50,436 nucleotides of DNA from positions 1 through 50,436 of the forward strand of contig CAZOSY010000001.1 in assembly GCA_964582565.1 (NCBI GenBank). Direction: 5' to 3'. The stretch comes from an uncultured Bacteroidales bacterium. Its GTDB lineage: Bacteria > Bacteroidota > Bacteroidia > Bacteroidales > CAZZDX01. Under the pieces are notes generated by a model. The model was not told where the DNA came from, did no database searches, and saw only the letters and a list, made by a program, of their open reading frames with translations. This document shows, piece after piece, positions 1 to 50,436 of the stretch. Positions within the stretch are counted from its first letter, which is position 1. Every line of letters begins with the position of its first letter. The translations under genes and the position numbers were made by a program.

Positions 1-9
1 CTTATTCAT

Positions 10-17
10 TATCTTTG
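10..17 (+). promoter_or_regulatory. candidate Bacteroidota-type -7 promoter element (TATCTTTG = TAnnTTTG)
   Basis: Exact TAnnTTTG match 52 nt upstream of the ATG at 69. Motif only; the -33 element was not assessed. Confidence 0.3.
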
Positions 18-68
18 TTTCTTGAAAGAAAGGAATTAATAGAAGCCCCCTTAATCTAATCAAAAAGT

Positions 69-320
69 ATGTTTATGAAAAAAAAAATAGGAACAGCACT
101 TATTCTTGTAGAAAACAAGGATAACATACCTAAACTTAATAATATCTTAAATAATCATTCCTCTATTATCATTGGAAGACAAGGTATTCCTTTAAGAAAT
201 AAAGGTATTAATATCATTTCTATTGTTCTTGAAGGGACAACTGATGATATAGATTCTTTAACAGTCCAAATCGGTAAATTGAATGGAATCCAGGTTAAAT
301 CAATGTTAATTAAAAATTAG
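69..320 (+). CDS. small ACT-like protein, probable TM1266-type iron-only hydrogenase system regulator
   Basis: 83-aa ORF immediately upstream of hydG. It has a beta-alpha-beta-type pattern (ALILVENKD..IIIGRQGIPLR..ISIVLEGTTDDIDSLTVQIGKLNGIQVK). Size and genomic context match the family that co-occurs with hydEFG. Recalled from memory, not aligned. Confidence 0.55.
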   Translation: MFMKKKIGTALILVENKDNIPKLNNILNNHSSIIIGRQGIPLRNKGINIISIVLEGTTDDIDSLTVQIGKLNGIQVKSMLIKN

Positions 321-341
321 AAATGAATGACTAAATATTAA

Positions 342-474
342 CCCTGTGAAATAAAATAATAAATTTTAATTTTGCCCCCAGTAAAATATCCGCCTAATAC
401 GGATTTCACCCGGTTGAATATAAAAATATATCCAACGGGGCAGGCGGAATAAATACGCAAAATTATTTCACGGG
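342..474. repeat. nested palindromic intergenic element in the hydG leader
   Basis: Outer arms are ccctgtgaaataa / ttatttcacggg. Inner arms are tccgcc..ggcgga and cccggttgaatat..atatccaacgggg. Confidence 0.6.
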
Positions 475-501
475 CTAAACCAAATACAAAAATATAAACA
501 G

Positions 502-2031
502 ATGAATGATATTACACCCTTAAAAGTATGGGCTGAAAATGTAGTAAAACAAGATGAAATTGATAAGTATCTTATTAATGGCAAAGATTTTATTGATGAA
601 AACATAATCCTGAATAATTTATCTGATAATACAAAGCCCGACAAACAACGAATACAGGATATATTAAAAAAATCACTTGATATAGAACGGCTTGAACCTG
701 ACGAAACAGCAGCTTTGTTAAATGTAACAGCTCCTAAAATGTGGGAAGAAATGTATGAAACAGGACTTCAGGTTAAAAAAAAAGTATATGATAACAGGAT
801 TGTATTTTTTGCTCCTTTATACTGTGCTAATTTATGTGTTAATAATTGTGCATATTGTGGCTTTAGAAAAGATAATAAAGAAGAGAAAAGAAGAATACTC
901 AATATGGCTGAAATAAGACAAGAAACAGAAGCCGTTTTATCAGAAGGTCATAAAAGAATGATAGTTGTTTATGGTGAGCATCCCAAATCTGATATTGACT
1001 ATATATGTGATTCCATTGAAACAATTTATAAAGTTAAGAAAAAAATTTCAAAAGGGGATAGATATAGTCAAATTAGAAGGGTAAATATCAATGCAGCCCC
1101 AATGAGCATTAATGATTTAAGAAAACTATGGAAAGCAGGAATAGGAACTTATCAGGTATTTCAGGAAACTTATCATAAAAAAACATATAAAAAGGTTCAT
1201 CCTTCGGGTCCAAAGTCCAATTATCAATGGCGACTTTATGCTTTGCACAGGGCTATGGATGCAGGAATAGACGATATTGCAACAGGTGCATTATTTGGAC
1301 TTTATGACTGGCAATTTGAAGTTATGGGACTTTTATATCATACTATTGATTTAGAAAAACAATTTGGAATAGGACCACATACCATCTCTTTTCCAAGAAT
1401 GACACCTGCTGCAGGTTCTTTTATTAGCACAAATTCTAAATATTTAGTTAATGACTCTGACTTTAAAAAACTCGTAACAGTATTACGGCTTTCTGTCCCT
1501 TATACAGGACTTATTATTACTGCAAGAGAACAAGCAAAACTCAAAAAAGATGTAATTCAGGTTGGTTGCACTCAAACTGATGCTTCAACAAAAATAGGTA
1601 TAGGCGGCTATACAGAAGCTTTAAAAAAACTTGAAAAAATGCAGGAAAATGAACAGGTAAAAACCAAACAACAATTCATACTTGGTGATACACGAAAATT
1701 AGATGATGTTATAAAAGAATTATCTGACATTGATATGATTACTTCTTTTTGTACTGCTGGTTACAGATGTGGCAGAACAGGTGATAAAATAATGGGATTA
1801 CTTAAAAAATGTGTTGAAGGAAAATTTTGTAAACTTAATGCTGTGCTTACTTTTAAAGAATATCTTGATGATTATGCTTCTGAACAAACTAAAAATACCG
1901 GTGAAAAATTAATACTTAAAGAACTCAACGAAATTGAAGCAATGGACTTTTATAAAAAAAATAAATTATTAGAAACCTTTAAAAATTATTACACGAGAAT
2001 ATGCAATGGAGAACGGGATGTTTTTATATAA
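502..2031 (+). CDS. hydG: [FeFe]-hydrogenase maturase HydG (radical SAM, ThiH-like)
   Basis: Radical-SAM CX3CX2C motif (CVNNCAYC). Cys-rich C-terminal tail SFCTAGYRCGRTGDKIMGLL..FCKLNA is typical of HydG. Clustered with hydF and hydE. Confidence 0.88.
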   Translation: MNDITPLKVWAENVVKQDEIDKYLINGKDFIDENIILNNLSDNTKPDKQRIQDILKKSLDIERLEPDETAALLNVTAPKMWEEMYETGLQVKKKVYDNRIVFFAPLYCANLCVNNCAYCGFRKDNKEEKRRILNMAEIRQETEAVLSEGHKRMIVVYGEHPKSDIDYICDSIETIYKVKKKISKGDRYSQIRRVNINAAPMSINDLRKLWKAGIGTYQVFQETYHKKTYKKVHPSGPKSNYQWRLYALHRAMDAGIDDIATGALFGLYDWQFEVMGLLYHTIDLEKQFGIGPHTISFPRMTPAAGSFISTNSKYLVNDSDFKKLVTVLRLSVPYTGLIITAREQAKLKKDVIQVGCTQTDASTKIGIGGYTEALKKLEKMQENEQVKTKQQFILGDTRKLDDVIKELSDIDMITSFCTAGYRCGRTGDKIMGLLKKCVEGKFCKLNAVLTFKEYLDDYASEQTKNTGEKLILKELNEIEAMDFYKKNKLLETFKNYYTRICNGERDVFI

Positions 2032-2054
2032 TGATTTAAGAAAAATTGTTGATT

Positions 2055-2305
2055 CAAATACTAGTATCTTGACAATTTAATTTCGGAACATAATTGCATG
2101 GAATAGTTTCCAGATATATAATGGTTAAATGGTTTTATGGTTAGATGGTTAAAAATGTTAAAAATATGCAAAATAAATATTTACAGATAAATGATGTATC
2201 TGCTTCTTGGAGAGTTCCAAAAACTGCCAAAAGAAATTAACCATAAAACCATATAGCCATAAAACAATAGAATGTTTCATAATTAAATTGATATAATACT
2301 AGTTT
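2055..2305. repeat. about 250-bp nested palindromic element in the hydG-hydF spacer
   Basis: Imperfect terminal inverted repeats (aaatactagtatcttgacaatttaatttcggaacat / atgtttcataattaaattgatataatactagttt). Inner arms are ggttaaatggttttatggtta / taaccataaaaccatatagcc. Confidence 0.6.
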
Positions 2306-2552
2306 AAAAGTCAAATTAAATGATATAACACAATGGCTGTATCAAAATTATAATGTAAAATCATATTTTTGTGAAATAATAGGCAAACGTTGGTCTTTTT
2401 ATGTCGGTTCTCAGGATATTTTATCATCTGTAAAACGATTAAAAATCTCTGACAATATAGGATTAATAATTGAAGATACTGATTTGGAAGATGATATATA
2501 TAAAAAAATAAAAAAAAATTTCACTATTGTCCGACTAAATTTAAAAATTTAG
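2292..2552 (+). pseudogene. 86-codon open frame with no ATG/GTG start, bracketed by two palindromic elements (possible decapitated gene remnant)
   Basis: Hand translation gives YNTSLKVKLNDITQWLYQNYNVKSYFCEIIGKRWSFYVGSQDILSSVKRLKISDNIGLIIEDTDLEDDIYKKIKKNFTIVRLNLKI*. An in-frame TGA lies at 2289-2291. There is no canonical start codon in frame. Confidence 0.25.
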
Positions 2553-2750
2553 GTAAAATAGTTTCTAAATATTATGAGATTCCTCGCTATCACTCGGAAT
2601 GACAGTGTTATTTAGAGTTCAGGGTGGGGGTAAGGACGGGTAAAACGCGTCCTTACCCCCACCTTCCCAACATAATGAAGTTGTCATTCCGAACGGAGTG
2701 AGGAATCTACTATTATAAATTCTAATTTTATTTTTAGTCAGACACTAATG
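2521..2750. repeat. about 230-bp long imperfect inverted repeat (layered palindrome) with a GC-rich core hairpin
   Basis: Layers from outside in: cactattgtccgactaaa / tttagtcagacactaatg; then gattcctcgc..cggaatgaca / tgtcattccgaacggagtgaggaatc; then the core gtgggggtaaggacg / cgtccttaccccc ac. Confidence 0.75.
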
Positions 2751-2906
2751 AAAAAAATTAAAATTTTAATATTTAAGTCATTTTCTAAAAGTCGTAAAAC
2801 CCAAGTAAAGCCACAAATTTACAGATCTTTTTAAAAAAATTAAATCTGTAATAATCAGAGTAATCTGTAACAACTTTTTCAAATTATTTTAAACAAATTA
2901 ATAACT

Positions 2907-4112
2907 ATGTCAAAAGGAAGAGATGAAAAACCACATATCGGCATTTTTGGTAAACGAAATAATGGTAAAAGTTCGTTTATCAATATTATTGTTAATCAGG
3001 AAATAGCAATTGTTTCAGGTAAGGCAGGAACAACAACAGACCCTGTAAAAAAATCAATTGAAATTTTTGACGTTGGACCTGCTATAATAATAGATACTGC
3101 CGGAATTGATGATTATGGAGAATTAGGAAAAAAACGTGTTGATAAAACTCTGCAAATTGTTAAAATTATTGATTTAGCAATTTTACTGATTACAAATAAT
3201 GACTTTGCTCAATATGAAAAAAAATTGATTAAAGAATTTAATAAATATTCAGTGCCTTATTTTATTGTCCATAACAAATCTGATTTAGAAAATCTTAAAA
3301 AAGAAACTATAAATAAAATAAAAACTTATACCAAATCTGAAATAATAGATTTTAGCACAATCAAACCTGATAATATTGAAGATGTTATTGAACTTATAAA
3401 AAAAACTATACCGGAAACAGCTTATCATACTTCAACTTTAATAGGAAATCTTATTTCAAAAGGTGATATTGTAATGCTTATTACTCCTATTGATAGTGAA
3501 ACACCAGAGGGAAGACTGATATTACCCGAAGTAATGGTTATTAGAGATATACTTGATAATAATTGCACAGCAATAGTATTAAAAGAAAATGAAATTGTTG
3601 ATTTTTTGAAAAAAACAAAACTCAAACCAAAACTCGCAATTACTGATAGCCAGGTTTTTGAAAAATCCAATGCTTTTATCCCTAATGATATTCCATTAAC
3701 AAGTTTTAGTATTGTTTTAGCTCATTATAAAGGAGATTTTCAAAACTATCTTAAAGGCACGCCAAAACTTTCGGAATTAAAAGATGGTGATAGAATTTTG
3801 ATTTTAGAATCCTGCACTCATTATGTAAGTTGTGATGATATTGGAAGAACAAAAATCCCAAACTGGGTTCGTAAATTTTCAGGCAAAAAACTTAATTTTG
3901 ATGTAGTATCCGGATTGAGTGAACTTCCACGAAATATTAATGATTATGCTATGGTAATACAATGTGGAGGTTGCGTTTTAACAAAAAAACAAATTGTCAA
4001 CCGCCTTAAACCTGCTGTTGATGCTGGTGTGCCAGTAACAAATTATGGTATGACAATTTCATATATACATGGTGTTTATGAACGGGCAATATATCCTTTT
4101 GTCAATTGTTAA
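2907..4112 (+). CDS. hydF: [FeFe]-hydrogenase maturation GTPase HydF
   Basis: GTPase motifs G1 GKRNNGKSS, G3 DTAG and G4 NKSD. C-terminal Fe-S motif CTH-x46-QCGGC. Located between hydG and hydE. Confidence 0.88.
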   Translation: MSKGRDEKPHIGIFGKRNNGKSSFINIIVNQEIAIVSGKAGTTTDPVKKSIEIFDVGPAIIIDTAGIDDYGELGKKRVDKTLQIVKIIDLAILLITNNDFAQYEKKLIKEFNKYSVPYFIVHNKSDLENLKKETINKIKTYTKSEIIDFSTIKPDNIEDVIELIKKTIPETAYHTSTLIGNLISKGDIVMLITPIDSETPEGRLILPEVMVIRDILDNNCTAIVLKENEIVDFLKKTKLKPKLAITDSQVFEKSNAFIPNDIPLTSFSIVLAHYKGDFQNYLKGTPKLSELKDGDRILILESCTHYVSCDDIGRTKIPNWVRKFSGKKLNFDVVSGLSELPRNINDYAMVIQCGGCVLTKKQIVNRLKPAVDAGVPVTNYGMTISYIHGVYERAIYPFVNC

Positions 4113-4386
4113 AAAATTTATTACATCTGAATATTCAGGGTAAATGAAGATTTTTTTAGCCAATTATTTTATCCACGATTAAAATTATTGGCTAAAAGTG
4201 TGAATTTAAAATGACTATCAGCCCACGATTTTAGTGGGATTAAAATATAACCCCAAAAATAAATAACCATTTTAATGGTTTATATTCTAATAGTTTTTAT
4301 ATTGCCTTCATTTTTAATAACAAAAAAAAATAATAATGTCACACTAATATGTTGAGATTATGATTTGTTAATTGTAATATTTAAGA

Positions 4387-5478
4387 ATGAAAACCGAAGT
4401 TGCTCAAATTCTATTAAAAGAAAATTTTAGTAAAAAAGATATTATAAATCTTTTATCTACTACTGATACCACAGAAGCAAATAAGTTATATGAAAAAGCA
4501 TATAATATTAAAAAAAAATATGTTGGAAATAAAGTCTATTTACGTGGATTAGTAGAATTTTCAAATTTATGTAAAAAAAATTGTTATTACTGTGGTATAA
4601 GATCAGGGAATAAAAAATTACATAGATATAATATTCCTGATGCTCAAATAAAAAAATCAGTTGCTTATGCCCTGAAAAATAATTTTGGCTCTGTTATTTT
4701 TCAATCAGGCGAAAGAGATGACAGTTTATTTATTGAACAAGTGAATAATATTCTGAAAACTACAAAACGCATTACTAATAATAAAATTGGGATTACTTTA
4801 TCTTGTGGTGAACAAACTAAAAAAACTTATGAAAAATGGTATGATTCCGGTGCCCACAGATACCTTTTACGCATTGAAACATCAAGTAAAGATTTATATT
4901 ATAAAATACATCCTGAAAATAATATACATAATTTTGAAACCCGTTTAAAAGCATTAAAAAATCTCAAAAAAATTGGCTATCAAACAGGCACTGGTGTTAT
5001 GATAGGTTTACCATATCAAACAATTGAAAATTTGGCTGATGATTTGTTATTTTTTAAAAATATTGATATTGATATGGTTGGTATGGGACCATATATTGAA
5101 CATCCTGATACACCTTTATATAATTTAAGGCATTTACTTATGTCAAAAAAAGAACGTTTTAATTTAACATTGCGTATGATTGCAGTATTAAGAATTATGA
5201 TGAAAGATATTAACATAGCTTCTACAACAGCTCTACAATCTATTATGCCTGATAGCAGAAAAAAAGCATTAATATCCGGTGCAAATGTTATTATGCCTGA
5301 TTTAACACCTGTAAAATATATAAAAGATTATTTTTTATATGAAAACAAGCCATGTTTAGATGAAGGTAGTGATGAATATTTGTATTCTCTTGAAAAAAGT
5401 ATCAACCAAATTGGAGAAATAATCGGATATAAAAAATGGGGTGACCCAAAACATTATTTTGAGAGACAAAAAAAATAG
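4387..5478 (+). CDS. hydE: [FeFe]-hydrogenase maturase HydE (radical SAM, BioB-like)
   Basis: CX3CX2C motif (CKKNCYYC). 363 aa with a BioB/HydE-like TIM-barrel pattern. Clustered with hydG and hydF. Confidence 0.8.
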   Translation: MKTEVAQILLKENFSKKDIINLLSTTDTTEANKLYEKAYNIKKKYVGNKVYLRGLVEFSNLCKKNCYYCGIRSGNKKLHRYNIPDAQIKKSVAYALKNNFGSVIFQSGERDDSLFIEQVNNILKTTKRITNNKIGITLSCGEQTKKTYEKWYDSGAHRYLLRIETSSKDLYYKIHPENNIHNFETRLKALKNLKKIGYQTGTGVMIGLPYQTIENLADDLLFFKNIDIDMVGMGPYIEHPDTPLYNLRHLLMSKKERFNLTLRMIAVLRIMMKDINIASTTALQSIMPDSRKKALISGANVIMPDLTPVKYIKDYFLYENKPCLDEGSDEYLYSLEKSINQIGEIIGYKKWGDPKHYFERQKK

Positions 5479-5507
5479 CATGATTCGTTTATAATAATAA
5501 TGTTTAA

Positions 5508-5515
5508 TATTTTTG
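5508..5515 (+). promoter_or_regulatory. candidate -7 promoter element (TATTTTTG)
   Basis: TAnnTTTG match 49 nt upstream of the rex ATG. Confidence 0.3.
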
Positions 5516-5563
5516 CACTGTTGGATATTTCTTACGGGATAAAACTTTTAATTTACAAATCTT

Positions 5564-6202
5564 ATGAAAAAACTTCCATCTAAAACAATTGAACGTTTAA
5601 CTCAATACAGAAGAATATTAATGCACTGCCTGGAAGGGAATTGTTTATCAAAAGGTATAAAAAATGTTTATTCGTATGAACTTGCATCCTTAATGCATAT
5701 AAACCCTTCTCATGTAAGAAGAGATTTAATGCTATTAGGATTATCAGGAAGTAAAAATAAAGGATATAATATTCAATATCTTACAGATTCAATAGGAAAT
5801 GTTTTAAATATTAATAAACAAAAGATATCTATTATTGGCATTGGTAATTTGGGAAGATTTTTTATCAATTATTTTAACTCATCAAAACAAACAAATTTTT
5901 TTATTGTTGCAGCATTTGATAATAATATTAAAAAAATTAATAAAACTATACTTGGAATACCTTGTTATGATATAAATGAATTATCAAAAATTATAGAAAA
6001 AGAAAATATATCTATTTGCATTTTAACAGTTCCTCCTGTAGCAGCCAAAAAAATTGCTGATATCTTGGTTAATACCAAAATTAAAGGTATATTAAATTAT
6101 ACAACTATTCCTCTTAAAATCCCGTCAAATATTCATCTTGAAGAATATGATATTATTACTTCTTTAGAAAAAACATCTTATTTTTTAAGTAATATGTTGT
6201 AA
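5564..6202 (+). CDS. rex: redox-sensing transcriptional repressor Rex
   Basis: N-terminal winged-helix region (TIERLTQYRRIL), Rossmann GxGxxG (GIGNLGRFF), 212 aa. Sits next to hydrogenase and redox genes. Confidence 0.85.
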   Translation: MKKLPSKTIERLTQYRRILMHCLEGNCLSKGIKNVYSYELASLMHINPSHVRRDLMLLGLSGSKNKGYNIQYLTDSIGNVLNINKQKISIIGIGNLGRFFINYFNSSKQTNFFIVAAFDNNIKKINKTILGIPCYDINELSKIIEKENISICILTVPPVAAKKIADILVNTKIKGILNYTTIPLKIPSNIHLEEYDIITSLEKTSYFLSNML

Positions 6203-6279
6203 AATATCATCATATTGTTCTACAAACCTGTGCTTAACAATGTTATACTGAATTTGCAACAGTATTAAAAATTAATTCT

Positions 6280-6287
6280 TATATTTG
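6280..6287 (+). promoter_or_regulatory. candidate -7 promoter element (TATATTTG)
   Basis: TAnnTTTG match 28 nt upstream of the ATG at 6315. Confidence 0.35.
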
Positions 6288-6314
6288 CAATCTAATTTAA
6301 AAAAAAATTAAATT

Positions 6315-7673
6315 ATGATAAAAATGAAAACAAAATTATTTATTTTACTTATGCCTGCCATCTTATGCCTAAGCATAATTAAAAGTGCAAATGCACAAAC
6401 ATGGAGTGCAGTTGGCTCAGGTTTGGATTATGGGGTAAACACCTTTGCCGTTTATAATGGAAATTTATATGCCGGCAGTGATGGGATATATAAATTATCA
6501 GATACCATCTGGACATCATTTAATAATGGAACAAATACTTTTGGAGGAGGAATTGTATATAGCTTATGTGTCAGTAATGGTAATAACTTTTATGCCGGTG
6601 GTGGCGGTTTTTTTGTACTTACTCCTGATGACAATTACTATAATTTTATAGGCAGATGGGACGGCAGTAAGTGGACTACTGTGGGCTCTGGATTAGGAAA
6701 TGATGGCTGGGGTATGGGTAGTGAAGTTTTTATACTATCTTCATACAATGGAGAATTATATGCCGGAGGCGATTTTGGTACTGCAGGAGGCGATCCTATT
6801 AATCAGCAAGAAGTTTATTATATAGCAAGTTTTGCAGGAACTGTATGTTGCTGGAATCCTGTAGGAAGCGGAATGGATGATAAGGTAACTGTGCTGACAA
6901 CAGATACAGTAAATAATCTTTTGTATGCAGGTGGCTATTTTATTACTGCCGGAGGTATAACAGTAAATCATATTGCCAAGTGGAATGGAACTGACTGGTC
7001 TGCTCTTGGAACAGGAACAGATGGCAAAGTTACAGCTTTGTGTATGCATAATGGTGAATTATATGCAGGCGGAGCATTTACTACTGCAGGAGGAGTATCT
7101 GCAAAAAATATAGCCAAATGGAACGGCAACTCATGGCAAGCTCTTGGAGCAGGAGTTGACGGACAGGTGTATTGCTTATATTCTTATAAAGGAAATCTGT
7201 ATATAGGCGGAGATAATCTTTTTTCGTTTGGAGATGACAAAAGATATATCACCAAATGGGATGGAACAACATATTCTGCCTTAGGGTCAGGAGTAGATGA
7301 CTATGTTAATTACTTCATCACTTTCAACAATGATTTATATGTTGGTGGTGCTTTTACAAACGCAGGCGGAACTCCTGTAAATCATGTAGCCAAATGGACA
7401 CCTTCCAGTGAGGTAGAAGAAAATTTTATAACTAATACGGTAAATATTTACCCTAATCCAGGCAATGGAAAGTTATCTGTAATCTCTGAAAATATCTCTG
7501 CAATATATGAAGTTGAAATATACAACATACTTGGAAAAAAAATTTATTACACACAATTCTCCGGTAAAACAAAAATTGATTTAAGCAAAGAAGCAAAAGG
7601 AGTTTATTTTTATACTTTAACTTTAAAAGGCAGAAAAGGAATTCTTGCAACAGGAAAATTAATTGTAGAATAA
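6315..7673 (+). CDS. secreted beta-propeller repeat protein with T9SS C-terminal sorting domain
   Basis: Signal peptide. At least six repeats of the form IAKWNG..W.ALG.G.DG.V.AL...NG.LYAGG.F. C-terminal domain NIYPNPGNGKLSV...GVYFYTLTL..GKLIVE. Confidence 0.75.
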   Translation: MIKMKTKLFILLMPAILCLSIIKSANAQTWSAVGSGLDYGVNTFAVYNGNLYAGSDGIYKLSDTIWTSFNNGTNTFGGGIVYSLCVSNGNNFYAGGGGFFVLTPDDNYYNFIGRWDGSKWTTVGSGLGNDGWGMGSEVFILSSYNGELYAGGDFGTAGGDPINQQEVYYIASFAGTVCCWNPVGSGMDDKVTVLTTDTVNNLLYAGGYFITAGGITVNHIAKWNGTDWSALGTGTDGKVTALCMHNGELYAGGAFTTAGGVSAKNIAKWNGNSWQALGAGVDGQVYCLYSYKGNLYIGGDNLFSFGDDKRYITKWDGTTYSALGSGVDDYVNYFITFNNDLYVGGAFTNAGGTPVNHVAKWTPSSEVEENFITNTVNIYPNPGNGKLSVISENISAIYEVEIYNILGKKIYYTQFSGKTKIDLSKEAKGVYFYTLTLKGRKGILATGKLIVE

Positions 7674-7816
7674 AAAAATTACAATTTTATATAAACAAGT
7701 TGTTCGTTTAAATATTTTATAAATTCAAACAACTGATAAAACAGACAGACAAATAGATAGATAAAAAAAATAAAAAATAAAATAAAATTTATTTGTTTAA
7801 TAAAAATTAATATTTA

Positions 7817-7824
7817 TATCTTTG
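7817..7824 (+). promoter_or_regulatory. candidate -7 promoter element (TATCTTTG) for the Mrp-Mbx operon
   Basis: TAnnTTTG match 228 nt upstream of the ATG at 8052. A palindromic repeat block (about 7861-7990) lies in the putative leader. Confidence 0.25.
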
Positions 7825-8051
7825 CGTTTTTGTGTTGTTAATTCTTTAACAAAAAATTATTGTAAGCGTTCACAGAAACCTGTGCTGAAACTTGTGCTGA
7901 ATTCATTTCAGTATCCATGTCATACTGAACTTGTTTCAGGATTGTTTCAGTACGCTGAAATTGGAAAAGAACGAAAAGAGTTTACGAACTAGAGGTTGTT
8001 AGAAATTATTATTAACTTATTTAAACTTAAAATATTAAATATCAATTTGAT

Positions 8052-8573
8052 ATGATTGCTAAGACTAATGAAAGGAATAATAAAGTAAAAAATTTTTGTT
8101 ATTTATTTATTATTCTCATGCTTATATGGCTTGCTCTTACTTTGAGCTTTAAGAAAGAGGAATTAATTGTAGGGTTTATTGTAAGCATTATTCTTTCTTT
8201 CGCATTATATAAAAGTTATAAAAAAATAGGATTTCCAAAATTTAGTATCAAAAGAATTGTTTATCTTTTTATTTATATATTAGTACTTTTTAAAGAAATA
8301 ATTATAGCAAATATTGATGTGGCATATAGAATTATCCATCCAAAAATGCCAATAAAGCCAGGTATTGTAATTATCAAAACTGAATTAAAACAAGATTTGG
8401 CTAAAATGATCCTTGCAAATTCTATTACTTTAACTCCAGGAACATTTACATTAGATATTAATGATGATAGTCTTTTAATTCATTGGATGAATGTAAAGAC
8501 AGATAATACAGATGAAGCAACAAAAATCATAGGTAGAAGATTTGAGAAATATTTAAAAGTGATATTTAAATAA
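8052..8573 (+). CDS. MnhE/MrpE-like subunit (MbxA position)
   Basis: Two N-terminal TM helices followed by the LANSITLTPGT motif typical of MrpE. First gene of the co-directional cluster. Confidence 0.7.
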   Translation: MIAKTNERNNKVKNFCYLFIILMLIWLALTLSFKKEELIVGFIVSIILSFALYKSYKKIGFPKFSIKRIVYLFIYILVLFKEIIIANIDVAYRIIHPKMPIKPGIVIIKTELKQDLAKMILANSITLTPGTFTLDINDDSLLIHWMNVKTDNTDEATKIIGRRFEKYLKVIFK

Positions 8574-8612
8574 ATAATTAATAAGACATTTTAAAAAAGA
8601 TATTGTTTTCTG

Positions 8613-8879
8613 ATGGCAAAAAATTATAAACAATTAGCTGAAAGCATGAAAGCATTGGGACACCCTATACGTCTGCAGATTATAGCAGGTCTTGTTAAAA
8701 ATGAATGTAATGTTACACAGATTCAACAATCTATAGGTGTGCCTCAATCTACCATTTCTCAGCATTTGAGAATACTTAAAAATGCAGGAATAATAGAAGG
8801 AAGAAGAGAAAGAACAAATGTGTGTTATAAAGTGATTAATAATTGGATAAAAGAAGTAATTGAAAAGATAGATAAATAA
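8613..8879 (+). CDS. ArsR/SmtB-family winged-helix transcriptional regulator embedded in the operon
   Basis: LGHPIRLQIIAGL...VTQIQQSIGVPQSTISQHLRILKNAGIIEGRRE is the canonical ArsR HTH pattern. 88 aa. Confidence 0.85.
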   Translation: MAKNYKQLAESMKALGHPIRLQIIAGLVKNECNVTQIQQSIGVPQSTISQHLRILKNAGIIEGRRERTNVCYKVINNWIKEVIEKIDK

Positions 8880-8943
8880 TATTTTTTTAATATAAAATAT
8901 TGTATTATTTGAATATACAAATATTAAGAGATAAAAAAGAACC

Positions 8944-9198
8944 ATGAATACAATGATATTTTTTATAATTATTATAGGCATTAGTATTATTCTTTGTATT
9001 TTACGTATGATAAAAGGTCCTACTGCTGCTGACAGAGCAATAGCAGTAGATACAGTAACAACTATTATTGTTGCTCTATTAGTATTACTTGGTTTTGTTT
9101 TCAAAAGATATATTTATCTGGACGTTTCTTTAGTGTATTCAATAATATCATTTGTTGGTTTAATTGCTATTGCAAGATATTTAGAAAAAGGAATATAA
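8944..9198 (+). CDS. MnhF/MrpF-like subunit (MbxB position)
   Basis: 84 aa, 3 TM helices, GPTAADRAIAVDT motif. Confidence 0.75.
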   Translation: MNTMIFFIIIIGISIILCILRMIKGPTAADRAIAVDTVTTIIVALLVLLGFVFKRYIYLDVSLVYSIISFVGLIAIARYLEKGI

Positions 9199-9201
9199 TT
9201 T

Positions 9202-9567
9202 ATGAATATAAATATTGAATTAATTGGAATTATAGTTACAGGAATTGGAATTTTATTCCTTTTTTTGGGTGGCCTTGGAATTTATAGAATGCCTGATGTA
9301 TATAATAGAGTCCAGGCAGGAACAAAATGTACTACTTTAGGCGCTTTTTTAACTATTATAGGTGTAGGGATAATGCAGCCTGAATGGTTCTGGAAAACAC
9401 TCATCATAGCTTTATTTATACTTCTTTCTAATCCTATTTCAAGCCATGCTTTAGGAAGAGCTTCACTTAAAAGTGGTATTTCTTTGTGGCACAAAAGTGT
9501 TGTAAATAAAACTAAAGAATTTAAAGAATCTGAAAAAACTGAAAAGTTAAAAAAATCTAAAGAATAA
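9202..9567 (+). CDS. MnhG/MrpG-like subunit (MbxC position)
   Basis: LGGLGIYRMPDVYNRVQAGTKCTTLG motif, 3 TM helices, Lys/Glu-rich tail. Confidence 0.8.
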   Translation: MNINIELIGIIVTGIGILFLFLGGLGIYRMPDVYNRVQAGTKCTTLGAFLTIIGVGIMQPEWFWKTLIIALFILLSNPISSHALGRASLKSGISLWHKSVVNKTKEFKESEKTEKLKKSKE

Positions 9568-9569
9568 AT

Positions 9570-9809
9570 ATGATTATAATAGTTTCTATATTAATTTTTT
9601 TAATGCTTGTATCAGCAATTGCAGCAGTGATTTTTAAAGATTTATTGAGTGCAGTTATTGCTTCATGTGTTGTTAGTTTGATAGCAGCTGTTCTTTTTTA
9701 TTTCTTGCAGGCACCGGATGTAGCTATGGCAGAAGCTGCTATTGGAGCCGCATTGATAACTGCTATTTTCGTTATTGCTCTTAGAAGAACAAAAAGGTTT
9801 GAAGAATGA
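9570..9809 (+). CDS. small membrane subunit, MbhD/MbxD-like (DUF4040-type)
   Basis: 79 aa, 3 TM helices, QAPDVAMAEAAIGAAL motif. The stop overlaps the next start (ATGA). Confidence 0.65.
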   Translation: MIIIVSILIFLMLVSAIAAVIFKDLLSAVIASCVVSLIAAVLFYFLQAPDVAMAEAAIGAALITAIFVIALRRTKRFEE

Positions 9810-10492
9810 GAAAAATAATTAGTGCCATATTATTAATTGTTATTGCTGGAGGAATTACATTATCCATTATGGAAATTCCTTTTGGTGTAAACAAAGCAAA
9901 GGTAGGTGAGTATTATATAAATAAAGGAAGAGAAGAAACAGGGGCAACAAATATTGTTACTTCAGTAGTGTTGGATTACCGTGGCTTTGATACTCTTGGT
10001 GAAATAACTATACTTTTTTTAGCAGCTCTAAGCGTAGCAGCAATTCTAAGCTTAAGCAGAAAAAGAAATGATAAAAAAGAAAAAATAGAACCGGCAAGCT
10101 TAATATTATATACCGGATGTAGATTTTTATTCCCAATACTTCTTCTTGTGGGTTCATATATTTTTATTCATGGGCATCTTACTCCGGGAGGAGGTTTTCA
10201 GGGAGGAGCAATTATTGCCTCTGCATACCTTCTAATATATTTATCCTGCCCAGGAAAAAGAATAAATGAAAAATATAGTAAGCTAGTAGAATCATTGTCA
10301 GGATTAATTTTTATAGCATTGGGATTGATAGGGCTGGTAATAGGCGGAGAATTTCTTTTTAATTTTTTACCAAAAGGAACTCTTGGTACATTATTTAGTG
10401 CCGGCATTATCCCAATAATTTATATTGCTATTGGATTAAAAGTTGGCTCAGAATTAACCGGTATTATTGATAACTTAATAGAAGAAAGCTAA
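9806..10492 (+). CDS. MnhB/MrpB-domain subunit (MbxF position)
   Basis: TGATNIVTSVVLDYRGFDTLGE motif typical of MnhB. Polytopic. TAATG overlap with the next gene. Confidence 0.8.
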   Translation: MRKIISAILLIVIAGGITLSIMEIPFGVNKAKVGEYYINKGREETGATNIVTSVVLDYRGFDTLGEITILFLAALSVAAILSLSRKRNDKKEKIEPASLILYTGCRFLFPILLLVGSYIFIHGHLTPGGGFQGGAIIASAYLLIYLSCPGKRINEKYSKLVESLSGLIFIALGLIGLVIGGEFLFNFLPKGTLGTLFSAGIIPIIYIAIGLKVGSELTGIIDNLIEES

Positions 10493-10851
10493 TGAATTTT
10501 TTAAATGACTACATTTATTACATAGGAGCTTTTAGTCTGGTTTTTATAGGACTATATGTTTTGTTGGTTAAAAAAAATCTTATTAAGGTTATTATTGGTT
10601 TAAATATTCTTGATACAGGAGTATATTTATTTCTTGTAGCTATTGGTTATATTAATAATGGTACTGCTCCGATATTTTCAAAACCTGGATTAAACCCGAA
10701 AAATATGGTAGATCCCGTACCACAAGCATTAGTACTAACATCTATTGTGATAGGAGTGGCTATCTTATCATTAGCTCTTACATTAGCTATAAGATTATAT
10801 AAACATTATGGAACTCTTAATTTACGCAAAATAAAAGAACAAAGATGGTAA
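10492..10851 (+). CDS. MnhC/NuoK-like subunit (MbxG position)
   Basis: 119 aa, 3 TM helices. Its position between the MnhB-like and MnhD-like genes fits this assignment. Confidence 0.75.
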   Translation: MNFLNDYIYYIGAFSLVFIGLYVLLVKKNLIKVIIGLNILDTGVYLFLVAIGYINNGTAPIFSKPGLNPKNMVDPVPQALVLTSIVIGVAILSLALTLAIRLYKHYGTLNLRKIKEQRW

Positions 10852-12326
10852 ACCTAATATTAAATCCAGTACTTTTAATTGTTGTGCCTTTAGGTCTTGC
10901 CTTTTCTATTCCTTTGTTCGGACTTATTTCGAAAAAGATAGAAAAGTTTATCCCAACTGCAGCTCTTCTCTTTAATCTTATTGTTTCTGTAATACTCATT
11001 CCAAAAGTATTAATAAAACCTATAAATGTTTCTTTAGGTGGATTTTTGCCTCCCTTCTGTATTAATTTGGTAGCAGGACCTGTTGCAATTATATTTGTCG
11101 CACTTATTGCTTTAGTTGGTCTCTTGGTTTCAATTTATGCATGGGATTATATTAAAGAAGGTGCTAAAGAAAAATATCATATCATTTATCTTTTGCTTTT
11201 GATAGGAGCGACAGGTGTTGTTCTTACCGGAGATATATTTAATCTTTTTGTTTTTTTTGAGATTCTTTGTATTTCTTCTTATTCTCTTGTAGCTTATTAT
11301 AGCGATAAAGCCGGTACAGAATCTGCAATAAAATATCTTATACAAGGGTCTGTTGGTTCCGCTTTTATACTTATAGGTATTGGATTGCTTTATGGTCAGT
11401 TCGGAACACTTAATATGGCAGATATCGCAAATCAAATTCATTCTATTCATTCAATTTCTATCTTCCTACCTCTAGTTCTATTGATTACAGGATTTGGTAT
11501 AGAAGCAGCTATTTTCCCTTTAAACGCCTGGCTGCCTGATGCACATTCGTCTGCACCTTCATCAATAAGCGCTGTACTTTCAGGTATAGCTATTGAAGTC
11601 GGACTTTATGCTGTTGTCAGGATTGTATTTACCATTTTTGGCGCTTCAAGTTTATTAATGTTCTTTTTATACTTAGGCGTTTTAACATTATTAATAGGTG
11701 AAATATGTGCTTTCAGTCAGGATAATATTAAAAGAATGCTTGCATATTCCAGTATAGGACAAATTGGACTTATAGTGTTTGCCTTGTCAATTAATACGAC
11801 TTATGGAGTAGCAGGAGGTCTTTTTCAGTTGGTAAATCATACCCTGTCTAAAGCATTATTGTTTTTAGCTGTAGGTTATATGATTTACCGTAGTGGCTCT
11901 ATGAATATATCTTCTTTTGAAGGAATGGGTAAAAAAATGCCATATACTTCATTTGCTTTTACAATTGGAGCATTTTCACTTGTAGGATTACCGCCATTTA
12001 TTGGATTCCCAAGTAAATTTATGATTGTCAAGGCAGCTTTGTTTAAACACGAAATATTATTTACTGTGCTTATTGCACTTGTGCTTTTTGCTACAATAAT
12101 TGAAGGTGCTTATTTTTTCCGTGTAATACAAGTGATTTACTTTAAAGGGAAAAAGGATGACCTGAAGCGAGAAAGAGCACCTATTAGTGCATTAATACCT
12201 TTGTTTATTTTTGTTGGTTTGATAGTGTTTATAGGAGTTTATCCAAAAATTATGACAGACATATTAAACTCAGCAGCTTCAGAACTTTTAAATAGATTAG
12301 ATTATATAAAAAGTGTAATACAATGA
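10845..12326 (+). CDS. antiporter-like subunit, MnhD/NuoN family (MbxH position)
   Basis: Proton-conducting transporter motif FPLNAWLPDAHSSAPSSISAVLSG. About 14 TM helices. Confidence 0.85.
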   Translation: MVNLILNPVLLIVVPLGLAFSIPLFGLISKKIEKFIPTAALLFNLIVSVILIPKVLIKPINVSLGGFLPPFCINLVAGPVAIIFVALIALVGLLVSIYAWDYIKEGAKEKYHIIYLLLLIGATGVVLTGDIFNLFVFFEILCISSYSLVAYYSDKAGTESAIKYLIQGSVGSAFILIGIGLLYGQFGTLNMADIANQIHSIHSISIFLPLVLLITGFGIEAAIFPLNAWLPDAHSSAPSSISAVLSGIAIEVGLYAVVRIVFTIFGASSLLMFFLYLGVLTLLIGEICAFSQDNIKRMLAYSSIGQIGLIVFALSINTTYGVAGGLFQLVNHTLSKALLFLAVGYMIYRSGSMNISSFEGMGKKMPYTSFAFTIGAFSLVGLPPFIGFPSKFMIVKAALFKHEILFTVLIALVLFATIIEGAYFFRVIQVIYFKGKKDDLKRERAPISALIPLFIFVGLIVFIGVYPKIMTDILNSAASELLNRLDYIKSVIQ

Positions 12327-14179
12327 TTTTAGAAACTTTACTTATAATTGCTTTTGGGGGTGCATTAATAACGTATCTTTTAGGAAAAATATCTAAAAAA
12401 ACTAGAAATATTTCTGCTGTAGTTGTTTTATTGGCTTTAGTAGTTATTATTACTTTTCTTTATAATATTTCTTCCAAAGAAATTTTTTATATAGGATTTT
12501 TAAAAAATCTTTCACTCGTTTTAAGAATAAATACATTTTCATGGCTTTTTGCTATAACTATATCAGTTGTGAGTGCACTTTCAATTATTTTTTCTCTAAG
12601 CTATATAAAAGGTAAAGAAAGAACAAATTTCTATTATTTGATGATGATGCTTGTAGATGCAAGTATGATTGGTATTGTGCTTGCCGGTGATTTTGTTACT
12701 TTTTATATCTTCTGGGAGATAATGTCGTGGAGTGCATTTCTTTTGATAAGTTATAATAGAGGTGCTGCCCTCGCTGCAGGGATGAAATATATCATTATGT
12801 CTGTTATCGGTTCTATGGCTATGCTTATTGGAATATTATCCCTTTATGCAAATTATGGAACATTGAATATATCAGAACTTTCTGCTTTTATGACCTCTGC
12901 TTCTTCCGTATATATTTTGTTTATTTTGATAACTTTTGGAATTGGATTTGGAGTTAAGAGTGCAATAATACCTTTACATGCTTGGCTTCCGGATGCTCAT
13001 TCACAAGCACCTTCTCCATTTTCTGCAGTACTTTCGGGAATATTGATAAAAATGGGAATATATGGCTTTATCCTTATTTTTTATGTTATAGTCGGTTTAA
13101 AAAATTTCCTTGTCTTAGGTAGTAATTGGTCCAGCTTTCATTATATTCTCTGTTGGGTAGGTGTTATTACAATAGTAATTCCCAGTTTTATTGCTATACT
13201 ACAAGATGATGCAAAAAGACTTTTAGCTTGGTCCAGCATAGGACAGATTGGTTATATAATACTTGGTATCTCCTTTGGAACAAGTTTAGGTTTTGCTGGA
13301 GGCACATTCCATATCATCAATCATGCAATTTTTAAGGCACTCCTATTTTTAGCTGTTGGTGCAGTAGAATATAGAACAGGAACAAGAGATTTGAATTCAT
13401 TGGGAGGACTAATAAAAAAAATGCCTATAACTTTTTTAGTAGTTTTAATCGGTGCTTTTGGGCTTATTGGAGTTCCTTTGACAAATGGTTTTGTTTCAAA
13501 ATGGATGATTTATAAAACCTTGATACTTGAGGGTCATCCTTTCCTGGCCTTTTTTGCATTGTTGGGAACTTGGGCAGCTATACTTTACACTTATAAATTT
13601 ATTCATAATATTTTCTTAGGACAACTTCAGGAAAAACACGAAAATATAAAAAGAGCACCATTTAGCATGCAGCTTCCAATGATTATTCTTGCATTTGCAA
13701 TTATTCTCTTTGGCATACTACCAGGTATTCCACTTAAGATTATCAACACCATTGGAACTTCTTTTGGTTTTGAATCTTTAAATGTAAACATCTGGGGAAT
13801 TGCTTCTGATACGGGAACATTAAATACTGTAAATATTTTTATGGCTATCTTAGTAATAGGCGTAATTTTGTGGTTGATTTTTAAAGCAGCTCGCAAATCA
13901 GTAAAAATAAATCAGTATGATAACTATGCAGCTGGTTTTTCTATACCTAAAGAAAAATATAATTATACAGTTAATTTTTATAATCCTTTATATAGAATAA
14001 TTACACCTTATCTTAAAGATTTTATTGATGATTTTTATATGTGGATTTCACGAGAAATAAAAAAAATGTCTGTTTCGGTAAGACGCATATATTCAGGTGA
14101 TATAGGATATTATATTATGTACATAATGCTATTTTTGGCATTATTAATTTTTGTTCAAATAAAATGGAACTTATGGTAA
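12323..14179 (+). CDS. second antiporter-like subunit, NuoL/MnhA-D family (MbxH' position)
   Basis: IPLHAWLPDAHSQAPSPFSAVLSG motif. 618 aa with a C-terminal extension. ATGA overlap with the previous gene. Confidence 0.85.
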   Translation: MILETLLIIAFGGALITYLLGKISKKTRNISAVVVLLALVVIITFLYNISSKEIFYIGFLKNLSLVLRINTFSWLFAITISVVSALSIIFSLSYIKGKERTNFYYLMMMLVDASMIGIVLAGDFVTFYIFWEIMSWSAFLLISYNRGAALAAGMKYIIMSVIGSMAMLIGILSLYANYGTLNISELSAFMTSASSVYILFILITFGIGFGVKSAIIPLHAWLPDAHSQAPSPFSAVLSGILIKMGIYGFILIFYVIVGLKNFLVLGSNWSSFHYILCWVGVITIVIPSFIAILQDDAKRLLAWSSIGQIGYIILGISFGTSLGFAGGTFHIINHAIFKALLFLAVGAVEYRTGTRDLNSLGGLIKKMPITFLVVLIGAFGLIGVPLTNGFVSKWMIYKTLILEGHPFLAFFALLGTWAAILYTYKFIHNIFLGQLQEKHENIKRAPFSMQLPMIILAFAIILFGILPGIPLKIINTIGTSFGFESLNVNIWGIASDTGTLNTVNIFMAILVIGVILWLIFKAARKSVKINQYDNYAAGFSIPKEKYNYTVNFYNPLYRIITPYLKDFIDDFYMWISREIKKMSVSVRRIYSGDIGYYIMYIMLFLALLIFVQIKWNLW

Positions 14180-15066
14180 TTATGATATTTAAAATAATAT
14201 TGATGATATTTTTAGCATTTATCATTGGAATATTTTTCCTTGGATTAGCAAGAAAAATAATTGCAAGAATTCAATGGAGATATGGACCTCCTATTACTCA
14301 ACCAATTATTGATATAATTAAACTGTTTAATCAAGGAAGTATGAGTCATGGTGTTTTATTCAATTTTGGAATAATTCTTTCTCTAACTGGCTCTATCGTG
14401 TTAACATTGTTCCTTCCTATGGGGAAAATGTGCCCGTTAAGTAGCTCCGGGGGACTTCTTGTAATTATATATATTATGCTTTTAATACCCTTAGGGATGG
14501 CATTGAGTAGTGGTGAGGCAGCTAATCCAAATGCAAGTATTGGTATATCAAGAAAATTTATTTTGGCTCTGGGTTATGAGGTACCATTGTTGCTTATTTT
14601 TCTTGCAGTTATGACCCATTATGATACTATTTCAATAGTTAAAATAGTAAAAATACAATCCAATACAGGATGGTCTTTAACATCCTTACCCTTATTATTG
14701 TCCGGTATTGCTTATATATTAATACTTCCCGCAATATTGGGTGTAAGACCTTTTGATATTGTTAAAGCCCCACAGGAAATTTCATCAGGTCCAATGGTTG
14801 AATATGGAGGCAAATTTTTAGCTCTTGCTACCATACAACATGCTTTTAATGAATTTATTGCGCTCTCTCTTTTTGTAAATTTATTTTTAGGAGGTGCTGG
14901 TAACCCCGGATACTTCTTTTTGAAAATGTTAGTTGTATTTTTTATATACCAACTTGTGAATGCTGTATTTTTACGTTTCAGGATAGAACAGGCATTAAAA
15001 TATTTGTGGAAATGGCCAACACTGCTTGCATTAGCAGGTCTGATAATTGTTGTAATAACAAATTAA
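14164..15066 (+). CDS. NuoH/MbhM-like membrane subunit (MbxM position)
   Basis: RIQWRYGPP and EISSGPMVEYGG motifs of the NuoH/HyfC family. 8 TM helices. The true start may be an internal ATG a few codons downstream. Confidence 0.8.
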   Translation: MELMVIMIFKIILMIFLAFIIGIFFLGLARKIIARIQWRYGPPITQPIIDIIKLFNQGSMSHGVLFNFGIILSLTGSIVLTLFLPMGKMCPLSSSGGLLVIIYIMLLIPLGMALSSGEAANPNASIGISRKFILALGYEVPLLLIFLAVMTHYDTISIVKIVKIQSNTGWSLTSLPLLLSGIAYILILPAILGVRPFDIVKAPQEISSGPMVEYGGKFLALATIQHAFNEFIALSLFVNLFLGGAGNPGYFFLKMLVVFFIYQLVNAVFLRFRIEQALKYLWKWPTLLALAGLIIVVITN

Positions 15067-15074
15067 ATTAATAC

Positions 15075-15632
15075 ATGGATAGAAATAAACTTGGAAAATG
15101 GTTAAAGTCCCCGGCAAAAATGGGGCATAAATATTCGCTACATGTAGTATATTTTTGTACAGGTTGTGGAATTATGGAGGTGCCACCTTCTATCACAACA
15201 CGATGGGATGCAGAGAGATTTGGAATAATACCTGTTGCCAGTCCAAGACAAGCTAATTTATTTTTAATCACAGGATACGTATCTTTAAAAACATTAAAAG
15301 CAATTATACGCACTTATGAACAAATGCCGGAACCAAAATTTACCGTAGCACTTGGTTCTTGTCCTATAAATGGAGGAATGTATTGGGATTCTTATAATAC
15401 TATTAAACATTTAGATAAGTATATTCCTATTGACGGTTGGATTGCAGGATGTATGCCAAGACCTGAAGCTATATTCATTGGTGTAACTCATTTGTGGACT
15501 ATGATTGATAAAGAAATGGCAGATGGTTATAAAAAATACAGGAAAAATTATAAATATTACAGGGAAAATCAGGAACAAATTTATGGTAAACTTGAATGGC
15601 CACCATTATTTTCAAAGGAGGTTAAAGAATGA
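15075..15632 (+). CDS. NuoB/MbhJ-like [4Fe-4S] subunit (MbxJ position)
   Basis: Four-Cys cluster set: FCTGCGIMEV, GSCPINGG and GCMPRPEA. Confidence 0.85.
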   Translation: MDRNKLGKWLKSPAKMGHKYSLHVVYFCTGCGIMEVPPSITTRWDAERFGIIPVASPRQANLFLITGYVSLKTLKAIIRTYEQMPEPKFTVALGSCPINGGMYWDSYNTIKHLDKYIPIDGWIAGCMPRPEAIFIGVTHLWTMIDKEMADGYKKYRKNYKYYRENQEQIYGKLEWPPLFSKEVKE

Positions 15633-16153
15633 ATAAATCACTTAAAGAAAAACTTTTATCATCATTTAGTGATATTCAAATAGATATTACTGAAGATAAC
15701 AGAGTCGTTATTAATACAAAAAAAGATGATGTTATTTCTATTTTAACTTTTTTAAAAAATATAGGCTATAAACACTTAGCTCTTATTTCTTGCATTGACT
15801 GGATAGAAAAAAAAGAATTTGAGTTGGTCTATATTCTTTCTGCATATATGGATAATGATACTGAATATAAAGAGAAAGAAAAAACAAATATCTTAGTAAA
15901 AACAAAAATTTCCAGAGAAAAATCTGAATTTATCACAGTAATAAACGTTTTTACAAATGCTGAACCTTACGAACGTGAGCTGCATGAACTTTTTGGGATA
16001 TATTTTGAAGGGCATCCAAGACTAACACCGCTTTTTTTGGAACTGAAGTACAAAACACCTCCTTTTAGAAAAAATTTTGATATAAGAAAATATGTAACAG
16101 ACGTATTTGATAATATTCCTTTTGTGGAAGATAGAAAAGAAAAAGAAAAATAA
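15629..16153 (+). CDS. NuoC/MbhK-like subunit (MbxK position)
   Basis: ERELHELFGIYFEGHP motif. ATGA overlap with the upstream gene. Confidence 0.8.
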   Translation: MNKSLKEKLLSSFSDIQIDITEDNRVVINTKKDDVISILTFLKNIGYKHLALISCIDWIEKKEFELVYILSAYMDNDTEYKEKEKTNILVKTKISREKSEFITVINVFTNAEPYERELHELFGIYFEGHPRLTPLFLELKYKTPPFRKNFDIRKYVTDVFDNIPFVEDRKEKEK

Positions 16154-17250
16154 TGAGAGAAATAGAACTATATTTTGGTCCACAGCACCTTGGAATGGTT
16201 GGTAACTTTAGCATTACATTAAATGTTGAAGGTGACCGTATCTTAAAAGCTGCTGCTAATCCCGGGTTCCTACATCGCGGATTTGAAAAACTTATGGAAC
16301 AAAGAACATGGATACAAAATTTTCCATTAGTATGCAGGATAAATGTTGTGGAACCTGATCCTATGGAATTAATGTATGCTATGGGTGTTGAGAAATTAGC
16401 TAATATTAAAATTCCTGAAAGAGCAAAGTATATTAGAAGTATTTATCTTGAGCTTGCTAGAATTGCTTCTCATTTGTTTGGTTTATGGGCATATTCCAAT
16501 ATGTTAGGTTTTGATACTGTTGCACAATGGGCAATGTATCACCGCGATCTTGTACTGGACCTTTTTGAAGAACTTACCGGTGGTAGAGTTTACCATATAT
16601 ATATTTGGCCAGGTGGTGTAAGACGCGATTTTCCTGAAGGATTTAAAGATAAAATAGTTAAAACATTACATACTATTGGTGGTTGTGTGCCTGATTATGA
16701 TAATACATTTTTTAACAATCGAACATTTTACAAAAGATCCAAAAATATAGGAATAGTAACACGGAAAGAAGCTGAAGAAATGGGAGGAGTTGGGCAGGTT
16801 ATGAGAGCAACAGGTATGAAATATGATATTAGGAAAATTGAACCTTATGCTGCTTATGATAAAGTGGATTGGGAAATACCTACTAGAAAAGATGGTGATG
16901 CGTTTTCACGCATCTGGATAGTACGTGATGAAATGATTGAAAGCGTTCATATGATATTTAAGCTGCTCGATAAAATGCCCGAAGGAGAGGTTTTTAATAA
17001 AATGCCTAATCCTTTCAAATGGAATATCCCAAAAGGAGAGGCTTATGTAAGATGTGAATCTTCAAGAGGAGAATTAGGTCTTTATATGGTTAGTAATGGC
17101 AAAGATAAACCGTATCGTGTGCATTTTAGAACACCTTCTTATTCGCACGGATTAACAATATTGGAAAAGGCATTAGTAAATGAAAGTGTTGCTGATGTAG
17201 GTAATATAATGATAAGTTTATATGTAACGGCTCCTGAAATAGACAGATAA
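16153..17250 (+). CDS. NuoD/MbxL-like catalytic-type subunit without Ni-Fe cysteine ligands
   Basis: GPQHLG, FLHRGFEKL and CESSRGELGLYM motifs of the NuoD / [NiFe] group-4 large-subunit fold. The RxCGxC box reads CRINVVEP. The C-terminus reads VTAPEIDR and has no Cys. Confidence 0.85.
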   Translation: MREIELYFGPQHLGMVGNFSITLNVEGDRILKAAANPGFLHRGFEKLMEQRTWIQNFPLVCRINVVEPDPMELMYAMGVEKLANIKIPERAKYIRSIYLELARIASHLFGLWAYSNMLGFDTVAQWAMYHRDLVLDLFEELTGGRVYHIYIWPGGVRRDFPEGFKDKIVKTLHTIGGCVPDYDNTFFNNRTFYKRSKNIGIVTRKEAEEMGGVGQVMRATGMKYDIRKIEPYAAYDKVDWEIPTRKDGDAFSRIWIVRDEMIESVHMIFKLLDKMPEGEVFNKMPNPFKWNIPKGEAYVRCESSRGELGLYMVSNGKDKPYRVHFRTPSYSHGLTILEKALVNESVADVGNIMISLYVTAPEIDR

Positions 17251-17266
17251 AATAGAGGATAAAAAA

Positions 17267-19123
17267 ATGATTAAAACAAGTATTTTAACTCCATTTAAGG
17301 CTATAAGGTTTCTTTTTAAAAAACCAAAGACATTAAGATTCCCTTTTGAACAGAAGGATACGGCATTGAGATACAGAGGTTTTCATCTTAATGATTGGGA
17401 TAAGTGTACTGGCTGCGGTAATTGTGCTGATATTTGTCCTAATGAGGCTATTAAAATGGTTGAGATACCAGAAATAACACCTAATCCTAAAGAAGGTATG
17501 AAGAATGAAAGACCTGAAATTGACTATGGTAGATGTTGTTTTTGCGGCTTATGTGTTGATATTTGTCCTCCCGGTTCTCTCCGTCTTTCAAGAGATTATC
17601 TACATATTCATTTTGATACAAAAAGTTTTGTTTTTATTCCAAAAGATGAAAAAACAGACAAAGAAAATTTTCTTGATAAAAAAGATTATTCTATATTTAA
17701 AGCAAGTTTGTCACATAGAAAGAAGGATTACGAGGGATTTTCTTCTGACCTTAAATATTCATTATTTGAACCAGAACGTATAATTATGCCTCAGGTAAAA
17801 CCCGAAGAACGTAAACTCTCCTTTATAGAACAAGTTATAGGTTACAGTAAAGAAGAGGCAAAAATGGAGGCCTCAAGATGTCTGGAATGTAAATTATGTG
17901 AAGAGGCCTGCCCTGCACACCTTAAAATTTCTGATTACATCAAGGCAATTTATGAAGACAAACCAGACGAATCATTGAAAAAGATTTATGAGGACAACCC
18001 AATTCCATCAATCTGTGGAAGAATATGTATGGCTCATTGTGAAGATGCCTGTTCAATCGGGAAAAGAGGCGATTCTCTTGCTATAAGATGGATAAAAAGA
18101 TATGCTGCTGATACTATTCAGGATTTTAAATCCACTTTAGAGCTCAAGCCTGCTAAGTCTAACGGTAAAAAAGTAGCAGTTGTCGGTGCCGGACCAGGTG
18201 GTTTATCAGTATCTTATTTCTTAAGACTAAAGGGCTATGAAGTTACAGTATTTGATTCTTTATCAGGAGGAGGTGGAGCCATAAGGATAGGACCGCCAAT
18301 TTATAGATTACCAATAGAGGCAATAGATAAAGATGTGAATTATATAAGCTCTTTGGGAGTTGAGTTTAAATTTAATACAACCATTGGGAAAGATATTTTA
18401 TTTGAAGATATTTTAAAAAATTATGAAGTAGTTTATCTCGGAATAGGTACTTTTGTGAGTCGGTCGACGAGAGTGAAAAATGCGGAAAAATGTTTGTTGG
18501 CACTAAATTTCTTAAAAGAGAATAAAATAGGTGAAGGAGTTAAAGTGGGTAAAGAAATTATAGTAATAGGTGGAGGTAATGTTGCTATGGATACTGCCAG
18601 AGAAGCACTTCGTCTGCAATATATCCAATATCCTAAAGAAGAAGCTATTACAAAGACAGTATCCCTGGAAGATTGGGATATAATGCCAGCAACAGATGAA
18701 GAAATTAAAGAGGCAAAAGAAGAAGGAATACAATTCAATCCTGCATGGGGACCAAAAGAAGTTGTCCTTGATGAAAAAGGAAATATTAAAGGATTGTTAT
18801 GCAAAAAGGTTAAATCAGTATTTGATGAACAAAAAAGATTTTCTCCTACATTTTTTGAAGAAAAAACAATATTGCTGAAAGGTGATATGATTATTGAAGC
18901 TATCGGTCAAGGATCTGACTTTTCATTCATGCCGGAAGAATTATTTAAGAAACTTGAATTTACACCAAGAAGAAAAGTAAAAGTTGATGATAATGGTATG
19001 ACTTCTATACCAAAAATTTTTGCAGGCGGCGATATTGTAAATATTAATTTAGATGCTGTTACTGCAATTGCTGATGCAAAAGTTGCTTCACAAGGAATAG
19101 ATAATTTTTTGTCTTCTATTTAA
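17267..19123 (+). CDS. fusion protein: NuoI/MbxN-like 2x[4Fe-4S] ferredoxin domain + GltD/SudA/NfnB-like NAD(P)H-dependent FAD oxidoreductase
   Basis: N-terminal part: CTGCGNCADICP and CCFCGLCVDICP. C-terminal part: RCLECKLCEEACP, ICGRICMAHCEDAC, VAVVGAGPGGLS, IIVIGGGNVAMD and FAGGDIV. Confidence 0.85.
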   Translation: MIKTSILTPFKAIRFLFKKPKTLRFPFEQKDTALRYRGFHLNDWDKCTGCGNCADICPNEAIKMVEIPEITPNPKEGMKNERPEIDYGRCCFCGLCVDICPPGSLRLSRDYLHIHFDTKSFVFIPKDEKTDKENFLDKKDYSIFKASLSHRKKDYEGFSSDLKYSLFEPERIIMPQVKPEERKLSFIEQVIGYSKEEAKMEASRCLECKLCEEACPAHLKISDYIKAIYEDKPDESLKKIYEDNPIPSICGRICMAHCEDACSIGKRGDSLAIRWIKRYAADTIQDFKSTLELKPAKSNGKKVAVVGAGPGGLSVSYFLRLKGYEVTVFDSLSGGGGAIRIGPPIYRLPIEAIDKDVNYISSLGVEFKFNTTIGKDILFEDILKNYEVVYLGIGTFVSRSTRVKNAEKCLLALNFLKENKIGEGVKVGKEIIVIGGGNVAMDTAREALRLQYIQYPKEEAITKTVSLEDWDIMPATDEEIKEAKEEGIQFNPAWGPKEVVLDEKGNIKGLLCKKVKSVFDEQKRFSPTFFEEKTILLKGDMIIEAIGQGSDFSFMPEELFKKLEFTPRRKVKVDDNGMTSIPKIFAGGDIVNINLDAVTAIADAKVASQGIDNFLSSI

Positions 19124-19129
19124 TATAAT

Positions 19130-19521
19130 TTTTTAAAATTATTACAAACAAAAATTTTTTTAATCAATTAACAGTAACTACTGATATTCTTTTTTTACCG
19201 TCTATTTTAATAGTTAATGGTTTATTAAAACGTATATGTTTAAAATATTTAGTTCTATTGATTAATTTCTGTTTATTCAAAATATCAAAATTAATATAAT
19301 TATCAACAGATAAAGAGTTAATAGAAAAATAACATATATTCATTGAAGTTAGATTATGAAAGAAATGAGAGCCTAAAGAGGCATCAAGTGGAAAATCTTT
19401 TAAACTCATTTCAACAATAACTTTAGCATTAGATATTTGGTGCCAGGCAACAGGTATCCCAATAAATCTATCACGTGTCCCCCATCTGCATGGTCCAATC
19501 AGAACATATTTTTTATTCTTT
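19130..19521. repeat. direct repeat copy 1 (about 392 bp), near-identical to 28234-28626
   Basis: Hand alignment shows roughly a dozen differences, concentrated in the last ~80 bp. Confidence 0.9.
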
Positions 19522-19523
19522 AA
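19164..19523 (-). pseudogene. 3'-terminal fragment (about 119 codons) of the REC-PPDK_N-like gene at 28269..31238
   Basis: Translates to LKNKKYVLIGPCRWGTRDRFIGIPVAWHQISNAKVIVEMSLKDFPLDASLGSHFFHNLTS...ISVVTVN. This nearly matches the C-terminus of the 989-aa protein. The frame is closed by TAA at 19524-19526, so there is no N-terminal part. Confidence 0.85.
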
Positions 19524-20259
19524 TTATTTTTTTAACAATTGTTTTTTTATCTGTTGTTATTTTTATAAAGTAAATTCCTTTAGCTTGATTGCTAATATTT
19601 ACAAAACGAGAATTACTTTTATAAATTAAATTTCCAAAAATATTTCTGATTTCAATCTCTGTAATATTATCTCCGATAATTGTAAAATTATTTGATACAG
19701 GGTTAGGATATATTTTATAATCTTCTTCAGATTTATTAATATCTAAAATATTTATAGTAGCAGGCACCCAATCTATTAATATTAAAGAAAAACTTGGTTG
19801 GTTTGATGGTGTTATACTATCTAAAACTGAACTTTTTGTAAATGAGAAAGATGAATAATTACCTGTAGAATTTTTATCAGTAAGTTCCATCCAAACTTTA
19901 TATGTCCCATCAGCTACCAGTGTCATAAATGTCTGTGCCATCCCAAGTACATATTCGGGTTGCATGACTGTTTATTGTAGCTACTGTAATTGCATATACA
20001 GTATTATATATACTTGCTGCTGCCTCTGTTGATGCTTCCCATATATTCAAATGTATTTTCTGAGTTTGTGCGTAAGCAAGTAATGTCTTTACAAAATTAT
20101 CAGAACTATCCTCAATCCAAACAGCAAGGATATTTTTGGGGGCATAACCTCCGACAGCCGAGCTGGTGGTGGCGGTAACTGTTAAGGTTCCGTCTGTTTG
20201 TGCATTAATAACAAATGATATTAAGAAAACAAATAAAAAGGTTAATATTTTTTTTTCAT
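19513..20259 (-). pseudogene. T9SS-sorted secreted protein (DUF2271-like N-terminal part) interrupted by two frameshifts
   Basis: The C-terminal ORF 19513..19965 has a T9SS domain (KIYPNPVSNNF..GIYFIKITTD). The upstream frame encodes (M)KKKILTFLFVFLISFVINAQTDGTLTV..YAPKNILAVWIEDSSDNFVKTL..WDGTDIYDTGS*. The ATG at 20257-20259 is put out of frame by an A9 run. A second shift lies near 19912-19930. Confidence 0.55.
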
Positions 20260-20284
20260 ACTTTTAAATTTTTATATATTTTTC

Positions 20285-20322
20285 AAAAAAAAAGTAGAAA
20301 CACATTTATGAATGTCTCTACT
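20285..20322 (-). terminator. intrinsic terminator of gdhA
   Basis: On the minus strand: gtagagaca-(10-nt loop)-tgtttctac followed by T9, about 47 nt after the gdhA stop. Confidence 0.7.
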
Positions 20323-20368
20323 TTGTAAAATTAAACTTTAGTATTGTTGTATGTTTTTATCTGATATA

Positions 20369-21703
20369 TTAAATTATGCCTTGGTCTAACATAGCATCAG
20401 CAACTTTTAAAAATCCTGCAATATTTGCTCCTTTTACATAATTAATATACCCATCATTTTCTTTTCCGTTTTCAATGCAAGCAGTATGGATATTTTTCAT
20501 GATACTAAGCAATTTTTCATTAACTTCTTCTGCTTCCCAGTGCAATTTCATAGAATTTTGAGACATTTCCAAGCCCGAAGTAGCAACTCCGCCTGCATTA
20601 ACAGCTTTTCCGGGTGCAAATACAATTTTATTAGATTGAAGAACTTCAATTGCTTCAGGTGTGCATCCCATATTTGAAACTTCTGCAACTAATGGACATC
20701 CATTATCTATAAGTTTTTGAGCATCTTTTTCATCCAATTCATTTTGTGTAGCACAAGGCATAGCTATATCACATTTTACTTCCCATGGTTTTTTGCCTTG
20801 ATGAAATTCAGAATTAAATTCAAAAGAATAAGGTTTTACTATATCATTATTTGTTGCTCTTAATTCTAACAAATATTCTATTTTTTCGTCAGAGAGTCCT
20901 TCTTTATCATAGATATATCCATCAGGTCCTGAAATTGTAACAACTTTTCCGCCTAATTCTGTAACTTTTTTTGCTACTCCCCATGAAACATTACCAAATC
21001 CTGATATTGCAACAGTTTTACCTTTAATATTTTGTCCTTTATTTTTCAGCATTTCTTCTACAAAATATACAGCACCGTATCCTGTAGCTTCTGGTCTAAC
21101 CAAGCTACCACCCCAATTTAATCCTTTGCCTGTTAATACACCGGTATTTTCGTTTTTTAATTTTTTATACATTCCGTATAAGAAACCTATTTCTCTTGCA
21201 CCAACGCCTATATCTCCTGCTGGCACATCAGTTTCAGGTCCAATAATTTTCCATAATTCCAGCATAAATGATTGACAAAATCTCATTATTTCAGCATTAG
21301 ACTTTCCTTTAGGATTAAAATCCGAGCCTCCTTTACTGCCACCCATTGGCAAAGTAGTTAAGCTATTTTTAAAAATTTGTTCAAATCCTAAAAATTTCAA
21401 TATACTAAGATTAACGCTTGGGTGAAATCTTAAACCACCTTTATATGGTCCAATAGCATTATTAAATTGAACTCTATACCCAAGATTTACATAAACTTTA
21501 CCATTGTCATCTACCCATGGAACTTTAAATGCTAATATTCTATCAGGTTCAATGAGCCTCTCAATAATTCCAGCACTTTCAAATTGTGGATTTTCATTGT
21601 AAACGTCCTCAATAGATTCAAGAACTTCTCTTACAGCCTGAAGATATTCAACTTCGCCAGGATGTTTCCTTTCAAGGTCAATTAAAATTTTTTCTATATT
21701 CAT
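20369..21703 (-). CDS. gdhA: NADP-specific glutamate dehydrogenase
   Basis: 444 aa. GDH signature region LPMGGSKGGSDFNPKG, Rossmann GFGNVSWG, and overall hexameric-GDH-like sequence. Confidence 0.92.
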   Translation of the reverse strand: MNIEKILIDLERKHPGEVEYLQAVREVLESIEDVYNENPQFESAGIIERLIEPDRILAFKVPWVDDNGKVYVNLGYRVQFNNAIGPYKGGLRFHPSVNLSILKFLGFEQIFKNSLTTLPMGGSKGGSDFNPKGKSNAEIMRFCQSFMLELWKIIGPETDVPAGDIGVGAREIGFLYGMYKKLKNENTGVLTGKGLNWGGSLVRPEATGYGAVYFVEEMLKNKGQNIKGKTVAISGFGNVSWGVAKKVTELGGKVVTISGPDGYIYDKEGLSDEKIEYLLELRATNNDIVKPYSFEFNSEFHQGKKPWEVKCDIAMPCATQNELDEKDAQKLIDNGCPLVAEVSNMGCTPEAIEVLQSNKIVFAPGKAVNAGGVATSGLEMSQNSMKLHWEAEEVNEKLLSIMKNIHTACIENGKENDGYINYVKGANIAGFLKVADAMLDQGII

Positions 21704-21945
21704 ATTTTTAGTTATTAAGTTAAAAAAAAATTAATACTAAATGAGCAAGTATAAAAAGAGTTAAAGTCCTTTTTTAGATGTAGAATATAATAAATTTTAT
21801 ATAATAAAAGGTCTTAACCCTTTTTAAACCTGACTCTAATAAAATAAATAAATAATATGCCAAAATTATATTATATAATTTTATTATTATTAAATATTGA
21901 TATAATATAATCCATAATTGGCAATAATGTATATCAATAATATTA

Positions 21946-21959
21946 TTGATATATATCAA
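21946..21959. promoter_or_regulatory. perfect FNR/CRP-family box TTGAT-N4-ATCAA (with an extra ATCAA half-site 8 nt upstream)
   Basis: TTGATatatATCAA lies 67 nt upstream of the Crp/Fnr-family gene start (22026), in the divergent gdhA/crp-like intergenic region. Confidence 0.4.
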
Positions 21960-22025
21960 TAACAGATTAACAAAAATTAATACCTTTGATTTTTTATTAA
22001 ACAAAAATTTATTCTAAATTAGATA

Positions 22026-23168
22026 TTGTTAATAATGATAAATAAAGACCAAAATCTAAAAAAGATAATTAATAATTTAAATGAGAGAACAAAAGAATTA
22101 GATTGTATATATAAAGTTGATGAAATTTTAAGAGATTATGACATAAAATTGGAAGATGTATTAAGCAAGCTTGTAAAAATCATTCCAAAAGCATGGAGAT
22201 ATCCTGATATATGTAAAGTACAAATAATATATAAAGATATAGTTTTAAAAACAAAAGGTTTTAAAAGAACGGAATTAAAACAAAGTGCAAATATTATAGT
22301 AGATAATTATAAAGTTGGCGAGATAAATGTATTTTATATTAAGCCTGTAAAATTAGAAAAAGGAATTTTTTTGTTAGAAGAGTATAAATTATTAAAAATT
22401 ATATCAAATAAATTAAGTGATTTTATTATTCATAAAACGTTAAGAGAAGCTATTGAAAAAAAAGATGATACAAGATTTTTAGATGATAAGAATATAGAAA
22501 ATAAATATTCAAAACTAAAAGAATGGTATAAAAATATGTATTTATCAGATGAAGATTTTAAATTAATAAGTAAAACAAAGGTTAAGTTTAAAAAGGGAGA
22601 GATTATATGTAAACAAGGCTCTTTTAGTTCGTATATTATTTTTACAATTGATGGTCTTGTAAAATTATATATAGAAAGTATGTATAACAAAAATTTTATT
22701 GTAAAAATAATAAAACCATTTGATTTTATAGGATTAACTTCATTGTTTAGTGATGACAATTACTATAATTTTACTGCTAAAGCAATAATACCCTGCACAA
22801 TATATTTAATTGATAAAAATATTTTGAAAAAAATATTATTAAAGAATGAAAATTTTAGAAATGAAATATTAAAATGGTATTGTAACAATTACAGATATCT
22901 TTATAATAAACTTTCTTGTATAACAAGCAAACAATCACTTGGACGTGTAGCCAATACCTTATTGTATTTAACGCAAGAAATATCTGATAATAATACTATA
23001 AGTTCATTAATTTCAAGAAAAGATATTGCAGAATTATCAGGTATAACAACAGAAAACACTGTTCGTATATTATCAGAGTTAAAAAAGGATGGTATAATAA
23101 ATATAAGTAAAAAAGGTATTGAAATTGTAAATCTCAAATTATTAAAAGCTTATAATATTGCAGGGTAA
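22026..23168 (+). CDS. Crp/Fnr-family transcriptional regulator with an extra N-terminal sensor module
   Basis: The C-terminal half has a cNMP-binding-like beta-barrel (FKKGEIICKQGSFSSYIIFTIDGLVKLY) and a Crp HTH (ISRKDIAELSGITTENTVRILSELKKDGII). The N-terminal ~130 aa is homologous to the N-terminus of ORF 27390..28223. Confidence 0.8.
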   Translation: MLIMINKDQNLKKIINNLNERTKELDCIYKVDEILRDYDIKLEDVLSKLVKIIPKAWRYPDICKVQIIYKDIVLKTKGFKRTELKQSANIIVDNYKVGEINVFYIKPVKLEKGIFLLEEYKLLKIISNKLSDFIIHKTLREAIEKKDDTRFLDDKNIENKYSKLKEWYKNMYLSDEDFKLISKTKVKFKKGEIICKQGSFSSYIIFTIDGLVKLYIESMYNKNFIVKIIKPFDFIGLTSLFSDDNYYNFTAKAIIPCTIYLIDKNILKKILLKNENFRNEILKWYCNNYRYLYNKLSCITSKQSLGRVANTLLYLTQEISDNNTISSLISRKDIAELSGITTENTVRILSELKKDGIINISKKGIEIVNLKLLKAYNIAG

Positions 23169-23196
23169 TATTTTATAAATTTTTCTATTCTTGTAA

Positions 23197-26172
23197 CTAT
23201 TTTTTAGGTTTTAGTATTACTCCTTTATTTTTTCTACCATCAATCATTACTTTAAGAGGAGTATTAAATCTTATATGTTTTATAAATTCACTTTCATAAA
23301 AAGCTTTACGTTTTGACAGATATTCCAAGTCATAATATCCATCATTGATAAAAGGATTTATAGTAAAATAGCCAACTTTAAAAGATGTAAGATTTTGAAA
23401 AAAGTGAGTTCCCTGACTTGGTTCTATTCTATAATTTTCTAATCCTGCTTCAACAATAGCTCTTGCTTCTGAAATTTGATACCATTTTACAGGAATACCT
23501 AAGAAAGGGTCTTCGGATCCCCATCTTCCGGGTCCTACTAATATATAATTTTTTTTGTCATTAATAAATTTTTCGTTAATTTTTTCTATTTCTAATGTAA
23601 GAGCATTATTATTAGAAGCTTTAAAAGTTTCAGGTTTGATATAAATAAAATCATAGGTATCGTCAATAATTCCATTTCCTAATGCCAAATTTGAATATAT
23701 AATAGTTTTTTTTAAAGAAATTTTTTCAATATCAAAGTTAGTTTTTTCATTGTTAAACACTATTGGTCGTATTTGTAAGAAATTAAATATTTTCGGTTTA
23801 TTTTTTTCAGTATCCAAATTAACAGCAAATTCAATTTCTACAGGAGTATTCATTTCTTTTTGTCCAACTTTTAATAATGTTTGCAAGATGTCAGATAGAG
23901 GAAATGTATTATAATTTAAAATATTTGAAAAAGTTATGATTTTTTTGCCTTGATAATTCGTTCCATCCCTTATAACATTATTTTGAAAGTCATAAGTTGA
24001 TGAAACATATTTTATAGAATCATCTTTTTCAGTTTCTTTAATTTTTAATTTTAATATATTAACATCATCATTAGTAGAAGGGATACAACTATCAGCAAAC
24101 AGGTCTAAGGCATAAAATATTTTTTGAGTATCTTTAATAGCCATTTCAGTAGAAGAAAGTTGTAATATTTTTTTAGGATATTTAGGAGAAAATCTTAATG
24201 TTTTGCCACCGTCAACGACATATTTTCCTAATCCAAAAGCAATGTTTGCTATACCATCTTCGTGTTTTTCGGGATAAATAGGATAAAAATTAATTGACCT
24301 TGCAACGCCGGATATCGTTGGGTAAAATTTATTATTATATCTTTTTCCGCAAACTTCCTGAATTATTATACCCATTTTTTCATGATCAATTACATTTGAT
24401 GTTGCAAGCATATACGATTTACTACTTTTATAGAATACGGATGCATAAACACTTTTTATTGCATTAGTTAATAATTTGATCATCAATTTTTTATTGGTTT
24501 CAATTTTAGGTATCATATAAGTAGAATATATTCCTGCAAAAGGTTGATACTGAGAATCTTCTAAAAGACTTGAAGATCTTACAGCAATAGGTCTCTTAAA
24601 AACAGATAGTATAGCAAATAAATCTTTATATATTCTATCAGGCAATTTAGCTTTAACAAAATATTTTAGAATTTCTTCATCGCTTAAATCTGATAATCCT
24701 ATTTCATACAGATTATTTTTTTTCATAAATTCATCAAAGATATCAGTACAAAGCACAATAGTTCTTGGTATAGTTATAAACAAATCGTCATATTTATCAA
24801 AAATTCTATTTCTTTTTATAAAAGAGTCAACAAAAGCAAGACCTCTTGCCTTGCCTCCTATTGAGCCATCTCCAATACGTGAAAAAATTGAGTATTTATC
24901 AAAACTATTTTTATCAAATTTGGCTATAATTCCATGTCCTTTATTTTGTCTAAACTTGGATATTATATCAAATATATAATCTCTTACTTCGCCAATATTA
25001 TTAAAATCTTTACTTTTTAAAGGTTCTAACATTTTTGCAATAGGGAATAATGCACGTGCATTTAGCCATCTTGAAAAATCATTTTTATTAATGTGATGTC
25101 TAATAGATTCGTCAGGTATTGTTAAAATTTTTTGTTGCAAGGATTGTAAGTCAGAAACTCTGTCTATTTCTTTGGATGTGTTTGGATCTATAAAAACAAA
25201 ATCTCCAAAAACAAAATATTTATAAAAATAATTTTCTAGTTCAATAGATAATATTTTAGAATTTTTATTAATAAATCCTATATTAAAAGAATCTGCGATT
25301 TTCTTGTTTTCAATATCTAATGACTGTAATATAAAAGGTATATATTTATTATCATTCTTGATTTCTTTGTATAATTTAATTCCTGCCTGACTATCTGTTT
25401 CACCATTTTTTTTATACTTAATATCTGATATAATACCTAATATATTTTCCTTATATTTTTCATACAAAGTAATAGCTTCTTCATAATTAGTAGCAAAAAG
25501 AATTTTTGGACGTCCTCTTTTATGTAGAGATTTTTGATGCTCATTAAGTCCTTCTGTCATAAAGGACTGTGATTGTTTAAATAAAATTTTATAAATGTTA
25601 GGTAGATAACTTGAATAATATCGTAAGGAATTTTCAACTAATAAAATAGCTTGTACTCCTATATTATAAATATCATTTTCTGCATTCATTTTGTCTTCAA
25701 TTAGCTTAATAATAGCCAATAAAATATCTGGATTGCCCAACCAACAAAAAGTATAATCAATATAATTTGTATTTTTAATATCTAATTCTATACTAACTTT
25801 TCTGGAAAGATGCGTTAAAACAACAATTGGTATTTCTGTATATTTTTCTTTTATTTTTTTTGACAGATTAAAAATATCTATATCTCCTGTGCTTGGTATA
25901 GCTATTACTAAACTAATATTTTCCTGTTCTAAAATTTTAAATGCTTTTTGTCTTGTATTTGCCTGAATAAAAACTGGAGGATACCTAAGATTTAGAGATG
26001 CATATTCATTAAATATTTGTTCATCAATACGGCCATCTTCCTCAATCAAAAAAATATCATAATTACTACAAATAAGTAATACTTTATAAATTCTTTTTTG
26101 CATTAATTTATTAAAGGATGTATCGTTAAAATAATATTTTTGTGATTCTACTTTTACTGTTTTTTTTATCAT
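23197..26172 (-). CDS. pseudo-receiver + receiver (REC) + PEP/pyruvate-binding (PPDK_N ATP-grasp) protein, paralog 1
   Basis: REC-like region: ILLVENS..IISDIKY..ILQSLD. PPDK_N motifs: GGKARGLAF, AVRSSSLLEDS..FAGIYST, PVEIEFAV..LQIRPI. C-terminal conserved region: GPGRWGSEDPFLGIPV..GTHFFQNLTS. Confidence 0.8.
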   Translation of the reverse strand: MIKKTVKVESQKYYFNDTSFNKLMQKRIYKVLLICSNYDIFLIEEDGRIDEQIFNEYASLNLRYPPVFIQANTRQKAFKILEQENISLVIAIPSTGDIDIFNLSKKIKEKYTEIPIVVLTHLSRKVSIELDIKNTNYIDYTFCWLGNPDILLAIIKLIEDKMNAENDIYNIGVQAILLVENSLRYYSSYLPNIYKILFKQSQSFMTEGLNEHQKSLHKRGRPKILFATNYEEAITLYEKYKENILGIISDIKYKKNGETDSQAGIKLYKEIKNDNKYIPFILQSLDIENKKIADSFNIGFINKNSKILSIELENYFYKYFVFGDFVFIDPNTSKEIDRVSDLQSLQQKILTIPDESIRHHINKNDFSRWLNARALFPIAKMLEPLKSKDFNNIGEVRDYIFDIISKFRQNKGHGIIAKFDKNSFDKYSIFSRIGDGSIGGKARGLAFVDSFIKRNRIFDKYDDLFITIPRTIVLCTDIFDEFMKKNNLYEIGLSDLSDEEILKYFVKAKLPDRIYKDLFAILSVFKRPIAVRSSSLLEDSQYQPFAGIYSTYMIPKIETNKKLMIKLLTNAIKSVYASVFYKSSKSYMLATSNVIDHEKMGIIIQEVCGKRYNNKFYPTISGVARSINFYPIYPEKHEDGIANIAFGLGKYVVDGGKTLRFSPKYPKKILQLSSTEMAIKDTQKIFYALDLFADSCIPSTNDDVNILKLKIKETEKDDSIKYVSSTYDFQNNVIRDGTNYQGKKIITFSNILNYNTFPLSDILQTLLKVGQKEMNTPVEIEFAVNLDTEKNKPKIFNFLQIRPIVFNNEKTNFDIEKISLKKTIIYSNLALGNGIIDDTYDFIYIKPETFKASNNNALTLEIEKINEKFINDKKNYILVGPGRWGSEDPFLGIPVKWYQISEARAIVEAGLENYRIEPSQGTHFFQNLTSFKVGYFTINPFINDGYYDLEYLSKRKAFYESEFIKHIRFNTPLKVMIDGRKNKGVILKPKK

Positions 26173-26384
26173 ATATAAATTATATTTTAGGTTGTAATAA
26201 TATTTAGGGTTTGTGAAAAAATAACCTATTCATTTTGACTCGTTCTTTTGCTCTTTTTCTTCGTTACAAAATCCTTAAATAGCTGTGCTATTCGCAAATT
26301 ATGTGCCTTGAAAAAGAACAAAATAACTTCGTCAATTCTGTATACTTTATTTCTTCACAAGCCCTTAGTAACAAAATTAAATGC

Positions 26385-26538
26385 TATTTAGTGTTTGTCC
26401 ATAATGTCCGATTTCTTCGTTACGCTTGTCTTTCAAATCAGTCATTTACAAAAGTAAACTCCTGATTTTCAATACTACGCAAGCCTTGAACTCGAACATT
26501 CTGAACTAAACACTTACTTTATGGACAAACACTATTTA
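26385..26538. mobile_element. 154-bp MITE-like element, copy A (20-bp perfect TIRs tatttagtgtttgtccataa / ttatggacaaacactattta)
   Basis: Near-identical to 38139-38292. No coding capacity. The last 3 nt form the stop codon of the phosphoesterase gene. Confidence 0.7.
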
Positions 26539-27387
26539 TATTAAATATCTTGAAGCCAAAAAAGGTTTTTCAATATCAAATTTAATAATAGCCAATTGTG
26601 GTTTATCATAAGCAGCAGAAAAAGTATATGTATTTTTTATCTGTTGTTTCCAGTATCCTGTTATACGTGAAGATTCGTGTATGTGCCCATGAAGTGTAAT
26701 AAACGGTTGTTTTTCTTCAATAAATCTTTTTATGGCAATGCTTCCAACATGAACATCCATAGGTACATAGTCAATTGTTTTTCCATCTAATGCTGCTCTA
26801 TCTAAATTTGTTTTATATGGAGGAGCATGAAATAAGAATATAGAACATGAAAGGTCATCTTTGTTTGTTAATTTTTCTAAATCTTCTTGTATAGTAGAAT
26901 AATTCATTTTATCATAAGATTCGGGAATAGATATGTATCCTTCGGTTGGTGGTATGCATCCAGGGTCAACGAATCTTGATACATCATATCGTTCCCAATC
27001 TTTCAGCAAAAAAGGTGTTGGAGGAACATAAGAATAGCCATAAATTTGATATTGTTTATATTTTACTTTTTTGTTATGTATATATTTCCATAGTCCTAAT
27101 TTTTCAGCATTAATAAAAAGAATTTCTTTATTTCGCAAATCGTCATTTCCAAGTATTAAGAATATTTCAGGATAATTATTACTTAGTTCTTTTTTTAACC
27201 TTAAAAAATTTTTGATTAGATAATCTTTAGTAAAATCTTCATAATCTTTATTATGTATTAATTCATTAGGCAGCAGGTCCCCACCAATAAAAACAATTTT
27301 TGGTTTTTTTTTCTTTATTTCATCAAATAATTTTTTGTATCTATCTATTTTACCATGTAAATCTGATACGAAATAGCAAAGTGTCAT
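26536..27387 (-). CDS. calcineurin-like metallophosphoesterase
   Basis: Ordered motifs SDLHG, GGDLL, GNDD, FHAPP and HGHIHES. Confidence 0.85.
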   Translation of the reverse strand: MTLCYFVSDLHGKIDRYKKLFDEIKKKKPKIVFIGGDLLPNELIHNKDYEDFTKDYLIKNFLRLKKELSNNYPEIFLILGNDDLRNKEILFINAEKLGLWKYIHNKKVKYKQYQIYGYSYVPPTPFLLKDWERYDVSRFVDPGCIPPTEGYISIPESYDKMNYSTIQEDLEKLTNKDDLSCSIFLFHAPPYKTNLDRAALDGKTIDYVPMDVHVGSIAIKRFIEEKQPFITLHGHIHESSRITGYWKQQIKNTYTFSAAYDKPQLAIIKFDIEKPFLASRYLI

Positions 27388-27389
27388 TT

Positions 27390-28223
27390 TTATTTTTTTG
27401 TTGTTTTTAATAATCTTGCAGAATTAAAGGCAGAATTAATCATTACAGCAAAACTTGTTTTGTTTTTTATATCATGGTCTGTTATAATGTGCAAATCAAT
27501 TAATCCATCAGATTTATATCCTGTTTTGAAATAATTCATTTCAGAGAGGCATAAGCTCCAACCTTCAATCCATGCAGTAAGTTCTTTTTTTTGATTTTCA
27601 TTACCTGTAAAATGTATTAAGAGGTCAATATCACTATTTGGTCCTGCATTAGCATTTTTGGTGCTACCAATGATATAAAAATTTCCAACCCCAAATCTGT
27701 CAAAATCAATTTTTTTGGCAATAATATTTGCCATTTTTAATCTCCATTTCCAATGTTCATCAGATTTTGGTGAAAGTATAACATCATCAGAACTTTTAGA
27801 TGGAGATTTTATATATGACAGAGTATGTTTTATCTTCTTATGAAAAAAATAATTGCCTAATCTATTAACAATTGTATTTAGCAATTTTTGTTCTTCAGGC
27901 AGAAATTGACTGTTATTTAATAATCTTATAAATTGAGTATAAAATACTTGTATTTTACCAAGAATATTATTATCTATAATAATATCTGCATGCTGAGACC
28001 ATTGAGTTTCTATAAAATCATCTGATTCAAATATTTTGTTCTCATATATTATTCTTACTTGACATATAGCTGGATATTGCCATCCGTTAGGTATTATATT
28101 TATTAGTTTTTTAAATAAATTTTTATTATCTATATCATAATTTTTTAATAGTTCTTCAACATTATATATGCAGTTTAGCTCTTTGTTTCTTTCTTTTAAT
28201 TTATCAAATGCTATATTTCTCAT
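27390..28223 (-). CDS. sensor-module + Pol-beta-superfamily nucleotidyltransferase (MNT-like)
   Basis: C-terminal half: IIGSTKNANAGPNSDIDLLIHF (GS-x10-DxD) plus a downstream DLHIITD. The N-terminal ~125 aa is homologous to the N-terminus of the Crp/Fnr-like protein. Confidence 0.75.
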   Translation of the reverse strand: MRNIAFDKLKERNKELNCIYNVEELLKNYDIDNKNLFKKLINIIPNGWQYPAICQVRIIYENKIFESDDFIETQWSQHADIIIDNNILGKIQVFYTQFIRLLNNSQFLPEEQKLLNTIVNRLGNYFFHKKIKHTLSYIKSPSKSSDDVILSPKSDEHWKWRLKMANIIAKKIDFDRFGVGNFYIIGSTKNANAGPNSDIDLLIHFTGNENQKKELTAWIEGWSLCLSEMNYFKTGYKSDGLIDLHIITDHDIKNKTSFAVMINSAFNSARLLKTTKK

Positions 28224-28233
28224 TTTTATTAAA

Positions 28234-28626
28234 TTTTTAAAATTATTACAAACAAAAGTTTTTTTTTATCAATTAACAGTAATTACTGATATTCTTTTTT
28301 TACCGTCTATTTTAATAGTTAATGGTTTATTAAAACGTATATGTTTAAAATATTTAGTTCTATTGATTAATTTCTGTTTATTCAAAATATCAAAATTAAT
28401 ATAATTATCAACAGATAAAGAGTTAATAGAAAAATAACATATATTCATTGAAGTTAGATTATGAAAGAAATGAGAGCCTAAAGAGGCATCAAGTGGAAAA
28501 TCTTTTAAACTCATTTCAACAATAACTTTAGCATTAGATATTTGGGGCCAAGTAACAGGTATCCCAATAAATCTATCACGAGTTCCCCATCTGCCTGGTC
28601 CAATCAGAACATATTTTTTATTCTTT
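28234..28626. repeat. direct repeat copy 2 (3' UTR + last ~118 codons of the 989-aa gene)
   Basis: Matches 19130-19521. Confidence 0.9.
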
Positions 28627-31238
28627 GAAATCATTTCTGCATTCAATTTTTCAATTTCATAGGTCATTTCAAGGGTCTTGGTCTTGTCAAATTTATCATT
28701 ATCTAGAAATATTATATCATTGATATCATCAATTTTTCCATTTCCCATACTTTTTTGTGAATATAGTAAAGTATTTTTTTTGTTTATTTTATCAATATTA
28801 ATATTATAATCATTATCGCTTCCTATTAATGATTTTATTTGTAGCAAATAAAAAGAAGCATTATAATTTTTATCTTTATTTAAGTCAACGGCAAATTCTA
28901 TTTCTACAGGTGTTCCCATAGCTTCTTCTACAACATCAAGGATAGTATTAATTGTCTTAGAAAGAGGGATATAGTCATACTTTAATATATCAGCAAAATT
29001 GATAATTCTTGGTCCATTAGAAGTTAATCCCGGACTTATAACATCATTCTCCACATTATATACAGAAGCACAATGGTCAAGTGTTCCATGTTTTTCTGCT
29101 TCACTAATATCCATTTTTATAAGAGCTGCTTCTTCTCCTTTTTCAAGTAAGTTAATATCTTTTTTGTTCATATCAACAGCATATAAATACACCTGAGAAC
29201 TTTTGTATAAATCTTTTATTGAATTAATTTCAACTTTAGGATATTTTGGAGAAAATCTATAAGCTTTTTCACCTTGCACAACGTATCGTCCCAAGCCAAC
29301 AGCAGTAACAGTAAATCCTTCTTCGGGTTTCATATTTGCTACAGGATAATAATTATATGATTGTGCTACGCCACTAAAATGAGGATAAAAACAACCATTA
29401 AATTGATTGCCAACAACTTCCTGAATTATTACTGCCATTTTTTCTTCTTCTATTTTGTAGTTCACAGCTTTGAAGTAATTGCGGGAAGTATCAGAATATA
29501 TTGATGCAAACACTAACCTAATAGCATCCATTGTTTGCTGGAGTCGTATATTAAAATCAGGATTATTGTTTGGTAGCATGAAAGTTGAAAATATACCTGC
29601 AAATGGATGCATCATAGAATCTTCAAACTGACTTGATGACCGAATAGCTAATGGCTTTTTTATAAGTTTTAGTAATATTTTTAATCTTTTTGTAAGATTG
29701 TATGATAATTGTAATTTTAAAAATGTCTTTTTTAAATTATTATAGTTTTTTTCAGTATATATATATTTATTCAGATTATTTTTATTTATAAAATCTTCAA
29801 ATTCACTAGTGCCAATAATTATAGTTTTAGGTGTTTTTATATTAATATCAGATATAATATTATGAAAATCCACATTGTTAACCAAATTATTTATAAAAGC
29901 CAGTCCTCTTCCTTTTCCACCTAATGTTCCTGATGCAAAGCTTATAATATTTTTACCATCAAACGTAATTGATTTATCAAAATTAATAACTTTCCCTTTA
30001 TCTTTATCCTGTCTATATTTACTAATAACATTAAGAATATACTCACGTAGCTCATTAGTAGTATTAAAGTCAGACACTTTGACAGGATTAATTATTTTTG
30101 CAACTTGAATTTCTCCACGAGCCATTAGCCATAATGAAAAATGATTTTTTGAGGCATGTTTAATAAGCGATTCGTCAGGAATAGTTCTTAAATGTGTTTC
30201 AAATTCTTTTAAAGATTTAGCAACGGCAATCTGTCTTCCTAATCTATCACGATAAACGAAATTACCAAAACCGAGATAATAAATAATAAAGTCCTTTAAG
30301 TCTTGTAATAAAGTTTCGGAATCTTTATTAATAAATATAGAATTTAGTTTATATGCATCTTTTGAATATTCAGCGTCAGATGACTGTAATATAGTAGGTA
30401 AATCATTTATTTCATTTTTTATATGTTTCAAAAGTTCAATACCTGCTTTATCATATAATTCATTATTTTTTTTAAATTTTACATCAGAAATAACACAAAG
30501 CACATAATCTTTATATCTACTAAAATAATCAATTGCCTCTTCATAATTAGATGCTAAAAGGACTTTTGTCCTTGCTCTCATCCTTGCTATTTTATTAAAT
30601 TCATTGTTGTTAACATCAGCAATTAGTTTCTCTGTCTGTTCAAAAATAATAGAATATAACACAGGCAGATATCTGGAATAATATTCTGCAGAATCTTCAA
30701 CTAATAAAATAACTTTTACATTACCAATTTTTGTATCATTTTCAGCATTCATTTTATCTTCAGCATATTTAACCATTGTAAAGAAAATTTTGGAATCACC
30801 ATTCCAGACAAATATCCTATCTATTGTAGATAATTTTCTGCTTTGATTTTCAAAAAATCTAATATTACTATTATTGTTTAGGAGTAAAAATATCGGCAAG
30901 TCAGGATATTTTTCTTTAATTTTCTTACTAAGTTCAATGTGTATGGTATTATTAATTCCCATCATAAGTATTACCAAGTCAAATCCTCTGTTTTCTAATA
31001 ATTCTAATGTGTCTTCGGGAGACGATGTTCCTGTAATACTTGGAAGAGAAGATAAATTAAGATGATATACCTCTCCCATTGACTGTTCAAAAAATCTGTC
31101 TTCGTTTTCAAGTATATATGCATCATACAAAGTTGAAACAAGCAGTATCTCTTTTACTTTAAATTGCATCAAATTATGGTAAATATCCCTGTTTGAATTT
31201 TTTTTTCTTAAAAACTTTTCCAATAATTGTGTCTTCAT
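28269..31238 (-). CDS. pseudo-receiver + receiver (REC) + PEP/pyruvate-binding (PPDK_N ATP-grasp) protein, paralog 2
   Basis: ILLVEDS..VISDVKF..ILQSSD; GGKGRGLAF; AIRSSSQFEDS..FAGIFST; PVEIEFAV..LLQIKSL; GPGRWGTRDRFIGIPV..GSHFFHNLTS. Collinear with paralog 1. Confidence 0.8.
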   Translation of the reverse strand: MKTQLLEKFLRKKNSNRDIYHNLMQFKVKEILLVSTLYDAYILENEDRFFEQSMGEVYHLNLSSLPSITGTSSPEDTLELLENRGFDLVILMMGINNTIHIELSKKIKEKYPDLPIFLLLNNNSNIRFFENQSRKLSTIDRIFVWNGDSKIFFTMVKYAEDKMNAENDTKIGNVKVILLVEDSAEYYSRYLPVLYSIIFEQTEKLIADVNNNEFNKIARMRARTKVLLASNYEEAIDYFSRYKDYVLCVISDVKFKKNNELYDKAGIELLKHIKNEINDLPTILQSSDAEYSKDAYKLNSIFINKDSETLLQDLKDFIIYYLGFGNFVYRDRLGRQIAVAKSLKEFETHLRTIPDESLIKHASKNHFSLWLMARGEIQVAKIINPVKVSDFNTTNELREYILNVISKYRQDKDKGKVINFDKSITFDGKNIISFASGTLGGKGRGLAFINNLVNNVDFHNIISDINIKTPKTIIIGTSEFEDFINKNNLNKYIYTEKNYNNLKKTFLKLQLSYNLTKRLKILLKLIKKPLAIRSSSQFEDSMMHPFAGIFSTFMLPNNNPDFNIRLQQTMDAIRLVFASIYSDTSRNYFKAVNYKIEEEKMAVIIQEVVGNQFNGCFYPHFSGVAQSYNYYPVANMKPEEGFTVTAVGLGRYVVQGEKAYRFSPKYPKVEINSIKDLYKSSQVYLYAVDMNKKDINLLEKGEEAALIKMDISEAEKHGTLDHCASVYNVENDVISPGLTSNGPRIINFADILKYDYIPLSKTINTILDVVEEAMGTPVEIEFAVDLNKDKNYNASFYLLQIKSLIGSDNDYNINIDKINKKNTLLYSQKSMGNGKIDDINDIIFLDNDKFDKTKTLEMTYEIEKLNAEMISKNKKYVLIGPGRWGTRDRFIGIPVTWPQISNAKVIVEMSLKDFPLDASLGSHFFHNLTSMNICYFSINSLSVDNYINFDILNKQKLINRTKYFKHIRFNKPLTIKIDGKKRISVITVN

Positions 31239-31413
31239 AATTTAATTTGGTTTTTGTATTACACAAAATTAACAAGTTTATCTTTAGGGGAGTTCTAATA
31301 ATTACTTTTTAGACAAAAATAAAAATTTTTGTAGATTTTTTTGATGTATCATGATTTAAACTCCCGTTTTAGCAACCATATTTTTTAAATTAAACCAAAA
31401 ATGCTGTTTTTTG

Positions 31414-32018
31414 GGTTCAAAGAAAATAATAGGGGGACAATAGGTTTTATTGTAACCGTTCATAGATTGAAATTAAAATAATAAAATCAAAAGCCAAAAG
31501 CCAAAAATTAAAAGTCAAAAGTGTCTTGAGTTCAGAACATTTATCTTGATTTTGAAGTTACGATAGATTTTGCAATTATTTTTATCAATTCTATTAATAA
31601 ATCTGTTCAGGCATCAGTCGGGCGCCTGACCGAACTGCCTGATTATTCAGATACTTTTTTCTTTATTTTTTATTTCTATCTAACGAGGGCAAATAATTTG
31701 TTCCTGTTGATGTCCCTGCACGAAATAGTTGTCCGTAAATGTGGCAACCTTCATAAGTTTTGTTTAGTTTTTTTCCTAATTTGATAATACTTACAGCAAA
31801 TTCTAATCCGCCTAATCTTGTTTCATTTATTATAACCTTTATTTTTGATTTTATTTTTTTTGTCTTTTGTCTTTTGTCTTTAAAAATAAATATCTTTTAT
31901 TTTTTAGTTCCGCAATACTGGGGGATGAATGGTTACAAAATATTTTAATATCGTCTCTTTTTCCATAGTACAAATATACTAAATTAAATCTCACTCACCC
32001 TATTATTTTCTTTGAACC
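31414..32018. mobile_element. 605-bp non-autonomous element bounded by perfect 21-bp TIRs (ggttcaaagaaaataataggg / ccctattattttctttgaacc) with nested inner repeats
   Basis: The TIRs were read directly. Inner layers are ttgtaaccgttcat / atgaatggttacaa and the A-rich repeats aaaagccaaaagcc / gtcttttgtcttttgtc. Confidence 0.7.
31663..31836 (-). pseudogene. truncated four-helix-bundle (23S rRNA intervening-sequence-type) protein remnant in the core of the TIR element
   Basis: Hand translation gives VIINETRLGGLEFAVSIIKLGKKLNKTYEGCHIYGQLFRAGTSTGTNYLPSLDRNKK*. The segment QLFRAGTSTGTNY resembles the QLxRSGTSIGANY core of that family (from memory). There is no start codon, and the C-terminal half is missing. 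Confidence 0.45.
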
Positions 32019-32036
32019 GTTTTTTGTCTTATAGTT

Positions 32037-34448
32037 TTATATCTTTTTTTTAAAATACCAATAATCCAGATAATAAAGTATTTTAACAGAAAAACTATTT
32101 ATTTGCGGGGAATTTATAGTGTTATTAAAATTTTCAAAATACCTGCTTATTAACTTATTCTCTTCTTTATAAATAGCATTTTTCCATACAAGAGATATTT
32201 CACTTCCAGGAGCAAAATTCCATGTATAAGATAAATCAATATTAAATGTATTGAAATTAATATTTTGATGAGCAGAATAATTAGTATTATCAAGAGAGCC
32301 ATCATTATTAAGTATGTAAAAACTGTTATAATCAACTTTTGACCAGTAATGACGCAAACGAAAATTTAACGATGATTTATTATTAAATATATAGCTTGTT
32401 GTAAGAGTATTGGTAATTGTAACAATATCTCTTTTCCCAAAATATATTGTCCCGGCATTGTTATCTACATAACCTATATCATTTTTGTTAATGCTTTTAT
32501 TAAAGTTGTATATAAACAACATCTTGTTATTTGCCCTAAAACGTGGTGAGAGTTCATACCAGTATGCTTTTTGGCTTTTTTTAGAAGATTGCCATGTTCC
32601 TGAACTACAATCAACAGCTAATTTTTTTCTGTAATCTGAAGAGAGCCAAAAATTTACTTCAAAAAAACCTGGTATCACAAACACTCTACCGGGGACCCTT
32701 GCCTCAAAATAATCATTATATCCTAAAGGGTTAATATCTCCATTAAATCCTGCTGACAAGTAATTTTTAAAAGTTGTATGTGAATTAGTATTAATAGAAA
32801 TACCTGTAAATTTTCTGGGAGAATATAAGCAAGAATGTTCTATCTCCATTTCATTAAACCAGTTAAGCAATTTCCAAAATGGTTTATAGGTATTATAATT
32901 TAGTTCCAATTTATTTTTAAATTCATTATTCCGTTGTAAATATCCTAAGTCATTTGGGTTGTAAGTATCACTTAAGACCTTTTGTGAAAATTCAACCAAA
33001 AAATTCCCACTTATTTTTTCTAATTCCAATTTATACATATATCCGAAGTCTGGATTTTTGTTATTGTAATATTTCTGACTAACAACGCCTATGCCTTCTA
33101 TGGCATAGGATTTTTTATTATTTGCTATTCTAAACTCTGTTCCACTAACATTGGCAGAATATTTTTCTCTTGAGACATTAGTATTAACAATACTTATATA
33201 AGAATTGTTTTTCAAATTCTGGTCAAAGGCAATCATATTATAGTTTGTAAATGGCTGTGTTATAAATTTTCGTTTTATACCATTAGAGTCAGCAATAGTT
33301 GCATAAGTATTAGCTGTCATAGCATTAAACACACCTATTCCAAGTCCTTTTTTATTTCTTCCTGATATTTTTGTTGCATTAATTAATTGAGTTTCACCAG
33401 GATTTTCAATGAACTCCTCCCCTATTTTCAAGCTATCGCTAATATTATCATATCCTAATGGAGTAGAGCCAATACGTCTTGAATAAAATATATCTGCTTT
33501 GGTAAATAATTCTGTGCCTTCGGTAAAAAATTGTCTTTTTTCAGTATAATATATTTCAAAAGGTGAGAGATTTAGTATTTTATCATCAGATTGAACTTGT
33601 CCAAAGTCAGGTATCAATGTCATATCAATCGTAAAACTTTCGTTAATTCCATATTTTATGTCCATTCCAGCATTATAAGGATATGTACAGTTTTTGTTAT
33701 CAGGATTTTTGTCCAGATAAGCAGATAAATAAGGAGTAAACGATAATCTTAAAGGAGGTTTGATATTAAAAATACCTGTTATTTTGCCTGATTGATTAAG
33801 AATTCCATCTTGTTTTCTGTCAATAAGATTCCATGTTGACCATTCGCGGTATCTTCGTATCTGTCGCCAAAAGTTAACATTCCATATCTGTTTGTCTTTT
33901 TTAGGAAACCTAATAGCAGAATAAGGAATTTTCATTTCAATGCTCCATCCTTTATCATTTATGCTTATTTTGCTTTCCCATACAGCATTCCAGCTTGCAT
34001 CGTGATAATTGGCAGAATATTTTGCATCAATCTGTACTCCTGATGCAGTAACTTTAAATTCCAATCCATTTAATCCGTCATTAAACGGACATATATCCAT
34101 TGAAAACATATCAGCATTTATATCATCATTATCACGTTTGCTAAGTTCTGTCAGGATACTATCAGGTGCAGCATCATACAGCATAGCTCCTATATATAGA
34201 GCATTGTCATCATAAATTAGTTTTACTTCTGTTTTTTGTGATGCAGGTTTACCATTATAAGGTTCAAATTGAAAAAAATCAGTTGCTACCGGCACATTAT
34301 TCCAGACCTCTTCATCCAAGATACCATCAATTTTTAGTGGAGAAGATGTTCTTATTGCCTGTATTTGTTTTTCCTGAGCATATAAAACAAAGCTCGTAAG
34401 ACAAATGATAACGGACAAAAAAATTTTATTTAATATATAACGAAACAT
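32037..34448 (-). CDS. outer-membrane-associated CBM9/DOMON-like + DUF5916-like protein
   Basis: Signal peptide. N-terminal region IDGILDEEVWNNVPVATDFFQFEPYNGKPASQKTEVKLIYDDNALYIGAMLYD. Long Tyr/Asn-rich beta-strand region. 803 aa. Confidence 0.65.
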   Translation of the reverse strand: MFRYILNKIFLSVIICLTSFVLYAQEKQIQAIRTSSPLKIDGILDEEVWNNVPVATDFFQFEPYNGKPASQKTEVKLIYDDNALYIGAMLYDAAPDSILTELSKRDNDDINADMFSMDICPFNDGLNGLEFKVTASGVQIDAKYSANYHDASWNAVWESKISINDKGWSIEMKIPYSAIRFPKKDKQIWNVNFWRQIRRYREWSTWNLIDRKQDGILNQSGKITGIFNIKPPLRLSFTPYLSAYLDKNPDNKNCTYPYNAGMDIKYGINESFTIDMTLIPDFGQVQSDDKILNLSPFEIYYTEKRQFFTEGTELFTKADIFYSRRIGSTPLGYDNISDSLKIGEEFIENPGETQLINATKISGRNKKGLGIGVFNAMTANTYATIADSNGIKRKFITQPFTNYNMIAFDQNLKNNSYISIVNTNVSREKYSANVSGTEFRIANNKKSYAIEGIGVVSQKYYNNKNPDFGYMYKLELEKISGNFLVEFSQKVLSDTYNPNDLGYLQRNNEFKNKLELNYNTYKPFWKLLNWFNEMEIEHSCLYSPRKFTGISINTNSHTTFKNYLSAGFNGDINPLGYNDYFEARVPGRVFVIPGFFEVNFWLSSDYRKKLAVDCSSGTWQSSKKSQKAYWYELSPRFRANNKMLFIYNFNKSINKNDIGYVDNNAGTIYFGKRDIVTITNTLTTSYIFNNKSSLNFRLRHYWSKVDYNSFYILNNDGSLDNTNYSAHQNINFNTFNIDLSYTWNFAPGSEISLVWKNAIYKEENKLISRYFENFNNTINSPQINSFSVKILYYLDYWYFKKKI

Positions 34449-34463
34449 ATATGTTATTTAATG

Positions 34464-34614
34464 GCACTTCTAAAAACCCAAATAATAATTTAATCACAAA
34501 GTTAGCAAAGAAATCGCAAAGGTCGCAAAATATTGATTCTTATTTCTTTGCGTCCTTTGCGAAAAATTTTAGCGTGCTTTACAGTTTCAAAAAATATAAT
34601 TTTTAGAAGTTCCC
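34464..34614. repeat. 151-bp repeat (cacttctaaaaa...tttttagaagttccc), copy A, 15 nt upstream of the start of ORF 32037..34448
   Basis: Shares both ends and the flanking interior with 39754-39852. On the minus strand it contains TAACTTTG (34497-34504), a perfect -7 motif about 48 nt before the ATG. Confidence 0.65.
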
Positions 34615-34687
34615 TTAAAATTTTATTACAAATTTAGTAAAAAAATATAATTTAGCAACCAATTATGCAACATTAAAAAGAACATTT

Positions 34688-35452
34688 ATGAAAACAAAAA
34701 CAGTATTTTTTTTCTTAACTTTCTATCTGATAATTGTTTTCTGTCCTACTATGTTTGGACAGAAAAATGATTTAAGAAAATTAAAACTGAATGGAAATAT
34801 TAAATCAATTCGTGAATTTTCTTATAAAGCTTTTGAAAAACATGATAATATTCAAAAAGGAAAAGCAGGACTTTCTTATTATAATATTTTTAGCAACAAG
34901 GGGAATAAAATTGAAGATAACAGATATAATCCAGATGGAAGCCTTGTTAAAAAATATATTTACAAGTATAACAGCAAGGGGAATAGAATAGAAGAAAATC
35001 AATTTACATCAGACGATATTCTAATAAGAAAAATTACATACAAGTATGACAAGAAAAAAAACATAATTGAAGATAACAGTTATACACCAGAAGGAAAACA
35101 AGATAAGAAATATACTTATAAATATGATAATAAAGGAAATATAATTGAAGATAACAGTTACAGTTCTGACGGAAGCCTTATTAAAAAATTTACTTACAAA
35201 TATGATGACAAAGGGAATAGAATTGAAAATAGCAGATTTACTTCAGATGGAAACATCGAAAAAAAATATACTTATAAATATAACGACACGGGGAATGCAA
35301 TTGAGGAAAACTGTTATACTTCTGATGGAATCTTACTCAGTAAATATACTTACAAGTATGAATACGATAATCAAGAAAATTGGAATAAACAGATTAGATT
35401 TGAAGATGATAAACCAAAATATATAATAGAAAGAGAGATAAAATATTATTAA
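34688..35452 (+). CDS. secreted protein made of YD-type repeats
   Basis: Signal peptide. About 8 tandem ~23-aa units of the form KKYTYKYDxKGNxIEDNSYxxDGxL. Confidence 0.6.
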   Translation: MKTKTVFFFLTFYLIIVFCPTMFGQKNDLRKLKLNGNIKSIREFSYKAFEKHDNIQKGKAGLSYYNIFSNKGNKIEDNRYNPDGSLVKKYIYKYNSKGNRIEENQFTSDDILIRKITYKYDKKKNIIEDNSYTPEGKQDKKYTYKYDNKGNIIEDNSYSSDGSLIKKFTYKYDDKGNRIENSRFTSDGNIEKKYTYKYNDTGNAIEENCYTSDGILLSKYTYKYEYDNQENWNKQIRFEDDKPKYIIEREIKYY

Positions 35453-35742
35453 CGTTGCATAACAAACGTTCAATGCTCATTAAAACGGTCTTTAGTGTTA
35501 ACCGTGATGCCTAACCGATTAAAACATACTTTGCTCGGCAATAATTTGAGATAATTTATATACTATAAATTTAATATACATCAGAGTTTATTAGTGGTCA
35601 TTATCAACAAATGACTATAAAGAACAAATTATATTACGCAAAGTATATTTGTTGGGTTAATTCGCCTTATGTGGATACCTTTACCCTGTTGGATATTTCC
35701 TACGGGGTGAATATATACAATTTTTTATATTAAAAAATATTT

Positions 35743-36921
35743 ATGCAGAAACAACTTTTTTTTAAACATGTAGCACAAACATCTGATATTCCTGTTAGTT
35801 TTGAAATTGAAAAAGCAGATGGTATTTATTTGTTTGACAAAACAGGCAGACAATATATTGATTTAATATCAGGTATAGGAGTTAATAATTTAGGGCATAG
35901 AAACCAGGAAGTCATACAAGCTATTAAAAATCAGTTAGATAAGTATATACATGTTATGGCTTATGGTGAATTTATTCAGTCGCCACAAGTTAATTTTGCA
36001 AAAATGCTTTCTGACAATCTTTCTGATAAATTAGATTCTGTATATTTTGTTAACTCAGGTAGTGAATCTATAGAAGGTGCTTTAAAACTTGCCAAGAGAT
36101 ATACAGGAAAAACAGAAATTATTTCATTTAAAAATTCCTATCATGGAAGTTCACATGGTGCTTTGAGTATTACAGGTAATGAAAGAGCAAAAAGAGCATT
36201 CCGTCCTTTATTGCCGGATATAAAATTTATTGAATTTAATAATTTTAATGACCTTAACAATATTACACATAAAACTGCTTGCGTTGTTATAGAGCCAATT
36301 CAGGGTGAGGCAGGAGTTGTTTTACCTAAAAATGATTATTTGATAAAACTCAGAAAAAAGTGTGATGACACAGAGACTTTGTTGATATTTGATGAAGCAC
36401 AAACCGGCTTTGGCAGGACAGGGACACTATTTGCTTATGAACAATTTAATGTTGTTCCAGACATTCTTTGCTTATCAAAAGCATTGGGCGGCTCTATGCC
36501 TTTGGGTGCTTTTATCTCTTCAAAAAATATAATGTCTTCATTAAAAAATTATCCTGTACTTGGACATATAACAACTTTTGGAGGTCATCCTGTTTGCTGT
36601 GCAGCAGGTCTTGCAAGTTTGAAAATTATAACAGAAAAAAAAATATACAAACTTGTCCATTATAAAGGAGAATTATTTAAACATTTGTTAAAACATACAA
36701 AGATAAAAGATGTAAGAGGCAAAGGATTAATGCTTGCTGTTGAATTTGAAAACGCAGAGATAAGTAATAAAGTAATCAGGAGATGTATGAAAAATGGTGT
36801 TATCACAGATTCTTTTTTGTTTGCTCCAAATTGTATGAGGATTGCTCCTCCGCTTATCATTGAAGAAGAGCAGATTAAAAAATCGTGTGAGATAATTCTG
36901 TCAAGTATAGAAGAGATTTAA
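35743..36921 (+). CDS. class-III PLP-dependent aminotransferase (acetylornithine/ornithine aminotransferase-like)
   Basis: GVNNLGHRN, NSGSESIEGALKLA, IFDEAQTGFGRTG and LSKALGG (PLP lysine) motifs. Confidence 0.85.
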   Translation: MQKQLFFKHVAQTSDIPVSFEIEKADGIYLFDKTGRQYIDLISGIGVNNLGHRNQEVIQAIKNQLDKYIHVMAYGEFIQSPQVNFAKMLSDNLSDKLDSVYFVNSGSESIEGALKLAKRYTGKTEIISFKNSYHGSSHGALSITGNERAKRAFRPLLPDIKFIEFNNFNDLNNITHKTACVVIEPIQGEAGVVLPKNDYLIKLRKKCDDTETLLIFDEAQTGFGRTGTLFAYEQFNVVPDILCLSKALGGSMPLGAFISSKNIMSSLKNYPVLGHITTFGGHPVCCAAGLASLKIITEKKIYKLVHYKGELFKHLLKHTKIKDVRGKGLMLAVEFENAEISNKVIRRCMKNGVITDSFLFAPNCMRIAPPLIIEEEQIKKSCEIILSSIEEI

Positions 36922-36952
36922 AACCGAATGGGTGAATGAAACAACTTTTGTC

Positions 36953-38116
36953 CTAATTTTTTATAACTTTTTCAAGTTTATCAGTTAAAGAAGTCCAGTT
37001 ATATTTTTCCAAAATCATATTATAAGCATTTAAAGCTATTTTTTGTGCTTGCTGCTTATTTCCAAGTAAAAAGAATATATGCTCAGCATATTGTTCTGTA
37101 GTGTTTGCAATTAATATTTCTTTATTTTGCTTTGCTTGCAACGATTGATTAGCAAGAGGAGATGTGATACAAGGTATTTGCATTGCCATTGCTTCAAGAA
37201 GTTTGTTTTGTAATCCTGTTCCTATTTTCATAGGAGCAACAAAAATATGTGCCTTTGCATAACATTCACGCATATCTTTAACCCAACCGGCTACATCAAC
37301 ATTTTTAGATTTAAGAGCAAATATCTTTTTACTTGGATTTGCACCTGCAATAAGCAACTTAATATCCGGATATTTTTTATAAACATAATCAAGAATTTCT
37401 TTTACAAAATATTCAGCAGCAAAAATATTTGGCGGATAGCCCATATTACCTGTAAAGAGTAAATCATATTGTTTTTTACAATTAACAGGTCTAAAATATT
37501 CCGTATCAACGCCATTAGGTATAACTATTATCTTATCTCTCTCATAATGAGGTATAAGCTCACGGTCTGGAATACTTATTATTATCTTATTGTCAAAATG
37601 TTTGAATATATAATTTTCATATTTTTTTAACCTGTTATATTCAAGTTTTAAAAATGGTTTAAGATAAAATGGTGATACTTTTATTCTACGTTCTATGCCT
37701 TTTGAAAACACATCCTGATAGTCAAGGGTCTTGGAAATATTATAATCTTTAACATATTCGCTGACACGTATTAACTGACAAAATATATAATCAGGATTAG
37801 TTTCTTTTATTAATTTGTCAATTTCTTTTTTTGCTTTTTTACTGTAAAAATATCCAACCTGCAATGGCTTTCCTGTAAACAAAGCTTTTATAATATTTAT
37901 GAAAACACTGAATTTTGAAAGGTTTATTATTGATATGGACTTACAAAAAGGCGTTAAGGCATTAACAGCTTCTTGTTTATATATTTTAGAATCATTAAGA
38001 GCGCAAAGTATTATATCATTTTTTTTTGATAAAAATTTAATATGATTAAAAGCACGCAGCTTATCTCCTTTTTCAAGAGGATATGGAACCCTTGATAATA
38101 ATATAAATATCTTCAT
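36953..38116 (-). CDS. glycosyltransferase family 4 (GT-B)
   Basis: The C-terminal half shows the GT1/GT4 pattern (FVAPMKIGTGLQNKLLEAMAMQIPCITS). Confidence 0.8.
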   Translation of the reverse strand: MKIFILLSRVPYPLEKGDKLRAFNHIKFLSKKNDIILCALNDSKIYKQEAVNALTPFCKSISIINLSKFSVFINIIKALFTGKPLQVGYFYSKKAKKEIDKLIKETNPDYIFCQLIRVSEYVKDYNISKTLDYQDVFSKGIERRIKVSPFYLKPFLKLEYNRLKKYENYIFKHFDNKIIISIPDRELIPHYERDKIIVIPNGVDTEYFRPVNCKKQYDLLFTGNMGYPPNIFAAEYFVKEILDYVYKKYPDIKLLIAGANPSKKIFALKSKNVDVAGWVKDMRECYAKAHIFVAPMKIGTGLQNKLLEAMAMQIPCITSPLANQSLQAKQNKEILIANTTEQYAEHIFFLLGNKQQAQKIALNAYNMILEKYNWTSLTDKLEKVIKN

Positions 38117-38138
38117 TACGTACTTTTTGTTAGATAAT

Positions 38139-38292
38139 TATTTAGTGTTTGTTCATAATGTCCAATTTCTTCGTTATGCTTGTCTTTCAAATCAGTCATT
38201 TATAAAAGTAAACTCCTGGTTTTCAAGACTGCGCAAGCCTCGAACTCGAACATTCTGAACTAAACACTTACTTTATTAACAGACACTATTTA
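38139..38292. mobile_element. 154-bp MITE-like element, copy B
   Basis: Near-identical to 26385-26538. Its TIRs are slightly degraded. Lies between the two GT4 genes. Confidence 0.7.
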
Positions 38293-38327
38293 GAATTATT
38301 AACAAATAATTTTGTGCTAATCAATCC

Positions 38328-38507
38328 TTAACCTGAATAATTCATAAATTATCTATTACGAGTTGAAATTGCCTGCTATAATTGAAAATGCTCGGATTTC
38401 GCTTCTCAATGTAGCTCTGCTACATCTCCGATGCTCAATCCTGTGCTTTCCAATTCTATTGGCACTTTCAACTCTCATAACGAAAACTTATGAATTATTC
38501 AGGTTAA
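38328..38507. repeat. 180-bp palindromic element with 20-bp perfect TIRs (ttaacctgaataattcataa / ttatgaattattcaggttaa)
   Basis: The right TIR overlaps the last 6 codons and the stop of the GT4 gene 38488..39705. A partial TIR copy is at 48206-48228. Confidence 0.7.
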
Positions 38508-39705
38508 CATTCAAAATTTTCTGATAAAAATTTACAAGTTTATCAATTATTAATTTATTATTATGTTTTTGTGTTACAAGTTTTTTTGCGTTATTACCTA
38601 CTCTATTACAAAAATCTTTGTTATTAATACATTTTGTTATTGCATCGGCAAAATTTTTTGGTGTGTCAGCAATAATAATATTTTTATTATTTTCATAAAA
38701 AATTCCCCTGGCTGCAATATTTGTTGAGATAACTGTTTTACCGGCAGCCATTGCTTCAATTATTTTAATTCTCACGCCTGCTCCTGAAAGTAAAGGCACA
38801 ATCATTATTGCCTTTGAATTTATAAAATTTATAGCATTTTTTACTTCACCAACAATTATTACATTGGGATAATTATTTTTTAAAAGCCAGTCAGGCATAT
38901 TTCTGCCGGCTAAATAAAATTTTAAATCATGATGTTGTTTATAAATTTCGGGCCATACATTTTCCAGAAACCATTTTATACCTTCCTGATTTGGCATCCA
39001 GTCCATAGAGCCGATATGAAACAAAGAAGGGAACTCACAAAGATTTGAATCCGGGATATATTTCTCAATATCAAGTCCAAAAGGAATATCTGTTACAGGA
39101 ATTTTACATCCTGATTTTTTAAAAAAATAAGTATCTTCATCTGTTATTGTTGCAATGCCATCATATTTATTTAGCATTGAAATTTCATAATTTTTGAGTG
39201 TTTTTGATAAATGTCTAAAATAAAATGTCTTTAAAGTATTGGCAGAGTTATAAGACATTCTTTTCCAGATAAGATATTCAATATTATGTGCCCGTAAAAT
39301 TATTTTCGCTTTTGAATATTTTCTGATGGTTTTAATATAAGGAGTAACAAATAGCGATTCTAATTGGACAATATCAAAATCTTCCTGTTTTAATATTTGT
39401 ATCAGTTTGTTTTTTATTTCATTTGAAGTAAATCTTTGAATATGATAAGATTTTTTTGAGAAGATATTTAAAAAGGCATTGATAGGTTTAACAGAAGTGT
39501 CAATAAACACAGATTCAAATTTTGTTTTTTGTTTATAAGATTCAGGTATTTTTTTTATATCAACAAAATATTTAGGAGTGCTAACAGCAAAAACTTTTAC
39601 ATAATTATTAGCATCAATTAATCCCTGAGTAATATTATTCATAGCTATAGGTGCGCCTTGTTTTGGAGGATAAGGTGATTTACTGCATATTTGTAATATT
39701 CTCAT
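38488..39705 (-). CDS. glycosyltransferase family 4 (GT-B)
   Basis: GT4 pattern (IVPLLSGAGVRIKIIEAMAAGKTVIST) plus an N-terminal GT4-like domain. Confidence 0.8.
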   Translation of the reverse strand: MRILQICSKSPYPPKQGAPIAMNNITQGLIDANNYVKVFAVSTPKYFVDIKKIPESYKQKTKFESVFIDTSVKPINAFLNIFSKKSYHIQRFTSNEIKNKLIQILKQEDFDIVQLESLFVTPYIKTIRKYSKAKIILRAHNIEYLIWKRMSYNSANTLKTFYFRHLSKTLKNYEISMLNKYDGIATITDEDTYFFKKSGCKIPVTDIPFGLDIEKYIPDSNLCEFPSLFHIGSMDWMPNQEGIKWFLENVWPEIYKQHHDLKFYLAGRNMPDWLLKNNYPNVIIVGEVKNAINFINSKAIMIVPLLSGAGVRIKIIEAMAAGKTVISTNIAARGIFYENNKNIIIADTPKNFADAITKCINNKDFCNRVGNNAKKLVTQKHNNKLIIDKLVNFYQKILNVNLNNS

Positions 39706-39753
39706 ATTTTTAGTTTCCAGTTTGTCTTAGTGTCTTATCAACTTTATAATTGT

Positions 39754-39852
39754 CACTTCTAAAAATCCAAATAATAATTTAATCGCAAATATCGCAATAT
39801 ATTGATTTTTATTTCTTTGTGGTTTCAAAAAATACAATTTTTAGAAGTTCCC
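39754..39852. repeat. 99-bp copy B of the cacttctaaaaa...tttttagaagttccc repeat, 48 nt upstream of the GT4 gene start
   Basis: Both ends are shared with 34464-34614. It has an internal deletion relative to copy A. Confidence 0.65.
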
Positions 39853-40053
39853 TAATGTCATTCCACCTAAGGCGGATTAACTCTGTCAGGTTTGGCAATT
39901 ACCGAACTCTGACAGGTTCAGGAATATCTAAATATCACAGACATAAAACCTGACAGAATCGTCAGACCTGTCAGAATTTGGCTTTATACGAAGTTTTATT
40001 ATTGACATAATATTAGCATAAAATAGGTTGATTAAAATTAACAAATTTGTCAG

Positions 40054-41475
40054 TTATTTTCGTTTAAAAATTCTATAAAAAATTTTGTTCCATGAGTCAG
40101 CGTCTAATATTGATGAATCAGTAGTTGCTTTCATTGTCAACATTATTCCTATTGGTAACATAATAAATGAAGCCATCCACATTCCCATAAAAGGTGTTAA
40201 GACCTCTTCTCTTGCAAATTTTTCTCCAATTACAGATATAATATGAAACGCAACAAATATCAATACAGAAACAACAAGAGGTATTCCCATACCACCTTTT
40301 CTTATAATAGATCCTAATGGAGCACCAATAAAAAACAGAACAAAACAAGCAAATGATAAAGCAAATTTTCTATGCCATTCTATTTGATGTTTAATTATAA
40401 ACTTAGTTCCTATTTCAAAACTTTCTCTTATGAAAAATATATAATCATTTGTATTTCTTGCAATATTTATAGCTGTTTCTACAATATTTATTTTTTCTTT
40501 TTTTGTAAAATCATGTAAAAAGTCATTTTTTAAAGTAGCAATTGTATCAGTATCTGCATATTTAGTTGTATCAATTATTGAGTAATAATGTAGCTTATTA
40601 ACTATATCTGATACAAAACTCTCTCTTTTTTTATTATAATTAAGAGTTAAAGAGTCCTCAGCTGTTTGAAGTTGTCTTAAATTTAACATTTTATAGTTAG
40701 ATTTAAAAAAATCTTCATTTGTTCGTGTTAAATTAAATCCAGACAAGTCAAAACGTAATTGTTCTTCTTTGAATCTAACTTTTTGAAAAGGATATGTATT
40801 ATTTCTCTTTCTGTTTTTTATATCTTCATAATAGTTACATCCATTATAAAGAGTAAAGATAAGATATCTCTTATCTGGAGTTATTTCCATTTTTCCTGAT
40901 TTTGCTATTGTTAAATTTGTGTTTCCCATTCTGTCTGTATGGTCATAAATCATCACATCTTTAATATCTTTACCGTTTTTATCTTTCTCACCTATTCTAA
41001 TAACATAATTATCTATTCCTTTATAAAACACTCCTTGTTTAATATTGAGAGTAGGTTTTTGTTCTCTTACGTCAAAGAGCAGTGAACCCATTTTAAGATT
41101 TGCAAGAGGCAATATATTATTTGAAAAGTAAAAAGCAATACCACCTATTATTATTGACATAATAATAAGTGGTATCATTACTTTACGAAGTGATATTCCT
41201 GCAGCTTTTACAGCAACCAGTTCAAAATTTTCGCCAAGATTACCAAATGTCATTAATGATGAGAGCAATATTGCAAGTGGTAATGCAAGAGGGACAAATG
41301 TTGAAGCCGCATAAAATAAAAGTTGAGTGATAGTATATAAATCAAGTCCTTTGCCAACCAAATCATCTATATACTTCCATATAAATTGCATTACTAAAAT
41401 AAACAATACAACAAAAAATGTTGCTATAAAAGGTCCTATAGATGACTTTATAATTAAAAAATGAAGTTTTTTCAT
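40054..41475 (-). CDS. LptF/LptG-family (YjgP/YjgQ) LPS export permease
   Basis: N-terminal 3 TM helices, a periplasmic beta-jellyroll-sized insert, then C-terminal 3 TM helices. LFYAASTFVPLALPLAILLSSLMTFGNL motif. Confidence 0.8.
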   Translation of the reverse strand: MKKLHFLIIKSSIGPFIATFFVVLFILVMQFIWKYIDDLVGKGLDLYTITQLLFYAASTFVPLALPLAILLSSLMTFGNLGENFELVAVKAAGISLRKVMIPLIIMSIIIGGIAFYFSNNILPLANLKMGSLLFDVREQKPTLNIKQGVFYKGIDNYVIRIGEKDKNGKDIKDVMIYDHTDRMGNTNLTIAKSGKMEITPDKRYLIFTLYNGCNYYEDIKNRKRNNTYPFQKVRFKEEQLRFDLSGFNLTRTNEDFFKSNYKMLNLRQLQTAEDSLTLNYNKKRESFVSDIVNKLHYYSIIDTTKYADTDTIATLKNDFLHDFTKKEKINIVETAINIARNTNDYIFFIRESFEIGTKFIIKHQIEWHRKFALSFACFVLFFIGAPLGSIIRKGGMGIPLVVSVLIFVAFHIISVIGEKFAREEVLTPFMGMWMASFIMLPIGIMLTMKATTDSSILDADSWNKIFYRIFKRK

Positions 41476-41554
41476 TATTTAAAATTGTTTTTATAAACTA
41501 TGCAAATATATTAAACTTGTTTGTTTATTGACATTTAAATTAAATAAAAAAATG

Positions 41555-41562
41555 TATTTTTG
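41555..41562 (+). promoter_or_regulatory. candidate -7 promoter element (TATTTTTG)
   Basis: 24 nt upstream of the ATG at 41586. Confidence 0.35.
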
Positions 41563-41585
41563 TTTTTTTAAAAAAACAAAACAAA

Positions 41586-42776
41586 ATGGAAATAATAGAA
41601 GTAAGAGACAAAAAGACAGAAAAAAAGTTTCTTGATGTTGCCCGTATTATATATAAAGATGATAAGTTTTGGGTTTGTCCTTTAGACAGCCAGATAAATA
41701 GTATATTTAATCCAAATCAAAATATTTTTTTTAAAAACGGTGAAGCTATCAGATGGATAATGAAAGATGATAAAGGAAATTTGATAGGTCGTGTTGCTGC
41801 TTTTATAAACAAAAAAAAAGCTTATAACTTTGACCAGCCAACAGGAGGAATGGGTTTTTTTGAATGTGTTAATGATAAAACATTAGCATTTATGCTTTTT
41901 GACAGATGCAAAGAATGGTTGCAAAAAAGAGGAATGCAAGCAATGGATGGTCCTATTAATTTTGGAGAAAATCATATTTTCTGGGGATTACTTGTTGAAG
42001 GATTTACGCATCCCGGTGTAGGAATGCAATATAATCATTTATATTACAAAGATTTTTTTGAAGATTATGGTTTTAAATTTTATTTTGAGCAAATCACCAA
42101 TCATCTTGACTTAAAAAAGAAATTTCCTGAAAGATTTTGGAAAATTGCTGAATGGATAGCTAACAAACCGGAATTTGAATTTAAACATTTAAACTTAAAA
42201 AAAACTGATGAGTTTATTGATGATTTAAAAAAAATTTATGATGAAGCATGGAAATTTTATGAAAACTTTGTGCCAATAAATAAAGAAGACTTGAAAGAGA
42301 TGGTAAATGAGTTAAACTCTATTATTGAAGAAGAATTTATTTGGTTTGCATATCATAATAATCAGCCCATAGCATTTTTTATTATGTTTCCTGATGTAAA
42401 TCAAATATTAAAACATTTTAATGGGAAAATGAACCTCTGTAATAAACTGAAATTTTTATACCTTAAACATAAAAAAACTATAACAAGAGCAAGGATTGTA
42501 ATTATGGGTGTTGTCCCTAAATATCAAAAATCAGGCATAGAATCAGCTATCTTTTGGAATCTTGATAAAAAGATGAAAAAAAGACCTGAATATACAGAAT
42601 TAGAGCTATCATGGGTAGGTGATTTTAATCCAAAAATGAGGCAGTTACATCAATCTGTTGGAGCTATTTTTGCTAAAAGACATATTACTTATCGTAAATT
42701 ATTTAAAGATGATGCTAAATATCACAGGTCAACGATAATACCTATGGATACAAGAGAAAAATACTTAAAAAATTAA
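41586..42776 (+). CDS. conserved Bacteroidota protein, probably GNAT-fold acyltransferase-like
   Basis: Recognised only by overall resemblance to proteins I recall annotated as GNAT family. No catalytic motif was verified. Confidence 0.4.
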   Translation: MEIIEVRDKKTEKKFLDVARIIYKDDKFWVCPLDSQINSIFNPNQNIFFKNGEAIRWIMKDDKGNLIGRVAAFINKKKAYNFDQPTGGMGFFECVNDKTLAFMLFDRCKEWLQKRGMQAMDGPINFGENHIFWGLLVEGFTHPGVGMQYNHLYYKDFFEDYGFKFYFEQITNHLDLKKKFPERFWKIAEWIANKPEFEFKHLNLKKTDEFIDDLKKIYDEAWKFYENFVPINKEDLKEMVNELNSIIEEEFIWFAYHNNQPIAFFIMFPDVNQILKHFNGKMNLCNKLKFLYLKHKKTITRARIVIMGVVPKYQKSGIESAIFWNLDKKMKKRPEYTELELSWVGDFNPKMRQLHQSVGAIFAKRHITYRKLFKDDAKYHRSTIIPMDTREKYLKN

Positions 42777-42852
42777 TAAATTGCTGAAAATGATACTGAA
42801 ATGAGTTTGGCAATAGATAGATTCAGAATGATATAATTCAGTATATTTTTTT

Positions 42853-42860
42853 TATATTTG
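42853..42860 (+). promoter_or_regulatory. candidate -7 promoter element (TATATTTG)
   Basis: 30 nt upstream of the ATG at 42890. Confidence 0.35.
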
Positions 42861-42889
42861 AATAATATAATTTAAAAACAGTAAAATAT

Positions 42890-44386
42890 ATGTATTCTAA
42901 TTTAGATAAAAATTGGGAGAAACCTATCTCTATTGACACTCTGAAAATTTTAGATAAATTGTCAAACAGAGCTACTAATGTATGCAAAACAGCATCTTTA
43001 AATACATTAAACAAAATATTATCTTTTTATAAAAAAAATAAAACATTTAGAATAATTACAAATTGTGGGGAAAAAACCGACAAAGAACTAATAAGTTTAT
43101 CTGAAAAATATATAATAAATTTTATTGATATTAATATTTATTCTGATTTAGATAAAAATTTTGGAAAACCTATCTCTATTGACACTCTGAAAATTTTAGA
43201 TAAATTATCAAACAGAGCTACTAATGTCTGCAAAAAAGCATCTTTAAATACATTAAACAAAATTTTATTTTTTTATAAAAAAAATAAAACATTTAGAATA
43301 ATTACAAATTGTGGGAAAAAAACCGACAAAGAACTAATAAGTTTATCTATAAAATATATAAATAATCTTATTTTTGTTAATGATAATTATAAAGATATTA
43401 AAAATAATGATATAAATAATTTCTTTAAAATAAAAGAATTTGCTTATCACAATTTTAAAATAAAAAAAAATAAAATAAATTTTTATGAAAGTTTATTTTT
43501 TGAAAAAAAATTTCCTCTTTTTAAATTTATATTGTTACTTTTAAAAAAAGGCCTTTCAGAAAGAAATTTTTACATCTTTGAACATATAAGCAGATTATTT
43601 AAAAATGAAGCTAAATTATCACTTTATACAATTGGAAAAAAAGTTAACATCACAAAGGAAAGAGCAAGACAAATTAAAATTGAAACAATCTTAAAAATAG
43701 AAAAACCCTTAACAACTTTTTTTAAAAAAATGGACTTTTTAACTGATTATATAGACCTTAACATTGATTTTAAAACAAATTTACAAATTTTAAATCAGGA
43801 TTTTTTTTCAAACATCAACAATAAAAAAAATGTTAATTTTTCTTATGAATTTTATTCATTAGCAATTGCTTTAATATATAAAAAATCTCATCTTTCTTTA
43901 TGCTTAGAAAATAAGCAAAAAATATATATGATAAATAAAAAACTAACTAATCAATTTAATTTTTCTCTGCTGTTTGATGATCTTAATAACAAAAGAATTA
44001 AAAAAAGTTATATACAAAATTTTGATAAATATATAACAAATTGTTCGCATAAAACGGATAAAAATATTGACGATTATAATGAGATAAACAAAATAATTAA
44101 AAAAATTATAGCAGAATTTGAAAGTGTTGCATATCTGACAAAAGATAATAATAGAATAATTTTTAAAAGAAATCTACACAGAAAAAAATATGATTATGTA
44201 ATTGAAAAATTACTGGAATTTGACAGACCTATGAATAATTATGAATTATATAGAGAAATAAATATTACGAATCCCGGGATTTTTAAAAACAAAAAAGATA
44301 TGGTAGGAAGAAAGAGCTATTCTAAAGATGAGGTAATATGTTTTGGTAAAATAGGTAATTATGGGTTAAAAGATTGGTTGGATTGA
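42890..44386 (+). CDS. DNA-binding-type protein: two RpoA-alphaCTD-like HhH modules + sigma-70 region-4-like HTH + C-terminal HARE-HTH-like domain
   Basis: LSNRATNVCKxASLNTLNKIL..NCGxKTDKELISL occurs twice. TKERARQIKIETILKI resembles sigma region 4. The C-terminus (..PMNNYELYREI..GNYGLKDW) resembles HARE-HTH. Confidence 0.5.
   Translation: MYSNLDKNWEKPISIDTLKILDKLSNRATNVCKTASLNTLNKILSFYKKNKTFRIITNCGEKTDKELISLSEKYIINFIDINIYSDLDKNFGKPISIDTLKILDKLSNRATNVCKKASLNTLNKILFFYKKNKTFRIITNCGKKTDKELISLSIKYINNLIFVNDNYKDIKNNDINNFFKIKEFAYHNFKIKKNKINFYESLFFEKKFPLFKFILLLLKKGLSERNFYIFEHISRLFKNEAKLSLYTIGKKVNITKERARQIKIETILKIEKPLTTFFKKMDFLTDYIDLNIDFKTNLQILNQDFFSNINNKKNVNFSYEFYSLAIALIYKKSHLSLCLENKQKIYMINKKLTNQFNFSLLFDDLNNKRIKKSYIQNFDKYITNCSHKTDKNIDDYNEINKIIKKIIAEFESVAYLTKDNNRIIFKRNLHRKKYDYVIEKLLEFDRPMNNYELYREINITNPGIFKNKKDMVGRKSYSKDEVICFGKIGNYGLKDWLD
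42896..43368 (+). repeat. in-frame tandem duplication (period 246 bp = 82 codons) inside the CDS
   Basis: Units 42896-43123 and 43142-43368 are nearly identical at the nucleotide level. Confidence 0.9.
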
Positions 44387-44501
44387 AAAAGACAATAAAA
44401 AACCCTAAACAATAAAAGATATAGCAGAAAAGTTTTTAATGCAATATGATGAACTGAAATATATATGATATAGTAAAATTTGTATCTAAATACATCAACA
44501 T

Positions 44502-45182
44502 ATGAAATATAAAAACAAAATCATATCTATAATAATAATTCTATTACTAGTAGTTTATTCATGTGAAGAAAAATCCACTTTGCCTCCGATTGACCTTAAA
44601 TATGAATACTTCCCTGTAAATACAGGCAAATGGATAATATATGATGTGGATTCTATTAGTTATAACGATTTTACATTAGATACTGATACTTTTGTCTTCC
44701 AAATAAAAGAATATATAGAGTCATCTTTTATAGATAATTCTAATAAAAATACTCAAAGAATTGAAAGATACAAAAGAAATAATGATACTTTAAACTGGTC
44801 TATTAAAGATGTATGGTATTGTAATCTTAATAATACAACAGCTGAAAAAGTAGAAGAAGATGTAAGATTTGTAAAACTCGTATTTCCTGTAATTATAAGC
44901 AAAAAATGGGATGGAAATATCTATAATACTTATGAGTCCCAAACTTATAAATATATAGATGTTGATGTCCCTTATTCAATAAACGGAATAACTTTTGATT
45001 CTACCCTTACTGTTTTACAAAAAAATATAACAACGCTTATTAGCGAGGACTACTCAATAGAAGTATATGCCAAAAATACAGGTATGATTTATAAAAAATT
45101 TATTCACCTTGAAAAAGAAATTACAGGAGATATAAAAAAAGGTGTGGACTATTCATATACTATTAACTCTTATGGAAACTAA
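44502..45182 (+). CDS. lipoprotein of unknown function
   Basis: Signal peptide with a lipobox-like LLVVYSC. No recognisable domain. Confidence 0.55.
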   Translation: MKYKNKIISIIIILLLVVYSCEEKSTLPPIDLKYEYFPVNTGKWIIYDVDSISYNDFTLDTDTFVFQIKEYIESSFIDNSNKNTQRIERYKRNNDTLNWSIKDVWYCNLNNTTAEKVEEDVRFVKLVFPVIISKKWDGNIYNTYESQTYKYIDVDVPYSINGITFDSTLTVLQKNITTLISEDYSIEVYAKNTGMIYKKFIHLEKEITGDIKKGVDYSYTINSYGN

Positions 45183-45218
45183 ATAATTATATTATTGCCT
45201 TTCTTATTTTAACTAACC

Positions 45219-45249
45219 AAACCTTAAGGTCTTAAAGACCTTAAGGTTT
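45219..45249. repeat. perfect 15-bp-stem hairpin (aaaccttaaggtctt a aagaccttaaggttt), possible terminator
   Basis: Lies 37 nt after the stop at 45182. There is no T-run. It is followed by further nested palindromes up to about 45475. Confidence 0.4.
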
Positions 45250-45529
45250 AATTGATTAAATAGTGTCTGTCTATAATATCGGTATTTTTTTATTTCAGTT
45301 GTAAAATAAAACCATTAAAATGGTTACAAATTTTTGTAAATACTATTAACCCACGACTAAAGTCGTGGGTTAATGAGCCCCAATAATATAAAATAACCGT
45401 TTTAACGGTTTACCCTGTTGGATAATATCCTACGGGGTTTATATTTGACTTTAAAGACAGATACTAATTATAATTTTATTTTTTTTTGTTATAATAATTG
45501 ATACCAACATTTTTTTTATCATCTAACAT

Positions 45530-47242
45530 ATGCGAAAATATTTATTGCTCTTTGCTTTATTTTTTATAAACTATACTTGTATATCTCAAATAGCTCCATC
45601 AAAATATCTAATACAATTTACAGATAAAAACAATTCGTCTTATTCTATTGATAATCCTTCTGAATATTTATCCCAAAAAGCAATTTACAGAAGAGAAAAA
45701 CAAGGAATAAATATCCGTCAAAATGATTTGCCGGTAAACACGGAATATATTGACAGCATAAAAAATACAGGTGTAACTATCTTAAATAAATCTAAATGGT
45801 TTAATGCTGTTACAATATATACAACTGATTCTATTGCTCTTGAAAAAATCAACTCTTTTAGTTTTGTTCTCAAAATTTCAAAATTTCAAAAAATCATTAA
45901 TAAGACAAAAGAAAAATATTATACAAAAAAATTTCCTGCTGATTTCAAAATCATAAATACAACCAAAAAAAACCTATTAAACAAAAATGACAAAACTATA
46001 GGAGCAAATCAAGCATATAATTATGGTTATTCATATAATCAGATAAATATGATAGCAGGAAATTACATTCATAACTTTGGATATAAAGGAGAAGGAATGA
46101 CCATTGCTATACTTGACGCTGGTTTTTGGCATGTTGATTCTTTGCATGCTTTTGATAGTTTATGGAAAAATAATCAAATATTAGGTGTTCATGACTTTGT
46201 TGAACAAAATGGAAATGTTTTTGACAAACATTATCATGGAATGATGGTTCTTTCCTTAATGGGAGGAAATTATCCTTATAAAATAATAGGCACTGCACCA
46301 AAAGCAAACTTTTGGTTATTAAGAAGCGAAGATTCTAACTCAGAATATATTATTGAAGAAGATAACTGGGTAGCAGCAGCAGAATTTGCCGATAGTGCCG
46401 GAGCTGATATTATAAACTCATCTCTTGGATATACAATCTTTGACGATAGCTTACAAAATCATACTTATGCTGATATGAATGGAAATACTACCCGTATAAC
46501 TACTGGAGCTGATATTGCCGCAAGTAAAGGAATAATCGTTGTTAACAGTGCCGGTAACTCAGGCGACTCACAATGGAAATATATTGGAGCTCCTGCTGAC
46601 GGAGATAGTGTATTAACAGTTGGAGGCGTTGACAGCAATGGAATATATGCTGACTTCAGTTCTACAGGACCTACTTATGATGGAAGAATTAAACCTAACA
46701 TTGTAGCACAGGCAAAAGAAACTATTATTGCTTCACCTTTAGGAGATATATTGGCAGGAAACGGAACTTCTCTCTCTTCTCCAATAATAGCCGGAATGAC
46801 AGCTTGTCTGTGGCAGGCACATCCAGACCTGACAAATATGCAAATAATTAATGCTATAGAAAAAAGTAGTAGCCAGTATAATAATCCAAACTTCCTTATG
46901 GGATACGGCATCCCAAACTTTGCACTCGCTAATATGATTTTATCAGGATTTAATATTGATAATTTTGACTTCCAAAACTCAGCAGATATATTTCCAAACC
47001 CATTTATTAATACTATATATATTGTCATTTATTCAGAATATACACAGACAATAAATATTGAACTATACGATATTATAGGCAAAAAAATATATACAGAGGA
47101 AAAACTTTTGAAAATCAACGGATATAACTATATGTCAATCAACAACCTTGAACATCTGTCAAAAGGGATATATTTTTTAAAACTTTCTTCAGATAATAAA
47201 ACTATTATTAAAAAATTACTGAAGGTGGGTTATAAAAATTAA
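45530..47242 (+). CDS. subtilisin-like S8 serine peptidase with T9SS C-terminal sorting domain
   Basis: Catalytic triad contexts AILDAGF (Asp), HGMMVLS (His) and GTSLSSP (Ser). C-terminal domain IFPNPFINTIYI..GIYFLKLSSD. Confidence 0.9.
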   Translation: MRKYLLLFALFFINYTCISQIAPSKYLIQFTDKNNSSYSIDNPSEYLSQKAIYRREKQGINIRQNDLPVNTEYIDSIKNTGVTILNKSKWFNAVTIYTTDSIALEKINSFSFVLKISKFQKIINKTKEKYYTKKFPADFKIINTTKKNLLNKNDKTIGANQAYNYGYSYNQINMIAGNYIHNFGYKGEGMTIAILDAGFWHVDSLHAFDSLWKNNQILGVHDFVEQNGNVFDKHYHGMMVLSLMGGNYPYKIIGTAPKANFWLLRSEDSNSEYIIEEDNWVAAAEFADSAGADIINSSLGYTIFDDSLQNHTYADMNGNTTRITTGADIAASKGIIVVNSAGNSGDSQWKYIGAPADGDSVLTVGGVDSNGIYADFSSTGPTYDGRIKPNIVAQAKETIIASPLGDILAGNGTSLSSPIIAGMTACLWQAHPDLTNMQIINAIEKSSSQYNNPNFLMGYGIPNFALANMILSGFNIDNFDFQNSADIFPNPFINTIYIVIYSEYTQTINIELYDIIGKKIYTEEKLLKINGYNYMSINNLEHLSKGIYFLKLSSDNKTIIKKLLKVGYKN

Positions 47243-47264
47243 ATCTAACTGCCACTGCCTCTAT

Positions 47265-48005
47265 TTACATTCCTTTCATTAATTCATCTGTAATCTCTAA
47301 GTTATGATATACTTCCTGAACATCATCATCATCTTCAAAAATATCTATTAAGTTAAGAATTTTTTTAGCTGTTTCAGTATCTAATTTCACAGTATTTTTA
47401 GGTATTCTTTGTAAAGTTGCATTTTCAGGTTCAATATTCATTTGTTCAATTTTTTTCATCATTGAGCCAAAGTCCTCCATTTTAGTTGTTATAGTAAAGA
47501 ACTTGTCTTCAAGTTCAACATCTTCTGCTCCTTCATCAATTATTTCCAAAATAAAGTCATCTTCTTTTAAGTCATTTTGCGGTATGATAAATATGCCTTT
47601 TCTGTCAAACAAAAAGTTTAGAGAGCCATTTGTCCCGAGAGAGCCACCGTGTTTGTTAAAATAAGAACGTATATTACTTATTGTTCGTTGCTGATTATCT
47701 GTTGTAGATTCTACAAAAATAGCAATACCGCCAGGTCCGTGTCCTTCGTAGGTTGTTTCTATCAAAGCAGATGCATTTTTGTCTGATGCTTTATGAATAG
47801 CTCTTTGAATGTTATCTTTTGGCATATTACAACCTTTGGCATTTGATATAGATAAACGTAACCGTGGATTGGATGAAGGGTCAGGTCCTGATTCTCTGAC
47901 TGCAATAGTAATTTCTTTAATGATTTTAGAGAACATTTTTGATCTCTTGGCATCATTTGCTCCTTTTTTGTGTTTAATACTTGACCATTTATTGTGTCCT
48001 GACAT
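47265..48005 (-). CDS. yebC: YebC/PmpR-family transcriptional regulator
   Basis: MSGHNKWSSIKHKKGANDAKRSKMFSKIIKEITIAVR is the hallmark N-terminus. 246 aa. Confidence 0.92.
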   Translation of the reverse strand: MSGHNKWSSIKHKKGANDAKRSKMFSKIIKEITIAVRESGPDPSSNPRLRLSISNAKGCNMPKDNIQRAIHKASDKNASALIETTYEGHGPGGIAIFVESTTDNQQRTISNIRSYFNKHGGSLGTNGSLNFLFDRKGIFIIPQNDLKEDDFILEIIDEGAEDVELEDKFFTITTKMEDFGSMMKKIEQMNIEPENATLQRIPKNTVKLDTETAKKILNLIDIFEDDDDVQEVYHNLEITDELMKGM

Positions 48006-48593
48006 AGTTTTGTTTTTTTATTCCGATTTTATTGGAATTATTAATTTTAATATCATAAAATTAGATTTCAGATTACAAAGTTATAAAAAAATATTGGAAT
48101 TTGTAAAAAGGAATAATTTAATTAAAAATTTTATTTGCTAATTTTTAAGATAAATAAAATAAAATGGTTCTACTCTTTGAACCTGAATTAGCACCCACAC
48201 ATTTTTAACCTGAATAATTCACAAATTCATCCAAAAAGTTTGTAAATTATACATATTCAACAGATTAACAAAGTGATGATTAAAAAATAATTTTTAAAAA
48301 TAAATTTATTTTTAGACTTATTAAAATTTTAACTAAAATGTATATTATTTTTGGAAAATTTTTCTTATATTTTTTAATTTTGTTTTAATTAAAAAATCCC
48401 GAAAGGGATTTAATTTTCACCCCGTTAGATAATTAATAAATTAATGAAAAATAATGTTTTAAACTAAATATCTAACGGGGTAAATAACCAAATGTGAAAC
48501 CTATGGTTATAAACTAAGTAGTATTCATCTTCAATCCTAAAAGGATTGACTTGTATAGTAATAAAAAAATTGACTAAGGGATTCTAAACAAAA

Positions 48594-48727
48594 GATTCCT
48601 CACTGCGTTCGGAATGACAATTTTGGTTAATATATTATGGGGAAAGAGAGGCGTTTCGCCTAAAGCGAAACGCCTCTCTTTCCCACCTAAAAACAATTGA
48701 CTGTCATTCCGAACGCAGTGAGGAATC
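48594..48727. repeat. 134-bp palindromic element of the gattcctcac..cggaatgaca family with a GC-rich core hairpin
   Basis: Flanks: gattcctcactgcgttcggaatgaca ... tgtcattccgaacgcagtgaggaatc. Core: ggggaaagagaggcgtttcgc / gcgaaacgcctctctttccc. Confidence 0.75.
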
Positions 48728-48784
48728 TCAAGCTAAATTAAAATAGGCTAGCTGGTAAAATACTATTTTATATCAAGAAATATT

Positions 48785-50230
48785 TTACCAACCAACAAGT
48801 GTCAGTCCTGCAGTAAAAGGATACAGAGTTGGTGCTTCATGTTTTTTAAACAACTGATTTAAAGAATATGTTGCAAACAGATTAAATTTTCCCCACCCAA
48901 TACGGACACTGGCATCATATTTAAGAGGTGACAGATGAAAATCATCTTTGTCTTTTAGTTTGTATTTTTTATCTTTATCATCTTTATATACTTGTTTGGT
49001 ATGTGATGATATTCTTAAACCAGCAACAACACCTGCTGTAATATGAAAACTGTTTTTTTTGGATTTGCTGTTTGTCTGATATTCAAGCAATAAAGGAATT
49101 CTTAAATAATTAACCAGTAATTTACTTTTTATATAATCAAAAGAGCTTGTATCTTTATATCCATATACAAAAGTTGTGTCAGAGATTAATTTAATATCTT
49201 CGTCAAAACGATAATTATTTGATTGCCAGCCCAGACCTGTTATTAATCCAACATGATTTTTTAACAGAACAAAATTCTGTTCATAAAAATTGATGTTTAC
49301 ACATATAGATTTATTCATTTTAAGTTCAAGAAATTCATAATCTGTTGGTATATTTAGTTCGTTTTTGCTGTTTAAATAACCATTAATACCTAAATCAACA
49401 CCTGCCCAGTGACCGTTAAATTTTTTCTTTTTCTTTTTAGGTTTAATTTTATTAGCTTCAGTAATTACAAATTGTCTGTTACCGATTTTTAGTTTTATTG
49501 TATCATTTTTTAATGTATCATTATTAGCTTTTTCTAAAGAAGCCACGCCACTCAACTCAATATTTTTTTCTTTGGGTTCTTCTTTATAAGATATATTTCC
49601 TGCGCCGGATATTTTCCCTTCAACTTTTTCTTTTGCATCTATTTGGGCAGAACCGGCACCATTAACATCAATAAATGTTTTTTGTGTTAATAAATCATAA
49701 GCTTTAAGTTCACTTGCTCCACTGATTTCTGCATTATGAACATAAGCCGTTCCTGACAGAGCAACATTACTGGCTCCTGATATATCGGTAAATAGTTCTT
49801 TGACATTCAAATTAAGTGTGATATCTGTTGCTCCGCTTGATTGAATTTCTAATTTATCTGCTTTTATTTCAGATTCTCCTTTTATTGTTGAAACAGAACT
49901 TACTTTTATACTGTTTATATCTTTGCAGGTAACAAATATTTTTACAGGACTTTTTTTTGATTTGCCTGTAATTTTAAGAACATCATTCTTTACACTGGTT
50001 TTAATATCTTTTAAAATATTACTATCTGCCTGTATTTCTATAAGTTTCTCATTATCCTGATTTAATATTACTGTTAAATCGCCTGATATATCTATTTTAT
50101 TAAAATCAGGTAAAGAACGTTTTTGAATTGTAATGTTTTCGTTGTTTTCCTGAGCCAAAACAGATGAATTTATATTAAAAACGACTCCTAAAAATACGAT
50201 GACAGCCAAAAATTTGTTTATTTTTTTCAT
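48785..50230 (-). CDS. DUF2807 (GIN-type adhesin-head-like) domain + C-terminal outer-membrane beta-barrel protein
   Basis: Signal peptide. Repetitive beta-helix-like region (FNKIDISGDLTVIL..SGASNVALSG..SGASELKA). Lys8 linker. Alternating-hydrophobic C-terminal beta-strands ending ..LTLVGW. Confidence 0.55.
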   Translation of the reverse strand: MKKINKFLAVIVFLGVVFNINSSVLAQENNENITIQKRSLPDFNKIDISGDLTVILNQDNEKLIEIQADSNILKDIKTSVKNDVLKITGKSKKSPVKIFVTCKDINSIKVSSVSTIKGESEIKADKLEIQSSGATDITLNLNVKELFTDISGASNVALSGTAYVHNAEISGASELKAYDLLTQKTFIDVNGAGSAQIDAKEKVEGKISGAGNISYKEEPKEKNIELSGVASLEKANNDTLKNDTIKLKIGNRQFVITEANKIKPKKKKKKFNGHWAGVDLGINGYLNSKNELNIPTDYEFLELKMNKSICVNINFYEQNFVLLKNHVGLITGLGWQSNNYRFDEDIKLISDTTFVYGYKDTSSFDYIKSKLLVNYLRIPLLLEYQTNSKSKKNSFHITAGVVAGLRISSHTKQVYKDDKDKKYKLKDKDDFHLSPLKYDASVRIGWGKFNLFATYSLNQLFKKHEAPTLYPFTAGLTLVGW

Positions 50231-50322
50231 GATTATTTTTTTTTTATGATTAATAATTTGTTTTTGTGATATGACGGATTTATATGTTGATTTGTTACAG
50301 GGATAATTTTATAAAAAAAGTT

Positions 50323-50372
50323 ATTAGTGTCCGACTAAAAATGAAATTAGAATTTATAATAGTAGATTCCTC
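50323..50372. repeat. inverted partial copy of the outer layers of the 2521-2750 element
   Basis: attagtgtccgactaaaaatgaaattagaatttataatagtagattcctc is the reverse complement of 2700-2749 with about 3 mismatches. The element continues toward the window edge. Confidence 0.75.
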
Positions 50373-50436
50373 TCCGCCTGTGGCTCTTAGGTTTGCAAAT
50401 TAAATTTTAATAAATAATTATGATGATGTAAATTTT

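Follow-up and report, generated by a model that had tools for sequence, protein, structure and literature searches.

Which respiratory complex is encoded at positions 8052-19123 (+ strand) of the window, the whole 50,436-nucleotide stretch of DNA from an uncultured Bacteroidales genome that was analysed, and between which donor and acceptor would it carry electrons? Judged by its predicted proteins, the operon is intact and specifies a membrane-bound respiratory complex of 13 subunits that belongs to the Mbx/MBS type, which is related to complex I and derived from hydrogenases. Genes were assigned with Pfam, family placement used the best PDB match of each subunit, and flanking genes were named with NCBIfam.

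Gene content, family and distribution

The locus comprises 14 intact, close-packed genes, namely 13 structural genes and an ArsR-family regulator after the first of them, and an ORF check recovered all 14 on the + strand at the coordinates given below. The complex is composed of an Mrp-derived membrane arm (A, B, C, D, E, G, H and H′), a NuoH-like anchor (M) and a peripheral arm (J, K, L and N). All 13 structural proteins have as their top solved-structure match the counterpart chain of Pyrococcus furiosus MBS (Mbx; 6U8Y), ahead of Mbh, Mrp, complex I and formate hydrogenlyase chains, with margins over non-MBS chains that are mostly wide, yet narrow for B and K.

The membrane arm begins with mbxA (8052..8573), an MnhE/MbsA-like gene (Pfam MNHE, 8e-42) whose product scores 149 bits against 6u8y_A, compared with 77 for MrpE and 69 for MbhA. 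It continues with the MrpF/MbsB-like mbxB (8944..9198; Pfam MrpF_PhaF; 6u8y_B, 71 bits vs 68.5 for MbhB), the MnhG/MbsC-like mbxC (9202..9567; PhaG_MnhG_YufB; 6u8y_C, 96 bits) and the MbhD/MbsD-like mbxD (9570..9809; MbhD, formerly DUF4040; 6u8y_D, 74 bits). In mbxE (alias F; 9806..10492), MbhE and MnhB domains are fused as in MbsE, and the product matches 6u8y_E over its full length with 218 bits, compared with 72 for MbhF and 50 for MbhE. The MnhC/NuoK-like mbxG (10492..10851; Oxidored_q2; 6u8y_G, 122 bits) is followed by two antiporter-like genes of the Proton_antipo_M family, mbxH (10845..12326; 6u8y_H, 356 bits vs 275 for MbhH) and mbxH′ (12323..14179; 6u8y_X, which is MbsH′, 301 bits), the latter aligning at residues 10-610 with residues 12-615 of MbsH′, C-terminal extension included. 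The anchor gene is mbxM (14164..15066; NADHdh; 6u8y_M, 214 bits vs 85 for MbhM). The peripheral arm is encoded by the NuoB-like mbxJ, predicted to carry the proximal [4Fe-4S] cluster (15075..15632; Oxidored_q6; 6u8y_J, 225 bits), the NuoC-like mbxK (15629..16153; Complex1_30kDa; 6u8y_K, 58 bits, with the runner-up at 50), mbxL, which resembles NuoD and [NiFe] large subunits (16153..17250; Complex1_49kDa; 6u8y_L, 343 bits), and the fusion gene mbxN (17267..19123). The name that NCBIfam would give to L is NuoD.

An earlier note on this DNA had described the 13 structural genes in this order, with which ORFs and Pfam agree, and had equated it with the Mbx/MBS order A-B-C-D-E(F)-G-H-H′-M-J-K-L-N, an equation borne out by the subunit-by-subunit matches to 6U8Y. 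The canonical Nuo or Mrp-only placement that it named as the opposing outcome was not found, as the best matches fall with MBS. Its two antiporter-like subunits correspond to MbsH and MbsH′ and equal them in length (493 vs 493 and 618 vs 618 residues; for E, 228 vs 235). All seven of the overlapping or abutting junctions that it listed are as described: 4-nt ATGA overlaps at 9806, 12323 and 15629, 1-nt TAATG overlaps at 10492 and 16153, and longer overlaps of 7 nt at 10845 and 16 nt at 14164. Both longer overlaps assume that translation starts at the first in-frame ATG; the products of mbxH and mbxM begin to align with MbsH and MbsM a few residues inside their predicted starts. The note's Bacteroidota-like host is also supported, both by the nearest genome matches of the fusion protein, which are uncultured Bacteroidales MAGs (92% and 88% identity), and by flanking T9SS sorting-domain proteins.

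The note had further treated the operon as a peculiarity of a Bacteroidota genome, and this did not hold: relatives of the fusion protein are encoded in at least 165 species genomes, the best 80 being full-length or nearly so and spread over many phyla, and the operon type is widespread among anoxic-sediment bacteria. The synteny comparison suggested in the note found the 13-gene order in every one of the ~45 genome loci with enough upstream DNA, again from many phyla, and in the complete genome of a cultured bacterium, Thermosipho melanesiensis. Sequence comparison showed that the Bacteroidales operon and the "mbx-like" operon of Thermotogae are orthologues, and that P. furiosus MBS is a homologue. 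The kind of operon is already known from Thermotogae genomes, and the Bacteroidales locus is a further member; a GltD-type mbx-like operon was earlier reported in Thermotoga and proteobacteria (Degli Esposti 2015, PMC4758237). A chimera in which assembly joined separate Mrp and Nuo loci, the other opposing outcome named in the note, or a cluster in decay and no longer functional, has a negligible probability, and nothing was found in support of either. The chimera is refuted by the identical order in those independently assembled loci and in T. melanesiensis and by 12 independently assembled contigs (eight shown; JGI, ENA and Logan) that carry a 100% identical fusion protein behind the same upstream NuoB-NuoC-NuoD, and decay is contradicted by 14 of 14 intact ORFs, by lengths like those of MBS and by cofactor ligands that do not vary.

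The fused flavoprotein and the Rex link

The most informative part of the operon is mbxN, whose 618-residue predicted product was shown to be MbxN joined covalently to an NfnB/GltD-type module with FAD, two extra [4Fe-4S] clusters and a pyridine-nucleotide site. In NfnB and GltD, electrons move among NAD(P)H, FAD and two [4Fe-4S] clusters. Cysteine invariance, counted over 59-80 homologues, gave nine plus eight residues in N and three to four in J. Domain 1 (residues 1-114; 17267..17608) is of the NuoI/MbsN type with 2x[4Fe-4S]; its residues 3-114 match 6u8y_N best (103 bits), and its nine cysteines are invariant in 79-80 homologues. A moderately conserved linker (residues 115-185; 17609..17821) follows, with a mean frequency of the commonest residue of 0.74 and 14 invariant positions in the conservation profile. 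Domain 2 (residues 186-290; 17822..18136) is a Fer4_20 domain of the NfnB/GltD type (Pfam, 1.3e-26) with another 2x[4Fe-4S], and none of its eight cysteines varies among the 80 homologues. Domain 3 (residues 291-618; 18137..19123; Pyr_redox_2) contains the FAD and NAD(P)H Rossmann domains with invariant GxGxxG and GGGNVA motifs, and scores 259 bits against the NfnI large subunit (5jca_L), 247 against T. maritima NfnB (4ylf_B) and 156 against GltD. The NfnB-like modules of 9n5u, 9bov and 8oh5 are likewise closer to this C-terminal module than GltD is.

The earlier note had called the substrate unknown, which needs amending for one substrate, very likely a pyridine nucleotide because the fusion contains an NfnB/GltD-type NAD(P)H flavoprotein module. 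Residues L467-E468, which occupy the place of Y-R-R in NADPH-dependent NfnB, are the same in all 80 homologues. Related fused proteins fall into two types, SLE and YRR, and the Leu-Glu signature is therefore a derived switch; it is suggestive of NADH rather than NADPH.

The operon was also shown to sit behind a putative Rex operator. The gene for the redox-sensing (NADH/NAD+) repressor, rex (5564..6202, + strand; NCBIfam Rex, 182 bits, above cutoff; Pfam Put_DNA-bind_N and CoA_binding), is separated from the operon by one gene for a T9SS-tail protein (6315-7673). It adjoins the orthologous operon in ~18 other loci and in Thermosipho. Among 29 loci, rex is the immediate upstream neighbour in the same orientation in 13 and the immediate downstream neighbour in four; in Thermosipho it is upstream and divergent. 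The operator-like palindrome TTGTTAATTCTTTAACAA (7835..7852), 200 nt upstream of mbxA, is the sole perfect match in the window to TTGTTAANNNNTTAACAA; base composition predicts ~0.009 perfect matches to the degenerate form of the box. Related loci totalling 1.08 Mb contain 15 Rex-like boxes, 10 of which lie at most 800 nt upstream of the operon. Rex regulons consist mainly of NADH-reoxidising enzymes. Genes for HydG (502-2031), HydF (2907-4112) and HydE (4387-5478) were named by NCBIfam in the same window. The earlier note had joined rex, these [FeFe]-hydrogenase maturases and the operon into a redox island; rex adjacency and Rex boxes recur across phyla, but HydEFG adjacency did not recur in the other loci compared. 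A Bacteroidetes-type promoter-like site, plausible by placement only, is TTTG-N21-TATCTTTG (7792..7824, + strand), which matches the Bacteroides promoter consensus, a pattern found seven times in the window against 6.4 expected, i.e., at chance level.

Acceptor site and competing readings

The reading favoured here, somewhat tentatively, takes NADH as the donor and sulfane sulfur as the acceptor, which would be reduced at an MBS-type site once the electrons have crossed FAD and five [4Fe-4S] clusters, with ion pumping coupled to the reaction. Under this proposal, a rising NADH/NAD+ ratio would make Rex leave the promoter, and NADH, favoured over NADPH because of the Leu-Glu signature and the Rex link, would reduce the FAD of the MbxN fusion. 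Electrons would then run along the four [4Fe-4S] clusters in N and reach the proximal cluster of J, where an iron lacking a cysteine ligand, as in MBS, would reduce polysulfide or an S0-derived sulfane compound in the L/J/M chamber; this reaction would power H+/Na+ transport via H, H′ and the Mrp module. The enzyme would be a complex-I analogue with a fused flavoprotein domain in place of the N-module and sulfur in place of quinone.

In every solved relative, the coupling site is made up of the proximal cluster of J together with the L/J/M chamber. Across phyla, no subunits are better conserved than J and L (medians of 82% and 80%). J aligns with 6u8y_J ungapped across 156 residues, including the FCTGCG loop, and shares the shortened MBS-type CxxC loop that in MBS leaves one iron without a cysteine ligand. 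Its C31, C96 and C126 are invariant, and C28, equivalent to the non-ligand C25 of MbsJ, is replaced in 4 of 59 homologues. L has 46% identity to 6u8y_L (343 bits, compared with 233 for Nqo4 and 148 for MbhL) and lacks every [NiFe] cysteine as well as both quinone ligands; the earlier note's cysteine-depleted, hydrogenase-related lineage is thus apt, its NuoD-like subunit being fully depleted at the [NiFe] positions. N64 and T359 stand where MbsL has C85 and C385, two cysteines near the cluster that are dispensable in MBS, and the Thermosipho homologue retains both, unlike the Bacteroidales protein. C61 of L is invariant and family-specific. With C85/C385 absent and C61 present, which tells against the favoured reading, the pocket may differ from that of MBS. 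In M, the MbsM residues D196, E203 and E211 are retained as D198, E205 and E213, consistent with coupling, whereas the charged axis has lost two of its residues (E193 replaced by Arg, E104 by Leu).

We infer the acceptor from homology to archaeal MBS. In favour of sulfur, T. maritima mbxA is 4.4-fold up on S0 (PMC9431562). Against sulfur, the NADH-to-polysulfide span is estimated at ~50-60 mV under standard conditions, leaving little energy for pumping, about as much as a review gives for MBH. Sulfur-handling genes consistently linked to the operon were sought among the loci compared and none was found, CoADR-like genes lying downstream in two loci only.

The literature direction for the GltD-type mbx-like operon is the reverse, from ferredoxin to NAD(P)+ (PMC4758237), and this function was also proposed for Mesotoga Mbx. 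The main rival, which we consider unlikely, is accordingly a reversible, Rnf-like, ion-translocating ferredoxin:NAD(P)+ oxidoreductase: reduced ferredoxin would dock on N, the fused flavoprotein would reduce NAD(P)+ and the membrane arm would couple H+/Na+ transport, or, in reverse, NADH and the ion gradient would reduce ferredoxin to feed H2 production by [FeFe] hydrogenase. The ferredoxin-to-NAD+ span (~130 mV, estimated) would suffice for ion pumping, carriers are mostly fermentative or syntrophic anaerobes by their record titles, and Rex control would suit the reverse direction, which disposes of NADH via ferredoxin and H2. The nearby hydGFE genes in the window also speak for this rival, but their adjacency is not conserved in the other loci compared. 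Both partners would, however, react at the tip of the peripheral arm, leaving the J cluster and the L/J/M chamber without a substrate in what are nonetheless the most conserved subunits, and for P. furiosus Mbx the ferredoxin:NADP+ assignment gave way to sulfane reduction after MBS was purified and its structure solved.

An NAD(P)H:menaquinone oxidoreductase is improbable. Such an enzyme would resemble complex I with NuoEFG swapped for the fused flavoprotein and with quinone reduction in the L/J/M chamber, and it draws on the complex I-like architecture (NAD(P)H flavin module, FeS chain, NuoB/D/H junction and antiporter-like pumps), the Nqo4 score and NuoD naming of L, an estimated NADH-to-menaquinone span ample for pumping, and the MBS chamber, which shares its width and hydrophobicity with the complex I chamber. 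The quinone head-group ligands are nevertheless gone, replaced by the invariant hydrophobic residues V16 (Nqo4 H38) and V65 (Nqo4 Y87); J carries the hydrogenase/MBS-type CxxC rather than the tandem CC of complex I; all subunits are far nearer MBS than any complex I or NDH chain; and Pfam found no NuoA or NuoJ homologue among the operon genes.

More improbable still is a membrane-bound flavin-based bifurcating or confurcating enzyme, in which the NfnB-like FAD would divide electron pairs between the J/L chain and a partner such as ferredoxin, with ion translocation. The greater similarity of the C-terminal module to bifurcating NfnB/NfnI-L and to 9n5u, 9bov and 8oh5 than to GltD speaks for it, but neither this operon nor that of Thermosipho encodes an NfnA/[2Fe-2S]-type partner, the NADPH-type site of Nfn has changed and, were sulfur the acceptor, the estimated driving force would not be enough for bifurcation to ferredoxin; on a second electron exit the sequence is neutral.

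A regulator gene and a palindrome inside the operon

The fourteenth, non-structural gene, left unnamed in the earlier note, encodes an 88-residue ArsR/SmtB-family regulator between mbxA and mbxB (8613..8879, + strand; Pfam HTH_5; NCBIfam metalloregulator ArsR/SmtB, 80 bits), with BigR as its top PDB match (3pqj, 55 bits). Its Cys32 and Cys71 are conserved in nine of nine homologues, and arsR occupies the same slot in five Bacteroidales loci (L009, L010, L030, L046 and L053) and one Desulfobacteraceae locus (L024). The gap between arsR and mbxB holds a conserved palindrome, TTGTATTATTTGAATATACAA (8900..8920), which occurs once in the window against 0.11 expected and may be an operator or a control site inside the operon; its exact core recurs at the equivalent place in L009, L010, L030 and L046, with variants in L053 and L024, amid diverged flanks.

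Operon structure and family assignment

An Mbx/MBS-type operon had been claimed for positions 8052-19123 of the forward strand, in a Bacteroidota-like genome, and both parts of this claim from the earlier note stand. Fourteen intact open reading frames (ORFs) make up the operon. Thirteen are structural and are named here A, B, C, D, E, G, H, H', M, J, K, L, and N after their mbx/Mbs counterparts; the fourteenth, non-structural gene encodes an ArsR-type helix-turn-helix (HTH) protein. All seven overlapping or abutting junctions named earlier were found, and the only sizeable intergenic gaps, of 39 nt and 64 nt, flank the ArsR gene on both sides. The Pfam order is MnhE, ArsR-type HTH, MrpF, MnhG, MbhD, MbhE plus MnhB, and NuoK/MnhC, followed by two Proton_antipo_M proteins (493 and 618 aa), NuoH, NuoB, NuoC, NuoD, and subunit N (17267-19123), a 618-aa fusion of a NuoI-type 2x[4Fe-4S] domain with Fer4_20 and Pyr_redox_2. 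Genes for HydG, HydF, HydE, and Rex (NCBIfam) lie upstream, and an 81-aa ORF with no Pfam match, then a T9SS-tail protein, lie 3′ of the operon on the opposite strand. The nearest genome matches are uncultured Bacteroidales MAGs and proteins with T9SS sorting domains flank the operon, consistent with a Bacteroidota host.

Identical copies of N (100%), with the same NuoB-NuoC-NuoD upstream, occur on 12 contigs (8 shown) from independent JGI, ENA, and Logan assemblies. Relatives of N were sought in one genome per species and found in at least 165 genomes, from which the best 80 were retrieved, and gene order was read by tblastn with the window's proteins in those loci with enough upstream DNA (∼45). 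The 13-gene order A-B-C-D-E-G-H-H'-M-J-K-L-N is kept in all of these testable loci and also in the genome of cultured Thermosipho melanesiensis (L089), which removes the possibility that the cluster is an assembly chimera of separate Mrp and Nuo loci.

Family assignment used the bit-score ranking of each structural protein against all solved structures, and the best match of every structural subunit was the corresponding chain of Pyrococcus furiosus MBS (6U8Y). Among the membrane subunits, A scored 149 bits (MrpE, 77), B 71 bits, C 96 bits, D 74 bits, E 218 bits (MbhF, 72), G 122 bits, H 356 bits against 6u8y_H (MbhH, 275), H' 301 bits against 6u8y_X, and M 214 bits (MbhM, 85). J scored 225 bits (NdhK, 126; MbhJ, 107), K 58 bits, L 343 bits (Nqo4, 233; MbhL, 148; HycE, 94), and the N-terminal domain of N 103 bits. 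Subunit lengths are near-identical to those of MBS (H, 493/493; H', 618/618), and E is of the fused MbhE+MbhF type, like MbsE. H', which aligns over residues 10-610 with residues 12-615 of 618, is predicted to carry the C-terminal lateral helix and TM15-16 of MbsH'. The best matches to MBS chains throughout therefore support the proposed membership in the Mbx/MBS lineage, and in the ranking against solved chains the subunits fall outside the canonical Nuo and Mrp-only groups.

The P. furiosus MBS (membrane-bound sulfane sulfur reductase), formerly Mbx, couples ferredoxin-dependent polysulfide reduction to Na+/H+ translocation (6U8Y; PMC7684303). The window complex resembles it in one-to-one subunits, gene order, the antiporter-like pair H and H', the fused MbsE-type subunit, and the short MbsJ-type proximal-cluster loop, and both are without a functional NiFe site or equivalents of Nqo4 H38 and Y87. 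Mbh, by contrast, has four NiFe cysteines (none in the window operon), one antiporter-like subunit (two in the window operon), and MbhE and MbhF as separate proteins (fused in the window operon). Stand-alone Mrp has seven subunits, a long MrpA, and no redox module, whereas the Mrp-like genes of the window are contiguous and overlapping with the NuoH/B/C/D/I homologues and score higher against MBS chains than against Mrp chains.

Catalytic core and fusion subunit

Subunit L (16153-17250) has none of the four NiFe cysteines, in line with the cysteine-depleted lineage named in the earlier note. The positions of MbsL C85 and C385 are Asn64 and Thr359 in L, which is 46% identical to MbsL and has lost both of these vestigial residues; across 67-77 homologues, Asn64 is invariant (67/67) and the Thr359 position is occupied by V, T, A, or I. 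Because C85 and C385 are dispensable for MBS catalysis (PMC7684303), their loss lowers strict membership in MBS but not functional similarity to it. The Nqo4 quinone ligands H38 and Y87 are replaced by Val16 and Val65, which are nearly invariant, and Cys61 is invariant in the window family (the relatives of the window operon in species genomes) and absent from MbsL and Thermosipho L.

Subunit J aligns with MbsJ without gaps through the FCTGCG loop, with equal loop length and equal positions of all four cysteines. Compared with Mbh, MBS has this loop shortened by three residues, which leaves one proximal-cluster iron, the proposed catalytic center, without a Cys ligand (PMC7684303). Among 59 homologues of J, C31, C96, and C126 are invariant, and C28, which corresponds to the non-ligand C25 of MbsJ, is substituted in four. 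J and L are the most conserved subunits across phyla (median identities of 82% and 80%), an argument that the active site is functional. M retains three of the five charged-axis residues of MbsM.

Subunit N differs from its archaeal counterpart in architecture. MbsN is a free-standing, ferredoxin-accepting protein of 208 aa; residues 3-114 of N match it, and an additional NfnB/GltD-type module of ∼500 residues follows. The NfnAB large subunit aligns from one end to the other with residues 170-616 (5jca_L, 259 bits; T. maritima NfnB, 247 bits; GltD, 156 bits). In NfnAB/NfnI, an NADH-dependent ferredoxin:NADP+ oxidoreductase (5JCA, 4YLF), this large subunit corresponds to the C-terminal 450 residues of N, which keep both [4Fe-4S] sites, the FAD site, and the second Rossmann fold. 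Unlike NfnAB, the window operon lacks a gene for the small subunit NfnA, and its module is joined in one protein with a membrane-complex subunit. The cysteines of N (9/9 in the NuoI-like part and 8/8 in the Fer4_20 part) and the FAD GxGxxG and second-Rossmann GGGNVA motifs are invariant among 79-80 homologues, from which it follows that N should carry four [4Fe-4S] clusters and FAD. With the extra module, the electron donor or acceptor of the complex is probably NAD(H), and not (only) ferredoxin.

The nucleotide site of this module is also distinctive. The Y-R-R that follows the second beta-strand in NADPH-dependent NfnB is S-L-E in the window family, preceded by an insertion of 7-9 residues, so that the NADPH-binding Arg-Arg of Nfn becomes Leu-Glu in N (L467 and E468, invariant in 80/80 homologues). 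A preference for NADH over NADPH is classically marked by the loss of both arginines and the appearance of an acidic residue, and the Leu-Glu site is suggestive of such a preference in N. The fusion architecture is found in all 80 retrieved relatives, and an exhaustive search of 1.8 billion representatives yielded ∼13 clusters at 50% identity with the full-length fused architecture, split between the SLE type (window family, the Thermosipho/PRK13984 group, and WOR-3) and the classical YRR type. Five full-length NuoI+GltD fusions (P0154, P0155, and P0157-P0159) keep the NADPH-type Y-R-R, and the labels of this set include Hydrothermae/WOR-3 and Spirochaetaceae MAGs. N matches NCBIfam PRK13984 over the full profile length with 703 bits, below the cutoff of 946, as against 1195 for the Thermosipho protein; by this measure, N has the same architecture and belongs to a separate sub-lineage.

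A GltD-related flavoprotein with an mbx-like operon is known from Thermotogae, and the T. maritima MBX has 13 subunits (PMC4758237; PMC9431562). Operons of this type combine an Mrp module with NuoH/B/C/D homologues, have the GltD-related flavoprotein at the NuoI position, and often end with an optional rubrerythrin gene (PMC4758237). The Thermosipho operon (ABR31076.1 locus) has the same 13 genes as the window in the same order, all 13 proteins are homologous (34-53% identity per subunit; L, 48.5%; J, 51%; N, 44%), its last subunit is likewise a fused NuoI + Fer4_20 + FAD/NAD(P)H protein (616 vs. 618 aa) with the non-Arg-Arg SLE signature, and rex adjoins the operon. The two differ in that a rubrerythrin-like gene closes the Thermosipho operon, which lacks an internal ArsR gene, whereas the window has an ArsR gene with a palindrome and no rubrerythrin at the operon end. 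Thermosipho L (L089 8882-9985) has His at the Nqo4 H38 position and keeps both vestigial NiFe cysteines at the MbsL C85/C385 positions, as opposed to Val, Asn, and Thr or Val in the window family; from these residues, the two bacterial sub-lineages may differ at the L active site. The mbx-like operon with a GltD-type flavoprotein has thus already been described, and the window family is a distinct, tightly conserved sub-lineage of it, as judged by the identities of L to its Thermosipho and archaeal counterparts, the score of N below the PRK13984 cutoff, the loss of the vestigial cysteines, and the gain of ArsR in Bacteroidales.

Regulatory elements and proposed electron flow

The operator of Rex is an 18-bp sequence of the form TTGTGAA-N4-TTCACAA or TTGTTAA-N4-TTAACAA. 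The window's only perfect match to the operator sequence TTGTTAANNNNTTAACAA, at 7835-7852, lies 200 nt 5′ of the first gene and directly 3′ of a Bacteroidetes-type promoter-like site, TTTG-N21-TAnnTTTG. The rex gene (5564-6202) is co-directional with the operon, with one gene between them, whereas in Thermosipho it is divergent and directly adjacent. It lies immediately upstream on the same strand in 13 of the 29 loci with enough sequence and immediately downstream of N in 4 further loci, and 10 of the 15 Rex-like boxes in 1.08 Mb of related loci fall within 800 nt upstream of the operon. The rex linkage is therefore a conserved property of the operon family. Of the "redox island" suggested in the earlier note, the rex part recurs; HydEFG were found beside the operon in no other locus compared. 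Window DNA 5′ of the first gene does not align with that of Bacteroidales loci L010, L030, and L046; what the Rex box shows is conservation of a class of motif across phyla, not of alignable sequence in the closest relatives. Short repeats lie in the stretch from the Rex box to the first gene (7875-7955), namely GAAAC(C/T)TGTGCT twice, TTGTTTCAG twice, and CTGAA...TTCAG arms, none of which is conserved in the same three loci.

Archaeal MBS is regulated by SurR, in place of which the window operon has Rex and ArsR elements. The ArsR-type gene lies between A and B in Bacteroidales loci and one Desulfobacteraceae locus, and elsewhere beside the operon in three loci (L012, L013, and L078). BigR is the best solved match of the ArsR protein, but persulfide sensing of the BigR type was rejected because the Cys42 position is Ala. 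The gap between arsR and mbxB contains a 21-nt palindrome, TTGTATTATTTGAATATACAA (8900-8920), which occurs only once in the window and follows a conserved T-run. Counterparts occur in L009 (1103-1119), L010 (1631-1647), L030 (1657-1673), and L046 (1559-1575), and also in L053 and L024; the element hardly varies among Bacteroidales MAGs and can be recognized in a Desulfobacteraceae MAG, in contrast to the divergent intergenic DNA around it. This palindrome is probably the operator of the ArsR-type regulator, or an internal promoter or attenuator. Bacteroidota promoters differ from the sigma-70 type, and scans for sigma-70 promoters and terminators gave counts at or below chance. No Rfam RNA families were found in the window, and a literature search, incomplete in coverage, returned nothing relevant on MbxN, MBS with GltD, Rex with mbx, or Mbx in Bacteroid-.

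Starting from the family identity, the cofactor-ligand inventory, the missing NiFe and quinone ligands, and the Rex and ArsR elements, all evident in the sequence, the preferred reading is NADH-dependent reduction of sulfane sulfur with ion pumping. As NADH accumulates, Rex would induce the operon; NADH would reduce the FAD of N, and electrons would pass through the four clusters of N to the proximal cluster of J, where a sulfane-sulfur substrate would be reduced as in MBS, driving ion translocation. On this reading, the window complex would be a "missing link" that oxidizes NADH like complex I and reduces sulfur like MBS, a proposal that is tentative. GltD/NfnB-type modules are NAD(P)H-FAD-2x[4Fe-4S] wires, which favors this reading, as does the 4.4-fold induction of T. 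maritima mbxA by S0 (PMC9431562). Counted against it are the small driving force from NADH to polysulfide, the changed pocket residues, and the finding of no consistently linked sulfur gene beside the operon among the loci. The genes 3′ of the operon vary by locus and include a CBS protein, a CoADR-like gene (2 loci), Lpd (a Thermotogae MAG), and sulfhydrogenase-like beta/gamma genes with a second NuoH-like cluster, none of them general.

The main rival assigns the flavoprotein the opposite role, as the exit at which a ferredoxin:NAD(P)+ oxidoreductase reduces NAD(P)+ (PMC4758237). This has physiological appeal but leaves without a substrate the conserved J/L/M junction, which is the coupling site in all solved relatives. 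A ferredoxin:NADH oxidoreductase that translocates ions, IfoAB, was reportedly named by Nobu et al.; the literature found gives a two-subunit label and no description matching the operon, and the name was not adopted.

Complex I (Nuo/Nqo) shares with the window homologous NuoB, C, D, H, I, and K and antiporter-like subunits, and likewise combines an NAD(P)H flavin, an FeS chain, a membrane junction, and ion pumps. The window operon has no NuoE/F/G, NuoA, or NuoJ and no quinone ligands (V16, V65); its NuoB homologue J has CxxC in place of the tandem CC of complex I, its flavin module is of the NfnB/GltD type (FAD) and not NuoF (FMN), and, unlike complex I, it has a complete Mrp E/F/G/B module attached. 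An NAD(P)H:menaquinone activity, which these shared modules might bring to mind, is less likely than either reading above. That the fused NfnB-like flavin goes beyond mere NADH entry and serves as a bifurcating site, splitting NADH electrons between the MBS-type site and ferredoxin, or as a confurcating one, combining NADH and ferredoxin electrons on one acceptor, is highly improbable; a bifurcating complex would be the first membrane-bound, ion-translocating flavin-based bifurcating enzyme of the complex-I superfamily.

In respiratory evolution, Mbx/MBS-type complexes stand between the membrane-bound hydrogenases on one side and complex I on the other, and, to our knowledge, the only such enzyme purified and solved is the archaeal, ferredoxin-fed one. 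In this bacterial sub-lineage, the subunit for electron input is fused with a pyridine-nucleotide flavoprotein, and the operon is linked to Rex, the sensor of NADH; the NADH-type site together with the Rex linkage offers a concrete, testable hypothesis for the bacterial branch. If the NADH-to-sulfur reading is true, many uncultured fermenters could dump NADH on sulfur while conserving energy, and the feeding of NADH into the NuoB/D/H junction, the defining step of complex I, would have been reached independently with a different flavoprotein. With the gene names now in use ("NADH-quinone oxidoreductase subunit", "Na+/H+ antiporter subunit", and "glutamate synthase small chain"), the complex goes unnoticed when metabolism is reconstructed.

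Distribution and neighboring DNA

The window family is widespread in MAGs of anoxic, often sulfidic habitats. The best 80 of the at least 165 species genomes with a relative of N show 65-92% identity and span Bacteroidales, Cloacimonadota, Marinimicrobia, Aerophobetes, Planctomycetota, Zixibacteria, and other anoxic-sediment groups. Clades in neighbor-joining (NJ) trees are mostly phylum-coherent. When trees of L and N were compared (loci L009-L088), the window, L009, and L010 grouped with other Bacteroidales in the tree of L and apart from them in the tree of N, near Actinomycetota, Desulfobacteraceae, and Aerophobetes labels, both trees being without support values; the conflict may reflect replacement of a gene or recombination within the operon, or else noise from the trees or from binning.

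Several features of the flanking DNA are also of note. On two contigs with identical N (L002 and L003), a PPDK_N gene of ∼990 aa lies directly 3′ of the operon, whereas in the window ∼9 kb (19124-28268) separates the operon from its copy (28269-31238); a faint Response_reg match is present in the L003 gene and in the window's copy. The intervening stretch begins with the 81-aa ORF, the T9SS-tail protein, a glutamate dehydrogenase, and a Crp-like regulator, and continues with a second PPDK_N paralogue (23197-26172), a phosphoesterase, and a nucleotidyltransferase. The difference is a strain-level insertion or deletion beside the operon.

Upstream, the hydG-hydF gap (2032-2906) is, at 875 nt, unusually long for a compact region; neither strand has an ORF of at least 50 aa, and Rfam gave no match there. 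The hydG gene is often accompanied by small ACT-like regulator proteins, and an 83-aa ORF just 5′ of hydG (69-320, forward strand) resembles such proteins by eye. In six loci (L012, L029, L040, L042, L062, and L066), from Zixibacteria and other MAGs, one of which clusters with Cloacimonadota in trees, sulfhydrogenase beta/gamma-like (AsrA/AsrB-like) genes lie right 3′ of N. A ferredoxin and a second NuoH-like membrane cluster are present as well in several of these loci and in Cloacimonadota L033 and L038, so that a second hydrogenase-related complex adjoins the Mbx-type operon.

Follow-up and report, generated by a model that had tools for sequence, protein, structure and literature searches.

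A cysteine-free MbsL/NuoD-like subunit in a bacterial Mbx/MBS-type, complex-I-like gene cluster

The window analyzed here, a stretch of 50,436 nucleotides of DNA from an uncultured Bacteroidales bacterium, encodes a protein (L) that stands in the place of a [NiFe] hydrogenase large subunit and yet lacks its metal-binding cysteines, which raises the question of what kind of complex it belongs to and where the chemistry of that complex could take place. The two CxxC pairs of group 4 [NiFe] large subunits (RxCGxC and DPCxxC) are absent from L. We aligned L to MbhL (6CFW_L), HycE (7Z0S_E), MbsL (6U8Y_L), and Nqo4 (2FUG_4), using reference sequences reconstructed from PDB alignments; the register can be taken as checked, since the reconstructed MbsL numbering gives the published C85 and C385. 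In this alignment, C68, C71, C374, and C377 of Pyrococcus furiosus MbhL correspond to N64, E67, T359, and E362 of L (ligand positions 1 to 4), and the same four sites are Cys in Escherichia coli HycE. The Asp of the DPC motif is also replaced, by Tyr. The initial annotation had read the two ligand regions as C-R-I-N-V-V-E-P and V-T-A-P-E-I-D-R, and had concluded that all four Ni-Fe ligands were lost and that the enzyme cannot be a hydrogenase. Both strings are exact, the alignment bears out the loss at every site, and L, with no Cys at any of the four ligand sites, is not a [NiFe] hydrogenase.

This loss is neither chance nor a sequencing artifact, because the same pattern (N, V, E, [V/T/I], and E at the ligand-region columns) is present in all 80 L relatives that were taken from genome contigs (78 to 93% identical). 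Across these relatives and L itself, N64, V65, E67, and C61 are invariant (81/81). The open reading frame is intact, its ATG overlaps the stop codon of the NuoC-like gene, and it closes with ...APEIDR-TAA, the usual NuoD/MbsL ending. A decaying gene or pseudogene is ruled out by the intact frame, by the 136 of 365 positions that are invariant in the 81 sequences, and by the rank of L as the most conserved subunit. Its AlphaFold2 (AF2) model (pLDDT, 91.2) matches 6u8y_L with a TM score of 0.93 and complex I 49-kDa chains equally well. As to whether ligands might be displaced but still present, or supplied by an extension, no extension supplies them, but one displaced Cys does exist, the invariant C61, three residues before ligand position 1. 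A NiFe center cannot be held by one thiol. Moreover, the old metal site of L is empty, because the two vestigial Cys are replaced as well (C to N64 and C to V/T359).

The lineage of L is that of Mbs/Mbx. Among PDB chains, the E values were 1.6e-101 for MbsL (6U8Y_L), 5.7e-68 for Nqo4, 3.3e-42 for MbhL, and 6.5e-26 for HycE, and L is about 50% identical to P. furiosus MbsL over its full length. In a maximum-likelihood tree, the Cys-free clade is monophyletic (100/100) and nests within the Mbs-like group (99/88), apart from the hydrogenases, and the NuoD group is separate (100/97). The initial annotation had suggested that L might lie toward NuoD on the spectrum of these proteins, which is contradicted by the E values for MbsL and Nqo4, by the tree, and by the quinone-site residues: Nqo4 H38, Y87, D139, F146, and D401 align with V16, V65, M117, A124, and Y357 of L, respectively (loop residues 11 to 17 of L have pLDDT of <50 in the AF2 model). 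Its statement that archaeal MbxL keeps part of the Cys set was correct, the residues retained in MbxL/MbsL being C85 and C385 (PMC7684303). Ligand positions 1 and 3 are likewise Cys in 123 of 123 other Mbs-like relatives sampled, whereas position 359 (ligand position 3) is V, T, or I across the Cys-free clade. L descends from a [NiFe] large subunit via an MbsL-like ancestor with two vestigial Cys. As L nests in the Mbs group and lacks the quinone-site residues, its complete Cys loss arose secondarily and independently within the Mbs lineage and is not a step toward NuoD, and the loss shared with NuoD is convergent because the phylogenetic groups are separate. The stem of the Cys-free clade, on which the two Cys were lost, is long (0.56 substitutions per site), and its crown branches are very short; 25 positions are invariant in the clade yet found in <5% of the 123 relatives.

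L belongs to a bacterial membrane complex of the Mbx/MBS type, a complex-I-like ion pump encoded by 13 genes (Table 1). As in MBS, a Mrp-type module and M, J, K, L, and N lie in one operon; the module comprises MnhE, (an ArsR insert), MrpF, MnhG, MbhD, MbhE/MnhB, a NuoK-like protein, and the antiporter-like H and H'. Chains of 6U8Y are the best PDB matches for J, L, M, and N alike. Residues 1 to 114 of the N protein are MbsN-like with two [4Fe-4S] clusters, and residues 170 to 616 form a flavoprotein domain (NfnB-like, 1.7e-75) with two more clusters. Such a GltD/NfnB-like flavoprotein fused to a NuoI-like subunit, with Mrp genes in the operon, corresponds to the Mbx-like architecture (PMC4758237), and the N-GltD fusion is found in 66 of 67 related loci. 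In M, the residues D196, E203, and E211 of the MbsM coupling loop are kept, and E104 and E193 are not. Over 55 loci, subunit conservation was 82.7% for L, 82.4% for J, 72% for N, 68% for M, 63% for H', and 59% for K. Judging from this highest conservation and from the retained coupling residues of M, the J/L pair is still functional.

Table 1. Positions of the Mbx/MBS-type genes, ligand-region residues, and Rex-related features in the window
Feature	Position	Strand	Basis or remark
rex gene	5564-6202		
Candidate Rex operator, perfect palindrome TTGTTAATTCTTTAACAA	7835..7852		~200 bp upstream of operon
Mrp-type membrane module	8052..14179	+	Pfam matches, ORFs
M subunit (NuoH/MbsM-like membrane anchor)	14164..15066	+	6U8Y_M, E 2.5e-62
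J subunit (NuoB/MbsJ-like), proximal [4Fe-4S] cluster	15075..15632	+	6U8Y_J, E 6.3e-66, no gaps
FCTGCG motif of J (C28, C31)	15156-15167		MbsJ C25/C28
K subunit (NuoC-like)	15629..16153	+	Pfam Complex1_30kDa 1.3e-28
L subunit, MbsL/NuoD-like, 365 aa, former [NiFe] large subunit	16153..17250	+	Pfam Complex1_49kDa 1.2e-71
V16, tip of beta1-beta2 loop	16198..16200	+	Alignment; counterpart of Nqo4 H38 (quinone ligand)
N-terminal ligand motif C61-R62-I-N64-V65-V-E67	16333..16353	+	Asn at position 1, Glu at position 2
C61	16333-16335		Displaced Cys
N64	16342-16344	+	Ligand position 1
E67	16351-16353	+	Ligand position 2
C-terminal motif Y357-V-T359-A-P-E362-I-D-R	17221..17247	+	Thr at position 3, Glu at position 4
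T359	17227-17229	+	Ligand position 3
E362	17236-17238	+	Ligand position 4
N subunit fused to NfnB/GltD/SudA-like FAD + NAD(P)H domain	17267..19123	+	

With the metal site of L empty, attention turns to its partner J. The alignment of J with MbsJ is free of gaps, the two Cys of its FCTGCG motif matching C25 and C28 of MbsJ and its C96 and C126 matching C93 and C123. C31 and C126 are each present in 67 of 67 relatives, C96 in 66, and C28 in 65; the Cys that is sometimes missing, C28, is the counterpart of the nonligating C25 of MbsJ. The initial annotation had credited the NuoB-like partner with a full set of four proximal-cluster Cys, and these (C28, C31, C96, and C126) are indeed present in the sequence, but the short CTGCG loop qualifies their ligation, as in MbsJ, with the same loop, just three Cys ligate the proximal cluster in the solved structure (PMC7684303). 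By identity with MbsJ, the J cluster may have three-Cys coordination, with one iron lacking a Cys ligand as in the solved MBS structure. In MBS, the site of catalysis has been placed at the proximal [4Fe-4S] cluster that MbsJ carries, and the C85A/C385A and C25A mutants have wild-type dimethyl trisulfide (DMTS)-reducing activity (PMC7684303). Since MBS mutants lacking both Cys stay active, ligand loss in L alone says little about the substrate. The further claim of the initial annotation that the pocket must bind a different acceptor thus needs qualification, the leftover Cys of MBS being dispensable and its catalysis lying at the MbsJ cluster.

We tentatively favor, at somewhat less than an even chance, an MBS-type ion pump that is fed by NAD(P)H and has a nonquinone acceptor reduced at the J cluster. 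L would then form the metal-free wall of a chamber shared with J and M, and the chemistry would be sited at the proximal [4Fe-4S] cluster of J. Electrons would enter from NAD(P)H via the NfnB/GltD-like flavoprotein on N, possibly also from ferredoxin, and would travel by way of both N clusters to that of J, where the nonquinone acceptor would be reduced. Homology makes polysulfide or sulfane sulfur the most probable acceptor. Turning the released energy into Na+/H+ export would fall to the Mrp module together with the three-loop/MbsM coupling machinery. Chemistry at J is suggested by the gap-free MbsJ alignment, the identical FCTGCG loop, the occasional absence of C28, and the active MBS mutants, and NAD(P)H input is suggested by the N-GltD fusion, the NfnB-like domain, and the rex gene and Rex-like palindrome upstream. 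A link to sulfur may be drawn by analogy from Thermotoga maritima, in which mbxA is induced 4.4-fold by S0 (PMC9431562), the T. maritima complex possibly lying outside the Cys-free clade.

Several observations weigh against this favored reading. By our own estimate from standard potentials, the reaction from NAD(P)H to polysulfide gives little free energy for two antiporter-like pumps. The Cys at positions 1 and 3 matter in vivo, as indicated by their presence in all of the other Mbs-like proteins sampled, and their loss in the Cys-free clade may therefore reflect a changed substrate. Several of the 25 clade-specific substitutions fall at complex I pocket positions, and the lack of conservation at E104 and E193 of MbsM counts against it as well.

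The Rex association deserves a cautious reading. The exact pattern TTGT[TG]AA-N4-TT[AC]ACAA occurs at 4 sites in the 3.07-Mb genome versus 0.475 expected, but matches to the Rex consensus with up to 3 mismatches are not enriched within the window (5 versus 8.65 expected). Since the exact palindrome was not found upstream of three other operons of the clade, Rex control is a local lead and not a family trait.

The main rival to MBS-type acceptor reduction, which we consider possible although rather unlikely, is an Rnf-like ion-translocating ferredoxin:NAD(P)+ oxidoreductase, in keeping with the older "Mbx" annotation. Ferredoxin docked on N would exchange electrons with NAD(P)+ at the flavoprotein joined to N. 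Neither the cluster of J nor the empty pocket of L would bind a substrate, and the two would serve only as a redox-driven coupling element. Such a role has been predicted for Mbx of the Thermotoga/Mesotoga type that includes a GltD-like subunit (PMC4758237; bioRxiv 10.1101/322537), although P. furiosus Mbx, the first for which such a function was proposed, proved to be a polysulfide reductase (PMC7684303). A pocket without any Cys fits a site that no longer handles substrate, and the Rex association also agrees with this role, as does the organism itself, which is a fermenter, has an [FeFe] hydrogenase, and shows no sign of quinones; however, the genome already holds a complete-looking Rnf cluster (rnfCDGEA, contig C117). 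Further, the path from ferredoxin through N to FAD bypasses the J/L/M chamber, which to our knowledge is the site of energy release and coupling in every studied member of the superfamily, and conservation is highest in J and L, with all cluster ligands retained.

That the remodeled L/J chamber instead gained a new acceptor site, for neither sulfur nor quinone, seems unlikely to us, and such a site might use C61, E67, E362, and new Tyr, His, and Asn residues. The long stem followed by very short crown branches would fit it, although one relaxed episode followed by horizontal spread would explain such a stem too. Other points in its favor are the invariant C61, the full conservation of the position 1 and 3 Cys elsewhere, and the 25 clade-fixed positions, including V16, N64, W112, Y114, N116, D121, A124, H130, T327, and Y357, which fall in the beta1-beta2 loop and in the pocket segments at Nqo4 134 to 146 and 401. 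However, the gene neighborhoods vary among carriers and yield no candidate substrate. Pursuing this line further, one could regard the Cys-free clade as a second, independent "complex-I-like" invention, not a decayed MBS, with a function successful enough to have spread by horizontal transfer, but we give this only a small chance. The invention would be an NAD(P)H-oxidizing ion pump with a new nonquinone, possibly nonsulfur, acceptor handled in the remodeled L/J chamber, and the remodeling would consist in the 25 clade-fixed substitutions, the invariant Cys61 beside a cluster-facing Arg62, and Glu67 and Glu362 at the old bridging positions.

A NuoD-like menaquinone reductase, which would amount to a pared-down complex I fed with NAD(P)H through a different module and toward which the initial annotation leaned, is very improbable: the four Cys are lost in L as in NuoD, L scores 410.6 bits against a cut-off of 360 with NCBIfam NF004739 ("NADH-quinone oxidoreductase subunit D"), and an NAD(P)H module, FeS chain, B/D/H-like chamber, and antiporter-like pumps parallel complex I, but the five quinone-site residues are replaced, J has the CxxC motif of the hydrogenase/MBS type without the tandem Cys-Cys of N2 (PMC8165549), and L falls in the Mbs clade, outside the NuoD clade. 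Neither MenA above the cut-off nor cytochrome bd was found in the organism's own 95%-complete genome. Among five carriers of other phyla, MenA was above the cut-off in one, just below it in one, weak in one, and without a match in two, so that it is absent or below the cut-off in four of the five, which speaks weakly against a quinone.

The family is widespread and already recognized, its function is predicted, and nothing here is new in kind. Among the candidates scored, the L family gave 2,375 matches at E values of ≤0.001, forming >100 clusters at ≥80% identity, and it is very common in anoxic-sediment metagenomes. The Cys-free clade recurs at about 80% identity across contigs labeled with about 20 phyla of anaerobes, and no other carrier was found at E values of ≤1e-100 in 300 sampled genomes of the same class (≥90% completeness requested), so its distribution is patchy. 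As L exceeds the cut-off of the NCBI NuoD model, the name "NADH-quinone oxidoreductase subunit D" can be attached to it, against the evidence of its sequence, and metabolic reconstructions that take it for part of complex I or for a hydrogenase will be wrong. Complete loss of the NiFe ligands occurred at least twice, toward NuoD and inside the Mbs lineage. The Cys-free complex is a natural "C85/C385-null" relative of MBS, which could be used to probe whether an open-coordination [4Fe-4S] cluster can by itself carry out catalysis in a respiratory ion pump, and which could also reveal how NAD(P)H drives such a pump.

Among known systems, NuoD/Nqo4 shares with L the fold (TM score, 0.92 to 0.93), the loss of the four NiFe Cys, and the ...DR C terminus; however, Nqo4 has the quinone ligands H38, Y87, and D139, which L lacks, and complex I NuoB binds cluster N2 by two consecutive Cys (PMC8165549), whereas J has C28-T-G-C31, the hydrogenase/MBS spacing. 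Ehr, as described by Marreiros et al. (2013) in the form cited in PMC6349859, denotes relatives of group 4 hydrogenases without Ni/Fe-coordinating residues, and L is indeed related to group 4 hydrogenases with an incomplete NiFe ligand set. Ehr is an umbrella term, whereas the complex here is specifically MbsL derived, has its genes in the order of MBS, and includes the complete Mrp module.

The closest match in sequence and fold is P. furiosus MBS, the sulfane sulfur reductase of a hyperthermophilic archaeon, whereas the host here is a mesophilic bacterium and the activity of its complex is a prediction. Both have the same 13-gene set of Mrp genes and M-J-K-L-N, acidic residues at ligand positions 2 and 4 (E88/D388 in MbsL and E67/E362 in L), the short CTGCG loop of J, and the three coupling residues of M. 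They differ in that MbsL has C85 and C385 where L has N64 and T359, in that MbsL has L82 where the Cys-free clade has its invariant C61, and in that MbsN is a free ferredoxin-docking subunit whereas N is fused to the flavoprotein.

Two Mbs-like sister groups, the P0378 and P0369 types, are 50 to 54% identical to L without gaps; the closest relatives, P0363 and P0378, are 53.5% identical, with the same gene order as here and with the Cys at positions 1 and 3 still in place. Many members of these groups have the Cys three residues before position 1, as in the Cys-free clade (motif VCRIC), and both groups retain the Cys at ligand positions 1 and 3 that the Cys-free clade lacks. N is unfused in the P0378 type, whereas the P0369 type has M-J-K-L-N first and an N-GltD fusion of 747 amino acids. 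That the Cys loss was tied to this fusion was rejected, as P0369-type operons carry the fusion and yet keep both Cys; the states of the two groups therefore mark fusion and Cys loss as separate events. Finally, bacterial Mbx-like operons with a GltD-type subunit have been described in Thermotoga, Mesotoga, and some proteobacteria (Degli Esposti 2015, PMC4758237; PMC9431562), and they resemble the operon here in that Mrp genes stand beside NuoH/B/C/D-like ones and a GltD-like NAD(P)H flavoprotein occupies the NuoI position. Their products, like the complex here, are predicted ion pumps, and the NuoD homologues of Mbx-like complexes are described in the literature as having vestigial Cys, whereas the Cys-free clade carries none.

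The MbsL/NuoD-like subunit (L) was aligned with reference sequences rebuilt from PDB-search alignments: P. furiosus MbsL (6U8Y_L) and MbhL (6CFW_L), E. coli HycE (7Z0S_E), and T. thermophilus Nqo4 (2FUG_4). N64 and T359 are the counterparts of MbsL C85 and C385, and reproduction of this published numbering served to check the register. The initial annotation had held that all four Ni-Fe Cys ligands are gone; its two motif strings (CRINVVEP and VTAPEIDR) are exact, and the loss is borne out by N64, E67, T359, and E362 and by 80 relatives from genome contigs (78 to 93% identical), all of which read N, E, V/T/I, and E in the ligand columns. The absence of ligand Cys is confirmed as a fixed trait, not noise. 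Regarding displaced but retained ligands, none of the 80 relatives has Cys in a ligand column, but all 81 sequences share Cys61, three residues upstream of position 1.

Coordinates of the operon, its neighboring features, and the former ligand positions of L
Feature	Position (nt)	Strand	Description
hydG, hydF, hydE	502-5478	+	[FeFe]-hydrogenase maturases; immediately precede rex and the Mbx operon
rex	5564-6202		two genes upstream
Palindrome TTGTTAATTCTTTAACAA	7835-7852		perfect, 18 bp, Rex-box-like; ~200 bp upstream of operon
Operon	8052-19123		MnhE, MrpF, MnhG, MbhD, MbhE/MnhB, NuoK-like; two antiporter-like, NuoH-, NuoB-, NuoC-, NuoD-like; last, NuoI-like fused to NfnB/GltD-like flavoprotein
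ArsR/SmtB-family regulator	8613-8879	+	88 aa (C32, C71); between MnhE and MrpF within operon
L subunit ORF	16153-17250	+	365 residues; Pfam Complex1_49kDa, 1.2e-71; ATG overlaps stop of NuoC-like gene; ends ...YVTAPEIDR-TAA
Ligand position 1	16342-16344		N64 = MbhL C68 (alignment)
Ligand position 2	16351-16353		E67 = MbhL C71 (alignment)
Ligand position 3	17227-17229		T359 = MbhL C374 (alignment)
Ligand position 4	17236-17238		E362 = MbhL C377 (alignment)

Among PDB matches, L ranks by sequence unambiguously nearest MbsL (1.6e-101; ~50% identity, full length), ahead of Nqo4 (5.7e-68), MbhL (3.3e-42), and HycE (6.5e-26). Chains of 6U8Y are also the best PDB matches of the NuoB-like subunit J (6.3e-66), the NuoH-like subunit M (2.5e-62), and residues 1 to 114 of the NuoI-like subunit N (1.4e-28). 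The AlphaFold2 model of L (pLDDT 91.2, pTM 0.92) gave TM scores of 0.92 to 0.93 against 6u8y_L and complex I 49-kDa chains. As L reaches 410.6 bits with NCBIfam NF004739 (“NADH-quinone oxidoreductase subunit D”), whose cutoff is 360 bits, automatic annotation can name it a quinone reductase subunit, though the quinone ligands are missing.

A search of 1.84 billion representatives revealed a sharp similarity gap between a tight query cluster and full-length relatives at ≤48% identity. In a comparison set of 123 Mbs-like relatives (41 to 54% identity), ligand positions 1 and 3 are Cys and positions 2 and 4 Asp or Glu in all 123, which is the MbsL signature. A maximum-likelihood tree (LG+C20) separated hydrogenases, NuoD-like proteins, and Mbs-like proteins into three groups, with the query clade monophyletic (100/100) and nested among Mbs-like groups; the stem of the clade is long (0.56 substitutions per site), and the branches within it are very short. 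This nesting indicates that the last two Cys were lost secondarily, in an event separate from the one that gave rise to NuoD. The statement in the initial annotation that archaeal MbxL retains part of the Cys set agrees with MbsL C85 and C385; its suggestion that L might lie nearer the NuoD end is contradicted by the PDB ranking and the tree.

The closest relatives, P0363 and P0378, are 53.5% identical without gaps (motifs VCRICVPDP...SLDVCPPEIDR) and carry the C61 equivalent plus both vestigial Cys. The P0378-type operon has the gene order of the window with an unfused 157-aa N subunit. In the P0369 type, M-J-K-L-N come first (K being NuoC-like) and a 747-aa N-GltD fusion coexists with ligand Cys; fusion and Cys loss are therefore separate events, which rules out a tie between them.

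[quoted passage not shown] J aligns with MbsJ without gaps and has the same FCTGCG loop. Among its cluster Cys, only C28 (MbsJ C25) is lost more than once (present in 65/67 relatives), and C96 is missing once (66/67). Given this loop and the active mutant, an MBS-like mechanism would by analogy survive loss of the L Cys. Over 55 loci chosen by L similarity, with no part played by J, conservation is highest in L and J (mean identities, 82.7% and 82.4%), versus 59 to 72% for K, M, N, and the antiporter-like H'; the J/L chamber is strongly constrained.

We tentatively favor an NAD(P)H-fed, MBS-type ion pump reducing a non-quinone acceptor at the J cluster. Electrons from NAD(P)H, and perhaps ferredoxin, would reach J via the fused flavoprotein and then the N clusters; there the acceptor, most probably sulfane sulfur, would be reduced in a chamber walled by metal-free L; MbsM loop residues and the Mrp module would turn this reduction into ion export. 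M keeps the loop residues D196, E203, and E211. The main rival, an Rnf-like ferredoxin:NAD(P)+ oxidoreductase, follows an older annotation (PMC4758237; bioRxiv 10.1101/322537) and agrees with a ligand-free pocket, but it leaves the strong conservation of L and J unexplained and would duplicate the Rnf complex encoded in this genome alongside an [FeFe] hydrogenase; we consider it somewhat doubtful.

The invariant Cys at positions 1 and 3 in 123/123 other Mbs-like proteins implies an in vivo role there. Twenty-five more substitutions, not found in >95% of relatives, became fixed in the clade that lost these Cys (V16, W112, Y114, N116, D121, A124, H130, T327, and Y357 are examples); several map to segments that line the complex I substrate pocket. 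The substrate may therefore have changed. The earlier claim that the pocket must bind a different acceptor is too strong, as the MBS mutant works without these Cys; a neofunctionalised pocket seems unlikely. A quinone reductase is highly improbable: the pocket is predicted to have no quinone site, with V16, V65, M117, A124, and Y357 aligned to Nqo4 H38, Y87, D139, F146, and D401, so that the His/Tyr pair singled out in the initial annotation is replaced by valines. Unlike complex I, whose cluster N2 has tandem Cys (PMC8165549), J shows the CxxC spacing seen in hydrogenases and MBS. The 95%-complete genome contains one PF00346 gene (L), no detected cytochrome bd, and no MenA above the cutoff; MenA was absent or subthreshold in 4/5 carriers of the operon from other phyla, genomes whose completeness is not known.

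Genome-wide there are four copies of the exact palindrome form (0.475 expected); it was not found upstream of three other clade operons, one of which has rex directly downstream. The ArsR/SmtB regulator has a generic ArsR match (9.8e-23) and weak BigR similarity (61.7 bits, well under the model cutoff); no gene occupies its position in three other clade operons or the P0378-type operon examined. The structural [FeFe] hydrogenase is encoded on a separate contig, C268.

The 80 clade loci are labeled with ~20 phyla, including Bacteroidota, Planctomycetota, Spirochaetota, Fermentibacterota, and Thermodesulfobacteriota. In the class of the window, by contrast, 300 other genomes were sampled and none has the gene. 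High identity and patchy occurrence point to horizontal spread. A 4.2-kb contig binned as a Thermoplasmata archaeon (L013) has an 85%-identical copy with a fused N gene, which is explained by transfer between domains or by misbinning. On an uncultured Pirellulales contig (L042), downstream of 1663, L is followed by unrelated genes, the sole locus of 67 without a following N-GltD fusion; this may be rearrangement or misassembly. In another carrier (L088, 13069-20444), the genes after N-GltD encode a Fer4_22 protein and then a FAD-NAD-[2Fe-2S] protein of NfnA/SudB-like type; further on lie a formate dehydrogenase-like molybdopterin gene and a module for a genuine group-4 hydrogenase, with Hyp maturases upstream.

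The literature searched contained no statement of complete loss as a derived, clade-specific event within an otherwise 100% Cys-keeping Mbs lineage, nor of an invariant displaced Cys in this clade. Earlier publications cover Ehr/Mbx complexes that are related to hydrogenases but have no NiFe ligands, the MBS structure (PMC7684303), and Mbx-like operons with a GltD-type subunit (PMC4758237), and L is, as judged from its sequence, a real and ordinary member of this already known kind.

Follow-up and report, generated by a model that had tools for sequence, protein, structure and literature searches.

Results

Gene content of the operon

The window, by which we mean the whole 50,436-nucleotide stretch of DNA analyzed here, contains a 13-gene Mrp-Mbx membrane respiratory operon (positions 8052–19123), the last gene of which (17267–19123) encodes the iron-sulfur subunit N of the complex fused to an NAD(P)H-binding flavoprotein. 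All genes of the window described here lie on the + strand. The operon is preceded by rex (5564–6202; Pfam Put_DNA-bind_N and CoA_binding), which encodes a redox-sensing (NADH/NAD+) transcriptional repressor, and its promoter region holds a perfect, Rex-box-like palindrome, TTGTTAATTCTTTAACAA (7835–7852). The first genes specify MbxA (MnhE-type Mrp subunit; 8052–8573; Pfam MNHE, 8e-42), MbxB (MrpF; 8944–9198; Pfam MrpF_PhaF, 4e-18), MbxC (MnhG; 9202–9567; Pfam PhaG_MnhG_YufB, 8e-25), MbxD (MbhD; 9570–9809; Pfam MbhD, 2.9e-21), MbxE/F (MbhE and MnhB domains; 9806–10492; Pfam MbhE and MnhB), and MbxG (MnhC/NuoK-like; 10492–10851; Pfam Oxidored_q2, 2.3e-26). These are followed by two antiporter-like subunits, MbxH (493 aa; 10845–12326; Pfam Proton_antipo_M, 3.4e-61) and MbxH' (618 aa; 12323–14179), and by MbxM (NuoH-like membrane anchor; 14164–15066), MbxJ (NuoB-like; 15075–15632), MbxK (NuoC-like; 15629–16153; Pfam Complex1_30kDa, 1.3e-28), and MbxL (NuoD-like; 16153–17250). 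This order of NuoH-, NuoB-, NuoC-, and NuoD-like genes puts the fusion gene in the NuoI/MbhN/MbxN slot, as the initial annotation had it. Inside the operon lies a gene for a small ArsR/SmtB-type HTH regulator (8613–8879; Pfam HTH_5, 1.3e-13), whose C32 and C71 are kept in 9/9 homologues adjoining the same operon.

Pfam detected no NuoE, NuoF, or NuoG homologue in the operon, and the earlier inference of an NAD(P)H-linked, complex I-like machine built without NuoEFG holds up; neither the operon nor its flanks hold a gene for an NfnA/SudB or GltB partner. Scans for sigma-70 promoters and terminators at the operon ends were uninformative, and an Rfam scan of the operon 5' leader gave no credible match. 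The genes downstream of related operons vary and encode, among them, Rex, CBS-pair proteins, AsrA-like proteins, an NSR-like oxidoreductase, and a rubrerythrin-like protein; no rubrerythrin-like gene follows the fusion gene in the window. The downstream genes offer weak hints towards sulfur as the acceptor.

Domain structure of the fusion protein

The fusion gene is a single unbroken ORF of 618 aa with an ATG start, and the fusion of subunit N with the flavoprotein is real. Residues 1–114 (17267–17608) constitute an MbsN/NuoI-type 2x[4Fe-4S] domain. Pfam places a Fer4 dicluster at residues 43–103, and every cysteine quoted for the two ferredoxin-type motifs is present (C47/C50/C53/C57 and C90/C93/C96/C100). 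The proposed NuoI-type identity of this part is borne out by NCBIfam NuoI models, which match residues 2–134 (1.9e-33); further, a match to 6u8y_N over residues 3–114 (7e-29 to 1.4e-28 vs 1.9e-13 for Nqo9 and 3.3e-12 for MbhN) identifies it as specifically MbsN-like. The linker that follows (residues 115–184; 17609–17818) is about 70 residues long rather than the ~90 first estimated. Many of its columns are invariant among clade members of at least 75% identity, and its residues 135–151 have a pLDDT below 50 in the AlphaFold model.

Residues 185–285 (17819–18121) form a GltD/NfnB-type domain with two [4Fe-4S] motifs (C205/C208/C211/C215 and C250/C254/C258/C262; Pfam Fer4_20, 1.3e-26), and residues 301–602 (18167–19072) contain the FAD and NAD(P) Rossmann folds (Pfam Pyr_redox_2, 9.4e-21). 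The GltD-like Fe-S region, the FAD fold, and the second dinucleotide fold were thus all recovered as originally read, and VAVVGAGPGGLS, IIVIGGGNVAMD, and FAGGDIV are found in the ORF. The C-terminal module aligns to 5jca_L at 1.7e-75 with 36% identity. When this part of the model was compared with the same chain in Foldseek, the target-normalized TM-score was 0.87 (rmsd 2.8), and across NfnB chains it was 0.86–0.88. The model was built from a diverse alignment (pLDDT 87.7, pTM 0.83), which was used instead of an alignment of homologues of at least 75% identity (pLDDT 48.9). The former values indicate that the fusion is probably one compact two-domain protein.

Distribution and conservation of the fusion

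The same single ORF is present in 80 genome loci and the fusion is retained in 80/80; at 65–92% identity, the fusion complexes are highly conserved across MAGs of many phyla, the carriers being labeled Aerophobetes, Cloacimonadota, Zixibacteria, Planctomycetota, Bacteroidales, and others. A collection with one genome per species yielded 165 confirmed matching stretches, the fusion ORF occurs in >120 protein clusters, and an identical protein was found on seven contigs. All 16 cluster cysteines are kept in 79/79 related loci. In 75/77 loci the fusion gene comes immediately after the NuoD-like gene, and the complete operon is colinear in 39 of the 41 loci with enough upstream sequence, which marks the fusion protein as a true, obligatory partner of the complex. 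Thermosipho melanesiensis, for which complete genomes of a cultured organism exist, has its operon genes in the same order, ending with the fused N-GltD gene; its protein is ~46% identical to the window protein.

Searches for MbxN-GltD fusions and for split genes found both kinds in mbx operons. Among the closest MbxN-like representatives of protein clusters, about half are fused, and the full architecture was present in 10/10 long MbxN-like representatives tested. At locus L081, genes of 176 aa and 440 aa occupy the same slot and align to fusion residues 6–144 and 174–615, respectively, which places the break of the split form at about residue 174, within the linker. That a sequencing error had joined adjacent MbxN and GltD-like genes, a concern of the initial annotation to which the split arrangement of the L081 lineage lends some color, has a practically negligible chance of being correct given the unbroken ORF in 80 independent loci and >120 clusters, the seven identical contigs, and the cultured Thermosipho genomes, and we regard a misassembled fusion as refuted by these conservation data.

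The novelty that had been entertained for the fusion did not survive. PRK13984 (NCBIfam NF010590, “putative oxidoreductase”) models the full architecture end to end, with residues 2–616 of the window protein aligned to profile positions 7–607 of 611, and a gltD-like subunit in Thermotoga mbx-like operons was described by Degli Esposti in 2015 (PMC4758237). The fusion is therefore not new: it occurs widely, had been catalogued before, and was known from Thermotoga-type Mbx operons, and the window's gene is an ordinary member of the fusion family. With 702.8 bits, the window protein stays under the curated 946-bit cut-off of NF010590 (Thermosipho P0128 scores 1194.7 bits), which places it in another clade of the same architecture that is far larger. 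Our literature search on MbxN, on Rex together with mbx, and on Mbx in candidate phyla found nothing relevant, and the fusion is unmentioned in PMC8165549, PMC6405883, PMC6349859, and PMC6338057.

Relation to P. furiosus MBS and other known systems

Among solved structures, P. furiosus MBS (6U8Y) gave the best match to every subunit tested (N, L, J, H', and M). The best solved relative of MbxH' is 6u8y_X (MbsH', 618 aa; 1.3e-88 vs 5e-71 for MbhH), and the corresponding values are 2.5e-62 for MbxM with 6u8y_M (vs 3.4e-23 for MbhM) and 1.6e-101 for MbxL with 6u8y_L (vs 5.7e-68 for Nqo4 and 3.3e-42 for MbhL). MbxJ aligns to 6u8y_J (6.3e-66) without gaps (17–172 on 14–169) and carries an MBS-type proximal-cluster motif: FCTGCG, GSCP, and GCMP are kept, as are the equivalents of MbsJ C25, C28, C93, and C123, a pattern seen in 54/58 loci. 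The gapless alignment includes the MBS-specific short C-x-x-C loop, which in MBS is tied to a three-Cys catalytic proximal [4Fe-4S] cluster (PMC7684303). In MbxL, N64 and T359 stand where MbsL has C85 and C385, there is no NiFe site, and alignment to 2fug_4 puts V16 and V65 at the positions of Nqo4 H38 and Y87 (T. thermophilus numbering), with Val kept at both quinone-site positions in nearly all loci. A hydrogenase was rejected because the NiFe cysteines are missing, and a quinone-reducing variant of complex I because the His/Tyr pair is missing.

The window operon shares with P. furiosus MBS the 13-gene layout of Mrp and NuoH/B/C/D/I-like genes, the two antiporter-like subunits H and H' (MBH has one), and the lack of both a NiFe site and a quinone-site His/Tyr pair. 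It differs in that MbsN is a free-standing, ferredoxin-fed protein of 208 aa, whereas subunit N of the window bears a flavoprotein of ~450 residues; the C-terminal tail of MbsN (residues 121–208) does not align to the linker. Further, MbsL retains two vestigial NiFe cysteines, both of which MbxL has lost, indicating that the active-site surroundings of MbxL differ from those in P. furiosus MBS; these cysteines are dispensable for MBS catalysis (PMC7684303). The operons also differ in their regulators, which are of the Rex and ArsR types in the window and SurR in P. furiosus. The window's host is bacterial and probably not a hyperthermophile. The initial annotation's statement that Mbx/MBS complexes have no pyridine-nucleotide module stands for the archaeal prototype but fails for bacterial mbx-like operons, in which the fused gene is normally the last.

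With NfnB, SudA, and GltD (5JCA_L; T. maritima NfnB, 4YLF_B), the C-terminal module has in common Fer4_20, the two [4Fe-4S] motifs, and the FAD and NAD(P) folds. Those proteins partner with NfnA/SudB or GltB, whereas the window module is joined at its N terminus to a complex I-type ferredoxin subunit and, unlike that family, sits in a membrane complex. Respiratory complex I follows the logic we propose for the window complex, from NADH through a flavin, an Fe-S chain, the NuoI-type clusters, and the NuoB cluster to a substrate chamber with antiporter-like pumps. Its NADH input is NuoE/F/G with FMN, that of the window complex would be a non-homologous GltD-type FAD protein; complex I has the quinone-binding His38 and Tyr87 that MbxL lacks, and the Mrp-type membrane arm of the window complex has extra subunits.

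The dinucleotide site

At the place of the Y-R-R of NADPH-type relatives, the window protein reads S-L-E-D in the alignments. The predicted cofactor-specificity site, S466-L467-E468 (18662–18670), is preceded by an insertion of 7–8 residues relative to NfnB/SudA/GltD, and the NAD(P) fold's second strand ends in E468, at a place occupied by Arg-Arg in NfnB and GltD. All 80/80 loci have (S/C)-L-E, as does Thermosipho P0128. The site predicts NADH rather than NADPH, the Glu-for-Arg rule being an approximate predictor of cofactor preference only. Other fused clades and the L081 split form still have Y-R-R, which suggests that selection for the choice of cofactor acts on the site.

Association with Rex

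The palindrome TTGTTAATTCTTTAACAA occurs just once in exact form in the 50-kb window, ~200 nt ahead of mbxA, with which the operon begins, and this candidate box fits the Rex operator form TTGTGAA/TTGTTAA-N4-palindrome. A rex homologue adjoins the same operon in 18 other loci, although adjacency was seen in only 18/80 loci. Rex-type boxes lie upstream of rex in 10/13 rex-mbx loci, where ~0.15 would be expected from a background of 0.039 per kb. In Thermosipho, rex adjoins the operon in divergent orientation to mbxA, with a box in the intergenic region. The closest relative of the window locus (L002) has no Rex box upstream, and the argument for Rex therefore comes mainly from gene adjacency and from the boxes in other lineages. 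We conclude that the adjacent rex gene and putative boxes link the operon to the NADH sensor Rex, in the window and in many other loci. Classically, Rex de-represses NADH-consuming enzymes at high NADH.

Discussion

A review by Schut et al. (2013) reportedly lists NAD(P)H-oxidizing modules attached to Mrp-Mbh/Mbx clusters, and to our knowledge no bacterial complex of the Mbx/MBS type that has its own NAD(P)H module has been characterized biochemically. We propose, with about even confidence, that the operon encodes a Rex-controlled, NADH-oxidizing, ion-translocating MBS-type complex that probably reduces sulfane sulfur. The flavoprotein fused to subunit N would be the built-in pyridine-nucleotide dehydrogenase of this complex. 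NADH, predicted over NADPH, would pass a hydride to FAD, from which single electrons would travel first along the GltD-like domain's two [4Fe-4S] clusters, then along the two of the MbsN-like domain, to the proximal cluster of the MbsJ-like subunit. A non-quinone acceptor, most likely sulfane sulfur (polysulfide) as in P. furiosus MBS, would take up the electrons there, in a chamber to which the MbsL- and MbsM-like subunits contribute, and its reduction would power the transport of H+/Na+ by the Mrp module together with the two antiporter-like subunits. Expression would be set by the NADH/NAD+ ratio through Rex, which suggests that a fermentative anaerobe may use the complex to dispose of NADH by respiration. 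We infer the direction of electron flow, the acceptor, the cofactor preference, and ion pumping in this scheme, and our leaning towards NADH as the donor comes from the Rex control, the NAD-type dinucleotide site, and the intact MBS-type catalytic subunit.

Induction of the T. maritima mbx operon by S0 (PMC9431562) speaks for this NADH-oxidizing reading and is indirect evidence for sulfane sulfur as the acceptor. Energetics also leave room for it. Ferredoxin-driven MBS has 42 kJ available per 2e− and MBH 12 kJ (PMC8165549); with NADH in place of ferredoxin we estimate that ~11 kJ per 2e− would be left, about the range of MBH. Against the reading, NADH-to-polysulfide transfer is only weakly exergonic, and ferredoxin is taken as the donor in the T. 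maritima model (PMC9431562). Further, in the sole published reading of the gltD-like subunit, NAD(P)+ is the acceptor and not NADH the donor (PMC4758237).

The initial annotation had set an Rnf-like ferredoxin:NAD(P)+ oxidoreductase beside an NAD(P)H:acceptor pump. Judged from sequence features, electron flow seems to run from NADH, in favor of the pump, and the Rnf-like option is the less favored of the two; we consider it unlikely. Electrons would then move from ferredoxin through the Fe-S chain and the flavoprotein to NAD(P)+, and ~30 kJ per 2e− would drive ion export, a larger energy span than that from NADH to polysulfide. Such a function was the original proposal for archaeal Mbx. It agrees with the reading of the gltD-like subunit as a site of NAD(P)+ reduction (PMC4758237) and with the use of ferredoxin and NADP(H) by the closest solved relatives, NfnB and SudA. 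However, coupling in all solved complex I-type machines needs proximal-cluster/chamber chemistry near the membrane arm (PMC7684303), and flow from ferredoxin to FAD would stay in the distal peripheral arm and bypass the proximal-cluster site, where the MbsJ catalytic-loop motif is nonetheless strictly conserved (in the 54/58 loci noted above). Rex, too, normally de-represses consumers of NADH and not its producers, and T. maritima already owns Rnf, its mbx operon being induced by S0 (PMC9431562).

We also regard as improbable a complex in which ferredoxin is the main donor for sulfane-sulfur reduction and the flavoprotein is a side port for redox balancing, letting NAD(P)H in or excess low-potential electrons out as NAD(P)H. 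Ferredoxin is the donor in the T. maritima model (PMC9431562), the close resemblance to ferredoxin-dependent MBS extends to every subunit tested, and the split forms and unfused MbxN-like proteins indicate that the module can exist as a subunit of its own, which may be able to dissociate. Against this, the fusion is kept throughout the window protein's clade, and in the AlphaFold model (pTM 0.83) the flavoprotein and the MbsN-like domain appear to pack as a compact unit, in which ferredoxin's docking place at the distal cluster is probably covered by the flavoprotein. Flavin-based bifurcation or confurcation, in which the NfnB-like FAD would divide the two electrons of NAD(P)H between a second partner and the Fe-S chain of the membrane complex, is very improbable: the closest structural relatives of the module are the bifurcating subunits of NfnI, NfnABC, and StnABC, but the operon lacks an NfnA/SudB-type small subunit or other second acceptor branch, and GltD and DPD share the fold without bifurcating.

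In published metabolic models (e.g. of T. maritima), the flavoprotein domain is left out of account and the complex depends on ferredoxin. The present analysis adds the Rex link and the split into NADH and NADPH types, and both give concrete, testable predictions. More broadly, and at somewhat less than even confidence, we suggest that the complex of this clade may be a “complex I” that works independently of quinone and whose input module is specific for NADH, non-homologous, and under Rex control. Energy could then be conserved directly as NADH is re-oxidized, with sulfane sulfur or a different soluble compound as acceptor, in fermentative anaerobes from many uncultured phyla of sediments and the subsurface, and sister clades would have turned the same machine over to NADPH (the Y-R-R type). 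If true, this would be a second, independent evolutionary attachment of an NADH dehydrogenase to the complex I core, and, if the complexes do oxidize NADH while pumping ions, many presumed plain fermenters would own an unrecognized respiratory NADH sink linked to the sulfur cycle.

Results

We found that positions 17267–19123 (+) form one ORF of 618 codons, with an ATG start and zero internal stops, and every motif quoted in the initial annotation was present in its translation. Pfam located all three of the expected domain types, namely a ferredoxin-type dicluster domain at residues 43–103, Fer4_20 (the GltD/DPD-type Fe-S domain) at residues 185–285 (1.3e-26), and Pyr_redox_2 at residues 301–602 (9.4e-21). 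[quoted passage not shown] The structure nearest to the C-terminal part was the large subunit of NfnI (5jca_L, 1.7e-75). Because an AlphaFold model built on a shallow alignment had a pLDDT of only 48.9, a diverse alignment was used instead. The resulting model (pLDDT 87.7, pTM 0.83), in which pLDDT fell below 50 only at residues 1–4 and 135–151, suggests that the two domains are packed in a defined manner, and we infer that the Fe-S chain is continuous through the fusion. The top Foldseek matches of the model in the PDB were NfnB chains (target-normalised TM-score 0.86–0.88), followed by NfnABC, StnABC, GltD, and DPD; none of the matches listed was a chain spanning both domains.

The identical protein occurs on seven contigs, and >120 protein clusters have at least 75% identity to it over the full length. 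When one genome per species was scanned, 165 stretches were confirmed to encode a relative, and the best 80 of these contain the same single ORF (65–92% identity), free of a stop or frameshift between the halves. These 80 loci come from MAGs labelled as Aerophobetes, Cloacimonadota, Zixibacteria, Planctomycetota, Bacteroidales, Marinimicrobia, KSB1, Sumerlaeota, Atribacterota, WOR-3, and Thermotogae, among others. A NuoD-like gene lies immediately 5' of the fusion gene in 75 of 77 loci (median gap 27 nt), 39 of the 41 loci that extend ≥9 kb upstream have the entire operon in colinear order, and all 16 cluster cysteines are retained in 79/79 loci. The degree of conservation is unusually high for MAGs labelled as different phyla (L001–L080); identities to the Aerophobus profundus single-cell genome (L013), for example, are 79% for the fusion, 81% for MbxJ, and 77% for MbxL. 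This is indicative of strong constraint, of horizontal transfer of the operon as a unit, or of both.

The curated NCBIfam model NF010590 (PRK13984, "putative oxidoreductase", 611 positions) spans residues 2 to 616, and the MbxN-GltD architecture is therefore already catalogued. In a search of 1.84 billion cluster representatives with the N-terminal 140 residues, roughly half of the nearest relatives were 580–765 aa long, and all 10 of the long relatives tested matched PRK13984 end to end. Among them was a protein of the cultured bacterium Thermosipho melanesiensis (1195 bits against a cut-off of 946 bits), which has the same 13-gene operon with the fusion protein at its end. The suspected novelty of the fusion thus did not survive. 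We conclude that bacterial mbx operons commonly carry this fusion and that the window gene is a member of a large, mostly uncultured clade below the PRK13984 cut-off. The anatomy and the general idea of a fused NAD(P)H module in an Mbx-type complex hold, but the premise that Mbx-type complexes lack such modules does not.

Fused forms are widespread, and the database search also returned adjacent split genes. In one locus (L081, 5743–7622), a 176-aa MbxN gene is followed, after a 27-nt gap, by a 440-aa GltD-like gene (6300–7622), colinear with window fusion residues 6–144 and 174–615, respectively. The pair follows NuoH/B/C/D-like genes, and no Mrp genes lie directly upstream on that short contig. 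The occurrence of the same pair in both fused and split form shows that the flavoprotein genuinely belongs to the complex as a subunit.

The fusion gene ends a co-directional, tightly packed Mrp-Mbx operon (8052–19123; genes assigned by Pfam) that encodes MnhE, a small ArsR-type regulator, MrpF, MnhG, MbhD, MbhE/MnhB, MnhC, two antiporter-like subunits (493 and 618 aa), NuoH-, NuoB-, NuoC-, and NuoD-like subunits, and the fusion, which occupies the NuoI/MbhN/MbxN slot as originally described. Every subunit compared with solved structures was nearer to MBS than to MBH or complex I: L (6u8y_L, 1.6e-101; next Nqo4, 5.7e-68, and MbhL, 3.3e-42), J (6u8y_J, 6.3e-66; next NDH-K, 2e-35), H' (6u8y_X, also 618 aa, 1.3e-88; next MbhH, 5.3e-71), and M (6u8y_M, 2.5e-62; next MbhM, 3.4e-23). 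The J subunit aligns to MbsJ without gaps and keeps FCTGCG, GSCP, and GCMP, and thus the shortened C-x-x-C loop, which in MBS is tied to a three-cysteine, catalytically open proximal cluster (PMC7684303). The two vestigial cysteines of MbsL are replaced by N64 and T359 in the L subunit. This subunit carries no NiFe ligands, which rules out a hydrogenase, and has Val in place of both His38 and Tyr87 of the Nqo4 quinone site, which rules out a quinone reductase. Judged by these site residues in J and L and by the MBS-nearest subunits, the complex is of the MBS/Mbx type. MbxL Cys61 (16333–16335, "LVCRINV"), three residues ahead of the position of MbsL C85, is kept in 65/65 loci.

The 88-aa ArsR/SmtB-type HTH gene (8613–8879, +) lies between the MnhE and MrpF genes. 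Its cysteines C32 ("NEC(N/S)V") and C71 ("(V/I)CY") are kept in 9/9 homologues with at least 45% identity, which lie inside, upstream, or just downstream of the operon (L001, L002, L004, L005, L016, L022, L038, L045, and L070), and its product may regulate the complex by sensing thiols or persulfides. The genes directly 3' of the fusion differ among loci and include (Pfam on one representative per group) a 128–138-aa CBS-pair protein in at least seven (L026, L032, L039, L042, L043, L052, and L056), an AsrA-like Fer4_22 protein in three (L021, L034, and L054), an NSR/CoADR-like pyridine-nucleotide-disulfide oxidoreductase in two (L050 and L073), and a rubrerythrin-like gene in Thermosipho (L082, 11853–12356).

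In alignments, NfnB, SudA, and GltD have Y-R-R following the second strand of the NAD(P) fold, the arginines of which conventionally bind the NADPH 2'-phosphate. The window fusion has S-L-E-D at this position, after an insertion of 7–8 residues, and (S/C)-L-E is present in 80/80 loci and in the Thermosipho protein. Y-R-R is retained in the split form and in other fused clades, i.e. a Hydrothermae/WOR-3 cluster and four more (P0131, P0135, P0140, P0143, and P0149). An acidic residue at this position of a Rossmann fold is the classical mark of NAD preference. Because the window clade has such a residue where its relatives have Y-R-R, it is predicted to use NADH, and the Y-R-R clades NADPH. The fused MbxN-GltD proteins thus form two classes, one with S/C-L-E and the 7–8-residue insertion (window clade and Thermosipho) and one with the canonical Y-R-R, which suggests NADH-type and NADPH-type versions of one complex.

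The window encodes the redox sensor Rex (5564–6202). A putative Rex box, TTGTTAA-N4-TTAACAA (7835–7852), lies ~200 nt before the operon, directly after what by eye is a Bacteroidota-type promoter-like element, and is the sole exact palindrome of this kind in 50 kb. A rex homologue is immediately 5' of the first operon gene in 14 of the 24 related loci with enough sequence there and immediately 3' of the fusion gene in four. A TTGTGAA-N4-TTCACAA-like box (at most two mismatches) precedes rex by 24–64 nt in 10 of 13 rex-first loci, against ~0.15 expected from a background of 0.039 per kb. The association of rex and Rex-box palindromes with the operon recurs across phyla; loci that show it include L029, L035, L052, L054, L056–L058, L060, L067, L071, and that of Thermosipho (L082, 1105–1396), where rex is divergent from mbxA with ATGTGAAGTAAGTCACAA between them. 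The nearest relative, L002, has no Rex box upstream, so that Rex accompanies the operon often but not in every case. Between the Rex-like box and the first gene, the 5' leader (7870–7955) is higher in G+C than its flanks and contains three to four CTGAA-N4-6-TTCAG-type palindromes and short direct repeats (GAAAC(C/T)TGTGCT and TTGTTTCAG, twice each). These are missing in L002, and Rfam gave no credible match to the leader.

Just upstream of rex are the [FeFe]-hydrogenase maturase genes hydG (502–2031), hydF (2907–4112), and hydE (4387–5478), from which it follows that the organism also makes an [FeFe] hydrogenase. Several window proteins have type-IX-secretion sorting tails, and the G+C content is ~28%; together with the hyd genes and rex, these features are compatible with a fermentative anaerobe of the Bacteroidota/FCB group. 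An odd cluster consists of two ~990-aa paralogues with a PPDK_N (PEP-utilising, ATP-binding) domain (23197–26172 and 28269–31238, −), the second also with a response-regulator receiver domain, flanking a metallophosphoesterase gene and a nucleotidyltransferase gene.

Discussion

The fusion covalently joins a flavoprotein (FAD and dinucleotide folds, two [4Fe-4S] motifs) to a two-cluster MbsN-type subunit; in MBS, subunit N supplies the proximal cluster of J with electrons. Electrons from NADH would thus enter at the FAD, pass through the four [4Fe-4S] clusters of the fusion to the MbxJ cluster, and reach an acceptor in the chamber of J, L, and M, while H, H', and the Mrp module would translocate ions; from MBS homology, the acceptor would by default be sulfane sulfur. 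We regard this combination of NADH as donor, an MBS-type ion-translocating complex, and sulfane sulfur as default acceptor as having about an even chance of being correct. NADH as donor is favored by the NAD-type dinucleotide site and by the predicted Rex control, because a rise in NADH/NAD+ makes Rex lift its repression of NADH-consuming functions. Published values are 42 kJ per 2e- for ferredoxin-driven MBS and 12 kJ per 2e- for MBH (PMC8165549). Taking NADH to be ~160 mV more positive than ferredoxin, we estimate that NADH in place of ferredoxin in the MBS reaction would leave roughly 11 kJ per 2e-, near the figure for MBH. The mbx operon of T. maritima is S0-induced (PMC9431562).

An Rnf-like ferredoxin:NAD+ pump appears doubtful to us: the MBS-type catalytic loop is strictly conserved and would have no role if electrons of ferredoxin went no further than the distal-arm flavin, which again favors NADH as donor. 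We likewise consider it unlikely that the complex is a dual-input MBS in which the flavoprotein serves as a side port. Flavin-based bifurcation is highly improbable because no NfnA-type partner is encoded, and that the fusion is an artefact is hardly credible.

Schut et al. (2013) reportedly listed Mrp-Mbh/Mbx clusters that carry NAD(P)H-oxidising modules. In the Staphylothermus genome, a SudA-like gene lies beside an mbh/mbx-type cluster (PMC2678158), and the recent T. maritima model assumes a ferredoxin-dependent complex and leaves the flavoprotein domain unmentioned (PMC9431562). The literature searched contained no biochemical test of the fused complexes, no statement of the S-L-E cofactor site or the Rex association, and no report tying Rex to mbx operons. 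Overall, the split into NADH and NADPH types, together with the Rex association, makes the function of the family directly testable.

Follow-up and report, generated by a model that had tools for sequence, protein, structure and literature searches.

The window analysed here is a stretch of 50,436 nucleotides from an uncultured Bacteroidales bacterium, and it contains five neighbouring genes that an earlier note had read as one signal-processing system. All five open reading frames were confirmed, together with their coordinates and spacing. Four lie on the minus strand: the genes for a large protein of 989 aa, here called BIG1 (28269..31238), a sensor-nucleotidyltransferase (sensor-NTase; 27390..28223, 277 aa), a metallophosphoesterase (MPE; 26536..27387, 283 aa) and a second large protein, BIG2 (23197..26172, 991 aa), with gaps of exactly 45, 2 and 363 bp between them. 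The fifth, on the plus strand, encodes a sensor-Crp/Fnr regulator (22026..23168, 380 aa; the database gene call begins at an ATG three codons inside this ORF, giving 377 aa). This gene converges on BIG2, with 28 bp between the two, and diverges from gdhA, a minus-strand gene for a glutamate dehydrogenase (GDH) of 444 aa (20369..21703) with the Pfam domains ELFV_dehydrog and ELFV_dehydrog_N. Pfam also bore out the domains previously assigned to the five genes: PPDK_N in both BIG proteins (7e-39 and 8e-40), NTP_transf_2 in the sensor-NTase (3.6e-6), Metallophos in the MPE (3.5e-13), and cNMP_binding (6.6e-14) with HTH_Crp_2 in the regulator (both about 1e-14).

The spacer between MPE and BIG2 (26173..26535), previously described as repeat-filled, does span 363 bp and can be resolved into two imperfect hairpin elements of ~150 nt each that resemble MITE or REP elements. 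Their inverted repeats lie at 26389–26407/26516–26534 and 26201–26232/26339–26370, and the RNA fold of the spacer has a predicted energy of -114.7 kcal/mol (z = -9.7). The elements are missing from a relative that is 89% identical (L016), where the MPE-BIG2 gap is 53 bp, and the spacer is a lineage-specific insertion between these two genes. Copies resembling the hairpin arms also occur at 38143 and 45261. Beyond gdhA, on the minus strand, lies a relic copy of part of BIG1 (19119..19523), which takes in codons 872–989 at the 3' end and the 45-bp spacer that separates BIG1 from the NTase gene. Identity to the source is 95–97%, and invariant positions are altered (G882C and P898H).

BIG1 and BIG2 are paralogs, as had been proposed, with 40% identity across 971 residues from end to end and the same order of domains. 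They belong to an uncharacterised family of more than 6,000 members on which we found no literature. BIG1 begins with a pseudo-receiver (~aa 27–160) and a canonical receiver (~aa 175–310; D252, S286, K305), in a tandem arranged as in PleD, followed by a DUF5752-like region (~aa 325–435), a PPDK_N ATP-grasp domain of the PpsA/PPDK/rifampin-phosphotransferase type (aa 438–803) and, at the C-terminus, a domain without assignment (~aa 815–989) in which the motifs GPGRWG and SxGSH923FF are invariant. Across 118 family members, the position of the acceptor aspartate in the first receiver is occupied by M, T, I, L or N, whereas the second receiver keeps E181/D182, S/T286 and K305, with D252 present in 113 of the 118. 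The idea of REC gating, with phosphoryl input through REC, thus stands for the second receiver and fails for the first. We found no cognate histidine kinase within the 50-kb window.

The ATP-grasp residues K442, R533, S534, E539, D540, E781 and Q800 are invariant in all 118 sequences, and His923 of the C-terminal domain is kept in 117 of 117. The C-terminal domain matched nothing in Pfam, no PDB sequence and, by hhalign, none of the swivel domains of PEP-utilizing enzymes. A search for a phosphohistidine swivel or PEP/pyruvate domain anywhere in BIG detected neither, which leaves the previously suggested pyrophosphoryl step, or a dikinase step, unproven. His923 itself is possibly a phospho-carrier, to judge from its invariance and from a low-confidence loop in the structure model. 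No characterised enzyme aligned with BIG end to end, as the best NCBIfam scores were at most 50 bits against cut-offs of 598–1350.

The earlier note could not assign the cluster to any pathway; gdhA, which lay just outside the interval that it considered, is a conserved neighbour of BIG. Among 93 BIG loci, a set that excludes close relatives of the window, 48 have a GDH ORF within 700 bp of BIG. When only the 47 loci whose flanks each extend for 1.8 kb or more are counted, 24 have such an ORF, and about half of these adequately flanked loci lack it. GDH ORFs near BIG share its strand in 48 cases and oppose it in 10. The adjacency is found in 30 of 63 BIG clusters at 70% identity, 13 of 22 at 55% and 6 of 6, the deep BIG clades, at 45%; in Ignavibacteria it takes the form of interleaved gdh-BIG-gdh-BIG-gdh arrangements. 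In nine loci, genes for a KorA/KorB-like 2-oxoacid:ferredoxin oxidoreductase replace GDH directly upstream of BIG, although these loci are syntenic and may stem from a single evolutionary event. Glutamate racemase (six loci) and GltD-like proteins (five loci) also recur near BIG, and all of these neighbours use the same metabolites as GDH. We conclude that the BIG family has, in gdhA, a conserved genomic partner that is likely also its regulated target.

The sensor-Crp/Fnr protein consists of a GAF-like sensor (aa 1 to ~145), a cNMP-binding-type effector domain and HTH_Crp_2, and has 330 full-length homologues. Its gene adjoins BIG in all three foreign contexts examined and is divergent from gdhA in two of them. 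The intergenic region between this gene and gdhA in the window contains an FNR/FixK-type palindrome, TTGATATATATCAA (21946..21959), flanked by further TTGAT/ATCAA half-sites and representing the sole exact match to TTGAT-N4-ATCAA in the 50-kb window. Exact matches occur anywhere in only 8 of 107 loci, and the same box is found in all four loci that have such a Crp-gdhA intergenic region (the window, L016, L104 and L105), two of these being close relatives of each other. This pattern makes the palindrome a candidate operator of the sensor-Crp protein.

The N-terminal sensor of the regulator is shared with the NTase, as noted previously, the two modules being 43% identical across 127 aa (E = 2e-34). 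BIG1 in most genomes carries the same sensor, and BIG homologues of 1150–1420 aa have one to three copies at their N-termini. BIG1 of the window, unlike most orthologues, is without the sensor, as is BIG2, and no sensor remnant was seen upstream of BIG1. With 8,712 representative clusters and partner domains that include histidine kinases, PAS, NTase, Crp, LuxR and PPDK_N, the module is a widespread and promiscuous signalling input. The copies in the window had no Pfam match; the predicted fold is GAF-like, an assignment that is weak and comes from Foldseek, in which GAF domains from Nlh1, NifA and CodY were matched (E = 4e-3 to 5e-2).

The sensor-NTase is a fusion of this module (aa 1 to ~140) with a minimal nucleotidyltransferase of the pol-beta/MNT type that has the residues G186-S187, D198xD200 and D243. 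It has 657 homologues, and its catalytic motifs are invariant. The AF2 model (pLDDT 91.6) matched MNT/MntA/AAD(9) and GAF domains in Foldseek. The MPE is calcineurin-like, and its DxH, GD, GNDD, H187 and GHxH motifs are invariant in the alignment. NTase and MPE are conserved as a pair that is intact in seven of eight distinct contexts, and the two genes adjoin in L016, L018, L020, L022, L103, L106 and L107. The pair is usually distant from BIG and GDH, with phosphate transporters and cell-wall genes among its neighbours.

The five genes are thus a composite of three separately conserved modules, namely the BIG1/BIG2 pair, sensor-NTase with MPE, and sensor-Crp/Fnr, that have one small sensor domain in common. 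The proposal of a self-contained single system did not hold: among the 93 other BIG loci, the NTase is found in none, the MPE in two and a Crp gene in two. One could go further and regard the arrangement as a lineage-specific juxtaposition, in which BIG1-BIG2-gdhA form one system and an unrelated, mobile NTase/MPE pair happened to insert between BIG1 and BIG2 without being functionally coupled to it. Besides the NTase and MPE counts, such an insertion would fit the five foreign NTase-MPE contexts without BIG within 8–10 kb (L018, L020, L022, L106 and L107) and the signs of recent rearrangement left by the BIG1 relic and the hairpin elements. In relatives, BIG2 normally follows BIG1 directly (L003, L006–L008, L013, L014 and many metagenome loci), at least two BIG ORFs being present in 30 of the 93 loci, and other cargo, a NuoE/NuoF/GltD-Fdh-like operon, can sit between them (L026 and L030). 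We nonetheless consider uncoupled insertion unlikely. In L103, which is only 45–62% identical to the window, all five genes recur in the order BIG1-NTase-MPE-BIG2-Crp within one tight, translationally coupled operon on a single strand: BIG1 and NTase overlap by 4 bp, the genes that come next are only 1–6 bp apart, and a gap of 93 bp precedes Crp. Moreover, gene order in L016 is identical to that of the window, MPE orthologues directly follow BIG without an NTase in two further lineages (L071 and L096), gdhA lies 6–7 kb from NTase-MPE in L020, L022 and L107, and the same sensor domain serves each of the three modules. Homologues of these genes do therefore adjoin elsewhere, and the functional linkage proposed earlier, as opposed to random juxtaposition, is upheld.

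A doubtful alternative is that BIG1 and BIG2 are regulated, dikinase-like metabolic phosphotransferases whose substrate is a small molecule from glutamate or 2-oxoglutarate metabolism, comparable to PpsA with pyruvate or Rph with rifampin, and that the MPE hydrolyses the product. The nearest solved structures are small-molecule phosphotransferases (rifampin phosphotransferase, E = 1.5e-11, then PPDK), at the sequence level too, the nearest NCBIfam matches (PpsA, PigC and RedH) are all small-molecule enzymes, and the metabolic enzymes encoded nearby, such as GDH, KorAB and GltD-like proteins, share 2-oxoglutarate or glutamate. However, Pfam detects in BIG no substrate-binding domain like the PEP/pyruvate TIM barrel, and Rph models match the ATP-grasp part only, with scores far below cut-offs and the rifampin-binding region unmatched. 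The combination of sensor, tandem receivers and enzyme is instead a signalling-type architecture, with PleD (next after Rph and PPDK), PorX and CheB among the structural matches, and the retention of paired paralogs with a sensor on only one suggests a regulatory heteromer.

Still less probable is a nucleotide second-messenger circuit controlling gdhA, with the NTase as synthase, the MPE as a degrading enzyme like class III phosphodiesterases and the cNMP_binding domain of the Crp protein as reader. The close pairing of writer and eraser and the co-operonic NTase, MPE and Crp genes of L103 are consistent with such a circuit. Yet the NTase catalytic domain, of only ~135 aa, resembles minimal MNT and aminoglycoside NTases, which move one NMP onto an acceptor, and not cyclases or CD-NTases; a sensor-Crp gene is missing from the neighbourhood of most NTase-MPE pairs; many Crp/Fnr effector-domain ligands are not nucleotides; and the MPE has GNDD where class III phosphodiesterases carry GNHD. 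That the NTase-MPE pair or the whole cluster is an anti-phage defence system is highly improbable: MNT-type NTases, matched in Foldseek, do occur in type VII toxin-antitoxin systems, and PADLOC gave weak matches to candidates PDC-S09 (NTase, 2.9e-7) and PDC-S10 (MPE, 4.2e-10), but these span only 40–90 residues of generic catalytic cores, BIG and Crp have no match, the HEPN partner is absent, the sensor belongs to ordinary signal-transduction proteins, and synteny with the housekeeping genes gdhA, guaA and korAB is stable across phyla.

The reading that we prefer, and to which we give about an even chance, is that the locus is a multi-layer, ligand-gated control unit for GDH and the 2-oxoglutarate/glutamate node, with the GAF-like domain as the ligand-binding input common to its three modules. 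The sensor-Crp/Fnr protein would bind the TTGAT-N4-ATCAA operator and set transcription of gdhA and of its own gene. BIG1 and BIG2, probably as a heteromer, would be ATP-dependent enzymes gated by the tandem pseudo-receiver/receiver and, in most genomes, by N-terminal sensor copies as well. They would probably move a phosphoryl group from ATP to GDH or a GDH partner, possibly via His923, and the MPE would reverse this modification. The sensor-gated minimal NTase would be a second writer, placing NMP on some component of that pathway, either protein or small molecule, with the MPE again as eraser. The modular structure, the common sensor, the intactness of the catalytic residues, the association with gdhA and korAB and the operator motif are observed, whereas we infer the ligand, the modified molecule, the direction of regulation, the chemistry of BIG past ATP binding, and the chemistry and targets of NTase and MPE. 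Given the contexts in which the NTase-MPE pair occurs, its role may be broader than control of GDH. GDH is a nitrogen-assimilation enzyme, and its linkage to BIG points to a hitherto uncharacterised control of this enzyme.

All five open reading frames that an earlier note on this DNA had described are present at the coordinates it gave. On the minus strand these encode two large PPDK_N paralogs, BIG1 (28269..31238, 989 aa) and BIG2 (23197..26172, 991 aa), a sensor-nucleotidyltransferase (NTase; 27390..28223, 277 aa) and a metallophosphoesterase (MPE; 26536..27387, 283 aa); on the plus strand lies the gene for a sensor-Crp/Fnr regulator (sensor-Crp; 22026..23168, 380 aa). The reported gaps of 45, 2 and 363 bp and the 28-bp separation of the convergent gene pair were confirmed, and Pfam recovered each domain that had been named (PPDK_N in both BIG proteins, NTP_transf_2 in the NTase, Metallophos in the MPE, cNMP_binding and HTH_Crp_2 in sensor-Crp). 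BIG1 and BIG2 are indeed paralogous (40% identity end to end), and the N-terminal module attributed to both the NTase and sensor-Crp shows 43% identity across 127 aa (E = 2e-34). The window has a G+C content of ~27% and Bacteroidota-type flanks, with a T9SS-tailed ORF, a DUF5916/CBM9 gene and, at 20369..21703 on the minus strand, gdhA, which encodes glutamate dehydrogenase (GDH). Since only the sensor-Crp gene separates BIG2 from gdhA downstream of it, the cluster as first delimited ended one gene before its conserved partner.

Both BIG proteins match PPDK_N (PF01326; 7e-39 and 8e-40). Across an alignment of 118 family members with 22–89% identity to BIG1, the ATP-grasp residues K442, R533, S534, E539, D540, E781 and Q800 are invariant (118/118), and the domain keeps every nucleotide- and metal-binding residue (GGK, RSS, ED, ExE and Q). 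When an AlphaFold2 model of BIG1 (mean pLDDT 81) was compared by Foldseek, the best match was rifampin phosphotransferase (Rph; E = 1.5e-11), followed by PPDK; the N-terminal third matched the tandem-receiver proteins PleD and PorX and NtrC-type regulators. The second receiver carries the residues expected of a REC domain (E181/D182, D252 in 113/118, S/T286 in 116/118 and K305 in 116/118), whereas the acceptor position of the first is never Asp in the 118 sequences, so that the description of these proteins as REC-gated holds for the second receiver and not for the first. As in PleD, an enzymatic output follows two successive receivers, of which just one has a phospho-acceptor; unlike in PleD, the degenerate receiver comes first and the output is ATP-grasp rather than GGDEF.

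The C-terminal 175 residues of BIG contain invariant GPGRWG, D888, GIP and SxGSH923FFxN motifs, with His923 in the sole low-confidence loop of this domain in the model. We considered that this might be a divergent phosphohistidine swivel domain, a reading that no sequence test supported: six C-terminal domains had no Pfam match even at E = 10, PF00391 (GGxTSH) included, a PDB profile search returned no sequence match, and hhalign against swivel profiles, built first from a single real sequence and later from four, gave probabilities below 1%. What we report is an invariant His, and we do not claim homology. Neither the PEP/pyruvate TIM barrel (PF02896, by Pfam) nor the rifampin-binding domain of Rph was detected in BIG. 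The NCBIfam models for PpsA, PigC, RedH and Rph cover residues 429–835 only, which is the ATP-grasp region, and score 14–51 bits where the cut-offs are 598–1350, far from an end-to-end match to a characterised enzyme. Because the swivel and TIM-barrel tests were negative and the NCBIfam matches were limited to the ATP-grasp region, we place the BIG proteins among the ATP-grasp enzymes of the PPDK_N type but outside the characterised dikinases.

Compared with Rph, PpsA and PPDK, then, BIG has the same PPDK_N ATP-grasp with a complete set of nucleotide- and metal-binding residues, and Rph as its closest structural match, but no detectable PEP-utilizers phosphohistidine, TIM-barrel or rifampin-binding domain; what it adds is two receivers in tandem, a DUF5752-like region and, usually, N-terminal sensors in one to three copies. 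Of the ATP-dependent phosphotransfer or pyrophosphoryl step proposed earlier, ATP binding is backed by the intact ATP-grasp residues, and the transfer step is left without a detectable swivel or PEP/pyruvate domain. The database names for this family, "pyruvate, phosphate dikinase" and "PEP/pyruvate-binding domain-containing protein", are misleading. The family has more than 6,000 members at E ≤ 1e-10 among 8,000 candidates scored; no curated Pfam or NCBIfam model covers it or the sensor, and a literature search found no paper on it.

In order to place BIG in its genomic context, we collected 15 loci from genomes and 80 from metagenomes, with 37–63% identity to BIG1, and annotated them by ORF and phmmer scans; neighbours were counted in 93 loci, close relatives of the window being left out. 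Two BIG genes occur in 30/93 loci, typically a sensor-BIG1 gene followed directly by a sensor-less BIG2. A GDH ORF lies within 700 bp of a BIG gene in 48/93 loci, and in 24/47 of those with at least 1.8 kb on both flanks. These adjacent GDH ORFs are mostly on the same strand as BIG (48, compared with 10 on the opposite strand), and in Ignavibacteria the two genes interleave as gdh-BIG-gdh-BIG-gdh. As a control for relatedness we clustered the BIG proteins by identity, which left GDH adjacency in 30/63 clusters at 70%, 13/22 at 55% and 6/6 at 45%. The earlier note could not assign the cluster to any pathway; GDH as the recurrent neighbour of BIG now supplies one. Conservation of the neighbourhood extends to the BIG pair and GDH, and the idea of a single co-inherited five-gene system is not supported, as the NTase was found in 0/93, the MPE in 2/93 and the Crp gene in 2/93 BIG loci.

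A KorA/KorB-like 2-oxoacid:ferredoxin oxidoreductase is encoded directly 5' of BIG1 in 9 loci, and glutamate racemase (6 loci) and GltD-like proteins (5 loci) also occur near BIG. Genomically, BIG is strongly and deeply linked to GDH and KorAB. At L029, L033-L038, L047 and L049 of the collected loci, genes for MurI-KorA-KorB (glutamate racemase and the alpha and beta subunits of the oxidoreductase) stand directly upstream of sensor-BIG1 on the same strand (for example at L034 5564-9372), in the place that gdhA holds elsewhere.

When all neighbours were clustered, the next most frequent family after GDH was that of NarL-type response regulators (15 loci). These REC plus GerE (NarL/LuxR-type) proteins, seen at L024, L027, L032, L041 and 11 more loci, are often encoded divergently from, and immediately upstream of, sensor-BIG1, and could be partners or regulators of BIG. 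There is no histidine kinase in the cluster in the window; sensor-bearing histidine kinases are encoded close to BIG at L011, L015 and L054. A Nuo/Mbh-like operon (14164-19123, plus strand; NADHdh, 20K, 30K and 49K subunits) abuts the cluster in the window, its last gene encoding a GltD-like Fer4_20/Pyr_redox_2 protein. At L026 (12988-19723) and L030, BIG1 and BIG2 are separated by the insertion of an operon of NuoE/NuoF/GltD-formate-dehydrogenase-like genes together with rubrerythrin. An NAD(P)H/ferredoxin gene theme recurs beside BIG. In the high-G+C locus L045, a PTS Enzyme-I-like gene (PEP-utilizers plus PEP-utilizers_C; 1-1395, plus strand) ends 3 bp before BIG.

Most BIG1 homologues are 1150–1420 aa long and have, at the N-terminus, between one and three copies of the module that the NTase and sensor-Crp share, which is marked by the motifs ERxKELxC, PxxWQYP and GPFLxEE. 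BIG1 of the window and its 79–89% identical relatives have lost this sensor. A decayed copy upstream of BIG1 (31239–32036) was considered and rejected, as a phmmer search that compared the sensor with every ORF of 40 aa or more in the window matched the NTase and Crp copies only. A profile search with the sensor found 8,712 representative protein clusters, and a Pfam scan of 88 of the matches identified as partner domains HATPase_c of histidine kinases (17 proteins), PAS (PAS_8; 14), NTase (9), Crp-type cNMP_binding (8), LuxR HTH (8), PPDK_N (4), STAS (3) and MCP (2). In the model of the NTase protein (pLDDT 91.6), the sensor half forms an alpha-alpha-beta4-alpha module whose Foldseek matches are the GAF domains of Nlh1, NifA, CodY and phytochromes; for Nlh1, NifA and CodY these are weak by E value (4e-3 to 5e-2), with a probability of ~1 and a target-normalised TM of 0.4–0.58. 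The copies in the window have no Pfam match, and a protein composed of four sensor copies (P0242) gave a partial match to Pfam GAF (1.2e-7). The varied partners and the structural matches thus suggest that the sensor is an unannotated, GAF-like and promiscuous input domain.

Sensor-Crp belongs to a family of at least 330 members of ~370–380 aa; it matches PF00027 (6.6e-14) and PF13545 (4.1e-14) and scores far under every NCBIfam equivalog cut-off. Its gene stands beside BIG in 3/3 foreign contexts examined. One of these, L103, is described below; at L104, gdhA is divergent from Crp, towards which BIG is convergently transcribed, and L105 has the same divergent pair, with both BIG2 and BIG1 running convergently towards Crp and followed by a second gdhA. 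A TTGAT-N4-ATCAA palindrome, an FNR/FixK-type box, is present in 4/4 divergent Crp-gdhA intergenic regions (those of the window, the close relative L016, L104 and L105). The copy in the window, at 21946–21959, is the sole exact match in 50 kb, and exact matches occur in 8/107 loci, three of which are Crp-gdhA intergenic regions. Since this unique box recurs between Crp and gdhA, gdhA expression together with autoregulation of sensor-Crp is the most likely transcriptional output, by way of a candidate operator. One-mismatch boxes in the window are at chance level (8 observed versus 9.15 expected), so a wider regulon is not readable from it. Like FNR, FixK and NtcA, sensor-Crp combines the effector domain with HTH_Crp_2 and has the palindrome beside its gene; unlike them, it has an additional N-terminal GAF-like sensor of ~145 aa. 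NtcA is a Crp-family precedent for 2-oxoglutarate-responsive control of nitrogen genes, which we offer as a functional resemblance and not as a claim of membership. An Rfam scan of 19000–32100 returned nothing but a below-threshold match upstream of gdhA (21746-21832, minus strand) to a eukaryotic miRNA precursor, at 29.9 bits where the gathering score is 84, which we dismissed as a chance hairpin in AT-rich DNA.

For the sensor-NTase there are at least 657 homologues, most of them ~280–290 aa long, at 51–71% identity. Residues G186, S187, D198, D200 and D243 do not vary across 67 sequences and fit hG[GS]x9-13Dh[DE]h plus a third carboxylate; by Foldseek the catalytic half matches minimal MNT-type NTases (2rff, 8xeh and MntA). 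It has the same minimal fold and GS...DxD signature as MntA of the type VII toxin-antitoxin MntA-HepT and as aminoglycoside nucleotidyltransferases, but unlike MntA-HepT it has no HEPN partner (no HEPN domain was found among its called neighbours), is fused to a sensor, and is paired with an MPE in 7/8 distinct contexts, standing alone in one. The MPE matches Metallophos at 3.5e-13, and 10 orthologues share D9xH11, G36-D37, G80-N81-D82-D83, H187 and G234-H235-x-H237 without exception; its motif III reads GNDD and the usual His of GNH[DE] is absent. The NTase and MPE, the proposed writer and eraser, are a conserved gene pair with intact catalytic motifs. At L018, L020/L021, L022, L106 and L107 the MPE orthologue (52–57% identical to that of the window) follows the NTase by 1–22 bp, and no BIG gene lies within 8–10 kb.

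This separation is what would be expected if insertion of the NTase-MPE pair into the cluster were fortuitous. Set against it are L071 and L096, where an MPE orthologue directly follows BIG and overlaps its stop codon, with gdhA on the other side, and the distant relative L103, where sensor-BIG1 (1150 aa), sensor-NTase (46% identical), MPE (58%), BIG2 (62%) and sensor-Crp (48%) form one same-strand operon with a 4-bp overlap and spacers of 1–6 bp. These arrangements tie the pair to BIG, and we consider a fortuitous insertion unlikely. They also show that homologues of the five genes are neighbours elsewhere, as does L016, which is 89% identical to the window and has its exact order, gdhA included. 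The sensor-NTase is found beside phosphate-uptake genes in two unrelated contexts (L018, 5122-9835, and that of the homologue P0140), one with two PHO4 transporters and a PhoB-like response regulator/kinase and the other with a PstSCAB-like ABC transporter, which may hint at a phosphate-related role for the pair.

The window also bears traces of rearrangement and repeats. The final 118 codons of BIG1, together with the 45-bp BIG1-NTase spacer, occur again (95–97% identity) at 19119-19523 on the minus strand, beyond gdhA and the T9SS-tailed ORF; as this copy has changes at invariant positions (G882C and P898H), we regard it as what is left of a recent segmental duplication or rearrangement. The MPE-BIG2 spacer (26173-26535) consists of two tandem imperfect hairpin elements of ~150 nt each, with arms of 19 and 32 nt (fold z = -9.7), which are absent from L016. 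Similar arms in two other intergenic regions (38143-38158 and 45261-45276) suggest a small family of dispersed palindromic elements. Within the 800 bp 5' of BIG1 (~31460-31900, minus strand) is a short decayed ORF that contains GLEFAVSIIKLGKKLNKTYEGCHIYGQLFRAGTSTGTNY, is bounded by inverted AAGACAAAAG/CTTTTGGCTTTTG-type repeats and may be akin to the "23S rRNA intervening sequence" genes of the four-helix-bundle kind, which many Bacteroidota have.

The locus thus consists of three modules that share one input domain and have intact catalytic residues; a conserved operator motif lies between Crp and gdhA, and a distant relative has all five genes in a single operon. Each part of the locus can be placed in a known superfamily (ATP-grasp/PPDK_N, REC, MNT NTase, calcineurin-like MPE, Crp/Fnr and a GAF-like fold), and we rate the whole as a sensor-gated regulatory cluster around a metabolic enzyme. 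The transcription factor, the ATP-grasp enzyme pair and the NTase would read one metabolite through their common sensor; they would jointly set GDH expression and, probably, GDH activity; and the MPE would reverse the covalent step or steps. We give this general model, sensor-gated control of GDH expression and probably activity, an even chance. Direct covalent modification of GDH by BIG is a rather unlikely proposal, and it is doubtful, too, that BIG represents a previously unrecognised ATP-grasp-based class of protein-modifying enzymes acting as a metabolite-responsive covalent switch on GDH, and perhaps on 2-oxoglutarate:ferredoxin oxidoreductase, with the MPE as eraser. That the family is a new protein-modification system has a real chance, short of proof.

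With small-molecule phosphotransferases as its closest structural matches and metabolic enzymes encoded nearby, BIG might act on a small molecule, which we think improbable. That the NTase, MPE and Crp proteins together form a nucleotide-messenger circuit draws on the same NTase-MPE pairing and Crp-type effector domain, and we hold it to be very unlikely. A defence system is the least credible reading and was dropped on context, since the PADLOC matches (PDC-S09/PDC-S10) cover 40–90-residue cores only and the housekeeping synteny of the cluster homologues is conserved across phyla.

Sensor-gated control of GDH has precedents in its logic, to which we point by analogy and not as membership. PtsP (EI-Ntr) fuses a GAF-type sensor, responsive to glutamine and 2-oxoglutarate, to a phosphotransferase of the ATP/PEP family and reports nitrogen and carbon status. 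BIG likewise joins a sensor to a putative phosphotransferase, but the Enzyme I part of PtsP is made of PEP-utilizers N, mobile and C domains where BIG has ATP-grasp and receivers, and no HPr/NPr-like partner was seen. GlnD and GlnE, which control nitrogen assimilation, couple an NTase of the pol-beta superfamily to removal by hydrolysis and to a domain that senses a small molecule. The NTase-MPE pair would offer a similar set of writer, eraser and sensor; here, however, the NTase is of the minimal MNT type, the eraser is a separate calcineurin-like MPE rather than an HD or second NTase domain, and the sensor is GAF-like rather than ACT.

Nitrogen control in Bacteroidota is poorly understood; this phylum is not known to use the enterobacterial GlnD/GlnE/NtrBC scheme, and older enzymology described a reversible in-vivo inactivation of Bacteroides GDH whose mechanism is not known. 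With a sensor common to the Crp-type regulator, the ATP-grasp enzymes and the NTase with its phosphoesterase, the locus supplies testable candidates: specific genes, the residues H923 and D252, and a putative operator. It defines a new input domain, a widespread and unannotated GAF-like signalling module (8,712 representative clusters), and it gives the BIG family of more than 6,000 members a physiological context at GDH and the 2-oxoglutarate/glutamate node while correcting its naming. If BIG does prove to be a covalent switch on GDH, Bacteroidota and Ignavibacteriota would have a functional counterpart of GlnE/GlnD or AceK.
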